Positions 1-25,110 of a stretch of 25,110 nucleotides of DNA are shown in pieces (within the stretch, counting starts at the first letter, position 1; every line of letters starts with the position of its first letter). The translations under genes were made by a program, and so were the position numbers. Origin of the DNA: Propionibacteriaceae bacterium. GTDB taxonomy: Bacteria; Actinomycetota; Actinomycetes; Propionibacteriales; Propionibacteriaceae. A model generated the notes under the pieces. It ran no database searches, was not told the origin of the DNA, and saw only the letters and a list, made by a program, of their open reading frames with translations. Location of the stretch: NCBI GenBank assembly GCA_031285505.1, contig JAITVZ010000065.1:1-25110 (forward strand). The letters are read 5' to 3'.

Positions 1-74
1 GGTTATCTTGTCTTTTAGCATCTTTATGCCATGACACAAGAGCAGGGGAATGTCTGTTCAAGGAAGGGAACCAC

Positions 75-2057
75 ATGAATAATCCCATCAAGCGCCGCCT
101 TGGCTTGGCAATCGCTGGAGCCCTGGCACTCGGCAGCGTTGCCGCCAGCACTCCAGCTTCAGCCGATGAAGTCAACCTGATTCCCGACGCCGGGTTACGG
201 CAGTGTATTGTCGACGCACTGCACGACATGGGGCGAGGTTCCTCACCCGGACACCCGGACTACGCCTCCGAGGCCGACTCGATCTCGCAAGAGGATCTGG
301 ACCAGCTGGTTTGGAATAACGCTGCTAATGGAGCCATTTTTCTCAATTGCGGCCTGGCCGACAACCGAAGCTATGGCATCCAGGCGTTGTCCGGTCTCGA
401 GAATCTTCCAGTGGTCGATGTCGCCACTCTCTTCTTCGGTGGAAACCAGATCAGCGACCTCAGCCCACTGGCAGGGCTGACCAACCTGTCGTACCTTGAC
501 GCATCCGACAACCAGATCAGCGACCTCACACCCTTGGCCGGCGTGACTAAGCTGGCGTACTTAACTGTGGACAACAACCAGATCAGCGACCTCAGCCCAC
601 TGGCTGGGCTGCCCGCTTTGAATCGCCTTTCTGCATCCGATAACCAGATTAGCGATGTGACACCGCTGGCACAGTTGCAGTTGGGCAGCTTGCACTTGGC
701 CAACAACCAGATCAGCGACATCTCACCTCTGGCCAGTATCATCAATTCTGGCGACTATTTTGGCCCTGACACCGAGTATCTCACTGAGTGGAGTCTGGCG
801 GGCAACCACATCACTGACGCATCGGTGATCGACTGGGCGATCCTGAAGGAAGCCTGGGTCAGTGAGCCAAGCGAATATCAAGTGGAATCCGGCATTCGGG
901 CTGTTACGCGACAGACCAGCACCGCCAGCGGCGTGGCCGGCACGACCGTTCCCTTACCAGCCGTCACCACCGCCAAGGGCAGCCCCAACCCGATCACCTG
1001 GACCGTCAAATCCGGTGACGCCAGCATCGACGCCGCTGCCGGGAAGGTCACGTACAACTCCGCTGGACCGGTGATGCTGACCTGGTCGGACAGCTTGGCC
1101 GTGACCAAGGAATGCGCGCCCGGTGACGCGGGCTACTCAAGCACCCCGCCGCACTACATCTGCCTGAGCACCGGCCAACCACCGACCGGCACCGTCGATG
1201 TCTCCTTCTTCTCCGGCCAAGTCTCCGTCAATGTCACTGAGGCCGACGAAGAGCCGCCAACTCCGGATGCCCCTTCGACCGACACCACCAAAGACGACAT
1301 CATCGCCAGCTCAACGGGCGGGGCCGCCCGCCTGGCCGACGGTGACGACTCCTACGATGTCATCACCACCATCCGGTCGGCCGACGGCACCCCCCTGACT
1401 GGCTACGCCGACCGCTTGACCGCCACCGCCGCCAATGAGGTCAACCTTGGTGTCATCACCGACAACGGCGACGGCACCTACACCATCCAGGTGTCTTCCG
1501 ACACCCCAGGAAACTATGAAGTGACCATCACACTCGAGGATGAAAACGGCCAAGGCGTCATCATCGACAGCATCCCAGTCAACTTCATCGGCGCTGACAT
1601 CGATCAGCCCACCCGCCGCGTCAGCGACGAGCAAGCCGCCGACGGCCTGGGCTTCCTGCCTGGCGAACAGGTCAAGGTGACAGTTCACTCCGACCCGATC
1701 GAGCTGGGCACCCTGGCCGCCGATGCCAACGGCAGTGTGCCAGTCAGCTTCACCATTCCGGAAGGCTTCGACATCGGCCGCCACACCGTCGACTTCGTCG
1801 GCGAGACCTCCGGCGCCGTCAAGGTGGCCTTCGACGTCATCGACCCGTCGGCCATCACTGACCCGACCAACTCGGCTGACCCAACCACCGGCGGCGGTGT
1901 CGCCACCACGCCGACCGCACCAGGTGCTAAGGGTGACACCGGCGGTCAGGCTGGCGGCAGCCAGACTGACATCCTCCGGCTGGCCCTGATCGCCATGGCG
2001 CTGGGAGTCATTGCGACGGGCATTGTCACCCTGCGCCGGCGCAGCGACAACAGCTAA
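75..2057 (+). CDS. Secreted surface protein with N-terminal signal peptide and internalin-like 22-aa leucine-rich repeats (NQISDLSPLAGL...), followed by Ig-like beta-sandwich region. It ends in a KGDTGG motif, a hydrophobic segment and an RRRSDNS tail.
   Basis: AAGGAAGGGAA RBS before ATG at 75. The signal peptide reads MNNPIKRRLGLAIAGALALGSVAASTPASA. There are five or more tandem 22-aa LRR units. The C-terminal TM plus basic tail is visible in the translation. Confidence 0.8.
   Translation: MNNPIKRRLGLAIAGALALGSVAASTPASADEVNLIPDAGLRQCIVDALHDMGRGSSPGHPDYASEADSISQEDLDQLVWNNAANGAIFLNCGLADNRSYGIQALSGLENLPVVDVATLFFGGNQISDLSPLAGLTNLSYLDASDNQISDLTPLAGVTKLAYLTVDNNQISDLSPLAGLPALNRLSASDNQISDVTPLAQLQLGSLHLANNQISDISPLASIINSGDYFGPDTEYLTEWSLAGNHITDASVIDWAILKEAWVSEPSEYQVESGIRAVTRQTSTASGVAGTTVPLPAVTTAKGSPNPITWTVKSGDASIDAAAGKVTYNSAGPVMLTWSDSLAVTKECAPGDAGYSSTPPHYICLSTGQPPTGTVDVSFFSGQVSVNVTEADEEPPTPDAPSTDTTKDDIIASSTGGAARLADGDDSYDVITTIRSADGTPLTGYADRLTATAANEVNLGVITDNGDGTYTIQVSSDTPGNYEVTITLEDENGQGVIIDSIPVNFIGADIDQPTRRVSDEQAADGLGFLPGEQVKVTVHSDPIELGTLAADANGSVPVSFTIPEGFDIGRHTVDFVGETSGAVKVAFDVIDPSAITDPTNSADPTTGGGVATTPTAPGAKGDTGGQAGGSQTDILRLALIAMALGVIATGIVTLRRRSDNS
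444..760 (+). repeat. Tandem ~66-bp coding repeats (LRR units). The 29-mer AACCAGATCAGCGACCTCAGCCCACTGGC recurs exactly at 444 and 576.
   Basis: Direct inspection of the DNA and of the repeated NQISD(L/V/I)(S/T)PLA peptide units. Confidence 0.7.
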
Positions 2058-2073
2058 GTGTTGACACCAGCTG

Positions 2074-2107
2074 CTGGGGTTGAGCGGAGGCTTTCGTTCA
2101 ACCCCAG
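2074..2107 (+). terminator. Hairpin downstream of the LRR gene: CTGGGGTTGA / TCAACCCCAG 10-bp stem with a 14-nt loop. No clear U-tract.
   Basis: Inverted repeat seen 17 bp after the stop codon. Confidence 0.4.
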
Positions 2108-2267
2108 CCCTCGTCTTCTACCCCAATCGCAGTATCAATGACCTACTAGAGTCAGCCAAATCAGCCCGGCCGAAGAACGACCTGCTCCGCTCCGATTAGC
2201 GACGGCCTAGCCCGGGTCGAACTAAGAAATACTAGACAAAGGGAGTCAACGCCACCTTGGAGAGTCA

Positions 2268-3302
2268 ATGACCAGCCAGAGTCGATCGCACCGCCTACGC
2301 AACATGCTGCTGATCATCCTGGGCGTAATCCTGATCGCGGCTGGTTTCGTCGTTTCTCGGGCTTGGGCGACCCTCGACGCTGTGGCCAACGGCGGTGGCA
2401 CCACCGAGCCGATCGCCGGGCGCTATAACATCGCCTTGCTCGGCTCAGACTCGGCCGACTGGCGTGACGATGCCCGGATCGACTCGATCACCGTCGCCTC
2501 GGTCGACGCTGTCACCGGTCGCACCTTGCTGATTTCAACATCGCGGAGTCTGACGGCTTTTCCTTTCCCTGCCACCTCCCCACTGCATCAGCTTTATCCC
2601 GACGGCTATGTCTGCCCTGATCAAGAGCGCCAACCGTGCATGCTGACCACCATTTACCAACTCGGCCTGGACCACGCCGACCTTTATCCCGGCAGTGCCG
2701 ATCCAGGAGCCGAAGCCATGGTCGATGCCATCGAGGGCATCACCGGCTTGACGATGAACTACTACGCCTTGATCGACATGGACGGATTCGAGGGTCTGAT
2801 CGACGCACTCGGCGGGATCGACATCACAGTGAACCAGAGAGTGCCAATCGGAGCGGTCGGCATCACTGATTACTGGATCGAGCCAGGCAGCCACCACTTC
2901 AGCGGTCCCGAAGCTTTGTGGTACGTTCGCAGCCGCATCGACACCGACGACGCCGCCCGGACGATCCGCCAGCGATGCGTCATGTTGGCCATGCTCAATC
3001 AGGTAGACCCCGGAACCATCGCCAGTCACTTCTTCGATTTGATGAACGCTGCCAGCGATGTGGCTCAATCCAATGTGCCCATCAGCGCCGTCGCTGGCCT
3101 GGCTGACTTGGCCGCCAAGGCCACACGCTGGACCGTCACCACTATGACAATCTCACCGACGGCTTCGCCCACAGGCCAAGAGTCATATACCTTTATCACC
3201 GCCGAGGTGGCCGCTGCCGTCGCAGCTGCCGAGGCGCGTGACGACGGCGCTTCCTCCCCTGCCGACCTGACACAGGACTTGACGACCATTTGCGGCTACT
3301 GA
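2268..3302 (+). CDS. LytR-CpsA-Psr (LCP) family cell-envelope phosphotransferase, paralog 1, with an N-terminal TM helix.
   Basis: N-terminal TM helix. LCP-type motifs YNIALLGSDSADWRDDARIDSITVASVD and ALWYVRSRIDTDDAARTIRQRC. GGAG RBS 8 nt upstream of the ATG. Confidence 0.75.
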   Translation: MTSQSRSHRLRNMLLIILGVILIAAGFVVSRAWATLDAVANGGGTTEPIAGRYNIALLGSDSADWRDDARIDSITVASVDAVTGRTLLISTSRSLTAFPFPATSPLHQLYPDGYVCPDQERQPCMLTTIYQLGLDHADLYPGSADPGAEAMVDAIEGITGLTMNYYALIDMDGFEGLIDALGGIDITVNQRVPIGAVGITDYWIEPGSHHFSGPEALWYVRSRIDTDDAARTIRQRCVMLAMLNQVDPGTIASHFFDLMNAASDVAQSNVPISAVAGLADLAAKATRWTVTTMTISPTASPTGQESYTFITAEVAAAVAAAEARDDGASSPADLTQDLTTICGY

Positions 3303-3359
3303 AACCCGTGGTGGCCCGACATTGTCTCGGGCCTTTGAGCGCGTGGTGGGTGTGATACC

Positions 3360-3770
3360 TCAAACCAGCACGACAGTGATCAGGCCGCCCAGTTGCTGGA
3401 AGCCGGATAGATCGCGGGTGGCGACCGTCAGGCCGTGGGCCAGTGCCGTGGCGGCGATCATGCGGTCAATGCGCCGAGCTTTGACATCGCCTTCACGATC
3501 CGCGACATGCGCACAAATGCGCTGATAAGCGTTGACACATTGGTCATCGTATGGAATTCCCGGGCCGAAGAGGTTCGTCAACCCCTGGTATCTGGCCCAT
3601 CGCTGGCGGAAAACCTGCAGATCCCTTGTTGAGTAGATGCCCATGACCAGTTCTGAGAAACTGAGGCTCGACACAGTCAATCCGCTGTGTGCGCTGAGAT
3701 CGGGCGTCTGCTCGCCAGGTTCTCCGGTCGCGATCAGCACATTCGTGTCGAGGAGGACTACCGAACCCAT
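3360..3770 (-). CDS. vapC: PIN-domain toxin (VapC type).
   Basis: Starts MGSVVLLDTNVLI, the typical acidic PIN N-terminus. It overlaps the upstream antitoxin gene by 13 bp. Confidence 0.75.
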   Translation of the reverse strand: MGSVVLLDTNVLIATGEPGEQTPDLSAHSGLTVSSLSFSELVMGIYSTRDLQVFRQRWARYQGLTNLFGPGIPYDDQCVNAYQRICAHVADREGDVKARRIDRMIAATALAHGLTVATRDLSGFQQLGGLITVVLV

Positions 3771-4012
3771 GGGTCATCTGCCTGATCCGCCAAACGGTCG
3801 GCAGCAACTTCCCCAGACCAGCCTTTATCCACAGGGGTGGCCGCCAACAAGGCAGTGAATTGCTCAGCGGCGGCAGTTTTCACGCGAGTCGGGGGCACCA
3901 ATCTAGCGACCTCTTGGTGATAGCGGGTCACCGTAACGGATTCGCCATCGATCACTGACTCGATGAATCTGGTTGGGTTTTGTCGCAGTTGCGCAATAGA
4001 AACCGTCTGCAT
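3758..4012 (-). CDS. Phd/YefM-type antitoxin partner of the PIN toxin.
   Basis: 84 aa, MQTVSIAQLRQNPTRFIESVIDGESVTVTRY... resembles Phd/YefM. Sits immediately upstream of the PIN gene on the same strand with overlap. Confidence 0.65.
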   Translation of the reverse strand: MQTVSIAQLRQNPTRFIESVIDGESVTVTRYHQEVARLVPPTRVKTAAAEQFTALLAATPVDKGWSGEVAADRLADQADDPWVR

Positions 4013-4109
4013 CTAACAAGTGTAGCTAATGTAGACACAATTGGCTGGAGTCGCACAACAAACATTTGCATGATATCGTGATACCGCTATCTACCGAAGG
4101 AAGGGTCTC

Positions 4110-4889
4110 ATGACTAATCCGACCAAGATCACCCGCCGACTGATCGCCAGCGGACTGGCTGTCTTTTGCATGGCCGCGGCGCTGACCCCAACCGCCCAGG
4201 CCGACGACACTCAACCCTTGACTGTCACACCAACCGGTTGGGTGGCCACTGGCTCCCAGTTCACGGTCTCCGGCGCCGACTGCGCCGCCAAGAACAACGG
4301 CTCCGACGAGGTCGTCATCACCGCCAGTTATGGCAGCGGCTCCGACTCTTGGGTGGTCAAGCCGGCCGCCGACGGCAGTTGGTCGACCGATCGGATCGCC
4401 GCCTACTGGGGCAACGGGCAGATCAGCGCCACCTGCGTGATGTACGACGAGTCAACCCCAAGCACCCAGGCCGCCAAACTGACCGAACCAGCAGCCGCTG
4501 GCATAGCCGCGGCGGCGGCATCGACCCGCCGCACCTTCGACTATGTCGCCCAGCCTTACGCCTTCACCGGCTTCGCTGCCAAGGGTGAGGTGACCGCCGG
4601 GGCGACAGTCACCATCAGCGGTGGCGGTTATGCGCCTGGTGAGACGGTCAGCTTCACCATCGGAAACGGCTTCTTCGCCAGCCTGGTGGCCGACGCCCAA
4701 GGCAACATCAAGGGCCAGATCACCATTCCGGCTGACGCCACTGTCGCCGGCGCGGCGGTCACCGCCCAAGGCCAAAGCAGCCGCCGAGCCGTCAGCGACG
4801 CCGTCGTGGCGGTCGCCGCCCCGGTATATAAGGCCGAAGTCGGCACCCCCACCTATGTCATGCCGGCCCTCGGCACTGACGTCATCTGA
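4110..4889 (+). CDS. Secreted Ala/Gly-rich hypothetical protein with signal peptide. Its C-terminal Ig-like segment resembles one in the LRR protein.
   Basis: Signal peptide MTNPTKITRRLIASGLAVFCMAAALTPTAQA. AGGAAGG RBS. GFAAKGEVTAGATVTISGGGYAPGETVSFTIGNG parallels GFLPGEQVKVTVHS...SFTIPEG of the 75..2057 protein. Confidence 0.6.
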   Translation: MTNPTKITRRLIASGLAVFCMAAALTPTAQADDTQPLTVTPTGWVATGSQFTVSGADCAAKNNGSDEVVITASYGSGSDSWVVKPAADGSWSTDRIAAYWGNGQISATCVMYDESTPSTQAAKLTEPAAAGIAAAAASTRRTFDYVAQPYAFTGFAAKGEVTAGATVTISGGGYAPGETVSFTIGNGFFASLVADAQGNIKGQITIPADATVAGAAVTAQGQSSRRAVSDAVVAVAAPVYKAEVGTPTYVMPALGTDVI

Positions 4890-4955
4890 CTCGCCGCAGC
4901 TGGCTGTCAACCAGCGGCAAATCGCCGCAAATCAACCCTTCCGAAGAGCCCGCCA

Positions 4956-5074
4956 CCTTGAGGTGGGTTGGCCAACTTTCCAGCCAGAAAGCGGTGGCCA
5001 ACCCACCTCAAGGGACAGCACTTGCGCTAAGGCCAAGAGTGATCGGCGTGACCGGGCTAACCCACCTCAAGGGA
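4956..5074. repeat. Intergenic repeat element. A perfect 19-bp inverted repeat (CCTTGAGGTGGGTTGGCCA at 4956-4974 / TGGCCAACCCACCTCAAGG at 4995-5013) is separated by a 20-nt loop. A third partial direct copy (AACCCACCTCAAGGGA) lies at 5059-5074.
   Basis: Seen directly. Lies between the 4110..4889 gene and the sortase-like gene. Confidence 0.6.
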
Positions 5075-5244
5075 CTAACCCATACGTCAGGCAGGCGAAT
5101 GTGGTTGGTCACCGACATCAGAGCCGCCACATCAGTTGATCCCCGACGCTCGGCGAATGACGGCCAAAGTTGATAGTCACCAAGCTCAGCCATCAGATGG
5201 CGACAACAGCCAGCCAACATTGGTTCCGACAAGGGAGGACCATC

Positions 5245-6012
5245 ATGAATCGACACGACCCAGCGGGGCACCCGCGATTGAACGGGCGACGACTGGTGGG
5301 CCTGTTGGCCGCTCTGGCGGTCGTGGCCGTGGCGGTGGCCATCGTCTTGACGGTCGGCTCTCGCTGGTTTGGTGGTGCGGGTGAGCCCGCCACCGGCAGT
5401 CAGGCCAGCCCGGCCGTCTCTGACAGTTCACCAGCTTCAACCTCGGCACTATTGCCGCCCATTGCCAAAGCCGATCCGATTCGGGTGACGATCGCCGATA
5501 TCAATGTTGACGCTCCGGTTGAGCTCTACACCGTCGCCATGGCCCAGGGGGCCAACAACCCCTTGACCGGCGAGCCATGCTTCAGCGATGACCGCATCAG
5601 TTGCGTCAACCCACCGGGCTTCGATCGGGCTTACTGGCTGAAGGCCGGTGAGGGCGGCATCCCCTTCGGCGATCAGGCGGGCCAAAACGCTGGTGGCACG
5701 GTCTACCTGGTAGGCCACGCCGCCGCCAACCAGGAAGCCTTGTTCAACAATCTCTATCAACTGACCCCTGGGGCGACGATCAAGGTCGGCACCGCCAATG
5801 GCCAAGTCGCTTATCAGGTGCAAGAGGTGGTCATCCTCGACAAATCCGACTGGTCATCCTCGGCCTATGCCAACGATCAAGTGCCCGGGCGGCTGGTCAT
5901 CGGCACCTGCTATCACGGCGATGATGCTGTCATCGGCCAATCGGGATCGTCGGCCCAGAACGTCCTGGTGATCGCCCAGACCGAAGTCAGCAACCTGGTC
6001 ATCGGCGGGTGA
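5245..6012 (+). CDS. Sortase-like transpeptidase-fold protein (class E/F-like). It has an N-terminal TM anchor and His (YLVGHAA) and Cys (LVIGTCY) motifs, but no Arg after the Cys.
   Basis: AGGGAGGA RBS before ATG at 5245 (ORF track start 5170 is probably too long). Sortase-like IADINVDAPV beta-strand motif, GTVYLVGH and LVIGTC. TGA stop immediately followed by ATG of the next gene. Confidence 0.5.
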   Translation: MNRHDPAGHPRLNGRRLVGLLAALAVVAVAVAIVLTVGSRWFGGAGEPATGSQASPAVSDSSPASTSALLPPIAKADPIRVTIADINVDAPVELYTVAMAQGANNPLTGEPCFSDDRISCVNPPGFDRAYWLKAGEGGIPFGDQAGQNAGGTVYLVGHAAANQEALFNNLYQLTPGATIKVGTANGQVAYQVQEVVILDKSDWSSSAYANDQVPGRLVIGTCYHGDDAVIGQSGSSAQNVLVIAQTEVSNLVIGG

Positions 6013-7005
6013 ATGAGCGCGACTGACCCCGTCGGACGGCGATCAATCCTGGCGCCACCCCGCCCTCGACCGCAGCGGCGACTGGCGCTGATCGTCATCG
6101 CCGTTCTATCGCTGATCATCCTGCTAGCCGCCAGTGACGTCATCGCCTTGGTCAGTCGGGTCGAACGGGTCGACCTGCCCCGGGCCACCCTGGCTGTGGC
6201 CGACGCCGGGCAAACCTGGGTGATTGTCGGATCAGACAACCGCGACTGGACAGTCGGCGACGATTCAATCTATGGGCGGGGAGCCACGCGGGTGGGCGAC
6301 CACGCTGACATCGTCATCGTCATCCACCAAACTCCCCAGGGCAATCATGCCCTGGTGCTGCCCCGCGACCTCTGGGTGACGCCAGCCGATGGCCAGACCG
6401 GCCGCTTGACGATGATGATGGCTCGCAGCCCGGCCACCTTCGCCGAGGCGATGTGTTTGACCTTGGGCATCCCAGTCGATCACCTGTTGATGGTCCGGAT
6501 GAGCACCTTCGTCAATGTCATCGACGCCATCGGTGGGGTGGCGATCGACTTCCCCTATGACACCCGCGACGCCGAATCGAACCTGTCGATCGGCGCTGGT
6601 CGCCAGCAACTCGATGGCGCGATGGCCTTGGCTTTTGTCCGCTCGCGCCAGGCCGAGCAGCTGATCGACGGGCAGTGGGTGGGCGTCGACAAGATCACTG
6701 GGGCCAGCAAAGATCGGCCAACCGCCGCCGCCCAGGTGATGTCGCAGCTGGTGACCCGGATCAAGAGTGAACGCAATCCGCTGGTCTGGCAGAGTCTGGC
6801 CTGGTCACTGAGCGGCGGATCGGTGATTGATCGAAACAGCTCCTTGCTCGATCTGCCGGGGCTGATCGGCGCCTTGGATGAGCCGATCACTGTCCTGCCG
6901 GTCTCCGCCGACAGTGGCAAGATCGTCGACCTGCCGTCAGATGCCAGTTGGGCGGCCTTGACGGCGGCCGGTTACGCGCGAGCTGGTTGTCAGATCGGCG
7001 GCTGA
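6013..7005 (+). CDS. LytR-CpsA-Psr (LCP) family protein, paralog 2, with an N-terminal TM helix.
   Basis: N-terminal TM helix. Motifs TWVIVGSDNRD, GDHADIVIVIHQT and ALAFVRSRQAEQ match LCP family conservation. Start abuts the sortase-like stop. Confidence 0.75.
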   Translation: MSATDPVGRRSILAPPRPRPQRRLALIVIAVLSLIILLAASDVIALVSRVERVDLPRATLAVADAGQTWVIVGSDNRDWTVGDDSIYGRGATRVGDHADIVIVIHQTPQGNHALVLPRDLWVTPADGQTGRLTMMMARSPATFAEAMCLTLGIPVDHLLMVRMSTFVNVIDAIGGVAIDFPYDTRDAESNLSIGAGRQQLDGAMALAFVRSRQAEQLIDGQWVGVDKITGASKDRPTAAAQVMSQLVTRIKSERNPLVWQSLAWSLSGGSVIDRNSSLLDLPGLIGALDEPITVLPVSADSGKIVDLPSDASWAALTAAGYARAGCQIGG

Positions 7006-7252
7006 GCTGGGATTGCCACTGCGTGACCTGGCCCCTCCACCACTTTCACCGCCGCAATCTCCGACCTCTGGCACATGCGCCTGCAGGCTTGATCAGCAAT
7101 TTCGTCCAATATCCCCCAACCAGTACCAGCATCGATCAGCCCCTGGCCCAATCCAGATGCCTGCGATAATGCCTTGACCCGGTTTTGTCCCTGGCAACTG
7201 CTAGCATGTCAACATGCTTCGACGACGATGCCGAATGGCTGTCGCGCCTTAA

Positions 7253-8629
7253 TTGATTGGAACTTACATGCCTGACCAAACCCCCGCCGATTCACCGCAA
7301 CGACCCAACCAGCCTCGCCCAGCCACCCCACCAGTGCCGACTGGCCCCAGCCGCCCATTATCAGCCGTCAAACCACGAATCATCGGCCAGACCAGCGACC
7401 GCTTAGCCGATCCCGTTGGCCCGGCGGTGGAGACTACGACGCCCAGCGACCACCCCGCGTCCAACACCCCGGCTACTGCCGACGGCTCTGCGCTTTCGGC
7501 CGCCAAACCAAAGGCCTCAGATGGCAGCTCCGCGGCCACTGTCAGCCCCCAGGCAAACCGCCCGTCGACCTCAGCTGATCAAGCGGCGCCCCATCTTGGC
7601 GGTGTCAATGCTCAGCTCAGCACCTCAAGCGCGACCGAAGCAGCATCTCTACCATCGAAGAGCGGCCTGTCGGCTGGCCCGGCCTCCTCCGGTAGGCCCC
7701 AGCCGACAGCTGCCATCGTCAACGAGGCTGCCGCCACCACCGATCCCCTGTCCGAGCGCCCGGCTTACAACATCGACGGCATCCTTGGCCTGTTGGTGGT
7801 TCTGGTCGGCTTCATCGGCGGCATCTTGCTCTGCGTTTTCGCTGGAGTCACCTCTCGTGATGGTTCGCTGACCGCCGGAGGCACCGCCATGCTGATCCTC
7901 GGGCTGCTGCTGTTGGTGGTCGACATGCTGGCCTGGACCAGTCTGACGGTGGTGGCCCCCGGCACCACCAAGGTCCTGCAATTCTTCGGCAATTATGTCG
8001 GCACTGTTCGCACGACCGGCTTGCGGCTGGTGATGCCTTTGACCAACAAACGGGCCGTCTCGGTCAAGGTACAAAACTTCGAGACCCGCGAGATCAAGGT
8101 CAACGATTCGCAGGGCAACCCGGTGATCATCGCCGCCATCATTGTCTGGCAGGTCCATGACACCGCCAAAGCCGTCTTCAGCGTCGAGAAATATGAGAAA
8201 TTTGTCACTGTCCAAGCCGAGGCGGCCCTGCGTCATATCGCCACCATCCACCCCTACGACAACGGTGAGGCTGGCGAAGCCACGCTGCGCGGCGCCACCG
8301 ATCAAGTGGCCGCCGAATTGGCCAAGGAAGTGGCCGAGCGGGTGGCAATTGCCGGAGTCACCATCACCGAGACGCGGATCTCATCCTTGTCATACGCGCC
8401 GGAAATCGCCTCGGCGATGCTGCAGCGCCAACAGGCCCAAGCGGTGTTGGCCGCTCGGGCGAAGATCGTCGAAGGGGCGGTCACCATGGTCGAGTCAGCC
8501 CTGGACCGCCTCGAACGCGAAGACGTCGTCAAGCTGAATGACGACCGCAAGGCCGCCATGGTGTCAAACCTGCTGGTGGTGCTCTGCTCTGATTCTCGTG
8601 CCATGCCGACGGTCAACACCGGGGCGTGA
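7253..8629 (+). CDS. SPFH/Band-7 (stomatin/flotillin-like) membrane protein with a long Pro/Ala/Ser-rich N-terminal region and two TM segments. True start may be ATG at 7268.
   Basis: SPFH-like core VLQFFGNYVGTVRTTGLRLVMPL...QNFETREIKVNDSQGNPVIIAAIIVWQV. Hydrophobic helices LLVVLVGFIGGILLCVF and MLILGLLLLVVDML. Confidence 0.7.
   Translation: MIGTYMPDQTPADSPQRPNQPRPATPPVPTGPSRPLSAVKPRIIGQTSDRLADPVGPAVETTTPSDHPASNTPATADGSALSAAKPKASDGSSAATVSPQANRPSTSADQAAPHLGGVNAQLSTSSATEAASLPSKSGLSAGPASSGRPQPTAAIVNEAAATTDPLSERPAYNIDGILGLLVVLVGFIGGILLCVFAGVTSRDGSLTAGGTAMLILGLLLLVVDMLAWTSLTVVAPGTTKVLQFFGNYVGTVRTTGLRLVMPLTNKRAVSVKVQNFETREIKVNDSQGNPVIIAAIIVWQVHDTAKAVFSVEKYEKFVTVQAEAALRHIATIHPYDNGEAGEATLRGATDQVAAELAKEVAERVAIAGVTITETRISSLSYAPEIASAMLQRQQAQAVLAARAKIVEGAVTMVESALDRLEREDVVKLNDDRKAAMVSNLLVVLCSDSRAMPTVNTGA
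8393..8629 (+). repeat. Direct repeat copy 1 (237 bp), the intact 3' end of the SPFH gene.
   Basis: Base-by-base alignment with 9372-9607. Identity is about 95 percent, with several substitutions and one 1-bp indel. Confidence 0.85.
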
Positions 8630-8736
8630 TGTGACAAACGGGCAATCCACCCTGAAAGCCTTCCTCAGAACAACACTCTTAGATACTTTTGATTGCTTTT
8701 GGTGCACCACCGTTCACTAAAAGCATGAACTCTAAG

Positions 8737-9015
8737 TCAGCCATTGAATGGTTGGGAATGTTGATACAGATATTCTGGTGACACATCAATATTGACGTCT
8801 GGCCAGGTTGGCACACCGCCATCAAGTGCAACGCGCGTAAATGTTTGAGTATCGCGCAATTGTGCGAACACTCCAGCGCTCAGGAGTGGCGTCATATCAA
8901 CGGTTTTCTCTTCGCCGGTGGAGAAGCGTAGCCATAGTCGGTGATCAGGTTGGGCTTGAATACCGACCACGGTGATAAGTGGTTCAGCGTAAGCGATTCC
9001 ATTGATAATATGCAT
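8737..9015 (-). CDS. DUF2442-family small protein, downstream member of a DUF4160/DUF2442 pair.
   Basis: 92 aa. LWLRFSTGEEKTVDMTPLL...WPDVNIDVSPEYLY resembles DUF2442 conservation. Lies in an A+T-rich segment. Confidence 0.6.
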   Translation of the reverse strand: MHIINGIAYAEPLITVVGIQAQPDHRLWLRFSTGEEKTVDMTPLLSAGVFAQLRDTQTFTRVALDGGVPTWPDVNIDVSPEYLYQHSQPFNG

Positions 9016-9024
9016 ATTAGTAAT

Positions 9025-9291
9025 TCATCGTAATGGGTCGATAGGAGCGAATGGCTCGCCACGAACAGCTTTGTTCCATGCGGCATATACGGCCTCTTCG
9101 TGAATAGCGAGCCAAGCGACAACGAGCTTCAATTGCTTGACAGGCAAGCTGCCAGCAAGTAGCTCCCCATCAACGCCAATTGAGGCGTTATGTTCTCCAT
9201 AATAAGCATGGATGTGTGGTTTACTGTGTTGACCGGTATCGGAATAAATAAGCTTGATGAGAATACCGAAAAACCGTGACAACTCAGGCAT
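9025..9291 (-). CDS. DUF4160-family small protein, upstream member of the pair. Start refined to MPELSRFFGI.
   Basis: AAGGAGG RBS 6 nt upstream of ATG at 9291. PHIHAYYGE motif typical of DUF4160. The ORF track's longer start (9327) lacks an RBS. Confidence 0.6.
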   Translation of the reverse strand: MPELSRFFGILIKLIYSDTGQHSKPHIHAYYGEHNASIGVDGELLAGSLPVKQLKLVVAWLAIHEEAVYAAWNKAVRGEPFAPIDPLR

Positions 9292-9371
9292 GACGTACCT
9301 CCTTGGTGGATGCCAGTTTAGCACCATTGCCCGAACGGTGCCGTGGCTAGAAGTGCATTGCCGTCCTGTTT

Positions 9372-9607
9372 TACGCGCCGGAAATCGCCTCGGCGATGCT
9401 GCAGCGCCAACAGGCCCAAGCGGTGTTGGCCGCTCGGGCGAAGATCGTCGAAGGGGCGGTCACCATGGTCGAATCAGCGCTGGACCGCCTCGAACGCGAA
9501 GACGTCGTCAAGCTCAACGACGACCGCAAAGCCGCCATGTGTCAAACCTGCTGGTGGTGCTCTGCTCTGATTCTCGGGCGATGCCGACGGTCAACACCGG
9601 GGCGTGA
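9372..9607 (+). pseudogene. Degenerate, frameshifted duplicate of the SPFH gene 3' end (direct repeat copy 2, 236 bp).
   Basis: Encodes ...[47 protein letters not shown], then shifts frame through a 1-bp deletion (gccatgGtgtca vs gccatgtgtca). No upstream gene body. Confidence 0.8.
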
Positions 9608-9790
9608 AGGCAGGCAAGCCCTCACAATGCATTAGATTTTCGCCTCTCCTAGCCCCTCCGGGCACCAGATGCTCCTTCAAACGAAACCACTCATTCATTC
9701 GCCATCCGACTATCCAGAAGGATTGTGCCCAGACTCGCCAAGACTCACTCATACCGCAGATTTGCTTCCGAGGGAGGGGGGACAATACTC

Positions 9791-9819
9791 TTCCGTAATG
9801 ATATTTCATCCTGTAATAT
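9791..9819 (+). promoter_or_regulatory. Possible sigma70-like promoter TTCCGT-N17-TAATAT upstream of the small precursor-like ORF.
   Basis: Hexamer spacing seen by eye in an A+T-rich stretch. Weak. Confidence 0.25.
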
Positions 9820-9840
9820 CAATGTTAATTGGCGGTTGTC

Positions 9841-10101
9841 ATGAATCATCGACAGTCTAGGATCGTTGCATCGCTCGCAATGATGGCGTCAGTGCTGATA
9901 CCCACAAGCCTATTCCAAGCAGCTACGGCGCTTGGCCTTGGAGTCGGACTTGCCACTTGCCTCTACTGGGGCATTCAGGGCTTCTCTTGGGCAGCCCTTG
10001 CGATGGCGTTCATCGGGGCATTTGATATCGGCGCTGTCGCCGCTTCGGCGATCTGGGCCTACGCCAAGAAGGTCGCTTTGAAGACCTTCCTTACCTGGTG
10101 A
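9841..10101 (+). CDS. Small hydrophobic peptide (86 aa from ATG 9841), a candidate circular-bacteriocin precursor. A probable leader is followed by a ~55-65-aa helical, Trp-rich core ending in C-terminal Trp.
   Basis: MNHRQSRIVASLAMMASVLIPTSLFQAATALGLGVGLATCLYWGIQGFSWAALAMAFIGAFDIGAVAASAIWAYAKKVALKTFLTW. Followed by a strong hairpin and then membrane protein, ABC ATPase and membrane protein genes. Confidence 0.4.
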   Translation: MNHRQSRIVASLAMMASVLIPTSLFQAATALGLGVGLATCLYWGIQGFSWAALAMAFIGAFDIGAVAASAIWAYAKKVALKTFLTW

Positions 10102-10107
10102 TGTGAA

Positions 10108-10148
10108 TAGGCGGGTTGGCGCCACACAAGCGGGCGCCAACCCGCCTA
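10108..10148 (+). terminator. Very stable hairpin (16-bp stem TAGGCGGGTTGGCGCC / GGCGCCAACCCGCCTA, 9-nt loop) immediately after the precursor-like ORF. Likely an attenuator or partial terminator.
   Basis: Perfect inverted repeat starting 7 nt after the stop codon. Confidence 0.55.
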
Positions 10149-10173
10149 CCGTCTGCTCATTGTTGGGAGTGGC

Positions 10174-11583
10174 ATGATGAAATGCGCCAGAGCAAAGAGT
10201 TATTTGCCAATAGTATTTGGCTTCTGGAGCGACGACGCTCGAAGGCTGACGATAAGTCTTACTCGGAGACTGTCATATTGGTTTGACCATGCCCAACTAA
10301 TTGCCCGTTGGTTAATTATATGTCGCGATGCTAGTCCTATTGCAGTTTTGGCACTCCCACTAATTCTTTGCCTAAGACCGGCTGCCAGTTGGCAGAAAGA
10401 CTTGATCGCCCAACTACTGTGTCTAATTGTCTTTCTATCAGTCGGCGACAAGACTGACCGCAATCGGCACTCACAATTGCTGAACGTTGGCCGCAGAATG
10501 CGCCTAGCTTGGCTAGTCGTCCGGCGGCGTTGGACTTTGCCGGCAGTTCTGGCTCTCGTGCTGATGACTACTCTGACTCTGCGGCCAAACATTGCCCTGC
10601 TTGCCTTCGCGGTCGCACTGTCGACAGTCACCCAAAGTTTTCATCTGGTAACTCGCAAGTTGAACCGGTTATACGTCACACTTTCATCTACTGTCGCTTG
10701 GCTAGTTTGGCTATCGGTCGGAATTCACACCGCCACCCTGATCACCGACAACTCGCTTATACGACAGATCAGCAACTGGTGGAACAATATCAGTCTCGAC
10801 CTACCTCTATCATCAATACCCATCGCAGTCTTGAGCGGTGCCTGCGCCTCAGGCTTCACACTCGCTGCTATGAAAATCCTACAATTTCGCCGCGTTATCG
10901 CATGGGAGAAGCTTGCATGGTTACCCATAGGACTCACCAGCTGTCTAGTTTCGGCTATCAGCACTCTTGCGATCATTGCCGTTCGAGACTCCCCTATCAA
11001 ACTTACTCTGGGTAATCTGATCCCAAGCACCGCAATTGTACTTTTGTCGCTTCTCACTGAAGTTCGCCGGTCCCGGCTGGTTTCTCCCGAAGGCCTAGGT
11101 TTCGCCCTGTTCTGGTTGCGGGACCAGGGTGTCCAGTCGACCAAAATTTGGGGCAATGCCCTGCGTTGGAAAGGTTGCCTGTGCAGTGGGGTCATCATCG
11201 TTGAAACGGTCCTATCGCTGACCATAGGCGCTGGCTGGTCAGCCGTGGCGCTACTGCTCGCTGCCATTCTGGCTGCTGCCGGCCTCAATTTACTGATCGT
11301 CTTACGGACTACGGTCCTACTGCCAGCCGGCCAGCTACCTGTTCTCTACTCCAGCACCAGCTCGGGATTGGGCAGCGCCACGATATTGGCCTGTTTACTC
11401 GGCGTCTCAAGCATCAGCCTCGGCATGACGGTCAGCAACATACAGCCGATCGTTTTTTGGCTCGCATCGGCAGTACTGCTGCTTCTCGGAATGAGCACAT
11501 TCTATCTTGGCTTCAATGATGGGCCGCGTTGGTTGACGGTCGTGCGTATCACTATGAATGACACTGAAACCGTGGGGAGCTAA
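10174..11583 (+). CDS. Polytopic integral membrane protein with at least 10 predicted TM helices, in the size and position of a DUF95/SpoIIM-like maturation-secretion protein of circular bacteriocin loci.
   Basis: 469 aa and highly hydrophobic throughout. GGGAG RBS. No catalytic motif recognised, so the family assignment rests on context. Confidence 0.5.
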   Translation: MMKCARAKSYLPIVFGFWSDDARRLTISLTRRLSYWFDHAQLIARWLIICRDASPIAVLALPLILCLRPAASWQKDLIAQLLCLIVFLSVGDKTDRNRHSQLLNVGRRMRLAWLVVRRRWTLPAVLALVLMTTLTLRPNIALLAFAVALSTVTQSFHLVTRKLNRLYVTLSSTVAWLVWLSVGIHTATLITDNSLIRQISNWWNNISLDLPLSSIPIAVLSGACASGFTLAAMKILQFRRVIAWEKLAWLPIGLTSCLVSAISTLAIIAVRDSPIKLTLGNLIPSTAIVLLSLLTEVRRSRLVSPEGLGFALFWLRDQGVQSTKIWGNALRWKGCLCSGVIIVETVLSLTIGAGWSAVALLLAAILAAAGLNLLIVLRTTVLLPAGQLPVLYSSTSSGLGSATILACLLGVSSISLGMTVSNIQPIVFWLASAVLLLLGMSTFYLGFNDGPRWLTVVRITMNDTETVGS

Positions 11584-11585
11584 TC

Positions 11586-12209
11586 GTGATTACCATCAAC
11601 GACTTGTCATTTGCATATGGCAGACATGATGTTCTGAAAAACATGACGGTTGAATTACCCGATCAGGGAGTCGTTAGTCTGACTGGCCCGAATGGGGTGG
11701 GAAAGACCACCCTATTAAAGGCGCTTGGTGGGCTTTTCGACTGCAGTATTGATATTTGCCCGCCACGAACTTCCGGAAGTTGGCGATATTTTGACGCCGA
11801 TTTCTTATCACTGGACCACCTCACCGTCAGCGAATTTGTTGGTCTAATGTTGGCAGCTGACTTGAGTGGCTCAGTCGCCGCGACAAAAATCGCCACTCTC
11901 ATAGATGATCTTAAGGACCAAACCGTTGGAGCATTATCACTGGGGCAAAGCCAGCGTCTTGTCTTGGTATTAGCCTTGAATAGTCAGTTCGACGTGCTCC
12001 TGCTGGATGAGCCATTCAACGCCCTTGATACCATCAACATCGGCATCATCGAAGAGCTCATCAGCGAGGCAGGCCGTGATCATTTAGTAATCTTTGCCAC
12101 CCACCGAGACGACGTCATGGCTGGTCGGTTGTCAGCCACCGTCAGAATGATTGATAGTGAGACAGCCGAGACGACCTATTTTGATTTAACCAAGTTTGAA
12201 ATCAAGTGA
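11586..12209 (+). CDS. ABC transporter ATP-binding protein (single NBD).
   Basis: Walker A GPNGVGKTT, signature-like LSLGQSQR, Walker B VLLLDEP. GTG start with GGGGAG RBS, 2 bp after the upstream stop. Confidence 0.8.
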   Translation: MITINDLSFAYGRHDVLKNMTVELPDQGVVSLTGPNGVGKTTLLKALGGLFDCSIDICPPRTSGSWRYFDADFLSLDHLTVSEFVGLMLAADLSGSVAATKIATLIDDLKDQTVGALSLGQSQRLVLVLALNSQFDVLLLDEPFNALDTINIGIIEELISEAGRDHLVIFATHRDDVMAGRLSATVRMIDSETAETTYFDLTKFEIK

Positions 12210-12221
12210 TGGGGATCGATC

Positions 12222-12839
12222 ATGAGTTCTGAATTAGCGTCTTCCAACAGAGACGAATCCTCGCGGAATGTTAGCGAGAATTGGCCCCAAATCAGACCTG
12301 CCGACAGGGGGCGATTAATCGAGCGACCCAAACTGCTGAACTGGCTAATTGTGGTGATGGTCGTTGGCTGGTATGCGGCTGCCATGCAAATGGTGGCCAA
12401 GCCGATATTGGATGAGGGGGTGGTCAGAGCCGGTGGCAATAGCGGCTTCGCCTCTGATCATGCCTATCGCCTGTTCCTTTGGGGGGCTTTGCTGATCATG
12501 TCACTGGCGGCGCCATGGTTGATGGCCCTGGTCTTGCGATTGGTCATCCGGGTCGTAGCCAACCAGAGGACCAGCTTCTTCCGTAGCATCAGTGCCGTCT
12601 GTTTCGGCCTAGTGCCATTCATTGTTGTCGTCGTCATCATCCAGGTGGTCACTGGCGCTAGCCCTTACCTGCTGCCTGGATGGCGCTGGATCAATCTGGC
12701 AGTGCTGACCGTGTTGGGAACCCTGATCAGCGTCAGATACCTGCGCCATGAGATTGGCTCGATCGGTCGACAGGTAGCCCTCTTCGCCATTCTCTTCAGC
12801 CTGAATGTGTTATTCATGGTGCCAACCATCGGCTTGTAG
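12222..12839 (+). CDS. Membrane protein (about 4 TM helices), a possible accessory, immunity or permease component. Its 3' end lies in a 334-bp direct repeat.
   Basis: Hydrophobic segments LNWLIVVMVVGWYAAAM, LFLWGALLIMSLAAPWLMALVL, VCFGLVPFIVVVVIIQVV, INLAVLTVLGTLISV. Confidence 0.55.
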   Translation: MSSELASSNRDESSRNVSENWPQIRPADRGRLIERPKLLNWLIVVMVVGWYAAAMQMVAKPILDEGVVRAGGNSGFASDHAYRLFLWGALLIMSLAAPWLMALVLRLVIRVVANQRTSFFRSISAVCFGLVPFIVVVVIIQVVTGASPYLLPGWRWINLAVLTVLGTLISVRYLRHEIGSIGRQVALFAILFSLNVLFMVPTIGL

Positions 12840-12983
12840 AAGTCGGCTCAGCGCAGAGGCCTCTATAAGTTCCGGAAGAACAGTTCCACTCGGTCGGTCG
12901 TCCAGGTGGCGACACCGGTGCCGAAGAAGTCGTGATCCTCGGTCCAGATGGGACAATCGATGGCCAAGGCAGCTGCCAGGACG
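12650..12983. repeat. Direct repeat copy A (334 bp), spanning the 3' end of the 12222..12839 gene, the intergenic spacer and the 3' end of vapC.
   Basis: Aligns without indels to 13587-13920, with about a dozen substitutions. Confidence 0.85.
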
Positions 12984-13291
12984 TGCCAATCATCGGGGTC
13001 ACGTCGGCCGATGCGGGCTAGAGCCTCGTCCCGGAAAGGCGAATAATGCTCCTGCGGCAAAACGGTGATCAACGTCTGCGTCTCGTCCAAGAGGGCTAAG
13101 GCCGCTTCGATTTCGGGCAAACCCCGCCGCCGATAGATGCCTTTGAGTCCACGCTCCGCCTCAGCGACGCAAGCCACCGGCACAACAAAGCCGACTATTC
13201 CCGACTGATTGGAAATCACATTCCTGACTCGGCGTCCAAGCACGGACCGAATCAGGATGTTGGCATCCAAGATGAGGGAGCGCCTAGGCAT
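12863..13291 (-). CDS. vapC: PIN-domain toxin (VapC type). Start refined to MPRRSLILDANILI.
   Basis: PIN N-terminal acidic motif. ATG at 13291 overlaps the antitoxin stop by 8 bp. Confidence 0.75.
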   Translation of the reverse strand: MPRRSLILDANILIRSVLGRRVRNVISNQSGIVGFVVPVACVAEAERGLKGIYRRRGLPEIEAALALLDETQTLITVLPQEHYSPFRDEALARIGRRDPDDWHVLAAALAIDCPIWTEDHDFFGTGVATWTTDRVELFFRNL

Positions 13292-13534
13292 TGCCGGACT
13301 GACGCGATGTTTCGTATTCGCCAATCAACTCATCGGGGTCGACTCCTTGGCGGGACAGCATCGCATCCACCCGTTCGGCCAGCTCATCGAAACGCTGCCG
13401 ATCAAACGGCCGCCGGCGCTCTTGGGGAATGTAGGTGCCAATGACTTGGCCATGTCTGGTCACATCAACCGGAGTGGACGAATCCAAGTAGGTCGACAAC
13501 TCTTCGCGGAACTGTCGGACGCCGACGGTAGGCA
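13284..13534 (-). CDS. Phd/YefM-type antitoxin. Start refined to MPTVGVRQFREELSTYLD.
   Basis: AGGAGA RBS 6 nt upstream of ATG at 13534. The ORF track's GTG start at 13589 is unlikely. Confidence 0.7.
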
Positions 13535-13565
13535 TCGTTATTCTCCTGACTGAAGCCCGTTTAGG

Positions 13566-13585
13566 TGTACTCCAAGTGTACACTG
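13566..13585 (-). promoter_or_regulatory. Candidate operator or promoter element for the vapBC pair. GTGTAC-N5-GTGTACAC contains the perfect palindrome GTGTACAC.
   Basis: Located 30-50 nt upstream of the antitoxin ATG, exactly at the repeat junction. Confidence 0.35.
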
Positions 13586-13586
13586 A

Positions 13587-13920
13587 CACTGGCGCTAGCC
13601 CTTACCTGCTGCCCGGATGGCGCTGGCTGAATCTGGCGTTGCTGACCGTGCTAGGAAGCATCATCAGTGTCAGATACCTGCGCCATGAGATTGGCTCGAT
13701 CGGTCGACAGGTAGCCCTCTTCGCCATTCTCTTCAGCCTGAATGTCTTATTCATGGTGCCAACCATCGGCTTGTGACAGTTGGCACGGCGCAGAGGCCTC
13801 CATAAGTTCCGGAAGAACAGTTCCACCCGGTCGGTCGTCCAGGTGGCGATGCCGGCACCGAATAAGTCGTGATCCTCAGTCCAGATGGGGCAATCGATGG
13901 CCAAGGCAGCTGCCAGGACG
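13587..13920. repeat. Direct repeat copy A' (334 bp). It carries truncated duplicates of the membrane-protein 3' end (13591-13776) and the vapC 3' end (13800-13920, minus strand).
   Basis: Alignment to 12650-12983. Downstream sequence (13921 onward) differs from what follows copy A. Confidence 0.85.
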
Positions 13921-13942
13921 GCAGTGGATCAACCCCGCAACC

Positions 13943-16072
13943 CTAGACCTGGAACCACCCCAGCCACCAGGGCGGCGAATCAATGACTTTCCCACCGGTT
14001 TGGACGGCCTTGGGCGGATTGGCCACTGCTGGAGAATTGGGATCAACCCCGCCCGGCGGGGTCGGCTCAGGATCGACCGAGCAATCCAGCCATTCGGCCG
14101 ATCCCGGCAGAATCTTCGGCGCATCGGTCACCGCGTAGGCGTCGAGCATCGTCTCAATCAGGCTGGAGCCTTCGCCGGCGACGGTCAACCGCAAGCTGAC
14201 CGACGCCCCCACCGGGGCGACGACCTCACCTAGATAGGTCGCCTGCGCGCTGTCTTGGACGATCGAACCTGGGCCCGACGAAGCCGGCGATCCACCCGCC
14301 GACCCAGCTGAACCCGCGGCATCAACCTTCATCGTCACCGTCTGCCAACTGACTCCCCCATCGGTTGACTGCTCCAACCGCAGCTCATCAAGCGGCAGGT
14401 CAGCCGCGCCAGCGGCCATGCCGGTGTGAACAATGATTGGCTGCGCCGTGGCGCCTCGATTGGCAGCATCGATGCCTGGTAGCTCGATATTCGCCGAGCG
14501 CAGCGGTTCGATCCGACCCTCTGCCGAGCCTTGACTGGCCGAATGCCAGCGCCAGCTGGCGGCGATGCTGATCGGCGGGCCCCATTGCGACAAATCGACC
14601 AGGCTGGCCTGACGCAACTCATACTCCTGACCTTGATCTGGCAGTCCAGGAACCACAAGCGGGCTGACACCCGGCGGAACAGCGGCCCTGATCAGCGACT
14701 CGCCACTGCTGAGGTTGACCAGTTCGAGACTGGTCTGTGCCGCACCCTGCAGGCCGGTGGCAGTGAATGACGGCTCGGAGTTGCCCTGCCCATCGCTAAG
14801 CACGTTTGGATAGACAACCATCGTGTCGGCCACACGGCTGGTTTCGAAGCCTGCGGGCTGGTTCAGGGTCAACACCGGCCCACCGATGTCGAGCTGGCTG
14901 ATCTGCCCCAGGGGGAAGACTGTGGCCGGTGTGACGAAGATGGCCGGATCGCTCGGTATCGACGGACCAGTCGGATCAGCAGGATCCTCGGAGTCAATTG
15001 GCGCCGTCGGGTCCCCATCCCCTGAGGTCAGCGGGTAGTCGCTTTCAATCGTCCATGACAGCTGCGGCGACGCCCACAAGCGATACTGGCTGGGCAGAGG
15101 CTGTTCGACCGGGAAGGAGAACAGCGACACCGACCCCGCCGCGGCTGCGTCGGGCCAGGCAACGGTGAACACCTCCTGGACAGTGTCCAAATCACCGCCA
15201 TGGCGATGGCTGACATCGACCGCCGCCAGGTCTCCGGTTTCAGCCGTCAAGACGAAATCAGCCTGTGACAAGCCCGAACGACTGGCCAAAGCATAGACAT
15301 CATCCGGCACGGTCTTCCCATCCAACGAGCAATCGGCCAAGCGATCACCCGGGGGCGTCGCCAAGACGCCGAGCAGATCAAGCTGCCAAGAGCCCAAATT
15401 GTTATCCGCTGTCGGCAGGATCGCCAGAGCATCATCGAGTCGTCGATCAAAGGAGACGACATTGTTGAAATTAGACAGCCAATCACCAGCCGAATTAGAT
15501 AGCCCCAGCCGCGCCGACACGGAGCCATGTCCGGGCAAATCCGGGAGCAGCTCGACCGTCTTGGCAAGGCTGCCATCGAGTTTGAGCGTCGTTGGCTCGG
15601 ACAATGTGAACGGACCAGCCGGCAAAACGGTCACGACATAGCCGCCATCATCGGTCATGACCTGGTCGGTCACCACCAGCGCATAATCACCCTCCACCAG
15701 CGGCATCGACCAGTGGCCGTCGACCATCGGCGTGAAGGTGCTTTGACCGCTATTGATATCGACCAGCGCCACATAGGCCGGCTGTGCCGGATCAGCCCCG
15801 GCGGGTTGACCCAGCAGATTGGTCGCCTCGATGGTCAGATCGTGAGTCACCGGGGCGTTGTTCCAGCCGATTGGTGTGCGAATGAGCTGCCCGAAGGTCG
15901 TGGTGGCGTTGACGTAGCCCCCGACATAGCCGATATCGAAGAGGTTCGGGTGGATTATCACCGTGACGCTGGCTTGACCACCGGCTGGCACAGTGACTGT
16001 GTTGGCCGACAACTCAATCGCTCCGTCGGGTGCTGGGGTGGCGGGCAGCACAAAAACCGACCCAGCCGACAC
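13943..16072 (-). CDS. C-terminal ~709-aa portion of a large subtilase, or a separate beta-sandwich domain protein. No signal peptide. In frame with the upstream S8 ORF and separated from it only by one TGA.
   Basis: Frame arithmetic: the stop at 16124-16126 and the GTG at 16072-16070 are 54 nt apart. The 17 intervening codons have no stop. AQ-rich linker on both sides. Confidence 0.5.
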   Translation of the reverse strand: MSAGSVFVLPATPAPDGAIELSANTVTVPAGGQASVTVIIHPNLFDIGYVGGYVNATTTFGQLIRTPIGWNNAPVTHDLTIEATNLLGQPAGADPAQPAYVALVDINSGQSTFTPMVDGHWSMPLVEGDYALVVTDQVMTDDGGYVVTVLPAGPFTLSEPTTLKLDGSLAKTVELLPDLPGHGSVSARLGLSNSAGDWLSNFNNVVSFDRRLDDALAILPTADNNLGSWQLDLLGVLATPPGDRLADCSLDGKTVPDDVYALASRSGLSQADFVLTAETGDLAAVDVSHRHGGDLDTVQEVFTVAWPDAAAAGSVSLFSFPVEQPLPSQYRLWASPQLSWTIESDYPLTSGDGDPTAPIDSEDPADPTGPSIPSDPAIFVTPATVFPLGQISQLDIGGPVLTLNQPAGFETSRVADTMVVYPNVLSDGQGNSEPSFTATGLQGAAQTSLELVNLSSGESLIRAAVPPGVSPLVVPGLPDQGQEYELRQASLVDLSQWGPPISIAASWRWHSASQGSAEGRIEPLRSANIELPGIDAANRGATAQPIIVHTGMAAGAADLPLDELRLEQSTDGGVSWQTVTMKVDAAGSAGSAGGSPASSGPGSIVQDSAQATYLGEVVAPVGASVSLRLTVAGEGSSLIETMLDAYAVTDAPKILPGSAEWLDCSVDPEPTPPGGVDPNSPAVANPPKAVQTGGKVIDSPPWWLGWFQV

Positions 16073-16123
16073 CTGGGCCTGCTCTTGGGCAGGCTCCTGG
16101 GTTGGGTCTAGAGCTGCGGCCGA

Positions 16124-18238
16124 TCACTGGGCGGCCAGCCCATGCCCTGGCAGCCCCGCCTGGGCCTGGTCTTGAGCCAAAGCCTGCCCAGGGTTAGCCG
16201 TGGGGGCTGTGTCAACGGTGGCCAAACCGCGGCTGGGCACACTGACCAAGGAAGCCGCCAAGTCAAGCATCTGATCCTGATCGCTGAGGTTCTTCCAGGT
16301 CAGGGTGCGCTCAGCCGAAGTGGCGGCTGGCGGGTCGAAAGCGCCGAAATCCAGAGACGAGCTGTCGGGGATGAGATTGGCCGCCAAAGAGGCGGGGATG
16401 TTCAGCAGCCCTGCCCCCTGCTGGAAGACAGCTGAGCCATCCGGCAGCGGACTGGCCCCAGCCATCAAGCGTGATTCAAGACCATCACGATCCAGGGTCG
16501 GGTCCGATTCCAATAGCAGCGCGGCCGCCCCGGCCACCAAGGGGGCCGCCATCGAGGTGCCGTAATAGTTGTCGGAAACATAGCCATCACTGCCCGCGCC
16601 GGCGCCGACCAGACCTGTTGTCAAGGGCATGCCGCTCTCATCGAGCAGGGGGAAGCCGGTCTCATCGACCGGCGCCAAGGCGGCCCCCGGCGCCATGATC
16701 TGCGGGCTGACCGCGCCATCACCGCGCCGCGGCCCAGTCGATGACCACCAACCAAGATTGCCGAATTGGTCGGTCGCCCCAACGGCCAACGCCTCGGAGG
16801 CCGTCGCCGGAGCGTTGATGGCTTGATCGGACATGTCATTGCCGGTTGCCACCACAAACAAACATCCGTATTCAGCAGTCAAAGCGTCAAGCGTCCGAGA
16901 GACCAGCAAGCTGCCGTCGTCGTAATATCCCGGAAAACCCAGACTCATGTTGACGATATCCGCCCCATGACTGGCGGCCCACTCCATGCCCTCGATCACC
17001 TGGGAATCGGTGCCTGAGCCATCGGCGCCGACCACCTTGGCACTGAGCAACTGGGCCTTGGGGGCCACCCCTTGATAGAGGCCAGCCGAGGCGGCGCCAG
17101 TGCCGGCGATCTCCGAAGCGACAAAGGTGCCGTGGCCGTTGTGATCCAAGCCATCACCATCGACTGAGAAATCGACTGTGTCGATCACCTGACCAGCTAA
17201 ATCAGGATGCCGGGTATCGATGCCAGTATCGACCACTGCCACCGTCACACCCTCACCCAGCAACCCGGCGTCATGGGCCTGGTCAGCGCCGATCAATGAC
17301 ATCCAGGCTGGCGTGTCATCGCTGACCTCGGTCAACGCCGTGATTGTCGACAGGTCGAACTGGTGTTGCCGATCCAACCAGATCTGGCTGACAGCCGCAT
17401 TGGCCGCCGAGCGCTGCGACAAGCCCTCAGCGGTCGGTTGGGCCAGGGCTTCGATCAATCCCCAACTGGGAGCCGGACCAGCTTCAACGCTGGTGTCTGC
17501 CCAACCGACCGTGGCGGGCAAAGCCGTCAGCCTGGTCGTCACCGACAGGCCGGCGGCATCCATATCGAATGCCGCTCCACGACTGATGGAGGTCAATGGG
17601 TTGGTCTCGACGATCAGCGGCAGATCACCATTCGGCCCGAGGTCATAGCTGGCCAGAAGGCTGACGTTGAACAGTGCCTGATCCAGACCGTGGCCGATCA
17701 AGGCGACGACGTCTGAGGGGAAAACGAAGATACCATCGGCCGTTTGGGAAATGCTCAGATGGGCTGACCTGCCATCCGGGCGTGGCGCCAACACCGTCGA
17801 TCGCACCGCGCCATTGGCATCAATGAGCACCTGGTCACCGGTGATCAGACGCACTGATGAACCAGCGGCGGTCGAGTTGCTGGCCGATTCAGTGTCATTG
17901 CCCGCCCCGCTGCCATTGGCCAAGCCTGTCTCAACCGTCGGCACCAGCGGCGTCGAATCGGCAGCGGTGACCGGTGCGGCTACGGCCGAAACCCCGCCAA
18001 CGGCAGCCCCAATCAGACTGACCACGGTGGCCACCGCCAACAAGGCGACCCGCACCCGCGGTTGAGCCAGCTGCCGTCGCCGCCCCGGACTGACCATCGT
18101 GCCAGCTGCCCCGGTCGCCCCGGCCGCCCTTGCTCTCCCGCTTGTCCCGCGTACCGCTCTCGGGCCAGACTCCCCTCTCCGGCTACTCCTCGCGCTCACG
18201 CCGCTTGTCGCCATCGGTTCCCCTGTCATCATCGACAC
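16124..18238 (-). CDS. Subtilisin-like serine protease (S8 family), N-terminal part with signal peptide. Probable true start is ATG at 18097.
   Basis: Catalytic triad motifs VAVVDTGID (Asp), HGTFVASEIAG (His), GTSMAAPLVAGAAALL (Ser). Signal-peptide-like VRVALLAVATVVSLIGAAVGGVSAVAA. Confidence 0.8.
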   Translation of the reverse strand: MSMMTGEPMATSGVSARSSRRGESGPRAVRGTSGRARAAGATGAAGTMVSPGRRRQLAQPRVRVALLAVATVVSLIGAAVGGVSAVAAPVTAADSTPLVPTVETGLANGSGAGNDTESASNSTAAGSSVRLITGDQVLIDANGAVRSTVLAPRPDGRSAHLSISQTADGIFVFPSDVVALIGHGLDQALFNVSLLASYDLGPNGDLPLIVETNPLTSISRGAAFDMDAAGLSVTTRLTALPATVGWADTSVEAGPAPSWGLIEALAQPTAEGLSQRSAANAAVSQIWLDRQHQFDLSTITALTEVSDDTPAWMSLIGADQAHDAGLLGEGVTVAVVDTGIDTRHPDLAGQVIDTVDFSVDGDGLDHNGHGTFVASEIAGTGAASAGLYQGVAPKAQLLSAKVVGADGSGTDSQVIEGMEWAASHGADIVNMSLGFPGYYDDGSLLVSRTLDALTAEYGCLFVVATGNDMSDQAINAPATASEALAVGATDQFGNLGWWSSTGPRRGDGAVSPQIMAPGAALAPVDETGFPLLDESGMPLTTGLVGAGAGSDGYVSDNYYGTSMAAPLVAGAAALLLESDPTLDRDGLESRLMAGASPLPDGSAVFQQGAGLLNIPASLAANLIPDSSSLDFGAFDPPAATSAERTLTWKNLSDQDQMLDLAASLVSVPSRGLATVDTAPTANPGQALAQDQAQAGLPGHGLAAQ

Positions 18239-18373
18239 CCCTCACCCTCAAATCAGCCGAATTACAGTGGTTTATCCAGGATAACTAGCTTATACCGCAT
18301 AGAAGACATTTTTCGGCAAGATGCGGCAAGCGCACACATCCCCTGACACCTGCGGTGAGGCTAATCAATGCAT

Positions 18374-18408
18374 TGCTGTCATTGACTGCATTTGATATGC
18401 TGACAGCA
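18374..18408 (+). promoter_or_regulatory. Candidate antitoxin operator, inverted repeat TGCTGTCA-N19-TGACAGCA with an embedded palindrome GTCATTGAC.
   Basis: Lies 23-57 nt upstream of the vapB ATG. Resembles the TGCTATCA/TGATAGCA half-sites bound by the RHH antitoxin FitA. Confidence 0.4.
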
Positions 18409-18430
18409 TTTCTTCTTGAAGGAGGGGATC

Positions 18431-18688
18431 ATGGCTGCAACTATCACCGTGCGGAACCTGAGTGAGGACACCCAACGTGTCTTGCGGCACCGAGCTATCG
18501 ACCACAATCAGTCATTCGAAGCTGAAGTCAGGCAAATTCTCACTGAAGCCGCACAAGCGAGTTCATCAACGGCAACACCAGCGGCAACCATCTTCGCGGC
18601 TGCAGACCAGTTCCGGAAAGCAACCTCTGGTCTCGGCTTCACCCTGCCACCCCGTCTTGACGAAACACAAAGAGACGTAAATCTATGA
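18431..18688 (+). CDS. vapB: Ribbon-helix-helix antitoxin (VapB/FitA-like).
   Basis: MAATITVRNLSEDTQRVLRHRAIDHNQSFEAEVRQIL is a classic RHH antitoxin N-terminus. GAAGGAGGGG RBS. ATGA overlap with the downstream PIN gene. Confidence 0.75.
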   Translation: MAATITVRNLSEDTQRVLRHRAIDHNQSFEAEVRQILTEAAQASSSTATPAATIFAAADQFRKATSGLGFTLPPRLDETQRDVNL

Positions 18689-19146
18689 TTATCCTCGACA
18701 CGAACATCGTTTCGGCGCTCTTTGTCTCAACGCACCAGGACCACCGGCAATTGAGAACATGGTGTGACGCTTGCCTCGATCAAGAGTTTCGCATCTGCGC
18801 GCCGACTCTCGCTGAGATTGAATATGGGATCGCCATCCTGCCGGCAGGCGCTCGCAAGGAACAACTGATCCACGAGGCACACCTTTTCCTTTCCAAGACA
18901 GCACAATGGATCCTGCCCTTCGGAGCGCGTGACGCCAGTGAATACGCGATCATCACGGCCCAAAGACGACCCATTAGCATCTTCGATGCTCAAATCGCTG
19001 CCATCACTCGCACGGCCGGAGCCACCTTAGCCACCCGGAACATCAAAGACTTTGAGAACTGTGGCATCACTCTTGTCAATCCCTACCAGATCACCTTCTC
19101 TGCACAGGCGGATCATGGTGAACCAGTCGACCGGAACAACCAATAG
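18685..19146 (+). CDS. vapC: PIN-domain toxin (VapC/FitB-like).
   Basis: MIILDTNIVSALF... PIN signature. 4-bp overlap with the antitoxin. Confidence 0.75.
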   Translation: MIILDTNIVSALFVSTHQDHRQLRTWCDACLDQEFRICAPTLAEIEYGIAILPAGARKEQLIHEAHLFLSKTAQWILPFGARDASEYAIITAQRRPISIFDAQIAAITRTAGATLATRNIKDFENCGITLVNPYQITFSAQADHGEPVDRNNQ

Positions 19147-19267
19147 AGATGCACAGGCTACAGAGCCCGACCTGTCTCCAGGCCTAGCGCAAACATTCCC
19201 GGACATTTCTGGTGAGGCTGGTCGCGTCGTGGCGCCACCTCGCTCATCCCGATAGACTGGATCCACT

Positions 19268-19352
19268 GGCGAGATCGCATAGTGGTCTAGTGCAGCCGCC
19301 TTGAAAGCGGCCAGGTGTAACAGCCTCCAGGGTTCGAATCCCTGTCTCGCCG
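19268..19352 (+). tRNA. tRNA-Ser (anticodon UGA) with a long variable arm. CCA is not encoded.
   Basis: Manual fold: 7-bp acceptor stem GGCGAGA/TCTCGCC, D-loop with GG, anticodon stem GCCGC/GCGGC with loop CTTGAAA, ~16-nt variable arm, T-arm CAGGG-TTCGAAT-CCCTG. Confidence 0.8.
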
Positions 19353-19553
19353 CCCATGAATCATTGACGCCACCCAGAAGTCCGATGCTCCAGGCAGTAG
19401 CGCTTTGCCACAAAAGCCCGAGTCGCCTCGCCAGCCAAAAATCCGTTTCACCTGTCTGAGTCGCTTCAATCGCCCTGAGATAAATGGGGTTGATCAAGGG
19501 CCCTTCTGGGTCCATCTGCCGCGACGGCGATGCGGTCTGCCGCGATCAACAAC

Positions 19554-20690
19554 TCAACCCAAGAACTCGACGCTGGCTTGATTGCCATCCAGGGTCACGG
19601 TCGCGCCAATCGGCCAGATGGCATGACGGTCACCGTGGCCGAAGTCATCGCAATAGACCACCGGAATGTGATGGTCGGCCCCGAAACGGGCCAAGCGCTC
19701 CAGCAGTTCATGCGGCGCCGAATCGGCGAAGTGCCCAAAGATCAAGCCCTGAACCGCTTCGATGAAGGGCTGCTGCTCCAGAAATGACAACCAAGTGCCA
19801 ACTTGTCCGGGCGAACTGAAGAACTCATGGTCCTCCAGGGCCAGGATCAGCGGCTGGCCGGGATCTCGGCCCCAACCGGAGTCTTCCCACAAAGGGTGAT
19901 GGAGCATGGCTGGCAGCAATCCGGCGTAGCAGGCCAACAATCGGCCACTGGCCGCACCAGCACTCAAACTGCGCCAGGGGCTGTCCACCAGGAAGGGGCC
20001 GCCTGCCGGGCCAGCGACGAAATGCTGCTGGAACTGCCGCCAGTTGTAGTGACTCAGCGCCGTGAAGGCCCCGAGGCCCAATCCGTAGTAAGTGACCAAT
20101 CCGGTTTGGGCGGCGATGGCCATCAGCAGCGAACTGGCGTCGGAAAAACTCGATATGAGTTTGGGCGATCGGGCAATGGCGCCATAATCGATCAGTGGCA
20201 ACAATTCGACCGCCCCATCGCCGCCGCCGAAGAGGATCAGTTTGACCTGATCGTCAGCCAGCAGGGCGTTGAAATCAGCCGCTCGATCAGCCGCCGATGG
20301 CAGAACTGGCTCGCCAGATGACGGAAGCCGATCAACGCCCTGAGCCTGAATGGGTTCCTCGGGTGAAAGGGTCTGGCCCGTTGCTGGGGCCAAGGACGGG
20401 TTGCCACAGGCCCGGTGACCCAAAGCTACGGGCTGGTCCAAATCTGACTGGCCCTGGGCCCCAAGTTGACCCAATGAATCACGGCTGACCCCGAGCCGCT
20501 CGCTGGAGACCACGGTCGACGAGCGACCGAGGATTTCACCTGATAGCGGTCCGAGCTTGACCTTGTAGCCCAGGCCCTGCAGGACGAAGCGGTAGCGGTC
20601 GAGCTTGACCGGATCCAACGGCTGGCTGGGGAAGGCCAGGCCGATGTGATCGCCGGGTTGGAGCATCGGCGCATAGATCGGTGTCGGCAT
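19554..20690 (-). CDS. S66 peptidase (LD-carboxypeptidase LdcA / microcin-C7 immunity MccF-like) with a ~75-aa low-complexity insertion.
   Basis: N-terminus MLQPGDHIGLAFPSQP, nucleophile motif SSFSDASSLL, GGDGAVELLPLIDY. Insertion ILGRSSTVVSSERLGVSRDS...EPVLPS between conserved blocks. Confidence 0.6.
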   Translation of the reverse strand: MPTPIYAPMLQPGDHIGLAFPSQPLDPVKLDRYRFVLQGLGYKVKLGPLSGEILGRSSTVVSSERLGVSRDSLGQLGAQGQSDLDQPVALGHRACGNPSLAPATGQTLSPEEPIQAQGVDRLPSSGEPVLPSAADRAADFNALLADDQVKLILFGGGDGAVELLPLIDYGAIARSPKLISSFSDASSLLMAIAAQTGLVTYYGLGLGAFTALSHYNWRQFQQHFVAGPAGGPFLVDSPWRSLSAGAASGRLLACYAGLLPAMLHHPLWEDSGWGRDPGQPLILALEDHEFFSSPGQVGTWLSFLEQQPFIEAVQGLIFGHFADSAPHELLERLARFGADHHIPVVYCDDFGHGDRHAIWPIGATVTLDGNQASVEFLG

Positions 20691-20779
20691 CAGCCCTCCT
20701 CGCCACCGGTTCGAGCGGCTTCACAACTGGCAGTCTAGTGTCCCGCGCCAGACGATTGAGCCCCAGCCACTGTTGTCTG

Positions 20780-20812
20780 CCTGACGACCATCCCTTGGAA
20801 TCAATCGTCAGG
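20780..20812 (-). terminator. Hairpin (CCTGACGA / TCGTCAGG, 17-nt loop) downstream of the giant surface-protein gene.
   Basis: Inverted repeat seen ~70 nt past the stop. No clear U-tract. Confidence 0.3.
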
Positions 20813-20878
20813 TGAGCCGCACTGGTGGATCTCCTTGCGTGATGTCGATCAACCGGGTGCGGCACAGCGATCAACTGC

Positions 20879-23800
20879 TCAGAGGCTGCGCTCCTTGACT
20901 TGGCGGATTTGGCTGCGGGTGATGCCGAAGACCGCCGCGCCGCCAGCCAAGGCGGTCAGCAGGGCGGTCAGGCCGAGTGCCTGATGGTTGCCTTGGTCCA
21001 GCACTGCCCCGGTCTGAACCTTGGGGCCAGCGGTCTTGACGGTGCTCGACTTGACCGGCGTACTGGCAACGGAACTGGACTTGCCTGATCCGCTTGCCGC
21101 TGAGCTTGAACTGGCAGCGCTGGTGTTCGTCGGCTGAGCCGTCGGCGAGGCACTCTGGCTGGGGCCGGGCGTCGGGTTGGCAGTGTTCGAGCCGGAAGGC
21201 GTCGCACTCGGCGAACCAGACGGAATCGAGCTGGGCGATCCGCTCGGTGTCCCAGACGGCGAAGCGCTCGGTGATCCAGACGGCGAAGCGCTCGGTGAGC
21301 CCGACTCAGTGGGGCTAGCTGTGCTGCTGGGCGAGCCCGACGGGGTCGAGCTGGGCGTGCTCGACGGTGAGCCACTGGGCGACTCGCTCGGCGAGGCGTT
21401 GGCCGTGGCCACTGCCTGGTTGAGGGCTGCCGTCAAAGCCGTCAGGTCATCGGCTGTGCTGTCCGGGTCGCTGATCGCTTGTTGAAGACTGGTGATGGCT
21501 GCCGCGACCGCCGCCACTGACTTGACCGATTCCGCCTGGCTGATGGCGTTGTTGGCGGCTGTCACCGCTGCCGCTCGGGCGGCGGCATCGCTGGACAATT
21601 CGGCTTCGGAGGTCGCGACCGCTGCGCGTAACGCCTCGGTGGCGCTGGTCAATTGAGCCAGGGTGGCATCCTCTTTGGCCAGGAGCCCAGTCAAAGCCGA
21701 CACCGCCTGCGTCACCTCCGGTTCGCCCGCCGCCGGCGAGGCTTTAGCCTGATCGATCATCGCCTGGGCGGCGCCGACAACCTTGGACCGGACCAGCTGA
21801 CCAAGTGCCGTGGTGGCGGCGGCGATGTCGGCGGTGGCCGATGTCGGATCATTCATCAAGGCGGTCAGCTGATCAATGGCGCTGGTCACCGCCGGATCGT
21901 CGATAGCGGCCTTGGCATCGTCAATGGCGACCTGACCGGCGTTCTTGGCCGCGGCTCGGTCGGCGGCGGCGGCTTGGGCCGATTCGACCGCTGCGGTGAT
22001 CACCTGGGCGGCGCTCTGGATGTTGGCAGTGGTGGCGTTGGCCGAATCAGCGCCAGCCGAGGCCACCAGATCGTCAAAGGCCTTGACCGCAGCCAGCACG
22101 CTCGAATCAGCGCCGACAGCGGAGGCTTTGGCGGCGGTGGCAACCGCCTGCCCATCATTGACGGCTGCCGTGCGGGCCGTCTTGGCGGCGGATGAAGCAT
22201 CTGTCAAGGCGCTGGTGGCCGCCTGGATGGCGGCGGTGGTGGCAGTGGCGTCAGCCACTAGGGTCGACAGGTTGCTGGCGGCCGAGGCGACCGCCGACTC
22301 GTGGCTGACCGGCGACAGATCAGCCAAAGCGGCATTGGCGGCGGCGATGGCCTCCTGTCGGGCGGCATCAGGATCGGTCGGCGTCGTCTGCCCGGCGCCG
22401 TCGACGGCCAGGATCAGTTGATCCATCGCCAACAGAATGTCAGCAGTCAGCGCATTCGCGGCATCGGTCTTCGACCGATCGATGGTGTCCGTCAGCTGGC
22501 TGAGGGCCGCCACCACACTCGGATCGCTGGCGACGCTCGACCCAGCGGCAGCGGACTTGGCTCTATTGGCGGCGGTGATGGCGTCGTTGCGGTCTTGTTT
22601 GGCGTTGGCCGCCGCCGCCAACAAGGCGTTGCTGGCGGTTTCAATCCGAGTGGAGGTGGCGTCGGCGGCCTCGATCTGGGCTTGCAATTGCTGTTTCAAG
22701 GCCAGCACCGATGGCTGATTGGACACCGGCGCTGTGTCGGCGATGGCCACCTGAGCCTGCTTCGCAGCCTCACCGGCGGTCTCAACCGCCAAAGCTTGGG
22801 CTGATTTCAGAGCAGCAACCCGAAAATCCAGGTCCTTGCTGAGAGCATCGGCCGCGTCGGCAGCGGCGGTGGCCCTGGCCAAACGTAGGACATTGACTGC
22901 CACCTGCACCGCGATGTCGCCGTGCCCATCAGCGGTGGCCGAGTTGTTGATGGCATCGGCCGCGGCTTGATCGGCGACGACGCGCTCAGCTTTGGCCTGA
23001 CTGATGGCAGTCGTCAAAGCGGTGGTGGCGGCGCTGATCTGCTCGCTGGTCGAGTCTTGGGCTTGGAGCAAGACATTGACATCGTCGATCGCCTTGCGAA
23101 CAGTCGGTTCATTGGTGACCGGCCGGGTCTCCAGAACGGCGTCGTTGGCGGCCCGGATGGCCGCCACCTTGACGTTGTCTGTCGCCTTAGAGATGAAGTT
23201 GATGGTGTTGGTCGCCTCAATGATCTGCTGGGTCAGATCGCTGGCCGAATCAGCCGCTGCCCGATCGAGCATGTCCTTCAAATCCTGGACCTGCTTCTGC
23301 AGATCGGTGTTGGCCAGGTCCTCCTCAAGCTGCGCGGCTGAACTGGTGGCGATTTGAGCCGCATAGACGGCCGACTGACGATTGACCTCTTCGGAGGCCA
23401 CTTCGCCCTTGAGCACATCTGTGGCGGCCGTGATCGCCGCCGCTGACGATTTGCTGTCAGCCAGAACCGACTGTAAATTGCTGATGGCCGGAACGACACC
23501 CGGCTCATGAGACACCGGTGACGTCCTAGTCAAGGCGGCATTGGCCCCACTGATGGCCTGCTCACGGGCCGCCGCCTGTTGGGCCAAGGCGTCAGTCAGA
23601 GCCTGGGTGGCGGCAGCGATGCTGGCAGTCAGATCGGTCGGCGAGTCGACAGCGGCGGCGGCTTGGATCAGTTGAAGATTCTTGATGGTGTCGATCACTG
23701 ACGGGTACCCCGCCGCGGTGCTGGCTTGGGCCGAAGCGATCAAATCCGTGGCGGCCGTGTTGGCTGCGTCCCGGGCCTGTTTGGCCGTCAGGACCGCATC

Positions 23801-24214
23801 GTCCAGGCTACTGGTGGCGCTTTGCAGTTGCGCGACGGTGGCAGAGGCATCACTTTGAACGGCATGGAGCCCGGCAATGGCGGTGGCGACCGCGGATTCA
23901 TGAGAGACCGGGCGGGCGTTGGTCAGCGCCGATTGGGCGGAATCACGAGCACTGGCCAGTTCCACGTTGATGGCCATGATGGCGATGTCCAGAGGATAGG
24001 CCTTAACCGTGTCGACGCCCTGGTTGGCATTCGAGCTCAAGCCCGTGGCCGGTCCAGATGGATTCGCATCGGCCGGATCAGCCACAGCCACCGCCCCCAA
24101 CAAACCACCACTGGCGAACAGCAACAGGCTGGTCAAGGCGGCAGTGGCCCTGACCCCCCGTTTCCTGGCTGTCCAGCTTGGCATTGTCGCCTCGGCTCGC
24201 TGCTGATCGTGCAT
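20879..24214 (-). CDS. Giant Ala-rich repeat surface protein (~1110 aa from ATG 24214). It has a signal peptide, many ~90-100-aa helical Ala-rich repeats (PVSHE... units), a Ser/Pro-rich stalk, and a C-terminal KVQTGA motif plus TM plus basic tail.
   Basis: GAGGAG RBS 6 nt before ATG at 24214. Signal-peptide-like ATAALTSLLLFASGGLLGAVAVADPADA. Repeats visible in translation. C-terminus ...KVQTGAVLDQGNHQALGLTALLTALAGGAAVFGITRSQIRQVKERSL. Confidence 0.7.
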   Translation of the reverse strand: MHDQQRAEATMPSWTARKRGVRATAALTSLLLFASGGLLGAVAVADPADANPSGPATGLSSNANQGVDTVKAYPLDIAIMAINVELASARDSAQSALTNARPVSHESAVATAIAGLHAVQSDASATVAQLQSATSSLDDAVLTAKQARDAANTAATDLIASAQASTAAGYPSVIDTIKNLQLIQAAAAVDSPTDLTASIAAATQALTDALAQQAAAREQAISGANAALTRTSPVSHEPGVVPAISNLQSVLADSKSSAAAITAATDVLKGEVASEEVNRQSAVYAAQIATSSAAQLEEDLANTDLQKQVQDLKDMLDRAAADSASDLTQQIIEATNTINFISKATDNVKVAAIRAANDAVLETRPVTNEPTVRKAIDDVNVLLQAQDSTSEQISAATTALTTAISQAKAERVVADQAAADAINNSATADGHGDIAVQVAVNVLRLARATAAADAADALSKDLDFRVAALKSAQALAVETAGEAAKQAQVAIADTAPVSNQPSVLALKQQLQAQIEAADATSTRIETASNALLAAAANAKQDRNDAITAANRAKSAAAGSSVASDPSVVAALSQLTDTIDRSKTDAANALTADILLAMDQLILAVDGAGQTTPTDPDAARQEAIAAANAALADLSPVSHESAVASAASNLSTLVADATATTAAIQAATSALTDASSAAKTARTAAVNDGQAVATAAKASAVGADSSVLAAVKAFDDLVASAGADSANATTANIQSAAQVITAAVESAQAAAADRAAAKNAGQVAIDDAKAAIDDPAVTSAIDQLTALMNDPTSATADIAAATTALGQLVRSKVVGAAQAMIDQAKASPAAGEPEVTQAVSALTGLLAKEDATLAQLTSATEALRAAVATSEAELSSDAAARAAAVTAANNAISQAESVKSVAAVAAAITSLQQAISDPDSTADDLTALTAALNQAVATANASPSESPSGSPSSTPSSTPSGSPSSTASPTESGSPSASPSGSPSASPSGTPSGSPSSIPSGSPSATPSGSNTANPTPGPSQSASPTAQPTNTSAASSSSAASGSGKSSSVASTPVKSSTVKTAGPKVQTGAVLDQGNHQALGLTALLTALAGGAAVFGITRSQIRQVKERSL
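21115..21385 (-). repeat. Degenerate 12-18-bp tandem repeats encoding the (S-P-S-G/S-P-S-A) stalk of the giant protein.
   Basis: Repeated GGCGAAGCGCTCGGTGA(T/G)CC(A/C)GAC-type units on the plus strand. Translation SPSGSPSSTPSSTPSGSPS... Confidence 0.6.
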
Positions 24215-24353
24215 CTTTGACTCCTCAATCGAGTCCCCCCCTGCCTCGGGATTCTCGGCTTGATAGATATCTTTATGGAGTCTGGGAGCAATGTCAATTC
24301 GGCAATGCCTCTTGTTTTTATTGCTGATTTTCGGTAAGCTTTTTGGCCACAAA

Positions 24354-24401
24354 CGAACGAGGCCTGGCTTGACCCACCACGATCAAACCAGACCTCGTTC
24401 G
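24354..24401 (-). terminator. Hairpin (14-bp stem with one mismatch, CGAACGAGGCCTGG / CCAGACCTCGTTCG) followed by T-rich tract on the minus strand, between the two paralogous surface-protein genes.
   Basis: Inverted repeat 18 nt after the stop of the 24419.. gene. Followed on the minus strand by TTTGTGGCCAAAAAGC. Confidence 0.5.
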
Positions 24402-24418
24402 AGCTATAGGCTCAGCGC

Positions 24419-25110
24419 TCAGTGGCGTTTAGCCTTCTTGGCGCCTCGGTGAGTCGCGCCGAAGATCACCGCTCCACCAGCCAGAGCCGTGGCTATGGCC
24501 GTCAACCCCAGGGTGCGTTGCCCCTGGTCATCCGACCAAAGCAGGCCACCAGACTTGACCTTGACCGGGCTGGGTTGGACCGCCGGCGGATTGGCCGACA
24601 CCGCCGTGACCGTCACCGGCTGGCTGGCGGTGGCCACCGCCGCATTCAACTCGGCCGTCAGTTTGACGATCTCGGCCGTGGTCGACTTCGGGTCGGCGAT
24701 CACCTTCTGGAGATTGGCGATGGCCGTCGCCACCGCTGGCACCGTCTTGACCGGGTCCGCCTTGCTGATGGCCTCCTGGGCCGCCTTGATGGCATTGGCC
24801 CGATCCAATTCGGCCTGCTTGACGGCGTCTTGCAGCTCCTTGGTGGCCGCGACCACCTCCGAGACGCTGGTGCCATTGTCAGCCACCACGCCGGTCAGAT
24901 CACCGATCTCATGGACCACGTTGCTATCGGTTGCCACAGTCGAATCCTTGGCCTGGTCGAGCATGCCGTTGGCCAGATCGATGACCTTGGCGCGCACCAG
25001 CTTATCCAGCTCGGCGGTGGCGCCGATGATGTCAGCCGTCTTCTTGGTCGGGTCGTTCATCACCTTGGTCAGGTTGTCGACCGCTGCAGTGACAGCCGCA
25101 TCGTCGATGA
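24419..25110 (-). CDS. Paralog of the giant Ala-rich surface protein (C-terminal part only; the 5' end runs off the window). Same repeat type and the same C-terminal KVKSGG...TM...basic-tail module.
   Basis: MNDPTKKTADIIGATAELDKLVRAKV closely parallels MNDPTSATADIAAATTALGQLVRSKV in the neighbour. C-terminus KVKSGGLLWSDDQGQRTLGLTAIATALAGGAVIFGATHRGAKKAKRH. Confidence 0.65.
   Translation of the reverse strand, partial: IDDAAVTAAVDNLTKVMNDPTKKTADIIGATAELDKLVRAKVIDLANGMLDQAKDSTVATDSNVVHEIGDLTGVVADNGTSVSEVVAATKELQDAVKQAELDRANAIKAAQEAISKADPVKTVPAVATAIANLQKVIADPKSTTAEIVKLTAELNAAVATASQPVTVTAVSANPPAVQPSPVKVKSGGLLWSDDQGQRTLGLTAIATALAGGAVIFGATHRGAKKAKRH

Follow-up and report, generated by a model that had tools for sequence, protein, structure and literature searches.

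Results

The 3′ End of an SPFH Gene Occurs on Both Sides of a DhiTA-Type Cassette

The window, that is, the whole stretch of 25,110 nucleotides analyzed, contains an intact SPFH/Band_7 gene whose 3′ end is present twice, once in place and once beyond a small operon of the opposite strand. The features of this locus are as follows.

7268..8629, plus strand: SPFH/Band_7 (HflC-like) gene, intact (Pfam PF01145, E = 5.8e-21)
8393..8629, plus strand: repeat copy 1, the final 78 codons and stop codon of the SPFH gene, functional
8630..9371, minus strand: insert of 742 bp, a putative DhiTA-type toxin-antitoxin operon
8737..9015, minus strand: DUF2442 gene, 92 amino acids, DhiA antitoxin homologue (Pfam PF10387, E = 2.4e-14)
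9025..9291, minus strand: DUF4160 gene, 88 amino acids, DhiT toxin homologue, first in the operon (Pfam PF13711, E = 3.4e-18)
9364..9372, no strand: novel joint between the insert end and SPFH mid-gene sequence, with the imperfect microhomology TCCTGT versus TCCTTGT (8384-8390) by local alignment
9372..9607, plus strand: repeat copy 2, the probable displaced 3′ end of an SPFH allele, without the 5′ part
9608..12647, plus strand: probable resident downstream DNA, an orphan island of about 52% GC (composition, Pfam)

The SPFH gene starts at TTG 7253 in the longest open reading frame and at ATG 7268 in the NCBI model (453 amino acids); its protein records are P0241 (NCBI) and P0001 (JGI). Copy 1 starts on a codon boundary and is in frame with the gene. 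Copy 1 (237 bp) and copy 2 (236 bp) differed by seven substitutions and one 1-bp gap in the alignment and matched each other by blastn with E = 2.6e-112, which verified the repeat of the SPFH 3′ end around the DUF4160/DUF2442 module that a preliminary description had reported. The alignment also confirmed that copy 1 is intact and that copy 2 is frameshifted by a 1-bp deletion, GG at 8560-8561 in copy 1 being a single G at 9539. The identity, given earlier as about 95%, was revised upon realignment to about 97% (230/237 aligned bases, or 96.6% with the gap counted). The leading 101 nt of the two copies were identical and every difference fell within the final 136 nt, a clustering with a P of approximately 0.01-0.02. 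Both copies end exactly at a TGA stop codon, and left of the repeat only a weak similarity of about 9 nt (8384/9364) was found by local alignment. The GC content is 64.5% in the repeats and 60.7% in the window.

Junctions 8629/8630 and 9607/9608 each lie directly after a TGA stop, and junction 9371/9372, in the middle of SPFH gene sequence, is the only one of the three so placed. The two stop-codon junctions would be expected if the gene end were naturally followed by different DNA in each of two lineages. The island at 9608..12647 encodes a small membrane protein, a 469-amino-acid membrane protein, an ABC ATPase, and a 205-amino-acid membrane protein; a homologue search with the last returned none.

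The Insert Corresponds to a Putative Minimal Toxin-Antitoxin Operon

The insert had a GC content of 48.4%, versus 61-64% in the surrounding DNA, in agreement with the earlier view of an exactly bounded, A+T-rich cassette. Its length of 742 bp, which had been called unexplained, is that of a minimal toxin-antitoxin operon, with noncoding DNA of 80 nt upstream and 107 nt downstream, and same-family inserts of 659-1068 bp are flanked likewise at other loci. The DUF4160 match spans profile positions 1-65 of 65; the protein is 84-85% identical to P0123 and P0124, and its length of 88 amino acids is common to about 100 relatives. The DUF2442 gene lies 9 nt from the toxin gene, and the same order, DUF4160 and then DUF2442, was found in 77 of 80 related loci. 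On sequence grounds, the two genes match DhiT/DhiA, a validated type II toxin-antitoxin family. Toxicity, neutralization by the antitoxin, and promoter autorepression were demonstrated for the DhiTA pair of Dickeya dadantii 3937. In E. coli, that pair did not make an unstable plasmid more stable. Its Dickeya locus is presented as vertically conserved, without mention of flanking repeats (PMC8198452). The pair in the window resembles that of Dickeya in gene order with the toxin gene first, in the small size of the proteins, and in the short intergenic gap, but its putative toxin and antitoxin, which come from an actinobacterial metagenome bin, are only distantly related to the Dickeya proteins.

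A repeat search found no terminal inverted repeats at the insert ends. The noncoding ends had zero matches in 119 loci, so that they are not shared with other loci; alignment with relatives likewise showed no conservation of the cassette ends. A promoter and terminator scan of 8300-10000 returned nothing near the cassette.

Substitutions between the Two Copies Are Exclusively Synonymous

All seven substitutions between copy 1 and copy 2 were synonymous third-position changes (dS of about 0.12, dN = 0). Under free drift of both copies, such a result has a P of about 8e-5; under drift of the fragment (copy 2) alone, the P is about 0.002. This indicates that each copy acquired its changes within a functional allele of its own lineage, prior to their union at this locus, and it supports the earlier proposal that they stem from different, related lineages more strongly than percent identity does. 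Copy 2, being frameshifted, is not simply the working allele of a second strain.

A Second Toxin-Antitoxin Pair on the Same Contig Is Flanked by Diverged Repeats

A PIN-domain pair farther along the contig showed a like arrangement, with these features.

12648..12983, no strand: repeat copy A, comprising the 3′ end of a membrane-protein gene (to 12839) and the PIN_2 3′ end (from 12863, minus strand)
12984..13584, minus strand: unique segment, the 5′ two-thirds of the PIN_2 toxin gene plus the antitoxin gene
13585..13920, no strand: repeat copy B, pieces of a diverged allele with 92% identity to copy A

The whole PIN_2 toxin gene lies at 12863-13291/13324 (Pfam PIN_2, E = 2.4e-35) and the antitoxin gene at 13284-13535; the protein records of the pair (NCBI, JGI) are P0245 and P0247. 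Differences between copies A and B were mainly synonymous or conservative. In copy B, a double change has turned the TAG stop of the membrane-protein gene into TGA, so that a stop is retained, and the TAG stop of the PIN gene has become TGG and is lost. Across both repeats of the contig, the excess of third-position differences had a binomial P of 4.5e-5. The longest identical block of copies A and B (77 nt) is situated mid-repeat, and both repeat boundaries are within genes. The start-to-start spacing of the repeats is 979 bp in the DhiTA case and 937 bp in the PIN case.

An Independent Assembly Reproduces the PIN Case

In the Logan k=31 assembly of SRR14710890, contig L092 equals window positions 9547-12761 at 100%, so that the downstream DNA is linked to two variants of copy 2, those at 9577 and 9580. 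The variants of copy B and both joints of that copy are found at 100% identity in contigs L122 (12779-13698) and L121 (13716-16141); this assembly thus reproduces every unique segment and joint of the PIN case. Both insert joints of the DhiTA case (copy 1 to insert and insert to copy 2) are present in the JGI contig only, that is, in one assembly. The cassette proteins had no Logan record, which is uninformative, as the contig expected to carry them (833 nt) is shorter than the shortest Logan-only contig among the matches listed (904 nt). The k=31 graph would also allow an empty site plus a 979-bp circle or a tandem array.

No Donor or Empty Site Was Found in Related Genomes, Plasmids, or Phages

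Exact-protein look-ups of the SPFH, DUF4160, and DUF2442 proteins returned no further contig, and a cluster look-up placed them on the contig of the window alone. A genome scan with the SPFH protein found relatives of 50-77% identity, none with the cassette. The nearest SPFH relatives, at 80-83% amino-acid identity, lie between sucB and either menB or a glycosyltransferase gene; their neighborhood differs, and neither an empty site nor a donor arrangement was found among them. Plasmid and phage BLAST of 8393-9607 matched only SPFH genes of about 70% identity; none of the matches covered the cassette. A donor with DUF4160/DUF2442 lying 3′ of an SPFH gene, as the preliminary description had envisaged, was seen in none of the genomes, plasmids, or phages. 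Since neither empty site nor donor was found, the term insertion is derived here from a single sequence. Tandem SPFH genes were likewise found in no relative. No integrase or transposase was present among the open reading frames of the 25-kb contig; a tRNA-Ser gene is located 10 kb from the insert, and the Rfam matches in the window were tRNA only.

Flanking Direct Repeats Recur at Other DhiTA Loci

We surveyed 26 dereplicated metagenome DhiTA loci together with 98 displaced controls. Direct repeats of a locus-specific target sequence flanked DhiTA in 6/26 loci versus 1/98 controls (Fisher P = 3e-4), and no inverted repeats were found at the surveyed loci. The targets were the queA end including the stop codon, terminators lying upstream, and the sequences flanking an RlaP gene; targets and repeat lengths differed at every locus, and the duplications ranged from 21 to 237 nt. 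The L006 and L007 contigs, from separate assemblies and 99.9% identical, both showed the flanked arrangement. At another locus, L024, a tyrosine recombinase gene lies about 750 nt from the flanked cassette. DhiTA relatives were also found on 28 IMG/VR viral contigs, where flanking repeats were absent save for a weak 25-nt match in L114/L115. Carriage by phages is possible, yet it does not explain the SPFH locus.

Discussion

Probable Acquisition of the Cassette from a Sister Lineage

What the data show is the anatomy of the locus, an allelic divergence confined to synonymous sites, a lack of mobility genes and of element ends, and target repeats that recur around the cassette at other DhiTA loci. 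On this basis we regard the locus as probably a recombination scar of a DhiTA-type cassette that was acquired from a closely related lineage, by the route termed insertion with long target duplication. The polarity of donor and recipient, the recombination route, and a stabilizing role of the toxin-antitoxin pair are what we infer, as follows. In the donor lineage the cassette would lie directly 3′ of the SPFH stop codon, and in the recipient lineage the ABC-transporter island would occupy that place. Incoming DNA consisting of the last 237 bp of the donor SPFH gene and the cassette would recombine with the resident gene through a homologous crossover within or upstream of the shared SPFH sequence, the 101-bp identical block being the likeliest place. 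The other join, 9371/9372, would be illegitimate. It could be the joint at which a fragment closed into a circle before integrating through one Campbell-type crossover, the place where a linear fragment crossed over a second time, or the end point of a deletion that trimmed a longer merodiploid. The SPFH gene would be kept intact with the incoming 3′ end, and the old 3′ end would be displaced 3′ of the cassette, where it would lose its function and begin to decay, as by the 1-bp deletion. No cassette-encoded recombinase would be involved.

The assignment of the two copies follows from their junctions. The cassette abuts copy 1 exactly at the stop codon, and this copy most likely arrived with it. 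Copy 2 in turn abuts the downstream DNA exactly at its own stop and is probably the displaced resident end. The earlier suggestion that the second copy came with the incoming DNA should thus probably be reversed. A single crossover with a circular molecule, also suggested earlier, would yield the layout observed, but a linear fragment or a trimmed merodiploid would give the same product. The clustering of the differences in the final 136 nt is not explained by a simple crossover, and applied to the PIN case, acquisition needs a recipient that already carried a truncated PIN remnant. Such structures would normally be lost through recombination between the repeats; this one may persist because its insert is an addiction or defense module and because the repeats have diverged, although the plasmid result obtained with Dickeya DhiTA (PMC8198452) weakens addiction as the keeper of the structure.

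Alternative Origins of the Locus

Mixing of strains during assembly could mimic such a scar. Two strains with about 3% SPFH difference, one with the cassette and the other with the ABC island, might have been threaded into one chimeric contig, or a real A-insert-A structure with identical repeats might have been given the variants of the other strain in its second copy. The contig is from a metagenome bin and is the sole carrier of its proteins, strain mixing would likewise generate allelic, synonymous-only differences, the Logan contigs break exactly at shared blocks so that both variants are in one read set, and the cassette proteins are missing from the Logan records. Whatever the assembler, however, the junction leading from the insert end into the middle of the SPFH gene must exist in real molecules. 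The identical blocks of the first repeat do not exceed 101 nt, so the variants should be phased by ordinary reads of 150 nt, or by k-mers from about 103 upward, and the frameshift of copy 2 is unexpected in a working allele. Furthermore, an independent assembler recovered all unique segments and joints of the PIN case, and like structures occur in unrelated assemblies, in other habitats, and in the two assemblies of the L006 locus. An artifact is thus unlikely. An origin within the genome itself, either by tandem duplication and divergence in place or from tandem SPFH paralogues of which the second had its 5′ part replaced by the cassette, appears unlikely as well. The 979- and 937-bp spacings do resemble units of tandem duplication, and two selected working paralogues would also accumulate synonymous changes only; a nonfunctional fragment, on the other hand, should change at all codon positions, against which 7/7 synonymous changes stand with a P of about 0.002. 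As the duplicated end differs synonymously only and so looks like an allele of another lineage, recombination between strains is favored over local duplication. Simple tandem duplication, moreover, neither places foreign DNA of 48% GC between the copies nor aligns both repeat ends with the stop codon. If there were paralogues, the replaced stretch would have to start exactly at the stop codon of the first gene, and tandem SPFH genes were found in none of the relatives. The PIN case would require two separate deletions.

The locus might also be what is left of a tyrosine-recombinase element at the SPFH 3′ end, or a nonautonomous form of one, reduced to its cargo or mobilized in trans in the manner of cis-mobilizable elements (CIMEs), which derive from ICEs, with the 101-bp block as att core. 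Integrators of this type restore the gene with a copy of their own and leave diverged direct repeats, an identical block followed by a diverged stretch up to the stop codon is just what is seen here, and the recombinase gene near the L024 cassette fits as well. We nonetheless consider such an element improbable: the 25-kb contig has no integrase, the longest identical block of the PIN case is mid-repeat with both boundaries intragenic, the targets are wholly different from locus to locus with repeats of 21-237 nt, and the cassette ends are not conserved. In addition, a surrogate end that differs by about 3%, synonymously only, resembles the allele of a sister strain rather than an old copy borne by an element. 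The long allelic homology, too, points to homologous rather than site-specific recombination.

Several other candidates were rejected. A transposon, IS, or MITE was discounted by the lack of inverted repeats, by duplications of 21-237 nt instead of a fixed length, and by unconserved ends. An integron cassette or Xer site was dismissed, the repeats being SPFH coding sequence, no integrase gene being present, and Rfam returning tRNA only. A switch that varies the protein between two gene ends was excluded since all differences are synonymous, and capture of a stray fragment by NHEJ is unlikely at this locus since the fragment end coincides exactly with the stop codon.

Relation to Known Systems

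An event of this kind is already known, described mostly for restriction-modification genes, and the closest precedent is the insertion with long target duplication of restriction-modification systems. In the published cases, repeats of 46-423 bp were 93-100% identical, and some overlapped gene 3′ ends (Nobusato et al. 2000, Gene 259:99; Furuta, Abe & Kobayashi 2010, PMC2853133). Transposases, integrases, and inverted repeats were absent from these cases, which were recognized against a genome with the site empty, and the published discussion ties the event to DNA breakage by the restriction enzyme (PMC2853133). The SPFH locus likewise presents a small self-preserving unit within long direct repeats of target sequence of variable length; its repeats exceed 30 bp (237/236 bp), its insert is below 20 kb (742 bp) and holds a complete addiction unit when a toxin-antitoxin pair is substituted for the R and M genes, and no mobile element or mobility gene among the open reading frames of the window accounts for the insertion. 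It differs in that the cargo is a toxin-antitoxin pair and the repeats are traceable as alleles of two lineages. We know of no DNA-breakage activity of DhiT.

Other systems share part of the pattern. Campbell-type elements that restore a gene 3′ end, including CIMEs, show the same succession of gene end, insert, and displaced end with the gene intact, but the present locus has no recombinase, no att core common to loci, and a cargo of only 742 bp. As in homology-facilitated illegitimate recombination, foreign DNA would have used one homologous anchor and one illegitimate joint at a microhomology. The classical outcome of that process is the replacement or deletion of recipient DNA, whereas here the recipient copy of the anchor was retained, giving a duplication. 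Integron cassettes and pdif (Xer) modules also place small toxin-antitoxin cassettes between repeats; theirs, however, are element-specific sites common to the cassettes (attC hairpins, or 28-bp XerC/D sites in inverse orientation), and ours are locus-specific coding or terminator sequences.

Significance

For annotation, the 236-bp fragment is to be treated as a pseudogene remnant and not as a gene, and diverged repeats such as these are spots where metagenome assemblies break or may be mis-threaded. The movement of chromosomal toxin-antitoxin modules without transposases or integrases is poorly documented, and this locus offers a clean, dateable example. The PIN case and the enrichment of flanking repeats in the survey (6/26 versus 1/98) suggest that the restriction-modification pattern extends to toxin-antitoxin cassettes. 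We tentatively put forward a wider possibility, toward which we remain more doubtful than convinced, that toxin-antitoxin cassettes (DhiTA and the PIN pair) are recombinase-free mobile units that spread among related strains together with a piece of a neighboring gene end or terminator, integrate by homologous recombination with long target duplication, and excise as circles via the repeats. If so, this would be the life cycle proposed, but never demonstrated, by Kobayashi's group for restriction-modification systems, and it would have left its footprint in the target repeats that flank about one in four independent DhiTA loci. The toxicity of the cassette would then account for the fact that no other inserts persist between direct repeats.

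Direct Repeats of an SPFH Gene 3' End Flank a DUF4160-DUF2442 Pair

The segments 8393-8629 (copy 1) and 9372-9607 (copy 2) are direct repeats (blastn E = 2.6e-112) that flank a cassette, as the preliminary description had stated; its 95% identity, however, had to be revised to 97%, because gapped alignment of the two copies leaves seven substitutions and one missing G (GG at 8560-8561 in copy 1 versus a lone G at 9539 in copy 2). Copy 1 forms the 3' end, in frame, of an SPFH/Band_7 gene (Pfam E = 5.8e-21), and copy 2 is frameshifted and lacks the 5' part. A TGA forms the exact right end of both copies, and the left limit of the similarity is a codon boundary, beyond which few more bases match. 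The insert between the copies, 742 bp with 48% GC versus 64.5% in the repeats, carries two genes:

9025-9291, minus strand, DUF4160 gene, first of the pair
8737-9015, minus strand, DUF2442 gene, after DUF4160

Judged from sequence, the two genes in this order are predicted to be a DhiT/DhiA pair. DhiTA of Dickeya dadantii is a toxin-first type II toxin-antitoxin system for which toxicity, neutralization, and promoter co-repression have been demonstrated (PMC8198452), and the Menshen defense system also employs DUF4160 as an effector domain (PMC12065111). The toxin and antitoxin of the window are both full length. The insert thus amounts to a minimal operon (80 nt lie upstream of the genes and 107 nt downstream), and its short length, previously left unaccounted for, is explained. 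Compared with the nearest relatives, on contigs L006 and L008, the divergence is very uneven: the toxin is 84-85% identical and the antitoxin just 52-54%.

The Two Copies Diverged Within Working Genes

All seven substitutions between copies 1 and 2 are synonymous and fall on third codon positions, although only 26% of the possible single-base changes in the repeat stretch are synonymous. The probability of this outcome is ~8e-5 under free drift of both copies and ~0.002 with copy 1 constrained and the fragment drifting. This pattern indicates that the copies diverged in two lineages, each as part of a working SPFH gene, and were brought together later; the earlier proposal of an origin in different related lineages is supported at the codon level. 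The single-base deletion in copy 2 is the sole sign of decay since juxtaposition. The first 101 nt of the repeats are identical and every difference lies within the last 136 nt (P ~0.01-0.02); the identical block would be the likeliest site of a homologous crossover.

A second case occurs in the same window. Copies A (12648-12983) and B (13585-13920), diverged direct repeats of 92% identity spaced by 937 bp, enclose the greater part of a PIN_2 toxin gene together with its antitoxin gene, and contain the 3' ends at which a membrane-protein gene and the PIN gene converge. The differences between them are mostly third-position or conservative. In copy B the membrane-gene stop has changed from TAG to TGA and is still a stop, which points to a working allele as the source of this copy too; the PIN fragment has lost its stop. 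For the SPFH and PIN repeats together, the third-position excess has a binomial P of 4.5e-5.

Parts of the Structure in an Independent Assembly

An independent assembly (Logan, k=31, run SRR14710890) contained three contigs 100% identical to the window:

9547-12761, L092, from the first copy-2-specific 31-mer into the island downstream
12779-13698, L122, the PIN pair and its joint to copy B
13716-16141, L121, copy B and its joint to the next gene

One read set thus holds the two variants of either repeat. The joints between the displaced copies and the downstream DNA are real, and the second case is reproduced in all its parts. The cassette proteins had no Logan record, and hence the two joints of the DhiTA insert are seen in the window contig only; the expected Logan contig is just 833 nt, however, so this absence says little. 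At k=31, a path through the shared blocks that represents an empty site plus a circle is equally possible. A real structure is favored over an artefact by the frameshift of copy 2, which would be absent from a working allele, and by the length of the identical blocks, none of which exceeds 101 nt, so that ordinary reads can phase the variants.

Junctions and Possible Routes

Two junctions, 8629/8630 (SPFH stop to insert) and 9607/9608 (fragment stop to island), are natural boundaries, and 9371/9372 is the only one that puts non-coding cassette DNA against mid-SPFH coding sequence. In the simplest history, one lineage would have carried the cassette directly after SPFH and a second lineage the ABC-type island there, and DNA of the first bearing the SPFH end plus cassette would have entered the second. 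It may have done so as a circularized fragment through a single Campbell-type crossover, as the preliminary description had proposed, as a linear fragment through one homologous and one illegitimate crossover, or by a longer duplication trimmed afterwards by deletion. All three routes would yield the same product. On this simplest history, copy 1 would have arrived with the cassette and copy 2 would be the displaced resident end, the reverse of the polarity first worded.

No integrase or transposase was found among the ORFs of the 25,110-bp window, whose only RNA gene, a tRNA-Ser, lies ~10 kb from the insert. The insert ends carry no terminal inverted repeats, and its non-coding ends had no match in 119 related loci; in alignments with the closest cassettes, similarity starts only at the ribosome-binding site. 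A plasmid donor, for which a search had been suggested, did not emerge, nor did a phage donor: the cassette DNA occurred in no plasmid or phage record searched.

Flanking Repeats Recur at Other DhiTA Loci

We surveyed 80 metagenome loci, dereplicated to 26 with at least 400 nt on either side. Direct repeats surrounded the DhiTA cassette at 6 of the 26 (7 with wider flanks), versus 1 of 98 displaced pseudo-cassettes (Fisher P = 3e-4), and inverted repeats flanked it at none of the surveyed loci. Furthermore, 11 of the 19 direct-repeat pairs found in 500 kb of loci flank the 0.56-kb DhiTA gene pair. The flanked inserts measured 659-1068 bp, with GC usually below that of the surroundings. DhiTA relatives on viral contigs were without such repeats, save for a weak 25-nt match. 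The repeats are locus-specific target sequence of the following types:

21-28 nt, last 7-9 codons and stop of queA, immediately 5' of tgt
45-75 nt, terminator hairpin of the upstream gene
~90 nt, intergenic DNA

In two human-gut contigs, L050 (3898-3925/4682-4709) and L079 (3725-3745/4681-4701), the cassette lies between queA and tgt; since the duplicated target comprises the last queA codons and stop, both neighbors keep normal ends and a ribosome-binding site. L006, the closest DhiTA relative, has the left flank, RlaP gene, and right flank on one side of the cassette, and an 80-nt copy of both RlaP flanks, fused, on the other. Comparison of this right-hand repeat (5755-5834) with 4214-5044 places the removal of the gene between two GTCA microhomologies, leaving a 9-codon mini-ORF (MTDVLGAID*); one repeat copy thus has a whole gene that the other lacks. 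L007, a separate assembly of the locus, is 99.9% identical and shows the same layout. On contig L024, a DhiTA cassette flanked by a ~75-nt repeat with a terminator is preceded, at a distance of ~750 nt, by a tyrosine recombinase gene (Phage_integrase family, 915-1940). Contigs L040 and L041 carry several direct repeats of 30-80 nt, spaced by 550-1250 nt, on either side of the cassette:

L040, 11-57/1259-1309 and 2360-2438/2928-3009
L041, 1323-1350/2442-2469 and 2439-2473/3130-3164

Each resembles an array in which small cassettes alternate with a repeated site. A related Propionibacteriaceae bin (L001) has a 93-nt direct repeat (3448-3540 and 5209-5301; 82% identical, 1.76 kb apart) that extends over two small overlapping genes and a gene for a Q/P-rich membrane protein.

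Other Genes of the Window

The window spans the whole of a 25,110-bp contig from a Propionibacteriaceae metagenome bin whose nearest relatives are termite-gut bins; in a cluster look-up, the clusters of its proteins had the window's own proteins as sole members. Its SPFH protein has a proline-, alanine-, and serine-rich N-terminal extension (7268-7950) of ~230 residues, which relatives of 270-380 aa lack. The gene adjoins sortase and LytR-family genes, and the neighborhood in relatives is sucB-SPFH-menB. The island (9608-12840), of low GC (~52%), lies between both flanked cassettes. Its products are an ABC ATPase and three membrane proteins, one small, one of 469 aa, and one of 205 aa; for the 205-aa protein, no homologue was detectable in 5.8 billion proteins searched. 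The island may serve as a module for immunity or export. Four toxin-antitoxin loci lie within 25 kb; the two PIN-type loci besides those described above (3360-4012 and 18380-19146) are without flanking repeats.

A Probable Case of a Known Rearrangement with Toxin-Antitoxin Cargo

In anatomy, the DhiTA locus matches "insertion with long target duplication" as known from restriction-modification systems (PMC2853133), a class whose definition also calls for a relative with an empty site. For those systems, a life cycle of insertion, amplification via the repeats, and release was proposed, with experimental support for amplification only (PMC2853133). Full-text searches, incomplete in coverage and thus a weak negative, turned up no account of such a pattern around toxin-antitoxin cassettes. 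We infer that the pair may preserve an otherwise unstable repeat-flanked structure; against this, Dickeya DhiTA failed to stabilize an unstable plasmid in E. coli (PMC8198452). The locus is probably a further case of a rearrangement already known, here with a toxin-antitoxin pair as cargo; its interest is moderate and gains somewhat from the PIN case and from the flanking repeats seen at other DhiTA loci.

Follow-up and report, generated by a model that had tools for sequence, protein, structure and literature searches.

A candidate circular-bacteriocin locus lacking a SpoIIM gene in a Propionibacteriaceae contig, and its relatives in Actinobacteria and Bacillus

The cores of characterised circular bacteriocins are 58-70 residues long, basic and hydrophobic, and are joined through residues that are hydrophobic or aromatic. 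The minimal gene set of one such system, enterocin NKR-5-3B (enkB-B1-B2-B3-B4), comprises five genes, for a precursor, a large membrane protein, a DUF95 protein, an ATPase and another membrane protein (PMC6131525). The enzyme that closes the ring is still unknown (PMC6131525). For leucocyclicin Q, a DUF95 gene knockout is reported in which mature circular peptide was present inside the cells but secretion was abolished (cited in PMC6131525). In the AS-48/bacteriocin 21 cluster (as-48ABCC1DD1, plasmid pPD1), a structural gene is followed by a hairpin and a large membrane protein (556 aa in AS-48), as in the locus described here, and then by co-directional genes for a SpoIIM protein and a 219-aa ATPase. 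From an actinobacterium, Arthrobacter sp. APC 3897, an AS-48-like cluster has been predicted in silico, with DUF95 included and a peptide 71% identical to AS-48 (PMC10456417).

The present locus resembles the Arthrobacter cluster in being of circular-bacteriocin type and in an actinobacterium, but the subfamily to which we assign it is only remotely related to AS-48 and this copy is without DUF95. An earlier note on this DNA had proposed such a locus and called circular bacteriocins essentially uncharacterised experimentally in Actinobacteria; that holds, whereas at the level of prediction the Arthrobacter cluster and a Kocuria type strain with an intact cluster (below) qualify it.

Gene content and setting of the locus

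By the window we mean the whole stretch of DNA analysed, 25,110 nucleotides from a Propionibacteriaceae bacterium. The locus consists of four co-directional genes and a hairpin:

9841..10101, + strand: gene A, 86-aa putative precursor peptide, ATG start (alternative TTG at 9829)
10109..10147, + strand: hairpin between A and B, G+C-rich and very stable
10174..11583, + strand: gene B, polytopic membrane protein of 469 aa, some 10 or more hydrophobic segments
11586..12209, + strand: gene D, 207-aa ABC-type ATPase, GTG start, nucleotide-binding domain only
12210..12221, no strand assigned: D-E junction, 12 nt only; relatives have a ~180-aa SpoIIM/DUF95 gene at this site
12222..12839, + strand: gene E, membrane protein of 205 aa, five hydrophobic segments
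13587..13776, + strand: second, partial copy of the gene E 3' end (last ~62 codons, ~91% nucleotide identity)

The ORFs, the KTFLTW terminus and LGLGVG motif of the small peptide, the stable hairpin, the common direction and the Shine-Dalgarno sites were all found where the earlier note had placed them. Spacers measure 72 nt between A and B (hairpin included), 2 nt between B and D and 12 nt between D and E, and the Shine-Dalgarno-like sequences GGGAG, GGGGAG and GGGGA lie 4-6 nt 5' of the starts of B, D and E. The description of the segment as A+T-richer than its surroundings was likewise borne out, with a G+C content of 49-58% over 8500-13000 compared to 60-68% in the flanks. GC3 is 0.53-0.69 in the locus genes and 0.71-0.79 in flanking genes, and the low values of both measures mark the island as foreign. 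Logan contig L008 (SRR14710890), an independent assembly, is 100% identical to window positions 9547-12761 and has the same ATPase-to-E junction. Beyond the locus, a 300-nt direct repeat duplicates the 3' end of gene E together with the 3' end of vapC; over the 62 shared codons of gene E, the copies differ by five synonymous and four conservative replacement changes. Gene E is separated from the convergent vapC by 24 nt.

Membrane proteins, ATPase and related clusters

When the window proteins were searched against Pfam and NCBIfam and by word-based methods, the sole match was a generic ABC ATPase. These results would suit a commonplace ABC transporter operon accompanied by unrelated small membrane ORFs, its likeness to bacteriocin loci being coincidental, but we consider that reading highly improbable, as it is already largely refuted by the homologues of gene B, by the conserved order of five genes, SpoIIM included, in Actinobacteria and Bacillus, and by a peptide profile similarity well above shuffled controls.

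An exhaustive phmmer/HMMER search with the 469-aa B protein returned four remote homologues, 380-472 aa long (E 2e-5 to 3e-4), collinear with the query and all encoded between a peptide gene on the 5' side and an ATPase gene on the 3' side. The motifs SPEGLGxxLFxxR and VxQRxTxLPAxQL are conserved in the family, and the invariant positions of its alignment include S221, G222, E306, G309, R316, R378 and W453. GenBank annotates the large membrane protein at 339 aa; we favour the longer ORF because homologues of 468-472 aa align with it collinearly. The earlier note had taken this protein to be DUF95/SpoIIM-like, but it has no match in Pfam, PF01944 (SpoIIM/DUF95) included, or in NCBIfam. It appears instead to represent a separate family, equivalent to As-48B and EnkB1 by position and size. 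A low-power comparison with As-48B detected no sequence similarity; the protein agrees with that type in position, size (469 aa) and hydrophobic profile.

The gene D product matches Pfam ABC_tran (E 2.8e-16) with Walker A, signature, Walker B and H-loop motifs intact, and is 40-45% identical to the ATPases of the subfamily, 31% to that of B. mycoides and 27% to As-48D; at the profile level the D and AS-48 ATPase families are clearly related (hhalign probability 99.6%). In gene E, four hydrophobic segments pass the Kyte-Doolittle threshold and a fifth (around residues 155-175) was recognised by eye. Its blastp matches are the E proteins of related loci L003, L004 and L005 and of B. mycoides, with no match to the C (SpoIIM) proteins below E = 1, and the E-family HMM matches the ORF at 2.4e-17. 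By these comparisons gene E is a homologue of the fifth gene of intact clusters, not a SpoIIM gene. Neither B nor E showed similarity to AS-48 cluster proteins, a comparison of low power in which the C family fails to match As-48C too.

In the intact clusters the order is A (peptide), B (~470 aa), D (ATPase), C (SpoIIM/DUF95) and E (a membrane protein of ~185 aa and five hydrophobic segments). This A-B-D-C-E order was found in L002/L006, L003, L005 and L007, Kocuria being counted once since L002 and L006 are the same, while L004 has a C gene with an independent in-frame internal deletion. The same cluster is intact in a cultured type strain, Kocuria salsicia JCM 16361 (NZ_BAAARF010000010.1), and is also carried by plasmid p192 of Bacillus mycoides JAS635 (NZ_CP036127.1). 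PF01944 is matched by the C proteins of L003 (35.6 bits) and L005 (27.6 bits) above the Pfam cut-off of 26.9 and weakly by that of Kocuria, and PGAP names the p192 C gene 'stage II sporulation protein M'. The earlier note allowed that homologues of the small ORF might prove to be ordinary membrane proteins without such neighbours; instead, every detectable gene A homologue lies directly 5' of a B gene with a small ABC ATPase gene 3' of it, and in four of the five clusters a SpoIIM/DUF95 gene as well.

By blastp, A, B, D and E of the window each match their subfamily counterparts, and because gene set and order are kept in at least five other loci from two phyla, the locus is not a chance assembly. 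The Kocuria and p192 clusters share with the window the homologues of A, B, D and E, their order and a conserved 56-residue peptide region, but differ in having a SpoIIM gene between D and E and no hairpin between A and B. The Kocuria cluster has an additional two-component system, and that of p192 includes an AS-48 EFGH-like ABC transporter as well as a tandem pair of precursor genes. On this evidence the window copy is a four-gene derivative of the A-B-D-C-E subfamily, C being the missing fifth gene. The subfamily was previously unannotated, is not named by current family models, and does not occur in the supplementary lists of three published genome-mining studies.

The hairpin (10109-10147) has a 15-16-bp G+C stem and a dG of -43.8 kcal/mol, with z-scores of -4.5 to -4.9 against dinucleotide shuffles, none of which was equally stable (0 of 200). 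It lacks a U-tract, matches no Rfam family and is not repeated within the window. The earlier note tied it to expression of the structural gene: the hairpin is present, and a comparable one, analogous only, lies 3' of the AS-48-type structural gene on pPD1, but it is not conserved in the closest relatives, being missing from the A-B spacers of L002, L003, L004, L005 and L007. It presumably acts as a partial terminator, a processing site or a transcript stabiliser.

The gene A peptide and known circular bacteriocins

The gene A product ends in KTFLTW, and LGLGVG occupies residues 31-36. GenBank annotates a peptide of 69 aa; the 86-aa ORF is favoured because homologous leaders have a basic N-terminus. 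Residues 1-30 (9841-9930) are signal-peptide-like, with a basic N-terminus, a hydrophobic stretch of 18 residues and A-T-A immediately before Leu31. The leader/core boundary, which the earlier note left undefined, can now be narrowed by alignment to two candidate positions: Leu31, giving a conserved 56-residue region L31-W86 (9931-10098), or Ala27 (9919), the invariant Ala at -4, giving 60 residues. Seven peptides align over 56 columns without gaps, with L1, A8, Y12, K46, K47, F53 and W56 invariant; the gene A peptide is 35-48% identical to those encoded 5' of all four B homologues and 34-35% identical to the two from B. mycoides p192. The 56-residue region, invariably beginning with Leu and ending with Trp, is basic (pI 9.05) and hydrophobic (GRAVY 1.16). 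Calculated masses are 5882.9 Da for the linear 56-aa core and 6197.3 Da for the 60-aa core, and 5864.9 and 6179.3 Da for the respective predicted rings; masses calculated in this way for three known circular bacteriocins agree with their literature values. The 56-aa candidate core is shorter than the 58-70 aa of characterised peptides, and this counts against the circular reading.

The gene A peptide did not match PF09221 or TIGR03651 at E <= 1, and its relatives gave sub-threshold matches only (TIGR03651 at E 0.0016 in two of five, PF09221 at E 0.023 in the L003 peptide). These models are not exhaustive, because garvicin ML, leucocyclicin Q, lactocyclicin Q and gassericin A, all confirmed as circular, likewise fall below the curated cut-offs. 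In a profile-profile comparison, the alignment of the seven cores matched that of eight known family-i cores with an hhalign probability of 92% (E 6e-7), scoring 32-34 compared to 9.5 +/- 1.9 (maximum 16.5) for 100 column shuffles. Of the eight known cores, six were scanned against TIGR03651, four exceeding the cut-off and two matching below it; lactocyclicin Q, part of the comparison set, had no TIGR03651 match. The AS-48 sequence was confirmed by a 100% match on pPD1. The gene A family thus appears homologous to known circular bacteriocins at the profile level.

With the uberolysin/circularin/carnocyclin group ('family i') and enterocin NKR-5-3B, the subfamily shares the five-gene set, a long hydrophobic leader and a core, basic and hydrophobic, with Leu as its first and Trp as its last residue, a Lys-rich stretch before the C-terminus and an 'LGIS' motif near its start. 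It differs in core length (56 aa compared to 64 aa for the enterocin NKR-5-3B type), in the order B-D-C-E and in having B and E proteins without a family model; the window copy differs further in its missing DUF95 gene and its peptide below TIGR03651 and PF09221. From AS-48 it differs in that neither A, B nor E has detectable similarity to As-48A, As-48B or other AS-48 proteins, the AS-48 core is 70 aa long and far more cationic, and its cluster has an extra EFGH transporter.

Several features of the peptide would suit a subfamily of linear, Sec-exported hydrophobic peptides (class IId-like or small membrane proteins) served by an ABC transporter and never cyclised. The leader looks Sec-like in its basic N-terminus, hydrophobic stretch and A-T-A, and a single-sequence AlphaFold model of the peptide shows two helices in a plain hairpin and matches none of the solved circular bacteriocins. 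Long hydrophobic leaders are nevertheless found in several known circular bacteriocins (PMC6131525), and the relatives have T or S at -1 with SpoIIM-type maturation genes adjoining. In published work, clusters for circular bacteriocins are recognised by SpoIIM occurring together with a small ATPase and a B-type protein, the invariant terminal Leu and Trp and fixed 56-residue length fit the constraints of ligation, and the profile match points the same way; we therefore regard the linear reading as improbable and predict that the peptides of the subfamily are cyclised antimicrobials.

The absent SpoIIM gene and the state of the window copy

A C-family HMM run over the 25-kb window in all six frames found nothing (best E 1.8), and PF01944 did not match its two membrane proteins. 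The SpoIIM/DUF95 gene is thus missing from the whole window, which is a contig of a MAG, an incompletely assembled genome. The earlier note's assignment of the locus to the circular-bacteriocin type is upheld by the synteny of homologues and the hhalign match (92%), while its view that the minimal toolkit is complete has to be given up: the hallmark gene is absent, and the 205-aa protein is of the E type. As that note said, no small cationic, hydrophobic ORF for dedicated immunity is present in 9790-12863, nor is one obvious in the relatives. Because C is absent here while four intact relatives and all characterised systems carry it, the locus is probably not self-sufficient for production or secretion, and we think an incomplete copy likelier here than a new mechanism.

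In our judgement, the locus is probably a horizontally acquired, C-less member of an undescribed circular-bacteriocin subfamily that, alone, could not complete production or secretion. By analogy with characterised circular bacteriocins, we infer that in intact systems the precursor would shed its signal-peptide-like leader and Leu31 (or possibly Ala27) would be joined to Trp86 to form a ring of 56 (or 60) residues, basic and very hydrophobic; B, C, D and E, acting as a membrane complex, would mature and export this ring while protecting the producer. The window copy may then be a recently disabled remnant, may be kept because B and D (with or without E) still give export-type immunity, or may rely on a SpoIIM gene elsewhere in the genome. 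None of the four ORFs that remain, A, B, D and E, is disrupted, and their conserved residues are in place; an old remnant would not be expected to show this, and there is scope for a functional system that either does without C or is complemented in trans.

The same integrity, together with the ATPase motifs, good Shine-Dalgarno sites and tight spacing, would be expected of a fully functional producer that makes and secretes the cyclic peptide, SpoIIM being dispensable or encoded elsewhere. The window covers only 25 kb of the genome, and the mature peptide retained inside cells of the leucocyclicin Q DUF95 knockout suggests that cyclisation may not need C. That mutant lost secretion, however, C belongs to all characterised clusters and to four of the five related ones, and the window holds no SpoIIM-like sequence, so that full function seems possible but rather unlikely. 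It is also unlikely, in our estimation, that the locus is an immunity or 'cheater' island in which, after loss of C, B and D (as an ABC exporter) and E shield the cell from the circular bacteriocins of neighbours and A is a passenger. In the enterocin NKR-5-3B system, the membrane protein EnkB1 and the ATPase EnkB3 together confer partial immunity (PMC6131525); in the window B, D and E are all intact, and C has been lost or has decayed independently in L004. Selection for immunity alone would not require gene A, which is intact with all its invariant residues.

A more far-reaching idea, which we hold to be a long shot, is that the window contains a natural SpoIIM-less system still making the 56-residue ring, with B (invariant S221, E306, R316 and R378) rather than SpoIIM as the leader-cleaving or cyclising enzyme. 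If true, no known circular bacteriocin would be smaller than this ring, which to our knowledge would also be the first from Actinobacteria.

For the probable C-less member of a wider family, the significance lies first in the subfamily so defined, which spans Actinobacteria and Bacillus and has a fixed 56-residue region and a new, well-conserved family of B proteins. The two natural SpoIIM variants with the other genes intact, deleted in the window and internally truncated in L004, provide material for asking what SpoIIM does. As a cultured type strain with an intact cluster, Kocuria salsicia JCM 16361 makes the prediction of a cyclised peptide directly testable.

The window locus and its gene models

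The peptide ORF, the hairpin and the 469-aa, ATPase and 205-aa ORFs listed by the earlier note were all found in the window sequence:

9841..10101, + strand: gene A (precursor peptide), an 86-aa ORF with C-terminal KTFLTW and LGLGVG starting at residue 31
10109-10147: G+C hairpin with a 15-16-bp stem (dG -43.8 kcal/mol, z ~ -4.5 to -4.9) and no U-tract
10174..11583, + strand: gene B, a 469-aa polytopic membrane ORF (ORF and hydropathy)
11586..12209, + strand: gene D, a 207-aa ABC ATPase with Walker A, signature, Walker B and H-loop all intact
12222..12839, + strand: gene E, a 205-aa ORF with five hydrophobic segments, four above the hydropathy threshold and the fifth read by eye

Downstream of the gap that holds the hairpin, the spacers were 2 nt (B-D) and 12 nt (D-E), and a GGGAG-type Shine-Dalgarno site preceded every downstream start, just as the note had described the spacing and ribosome-binding sites. 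The segment was also A+T-richer than its surroundings, as claimed, with G+C of 49-58% versus 60-68% and GC3 of 0.53-0.69 versus 0.71-0.79. The window is a 25,110-nt contig from a metagenome-assembled 'Propionibacteriaceae bacterium', and an independently assembled Logan contig (L008) was identical to window positions 9547-12761; the gene order is therefore not an artefact of MAG assembly. Judged by sequence, the GenBank annotation of the contig (proteins MDR2895833-35) disagrees with the homologues. GenBank calls the peptide at 69 aa from an internal GTG and B at 339 aa from Met131, and the JGI and Logan gene calls are 86 aa and 468 aa; the lengths of the B homologues support the full 469-aa ORF, and the basic N-terminus of the relatives' peptides favours the 86-aa start.

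A Pfam and NCBIfam scan of the four window proteins recognised the ATPase alone, and that generically; neither membrane protein matched SpoIIM/DUF95 and the peptide matched no circular-bacteriocin model. Word-indexed searches with A, B and E against 5.8 billion proteins returned nothing beyond the window contig's own proteins, and the 205-aa protein was not found in a 15-billion-protein collection. Searches of PDB sequences with the peptide (phmmer) and the peptide family (hmmsearch) gave nothing useful. AlphaFold, run on the single precursor sequence, gave a two-helix hairpin (pLDDT 81) with no Foldseek match in the PDB at E < 0.8; its model of the 205-aa protein was of low confidence (pLDDT 64, pTM 0.31). 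When AS-48/pPD1 proteins were compared with the window proteins by blastp and phmmer, the ATPase was the sole match (27% identity). By hhalign, none of the B, C and E families showed similarity to single AS-48 proteins; this comparison is uninformative, as it failed to pair even the C family with As-48C. No match to a degenerate DNA pattern built on the conserved gene E 3' end turned up in genome or metagenome collections. Metagenome and viral contigs scanned for the B motifs yielded no relatives, and plasmids searched by tblastn with the window peptide and with P0004 gave no hits. From these first-pass searches alone, the finding would have remained a guess.

Relatives and the missing SpoIIM gene

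Four remote homologues, 380-472 aa long, came out of an exhaustive HMMER search of 1.84 billion representative sequences using the 469-aa protein as query; they had ~30% identity (E 2e-5 to 3e-4), collinear alignment and the common motifs SPEGLGxxLFxxR and VxQRxTxLPAxQL. On the contigs of all four, a 77-97-aa peptide is followed by the ~470-aa protein, a ~200-aa ABC ATPase, a ~180-aa SpoIIM protein (C) and last a ~185-aa membrane protein. The C proteins scored 35.6 bits (locus L003) and 27.6 bits (locus L005) with PF01944, against a cut-off of 26.9, and weakly in the Logan contig L002. A motif scan of GTDB genomes traced the L002 cluster to Kocuria salsicia JCM 16361, and tblastn with one family peptide found a further homologous cluster on plasmid p192 of Bacillus mycoides JAS635. 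The clusters and genes of note were as follows:

L006 3797-7249 (NZ_BAAARF010000010.1): intact A-B-D-C-E cluster of Kocuria salsicia JCM 16361
L007 5932-9545 (NZ_CP036127.1): Bacillus mycoides p192 cluster with precursor genes of 85 and 95 aa in tandem
L004 2459-3601 (JGI 3300042655): B gene, N-terminally short, 380 aa
L004 4277-4534: C gene, an 85-aa in-frame internal-deletion remnant without the central LN..G and HVPLE motifs

Window B matched every B protein of the relatives, the window ATPase was 40-45% identical to the family ATPases, and the window peptide was 35-48% identical to the peptides of the four B-homologue loci and 34-35% to those of Bacillus. Both p192 precursor genes are annotated merely as hypothetical proteins, and PGAP annotates the C gene there as 'stage II sporulation protein M'. 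The intact relatives satisfy the published definition of the circular-bacteriocin minimal set, which comprises five to seven genes, e.g. enkB-B1-B2-B3-B4 (PMC6131525, PMC8534725, PMC8659200). The Kocuria salsicia cluster is accompanied by a gene for a 55-aa secreted peptide and a divergent LuxR-type two-component system, and the p192 cluster is followed by an AS-48 EFGH-like ABC transporter, with recombinase and ETX/MTX2 toxin genes nearby.

The earlier note had taken the 469-aa protein for a DUF95/SpoIIM-like protein and the locus for the minimal circular-bacteriocin toolkit. The profile-HMM check that it proposed against DUF95/SpoIIM gave no match; the protein had no Pfam match at all and belongs with the relatives' B proteins. 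The hallmark SpoIIM gene is itself absent from the window, where the C-family HMM matched none of 276 stop-to-stop segments (best E 1.8) and the place of C in the relatives is taken by just 12 nt. A reading of the 205-aa protein as a divergent SpoIIM was considered and rejected: the relatives have both proteins, and the window protein matches their fifth-gene (E) proteins, at 2.4e-17 with the E-family HMM, and not their SpoIIM proteins. With E present and the C-family HMM blank, the window gene order is A-B-D-E. The note's interpretation is partly borne out: the kind of system holds, but the DUF95 role was wrongly assigned and the hallmark gene is absent. In the high-G+C relative L004, with its C remnant, the cluster has decayed too, independently of the window copy.

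Precursor peptides, core boundary and hairpin

The seven peptides (that of the window and those of the related loci) aligned without gaps across their last 56 residues, with L1, A8, Y12, K46, K47, F53 and the terminal W56 invariant. Many family-i circular bacteriocins start with Leu, end with Trp and have a Lys-rich stretch before the C-terminus, and the seven peptides share all three features; their cores (pI 9-10, GRAVY 0.8-1.24) are comparable to carnocyclin A in basicity and hydrophobicity. Curated models gave sub-threshold matches only, to two relatives with TIGR03651 (E 0.0016) and to one with PF09221 (E 0.023), and several proven circular bacteriocins likewise score under these cut-offs.

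When the 56-residue alignment was compared, profile against profile, with eight known family-i cores, the probability was 92% (E 6e-7) and the LGIS motif of the family was paired with the LGIS of enterocin NKR-5-3B. The real alignment scored 32-34, against 9.5 +/- 1.9 (maximum 16.5) for 100 column-shuffled controls and 12.9 for the reversed alignment. Six of the eight known cores were checked with TIGR03651, four scoring above the cut-off and two below, with lactocyclicin Q unmatched; the AS-48 sequence used matched pPD1 exactly, and the calculated ring masses of AS-48, NKR-5-3B and carnocyclin A agreed with their literature values. Homology of the locus to circular-bacteriocin clusters is very probable, and we expect, with rather less assurance, that the peptides of the subfamily are cyclised.

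A gene resembling the enterocin NKR-5-3B structural gene (87% identity) was also seen on the E. faecium plasmid pR1041-e4-56k (L009 5001-5264), with matches in 109 Enterococcus plasmid records. Of these, pR1041-e4-56k was the one inspected; there the gene adjoins an IS30 transposase, the B-E genes are unannotated and no gene is listed in the 1.5 kb downstream, the PLSDB gene tables being incomplete; it may be an orphan structural gene.

Two leader/core boundaries are plausible from the sequence. Cleavage before Leu31, directly ahead of which the window peptide has a signal-peptidase-like A-T-A site, would give a 56-aa core with a calculated ring mass of 5864.9 Da. Conservation begins six residues ahead of Leu31, with the pattern [FY]-x-A-x-x-x-L-G, and cleavage before the invariant Ala27, which aligns with Leu1 of NKR-5-3B, would give a 60-aa core of 6179.3 Da. 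The leaders of the subfamily are signal-peptide-like, as are those of AS-48 and NKR-5-3B.

The hairpin between A and B is real and exceptionally stable, as the note had claimed, with no Rfam match and no second copy within the window. A conserved attenuator of the subfamily was rejected, as five related loci lack such a hairpin between A and B. On pPD1, one of comparable kind (z -3.5) lies 3' of the AS-48-type structural gene; given this and the absence from the relatives, the suggested control of stoichiometry, in which the hairpin would raise the level of structural-gene transcript over that of read-through, is an analogy with pPD1 and not a conserved subfamily trait.

Surroundings and state of the window copy

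The low-G+C island that contains the cluster has cell-envelope genes (an LRR surface protein, two LCP proteins, a sortase and an SPFH protein) on one side and a subtilase region on the other. A toxin-antitoxin pair lies on each side of the cluster, and each pair is in turn bordered by a direct repeat of the neighbouring gene's 3' end:

3360..3770 (-) and 18685..19146 (+): two further PIN-domain genes
7253..8629: SPFH/band-7 gene
8388-8629 and 9367-9607: repeat of the last ~240 nt of the SPFH gene including its stop codon (96-97% identity, 979 nt apart)
8737..9327, - strand: DUF4160/DUF2442 gene pair, enclosed by the SPFH repeats
12650-12949 and 13587-13886: 300-nt direct repeat (91% identity, spacing 937 nt) comprising the 3' ends of gene E and the convergent vapC
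12863..13589, - strand: complete vapC (PIN_2) and vapB pair, enclosed by the 300-nt repeat
13943-16072, 16124-18238 and 20879-24352, - strand: S8 subtilase of 704 aa, then a 709-aa protein and, further along, a 1157-aa protein

The two repeat units are alike in size (979 and 937 nt), each around a toxin-antitoxin-like pair. The second SPFH copy has a 1-nt deletion, and the arrangement on that side looks as if either recombination at the 3' end of the gene had inserted a small cassette or the assembly had joined strain variants. The L008 contig breaks within both repeats, as expected of true repeats or strain variants. The 709-aa and 1157-aa proteins had no Pfam match. Toxin-antitoxin-type genes are unusually frequent on the contig.

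By inference from characterised systems, the leader in intact clusters would bring the precursor into or near the membrane and then be cut off by some protease, and B, C, D and E, together in a membrane complex, would join the ends of the core, export the ring and protect the producer. In the window copy this complex would lack its C component. Knock-out of the DUF95 gene of leucocyclicin Q left the circular peptide trapped inside the cell, and in other systems the corresponding genes were indispensable for production (PMC6131525). Because C is missing, the window copy is, by analogy with these knock-outs, most likely not self-sufficient, and secretion of a finished ring by the window organism from this locus seems unlikely. 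An old remnant is argued against by the intact state of A, B, D and E and by the second, partial copy of the gene E 3' end, which differs mainly by synonymous or conservative changes. The copy could instead be a recent remnant, or be complemented in trans, or it could be an island kept for immunity mediated by B and D (and E), by analogy with EnkB1 and EnkB3, which confer partial immunity (PMC6131525).

The characteristic motifs of the subfamily were absent from the supplementary lists of three published genome-mining studies and from the searchable literature. We concluded that these loci form a divergent subfamily of circular-bacteriocin-type clusters that has gone unannotated until now; the subfamily's conserved core is the shortest yet, and the window carries a SpoIIM-less derivative. 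Kocuria salsicia JCM 16361, a cultured type strain with an intact cluster, is the obvious choice for experimental tests.

Follow-up and report, generated by a model that had tools for sequence, protein, structure and literature searches.

In Gram-positive bacteria, the usual way of predicting surface proteins is a search for LPXTG-like motifs. The locus described here encodes secreted proteins whose C-termini are laid out like a sorting signal but lack this motif, which raises the question whether these tails are sorting signals at all and, if so, which enzyme would act on them. We examined this question in a window of 25,110 nucleotides, the whole stretch of DNA that was analysed (contig JAITVZ010000065.1 of assembly GCA_031285505.1, from an uncultured Propionibacteriaceae bacterium). 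The four C-termini quoted in an initial annotation of this DNA are all present in the sequence as written and are, as had been stated, free of LPXTG and LAXTG; their motifs read KVQTG, KVKSG, KGDTG and AVQTG. The genes and tails concerned are as follows:

75..2057, plus strand: secreted LRR and Ig-like (Big_1/Invasin_D3) protein with a signal peptide, tail-bearing
1929..2057, plus strand: tail of the LRR/Big_1 surface protein, composed of KGDTGG, the spacer QAGGSQTDILR, the hydrophobic segment LALIAMALGVIATGIVTL, RRRSDNS and the stop codon (module from KGDTGG to SDNS, 1929-2054)
13943..18238, minus strand: S8 subtilase gene, C-terminal part fn3_5-like; an in-frame TGA at 16124-16126 splits the gene
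13943..14008, minus strand: subtilase remnant motif, AVQTGG plus 15 residues (13946-14008) and the stop codon, without helix and without basic tail
20879..24184, minus strand: Ala-rich repeat adhesin, homologue of giant FIVAR-type LPXTG adhesins, counted from the Met before the signal peptide
20879..21022, minus strand: tail of this Ala-rich (FIVAR-like) adhesin (1157-aa ORF), composed of KVQTGA, the spacer VLDQGNHQ, the hydrophobic segment ALGLTALLTALAGGAAVFGIT, RSQIRQVKERSL and the stop codon (module from KVQTGA to KERSL, 20882-21022; stop codon, 20879-20881)
24419..24562, minus strand: tail of the tandem Ala-rich adhesin, composed of KVKSGG, the spacer LLWSDDQGQRT, the hydrophobic segment LGLTAIATALAGGAVIFGAT, HRGAKKAKRH and the stop codon (module from KVKSGG to AKRH in the partial tandem ORF, 24422-24562)

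Three of these tails are complete modules, consisting of a [KAS]-[VAG]-x-[TS]-G-[GA] motif, a spacer of 9-16 residues, a hydrophobic helix and a cationic end; the fourth copy, in the split subtilase gene, comprises the motif alone. A six-frame hydropathy scan gave mean Kyte-Doolittle values of 1.95-2.36 over 17 residues for the three complete tails, with 3-5 Arg/Lys following the segment. Among the six-frame ORFs, the three tail ORFs were the only plausible genes, besides those for ordinary membrane proteins, that end in a hydrophobic stretch with at least two basic residues. By inspection, the tail carriers have N-terminal signal peptides, namely MNNPIKRRLGLAIAGALALGSVAASTPASADE in the LRR protein, MPSWTARKRGVRATAALTSLLLFASGGLLGAVAVADPADA in the adhesin and RRRQLAQPRVRVALLAVATVVSLIGAAVGGVSAVAAPV in the subtilase. 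The tripartite architecture of the tails is solid, and the sortase-type layout that had been ascribed to them is present in full, on proteins with N-terminal signal peptides. Two earlier details required correction. The interval 20879-21010 lies within the adhesin module, but it begins at the G of T-G-A and omits K-V-Q-T at 21011-21022, and the two Ala-rich tails, described as near-identical, share 20 of 49 residues (41%). The Ala-rich adhesin ORF itself reaches to 24352, beyond the chosen Met start, and the gene of the tandem adhesin is incomplete, extending past the end of the window.

In the subtilase, AVQTGG is located 15 residues from the end and no transmembrane segment is present (13946-14008), exactly as had been reported. 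Since the gene is split and its tail lacks a helix, it looks like a decaying gene and not like a helix-less variant of the signal. Rescue of the tail by a frameshift was considered and rejected, as the other frames after AVQTGG encode only the short hydrophobic FAALVAGVVPGLGLRG and no convincing helix with a basic tail. The homologue P0016 is a single protein of 1569 aa. A chimeric query, consisting of the C-terminal part of the subtilase and the C-terminal half of the LRR protein, matched itself and this distant subtilase only; as the C-terminus of P0016 is devoid of both the motif and a basic tail, the search did not yield an intact subtilase tail.

Motif-bearing tails numbered seven overall: the three complete modules and the remnant in the window, plus three in related contigs, where a Big_1 protein (L001) carries SAATGG, a partial protein (L016) AVHSGG, and P0024 SVKTGG. 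They are spread over at least four unrelated families, i.e. FIVAR-like adhesins, an LRR/Ig protein, a Big_1 protein and a subtilase; three of the seven are mutually homologous and those three are thus not independent. The Val at position 2 is absent from the LRR tail (Gly) and from the L001 Big_1 tail (Ala). V-x-[TS]-G-[GA] with a hydrophobic pair behind it recurs in non-homologous proteins, namely as AVQTGGKVI in the subtilase, AVHSGGEVT in L016, and VQTGAVL, VKSGGLL and VKTGGQVL in the adhesins. A profile of four tails matched nothing at E <= 10 among 5.8 billion proteins; the tail is thus too short and too diverse for the profile route.

The main support for a sorting function comes from the comparison with homologues; the motif statistics described below are weak on their own. 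A phmmer search with an Ala-rich fragment against 1.84 billion representative sequences returned 23 matches, of which 13 were complete homologues. A canonical [LVS]PxT[GA] anchor was present in 10 of these 13 FIVAR-like proteins, all 10 from outside the lineage, 4-10 residues before the helix (LPNTG, LPATG, LPKTG, LPPTG, LPYTG, LPQTG in two cases, SPPTG, VPATG and LPDTA). The remaining three are the lineage members, which have KVQTGA, KVKSGG or SVKTGG at the equivalent position, 12-16 residues before the helix. Judged by this comparison of sequences, the tail motif is positionally equivalent to the LPXTG anchor of the homologous adhesins. Furthermore, neither the window nor any of 17 lineage loci contained an L[PAS]x[TS][GA] motif followed by a helix. 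As only ~150 kb of lineage DNA was read, LPXTG proteins or another sortase may be encoded elsewhere in this lineage. Separately, we noticed that P0035 carries VPFSG, which looks like an intermediate form.

On balance, we favor the view that the module represents the sortase-type cell-wall sorting signal in a form specific to this lineage. In such a variant, LPXTG would, as we believe with modest confidence, be replaced by a proline-less [KAS]-[V>A,G]-x-[T/S]-G-[G/A] motif, with a spacer of 9-16 residues that is longer than usual. The carrier proteins would be exported via Sec by their N-terminal signal peptides, and the precursor would be held in the membrane by the C-terminal helix and the cationic end. 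A membrane-anchored cysteine transpeptidase would then cut after the T/S and transfer the protein to a peptidoglycan precursor. If the signal is confirmed, the known recognition range of sortases would be widened, and a lineage that anchors adhesins, proteases and LRR proteins by V-x-T/S-G-G would escape LPXTG-based searches. Protein engineering might also gain a new ligation motif from it. If, on the other hand, the tails are uncleaved, they are simple membrane anchors and of little interest.

This latter explanation, in which the tails are plain uncleaved membrane anchors and T/S-G-G reflects linker composition and the shared ancestry of the Ala-rich paralogues, appears rather unlikely to us, but it draws on several observations. 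Shuffle tests for [TS]G[GA] in a position window that was chosen post hoc gave p values of 0.03-0.36 per tail, so a well-placed motif may arise by chance in a given tail. Over four independent families, the product of the shuffle p values, with the position window likewise set post hoc, was ~1.5e-3 for [TS]G[GA] and ~4e-5 for [VAG]x[TS]G[GA]. An unbiased search for a shared pattern in five independent tails yielded [ST][AG][AG] as the best pattern, with p = 0.12. The motif is short, is located inside G/S/T/A-rich linkers, and is not significant by statistics alone. Moreover, the spacer is unusually long compared to that of the LPXTG homologues, and the best NCBIfam match of the subtilase is a mycosin, a type of protein that is anchored by a C-terminal helix which is not cleaved off. 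These observations have to be weighed against the homologous adhesins, which have a functional-type LPXTG anchor at this very position, and drift of the motif is more parsimonious than its replacement by an unrelated plain anchor in every lineage member. The recurrence of V-x-[TS]-G-[GA] with a hydrophobic pair in non-homologous proteins also speaks against a plain anchor.

The tails of the homologues P0018, P0030 and P0022, which served as controls, scored 31-44 bits with PF00746 and 27-41 bits with TIGR01167, whereas the six lineage tails had no match to either model at E <= 10, as would also be expected for plain anchors. The tails resemble the LPXTG signal, including its LAXTG form, in their secreted carriers, the short motif ending in T/S-G, the helix, the cationic C-terminus and the equivalent position in the adhesins. 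Unlike that signal, the window tails lack Leu at position 1 and Pro/Ala at position 2, have Gly/Ala after the G, and have a spacer of 9-16 instead of 4-10 residues. A similar signal already has a curated model, the GVDTG sorting domain NF058571 of NCBIfam, and two tails touch it below threshold: the LRR tail with 13.2 bits and the L001 Big_1 tail with 16.2 bits (E 0.0094), compared to a curated cut-off of 29 bits for NF058571.1, below which every GVDTG match falls. The x-V-x-T-G signature of this model resembles KVQTG, AVQTG and KGDTG, and the two sub-threshold matches appear to span motif, helix and tail. Upon replacement of TGG by AAA, the sub-threshold score of the Big_1 tail decreased from 16.2 to 8.5 bits and the LRR match was lost. 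This suggests that the TGG adds to these sub-threshold matches with a curated model of a sorting domain, which would speak against a plain anchor. When GVDTG was substituted in, the Big_1 tail as the best tail reached only 23 bits and the LRR tail 14.7 bits, and the Ala-type tails still had no match. The Ala-rich, L016, P0024 and subtilase tails did not match NF058571, and no paper on the GVDTG sorting domain was found in the literature collection that we searched.

The x-V-x-T-G motifs had also been likened to class B sortase motifs such as NVQTG and NPQTN. By eye this resemblance stands, yet class B signal models (NPQTN, QVPTGV) did not match the tails at E <= 10, and NVQTG is a weak precedent because this sequence, proposed for CbpA of Clostridium difficile, was not cut by C. 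difficile SrtB in vitro (PMC4155245). The [E/Q]VPTG motif, which is used by the Streptococcus pyogenes class B sortase Spy0129 on pilins (PMC3019223), is the better precedent. Like [E/Q]VPTG/VPPTG of S. pyogenes and NVQTG of C. difficile, the tails have Val as the second residue and T-G as the fourth and fifth, and the streptococcal case shows that a sortase can accept a motif without the initial Leu-Pro. In contrast to the tails, the pilin signals keep Pro at position 3 and belong to pilus systems of Firmicutes.

The initial annotation had further left room for an exosortase-type signal. If so, the tails would be non-sortase signals, processed by a GlyGly-CTERM/rhombosortase-like intramembrane protease or by an enzyme of the exosortase/archaeosortase type. 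Indeed, the succession of Gly-Gly, helix and basic cluster superficially resembles GlyGly-CTERM, and one weak MYXO-CTERM match was obtained, for the L006 tail only (9.4 bits, E 1.4). Against this, none of the GlyGly-CTERM, PEP-CTERM, PGF-CTERM and related models matched the window tails at E <= 10, the Gly-Gly is 9-16 residues away from the helix instead of at its edge, and the window contains neither a rhomboid (rhombosortase) nor an exosortase gene. To our knowledge, rhombosortase- and exosortase-type systems belong to Gram-negative bacteria and archaea, while the present host is Gram-positive. We therefore consider such a system highly improbable.

A sortase-type signal calls for a sortase, and the window was indeed reported to encode an atypical sortase-like protein. 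This gene lies in the following neighborhood:

2268..3302, plus strand: second LCP gene, immediately following the gene of the tail-bearing LRR protein
4110..4889, plus strand: secreted Ig-like protein just upstream of the sortase, ending in MPALGTDVI (4860-4886), no helix
5245..6012, plus strand: membrane-anchored sortase-fold protein, candidate sorting enzyme, with His in TVYLVGH (5698-5718) and Cys in LVIGTCYH (5893-5916)
6013..7005, plus strand: LCP (LytR-CpsA-Psr) glycopolymer transferase gene, starting right after the sortase stop codon

The protein encoded at 5245-6012 passed the Pfam Sortase model with 41 bits (cut-off 26.6). Its AlphaFold model had a pLDDT of 81, and Foldseek retrieved class C, A, D and E sortases as best matches of this model, with E values of 1e-9 to 1e-6. 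H158 and C222 were invariant in 13 sequences. No invariant Arg was found after C222; invariant positions of the last strand (residues 238-246) are N239, the Asn of QNVLVIAQ (5956-5979), and Q245. Arg/Lys after the Cys was absent altogether in 5 of the 12 members checked, the window protein included; in known sortases, the Arg follows the Cys at a distance of 8-13 residues (PMC11231552). Mapping of the Arg position from known structures was of limited use, as the profile comparison with Staphylococcus aureus SrtA was uninformative past the His region and the PDB profile alignments ended at the Cys. The description as an atypical sortase thus proved apt, with the sortase fold, the His and the Cys kept and the catalytic Arg absent. 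Among the sortase classes, class F (NF033748) scored best for the window enzyme and all relatives, which have the N-terminal membrane helix, the sortase fold and the His/Cys motifs in common with this class. Unlike class F enzymes, the window family scores far below the cut-off of 166 bits (window protein, 40.2 bits; relatives P0002, P0014 and L006, 34-54 bits), has no conserved Arg after the Cys, and has an invariant Asn in the last strand. The lack of the Arg in the local sortase would also suit a plain membrane anchor. If the signal is confirmed, it makes the locus a natural test case for the co-evolution of signal and enzyme.

The sortase-like gene lies 1.6-7 kb from tail-bearing genes in the window as well as in L001 and L016, three contigs that are independent of one another. 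The ABC-type genes at 10174-12839 were rejected as conserved neighbors of the sortase locus, since they showed generic ATPase similarity alone. A link between the tails and the window sortase is plausible, and we put it no higher because the constant partner of the sortase is not one of the tail-bearing proteins and has a C-terminal motif of its own. In at least 15 loci, the gene directly upstream of the sortase homologue ends in MPx[LVN][GS]x[DG][VI]x; it often overlaps the sortase start. In the divergent locus L028, this partner has a helix and a basic tail, which scored 13.6 bits with NF058571, below its 29-bit cut-off. The pairing of sortase and LCP genes is likewise conserved (L001, L003, L011-L014, L024 and L028), and the order in this lineage is partner, sortase, LCP, with the genes abutting or overlapping. 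This resembles the GspA-LcpA-SrtA system of Actinomyces oris, in which the genes of a small secreted protein and an LCP enzyme adjoin each other and the former has a functional tie to a sortase (PMC6381275). Unlike in A. oris, the sortase gene lies inside the cluster and the signal of the partner usually has no membrane helix. A far-reaching extension of the sorting-signal view would be that the lineage has replaced the LPXTG system altogether, and that its sole sortase represents a new Arg-less His-Cys-Asn class, co-evolved with the V-x-T/S-G-G tails and the helix-less MPxLGxDVx end of the GspA-like protein, in a fixed three-gene unit with the LCP. We regard this as speculative and improbable as a whole.

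Tentatively, the enzyme for the tails might be the Arg-less class-F-like sortase at 5245-6012; alternatively, it may be a sortase that is encoded outside the contig. A sortase outside the contig also figures in a separate explanation, which we deem rather unlikely, whereby the tails are true sortase signals but are processed by a conventional Arg-bearing class E/F housekeeping sortase elsewhere and the window sortase serves only the MPxLGxDVx partner, forming with the LCP a GspA/LcpA-like glycoprotein pathway. It is consistent with the constancy of the partner upstream of the sortase, with the helix and basic tail on the L028 partner, and with A. oris, where lcpA immediately follows gspA and the GspA protein, once glycosylated by LcpA, is anchored by SrtA (PMC6381275). 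However, no second sortase was seen in the ~150 kb of lineage DNA, and in Cutibacterium acnes, a member of the same family, a class F enzyme is reported as the sole housekeeping sortase (PMC11231552). Also at odds with separate enzymes is the distant relative L006, in which translation of the sortase homologue is coupled to that of a subtilase: the subtilase ends in ELLMLTGA (M-L-T-G-A) followed by a helix and RRR, a signal akin to the tails, and overlaps the start of the sortase gene. The idea that the tails themselves carry the partner motif MPxLGxDVx as a general rule was rejected, since a PSSM scan for this motif was not significant for five of the six tails, and this failure on V-x-T/S-G tails again fits a separate sortase. 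P0024 gave a weaker match at another position. The L016 tail was the exception, with a clear match at GTMPGDALVVL (p 0.007). This tail bears both motifs, AVHSGG and TMPGD, which argues against separate enzymes for the tails and the partner.

All four C-termini quoted in the initial annotation were found in the window sequence, where the tails (a [VAG]x[TS]G[GA]-type motif, a spacer, a hydrophobic helix and a basic end) are located as follows:

20882-21022, minus strand: tail of the 1157-aa Ala-rich ORF (stop at 20879-20881)
24422-24562, minus strand: tail of the second Ala-rich protein
1929-2054, plus strand: tail of the LRR protein
13946-14008, minus strand: motif copy of the subtilase

The interval 20879-21010, to which the shared module had been assigned, indeed falls on the module of the 1157-aa ORF but leaves out its first four motif residues, K-V-Q-T. 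Furthermore, the two Ala-rich tails, described as near-identical, proved to be only 41% identical to each other. The view that the tails are common to several surface proteins was borne out by carriers from mutually unrelated families, namely an LRR plus Big_1/Invasin_D3 protein, two Ala-rich repeat proteins and an S8 subtilase, with N-terminal signal peptides as judged by eye. A six-frame hydropathy scan of the window revealed no other credible genes with a C-terminal hydrophobic stretch and basic cluster, except for ordinary membrane proteins. The subtilase signal (13943-14008, minus strand) has neither a helix nor a basic tail. Since the subtilase is a single gene that an in-frame TGA (16124-16126, minus strand) interrupts, and its homologue P0016 is one uninterrupted 1569-aa protein, the missing helix looks like gene decay; a pseudogene or an assembly error is the likely explanation.

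Tails were also found beyond the window, those of L001 and L016 in loci that surround relatives of the sortase gene. A Big_1 protein on a 152-kb MAG contig (L001) ends in SAATGG-TAQASHGWQ-helix-RRPVSTRSR, a partial protein of locus L016 (3381-3686, minus strand) in AVHSGG-EVTGTMPGD-helix-RRRLGLGRQH, and the adhesin P0024, from the JGI sample that also gave the TD116_bin43 contig, in SVKTGG-QVLASGSDSVSGLTP-helix-RRPVRKVAGK. The consensus over the resulting seven tails, three of which are homologous to one another, is [KAS]-[V>A,G]-x-[T/S]-G-[G/A], in many cases with x-[VL]-[LI] after it. With a position window picked after seeing the data, the shuffle probability was 0.03-0.36 per tail, and its product over the four independent families about 1.5e-3 to 4e-5. 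An open search for any pattern common to five independent tails yielded at best [ST][AG][AG] (p = 0.12). Given that G, S, T and A abound in the linkers, the motif is not established by statistics alone. The main alternative, that the tails are uncleaved membrane anchors in which the motif is incidental, has to be weighed at this point; we regard it as rather unlikely, the strongest argument for a variant sorting signal being the comparison with homologues.

When the Ala-rich fragment was used as a phmmer query against 1.84 billion representatives, 23 proteins were returned, P0024 among them. The Ala-rich proteins are members of a giant repeat adhesin family, the FIVAR match of P0024 being faint. 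Ten of the 13 complete homologues carry LPNTG, LPATG, LPKTG, LPPTG, LPYTG, LPQTG (twice), SPPTG, VPATG or LPDTA at the end, 4-10 residues ahead of a helix and basic tail, whereas the other three, which represent this lineage, have KVQTGA, KVKSGG or SVKTGG 12-16 residues ahead of the helix. The new motif thus occupies the place of LPXTG in relatives, and VPFSG in the adhesin P0035 is apparently an intermediate form. The canonical tails match PF00746 at 31-44 bits and TIGR01167 at 27-41 bits, and the six lineage tails match neither model. Neither the window nor 17 lineage loci contained an L[PAS]x[TS][GA] motif with a helix tail; LPXTG is absent from all lineage DNA read, and the readable ~150 kb bounds every statement of absence for the lineage. 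Of the explanations considered, the likeliest, which we favour by a small margin, is a sortase-type sorting signal of variant form, with V-x-T/S-G-G/A in place of LPXTG.

Other sorting systems were considered as well. That a non-sortase system lies behind the tails is very improbable, as neither GlyGly-CTERM nor PEP-CTERM models matched the window tails. The exosortase-type reading of the initial annotation likewise finds no support in PEP-CTERM and other such models. The proposed class B likeness holds insofar as a real sortase of S. pyogenes uses a motif of the x-V-x-T-G form (PMC3019223), but class B and other sorting models did not match the window tails, and NVQTG, invoked as a precedent, failed to be cleaved in vitro (PMC4155245). 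The only curated model touching the tails was NCBIfam NF058571 ('GVDTG sorting domain'), on which the LRR tail scored 13.2 bits and the Big_1 tail 16.2 bits (E 0.0094), both below the cut-off of 29 bits. Replacement of TGG by AAA lowered the Big_1 score to 8.5 bits and abolished the LRR match, and introduction of GVDTG raised Big_1 to only 23 bits; Ala-type tails never matched, either native or substituted. These sub-cut-off matches indicate that a similar type of signal is already catalogued, with the lineage tails as non-members by the curated threshold. A literature search retrieved no paper on this GVDTG domain.

The window does encode the atypical sortase-like protein reported earlier, at 5245-6012 (plus strand). 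Its product passed Pfam Sortase (41 bits) and missed the class F cut-off (40 bits versus 166; relatives 34-54 bits). The AlphaFold model (pLDDT 81) displays a sortase barrel preceded by an N-terminal membrane helix, with class C, A, D and E sortases as best structural matches. Across 13 sequences, His158 and Cys222 (Cys codon within 5893-5916) are invariant. Known sortases have an Arg 8-13 residues past the Cys (PMC11231552), whereas the 13-sequence alignment contains no conserved Arg after Cys222, the expected place having been read off this alignment and the predicted strand; among 12 members examined, five, including the window protein, have no Arg or Lys anywhere past the Cys. In the last strand, QNVLVIAQ (5956-5979), Asn239 and Gln245 are invariant, and Asn239 is also kept in a 30%-identical homologue (SDNLVVYA) of locus L006, from an Actinomycetales MAG. 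The gene for this homologue (9899-10546, plus strand) is overlapped at its start by that for a 1134-aa subtilase (6498-9902, plus strand) ending in ELLMLTGAALLVLATAGVLLAAARRRPTGGDHA, of which the C-terminus, ELLMLTGA-helix-RRRP, resembles the V-x-T/S-G-G-type tails. The Arg-less local sortase is a tentative candidate for the enzyme that would cut the tails, and an unseen conventional sortase encoded elsewhere carries similar weight. Class F enzymes are poorly understood: C. acnes reportedly has one as its only housekeeping sortase (PMC11231552), and four in Actinoplanes gave no phenotype (PMC13251363).

At 15 loci or more, the sortase homologue is directly preceded by a gene, often overlapping its start, for a secreted Ig-like protein about 240-400 residues long that has MPx[LVN][GS]x[DG][VI]x at its extreme C-terminal end and no membrane helix:

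Window, 4110-4889, plus strand: partner ending MPALGTDVI (motif 4860-4886)
L001, 8057-8875 and 9128-9832: partners
L003 (TD116_bin13 contig), 152-928: partner
L008-L021, L024, L027: partner upstream of the sortase-like gene

This protein has the look of a dedicated partner or substrate whose sorting signal is truncated. In L028, where the sortase (P0014) is the most divergent member at 40% identity, the partner (2-913, plus strand) ends in GGVPTAATDVLATPQQSPVMWLGAGLAVAGLAAAGGVVWRRLHAAA, where a helix and basic tail come after the motif region; this suggests that the helix-less end is a derived form. A PSSM of the partner motif matched none of the V-x-T/S-G-G tails except that of L016, which has both motifs (AVHSGG and, immediately ahead of the helix, TMPGD); the partner on that contig ends in DTMPGLGLGIY. 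Beside the sortase unit of L024, a partial secreted protein (3-950, minus strand) that runs off the contig at its C-terminus includes the sequence LEYPKNVTL, similar to the YPKN pilin motif.

In many loci, the start of an LCP glycopolymer transferase gene lies at, directly after or inside the sortase stop, and partner, sortase and LCP form a conserved unit. The sortase/LCP junctions are:

Window, 6010-6015
L001, 10762/10763
L024, 2988-2991
L028, 1613-1616

The window has a second LCP gene (2268-3302) after the tail-bearing LRR gene. The unit, known here from its genes, is reminiscent of Actinomyces oris, in which lcpA immediately follows gspA; LcpA glycosylates GspA, and the housekeeping sortase then anchors the glycosylated protein (PMC6381275). 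In L003 (3961-11860), the unit adjoins parA, parB, gyrB and gyrA; this core-chromosome location would fit a housekeeping role.

The closest genomes to the window are the Propionibacteriaceae MAGs TD116_bin43 and TD116_bin13 (~61% protein identity), with a further, distant relative in an Actinomycetales MAG. Overall G+C of the window is ~60%, falling to 52-55% at 9000-13000 versus ~62% elsewhere. This stretch encodes a 469-aa multi-pass membrane protein, an ABC ATPase and a 205-aa membrane protein without family match; the related loci contain no counterparts of these membrane proteins. Immediately after the Ala-rich adhesin gene comes a gene (19554-20690, minus strand) for an S66 LD-carboxypeptidase homologue with a long insert between its two Pfam halves. 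Lastly, three PIN-domain genes (3360-3770 and 12863-13324, minus strand; 18685-19146, plus strand) and one DUF4160 gene (9025-9327, minus strand), probably toxin-antitoxin modules, are interspersed among the surface-protein genes.
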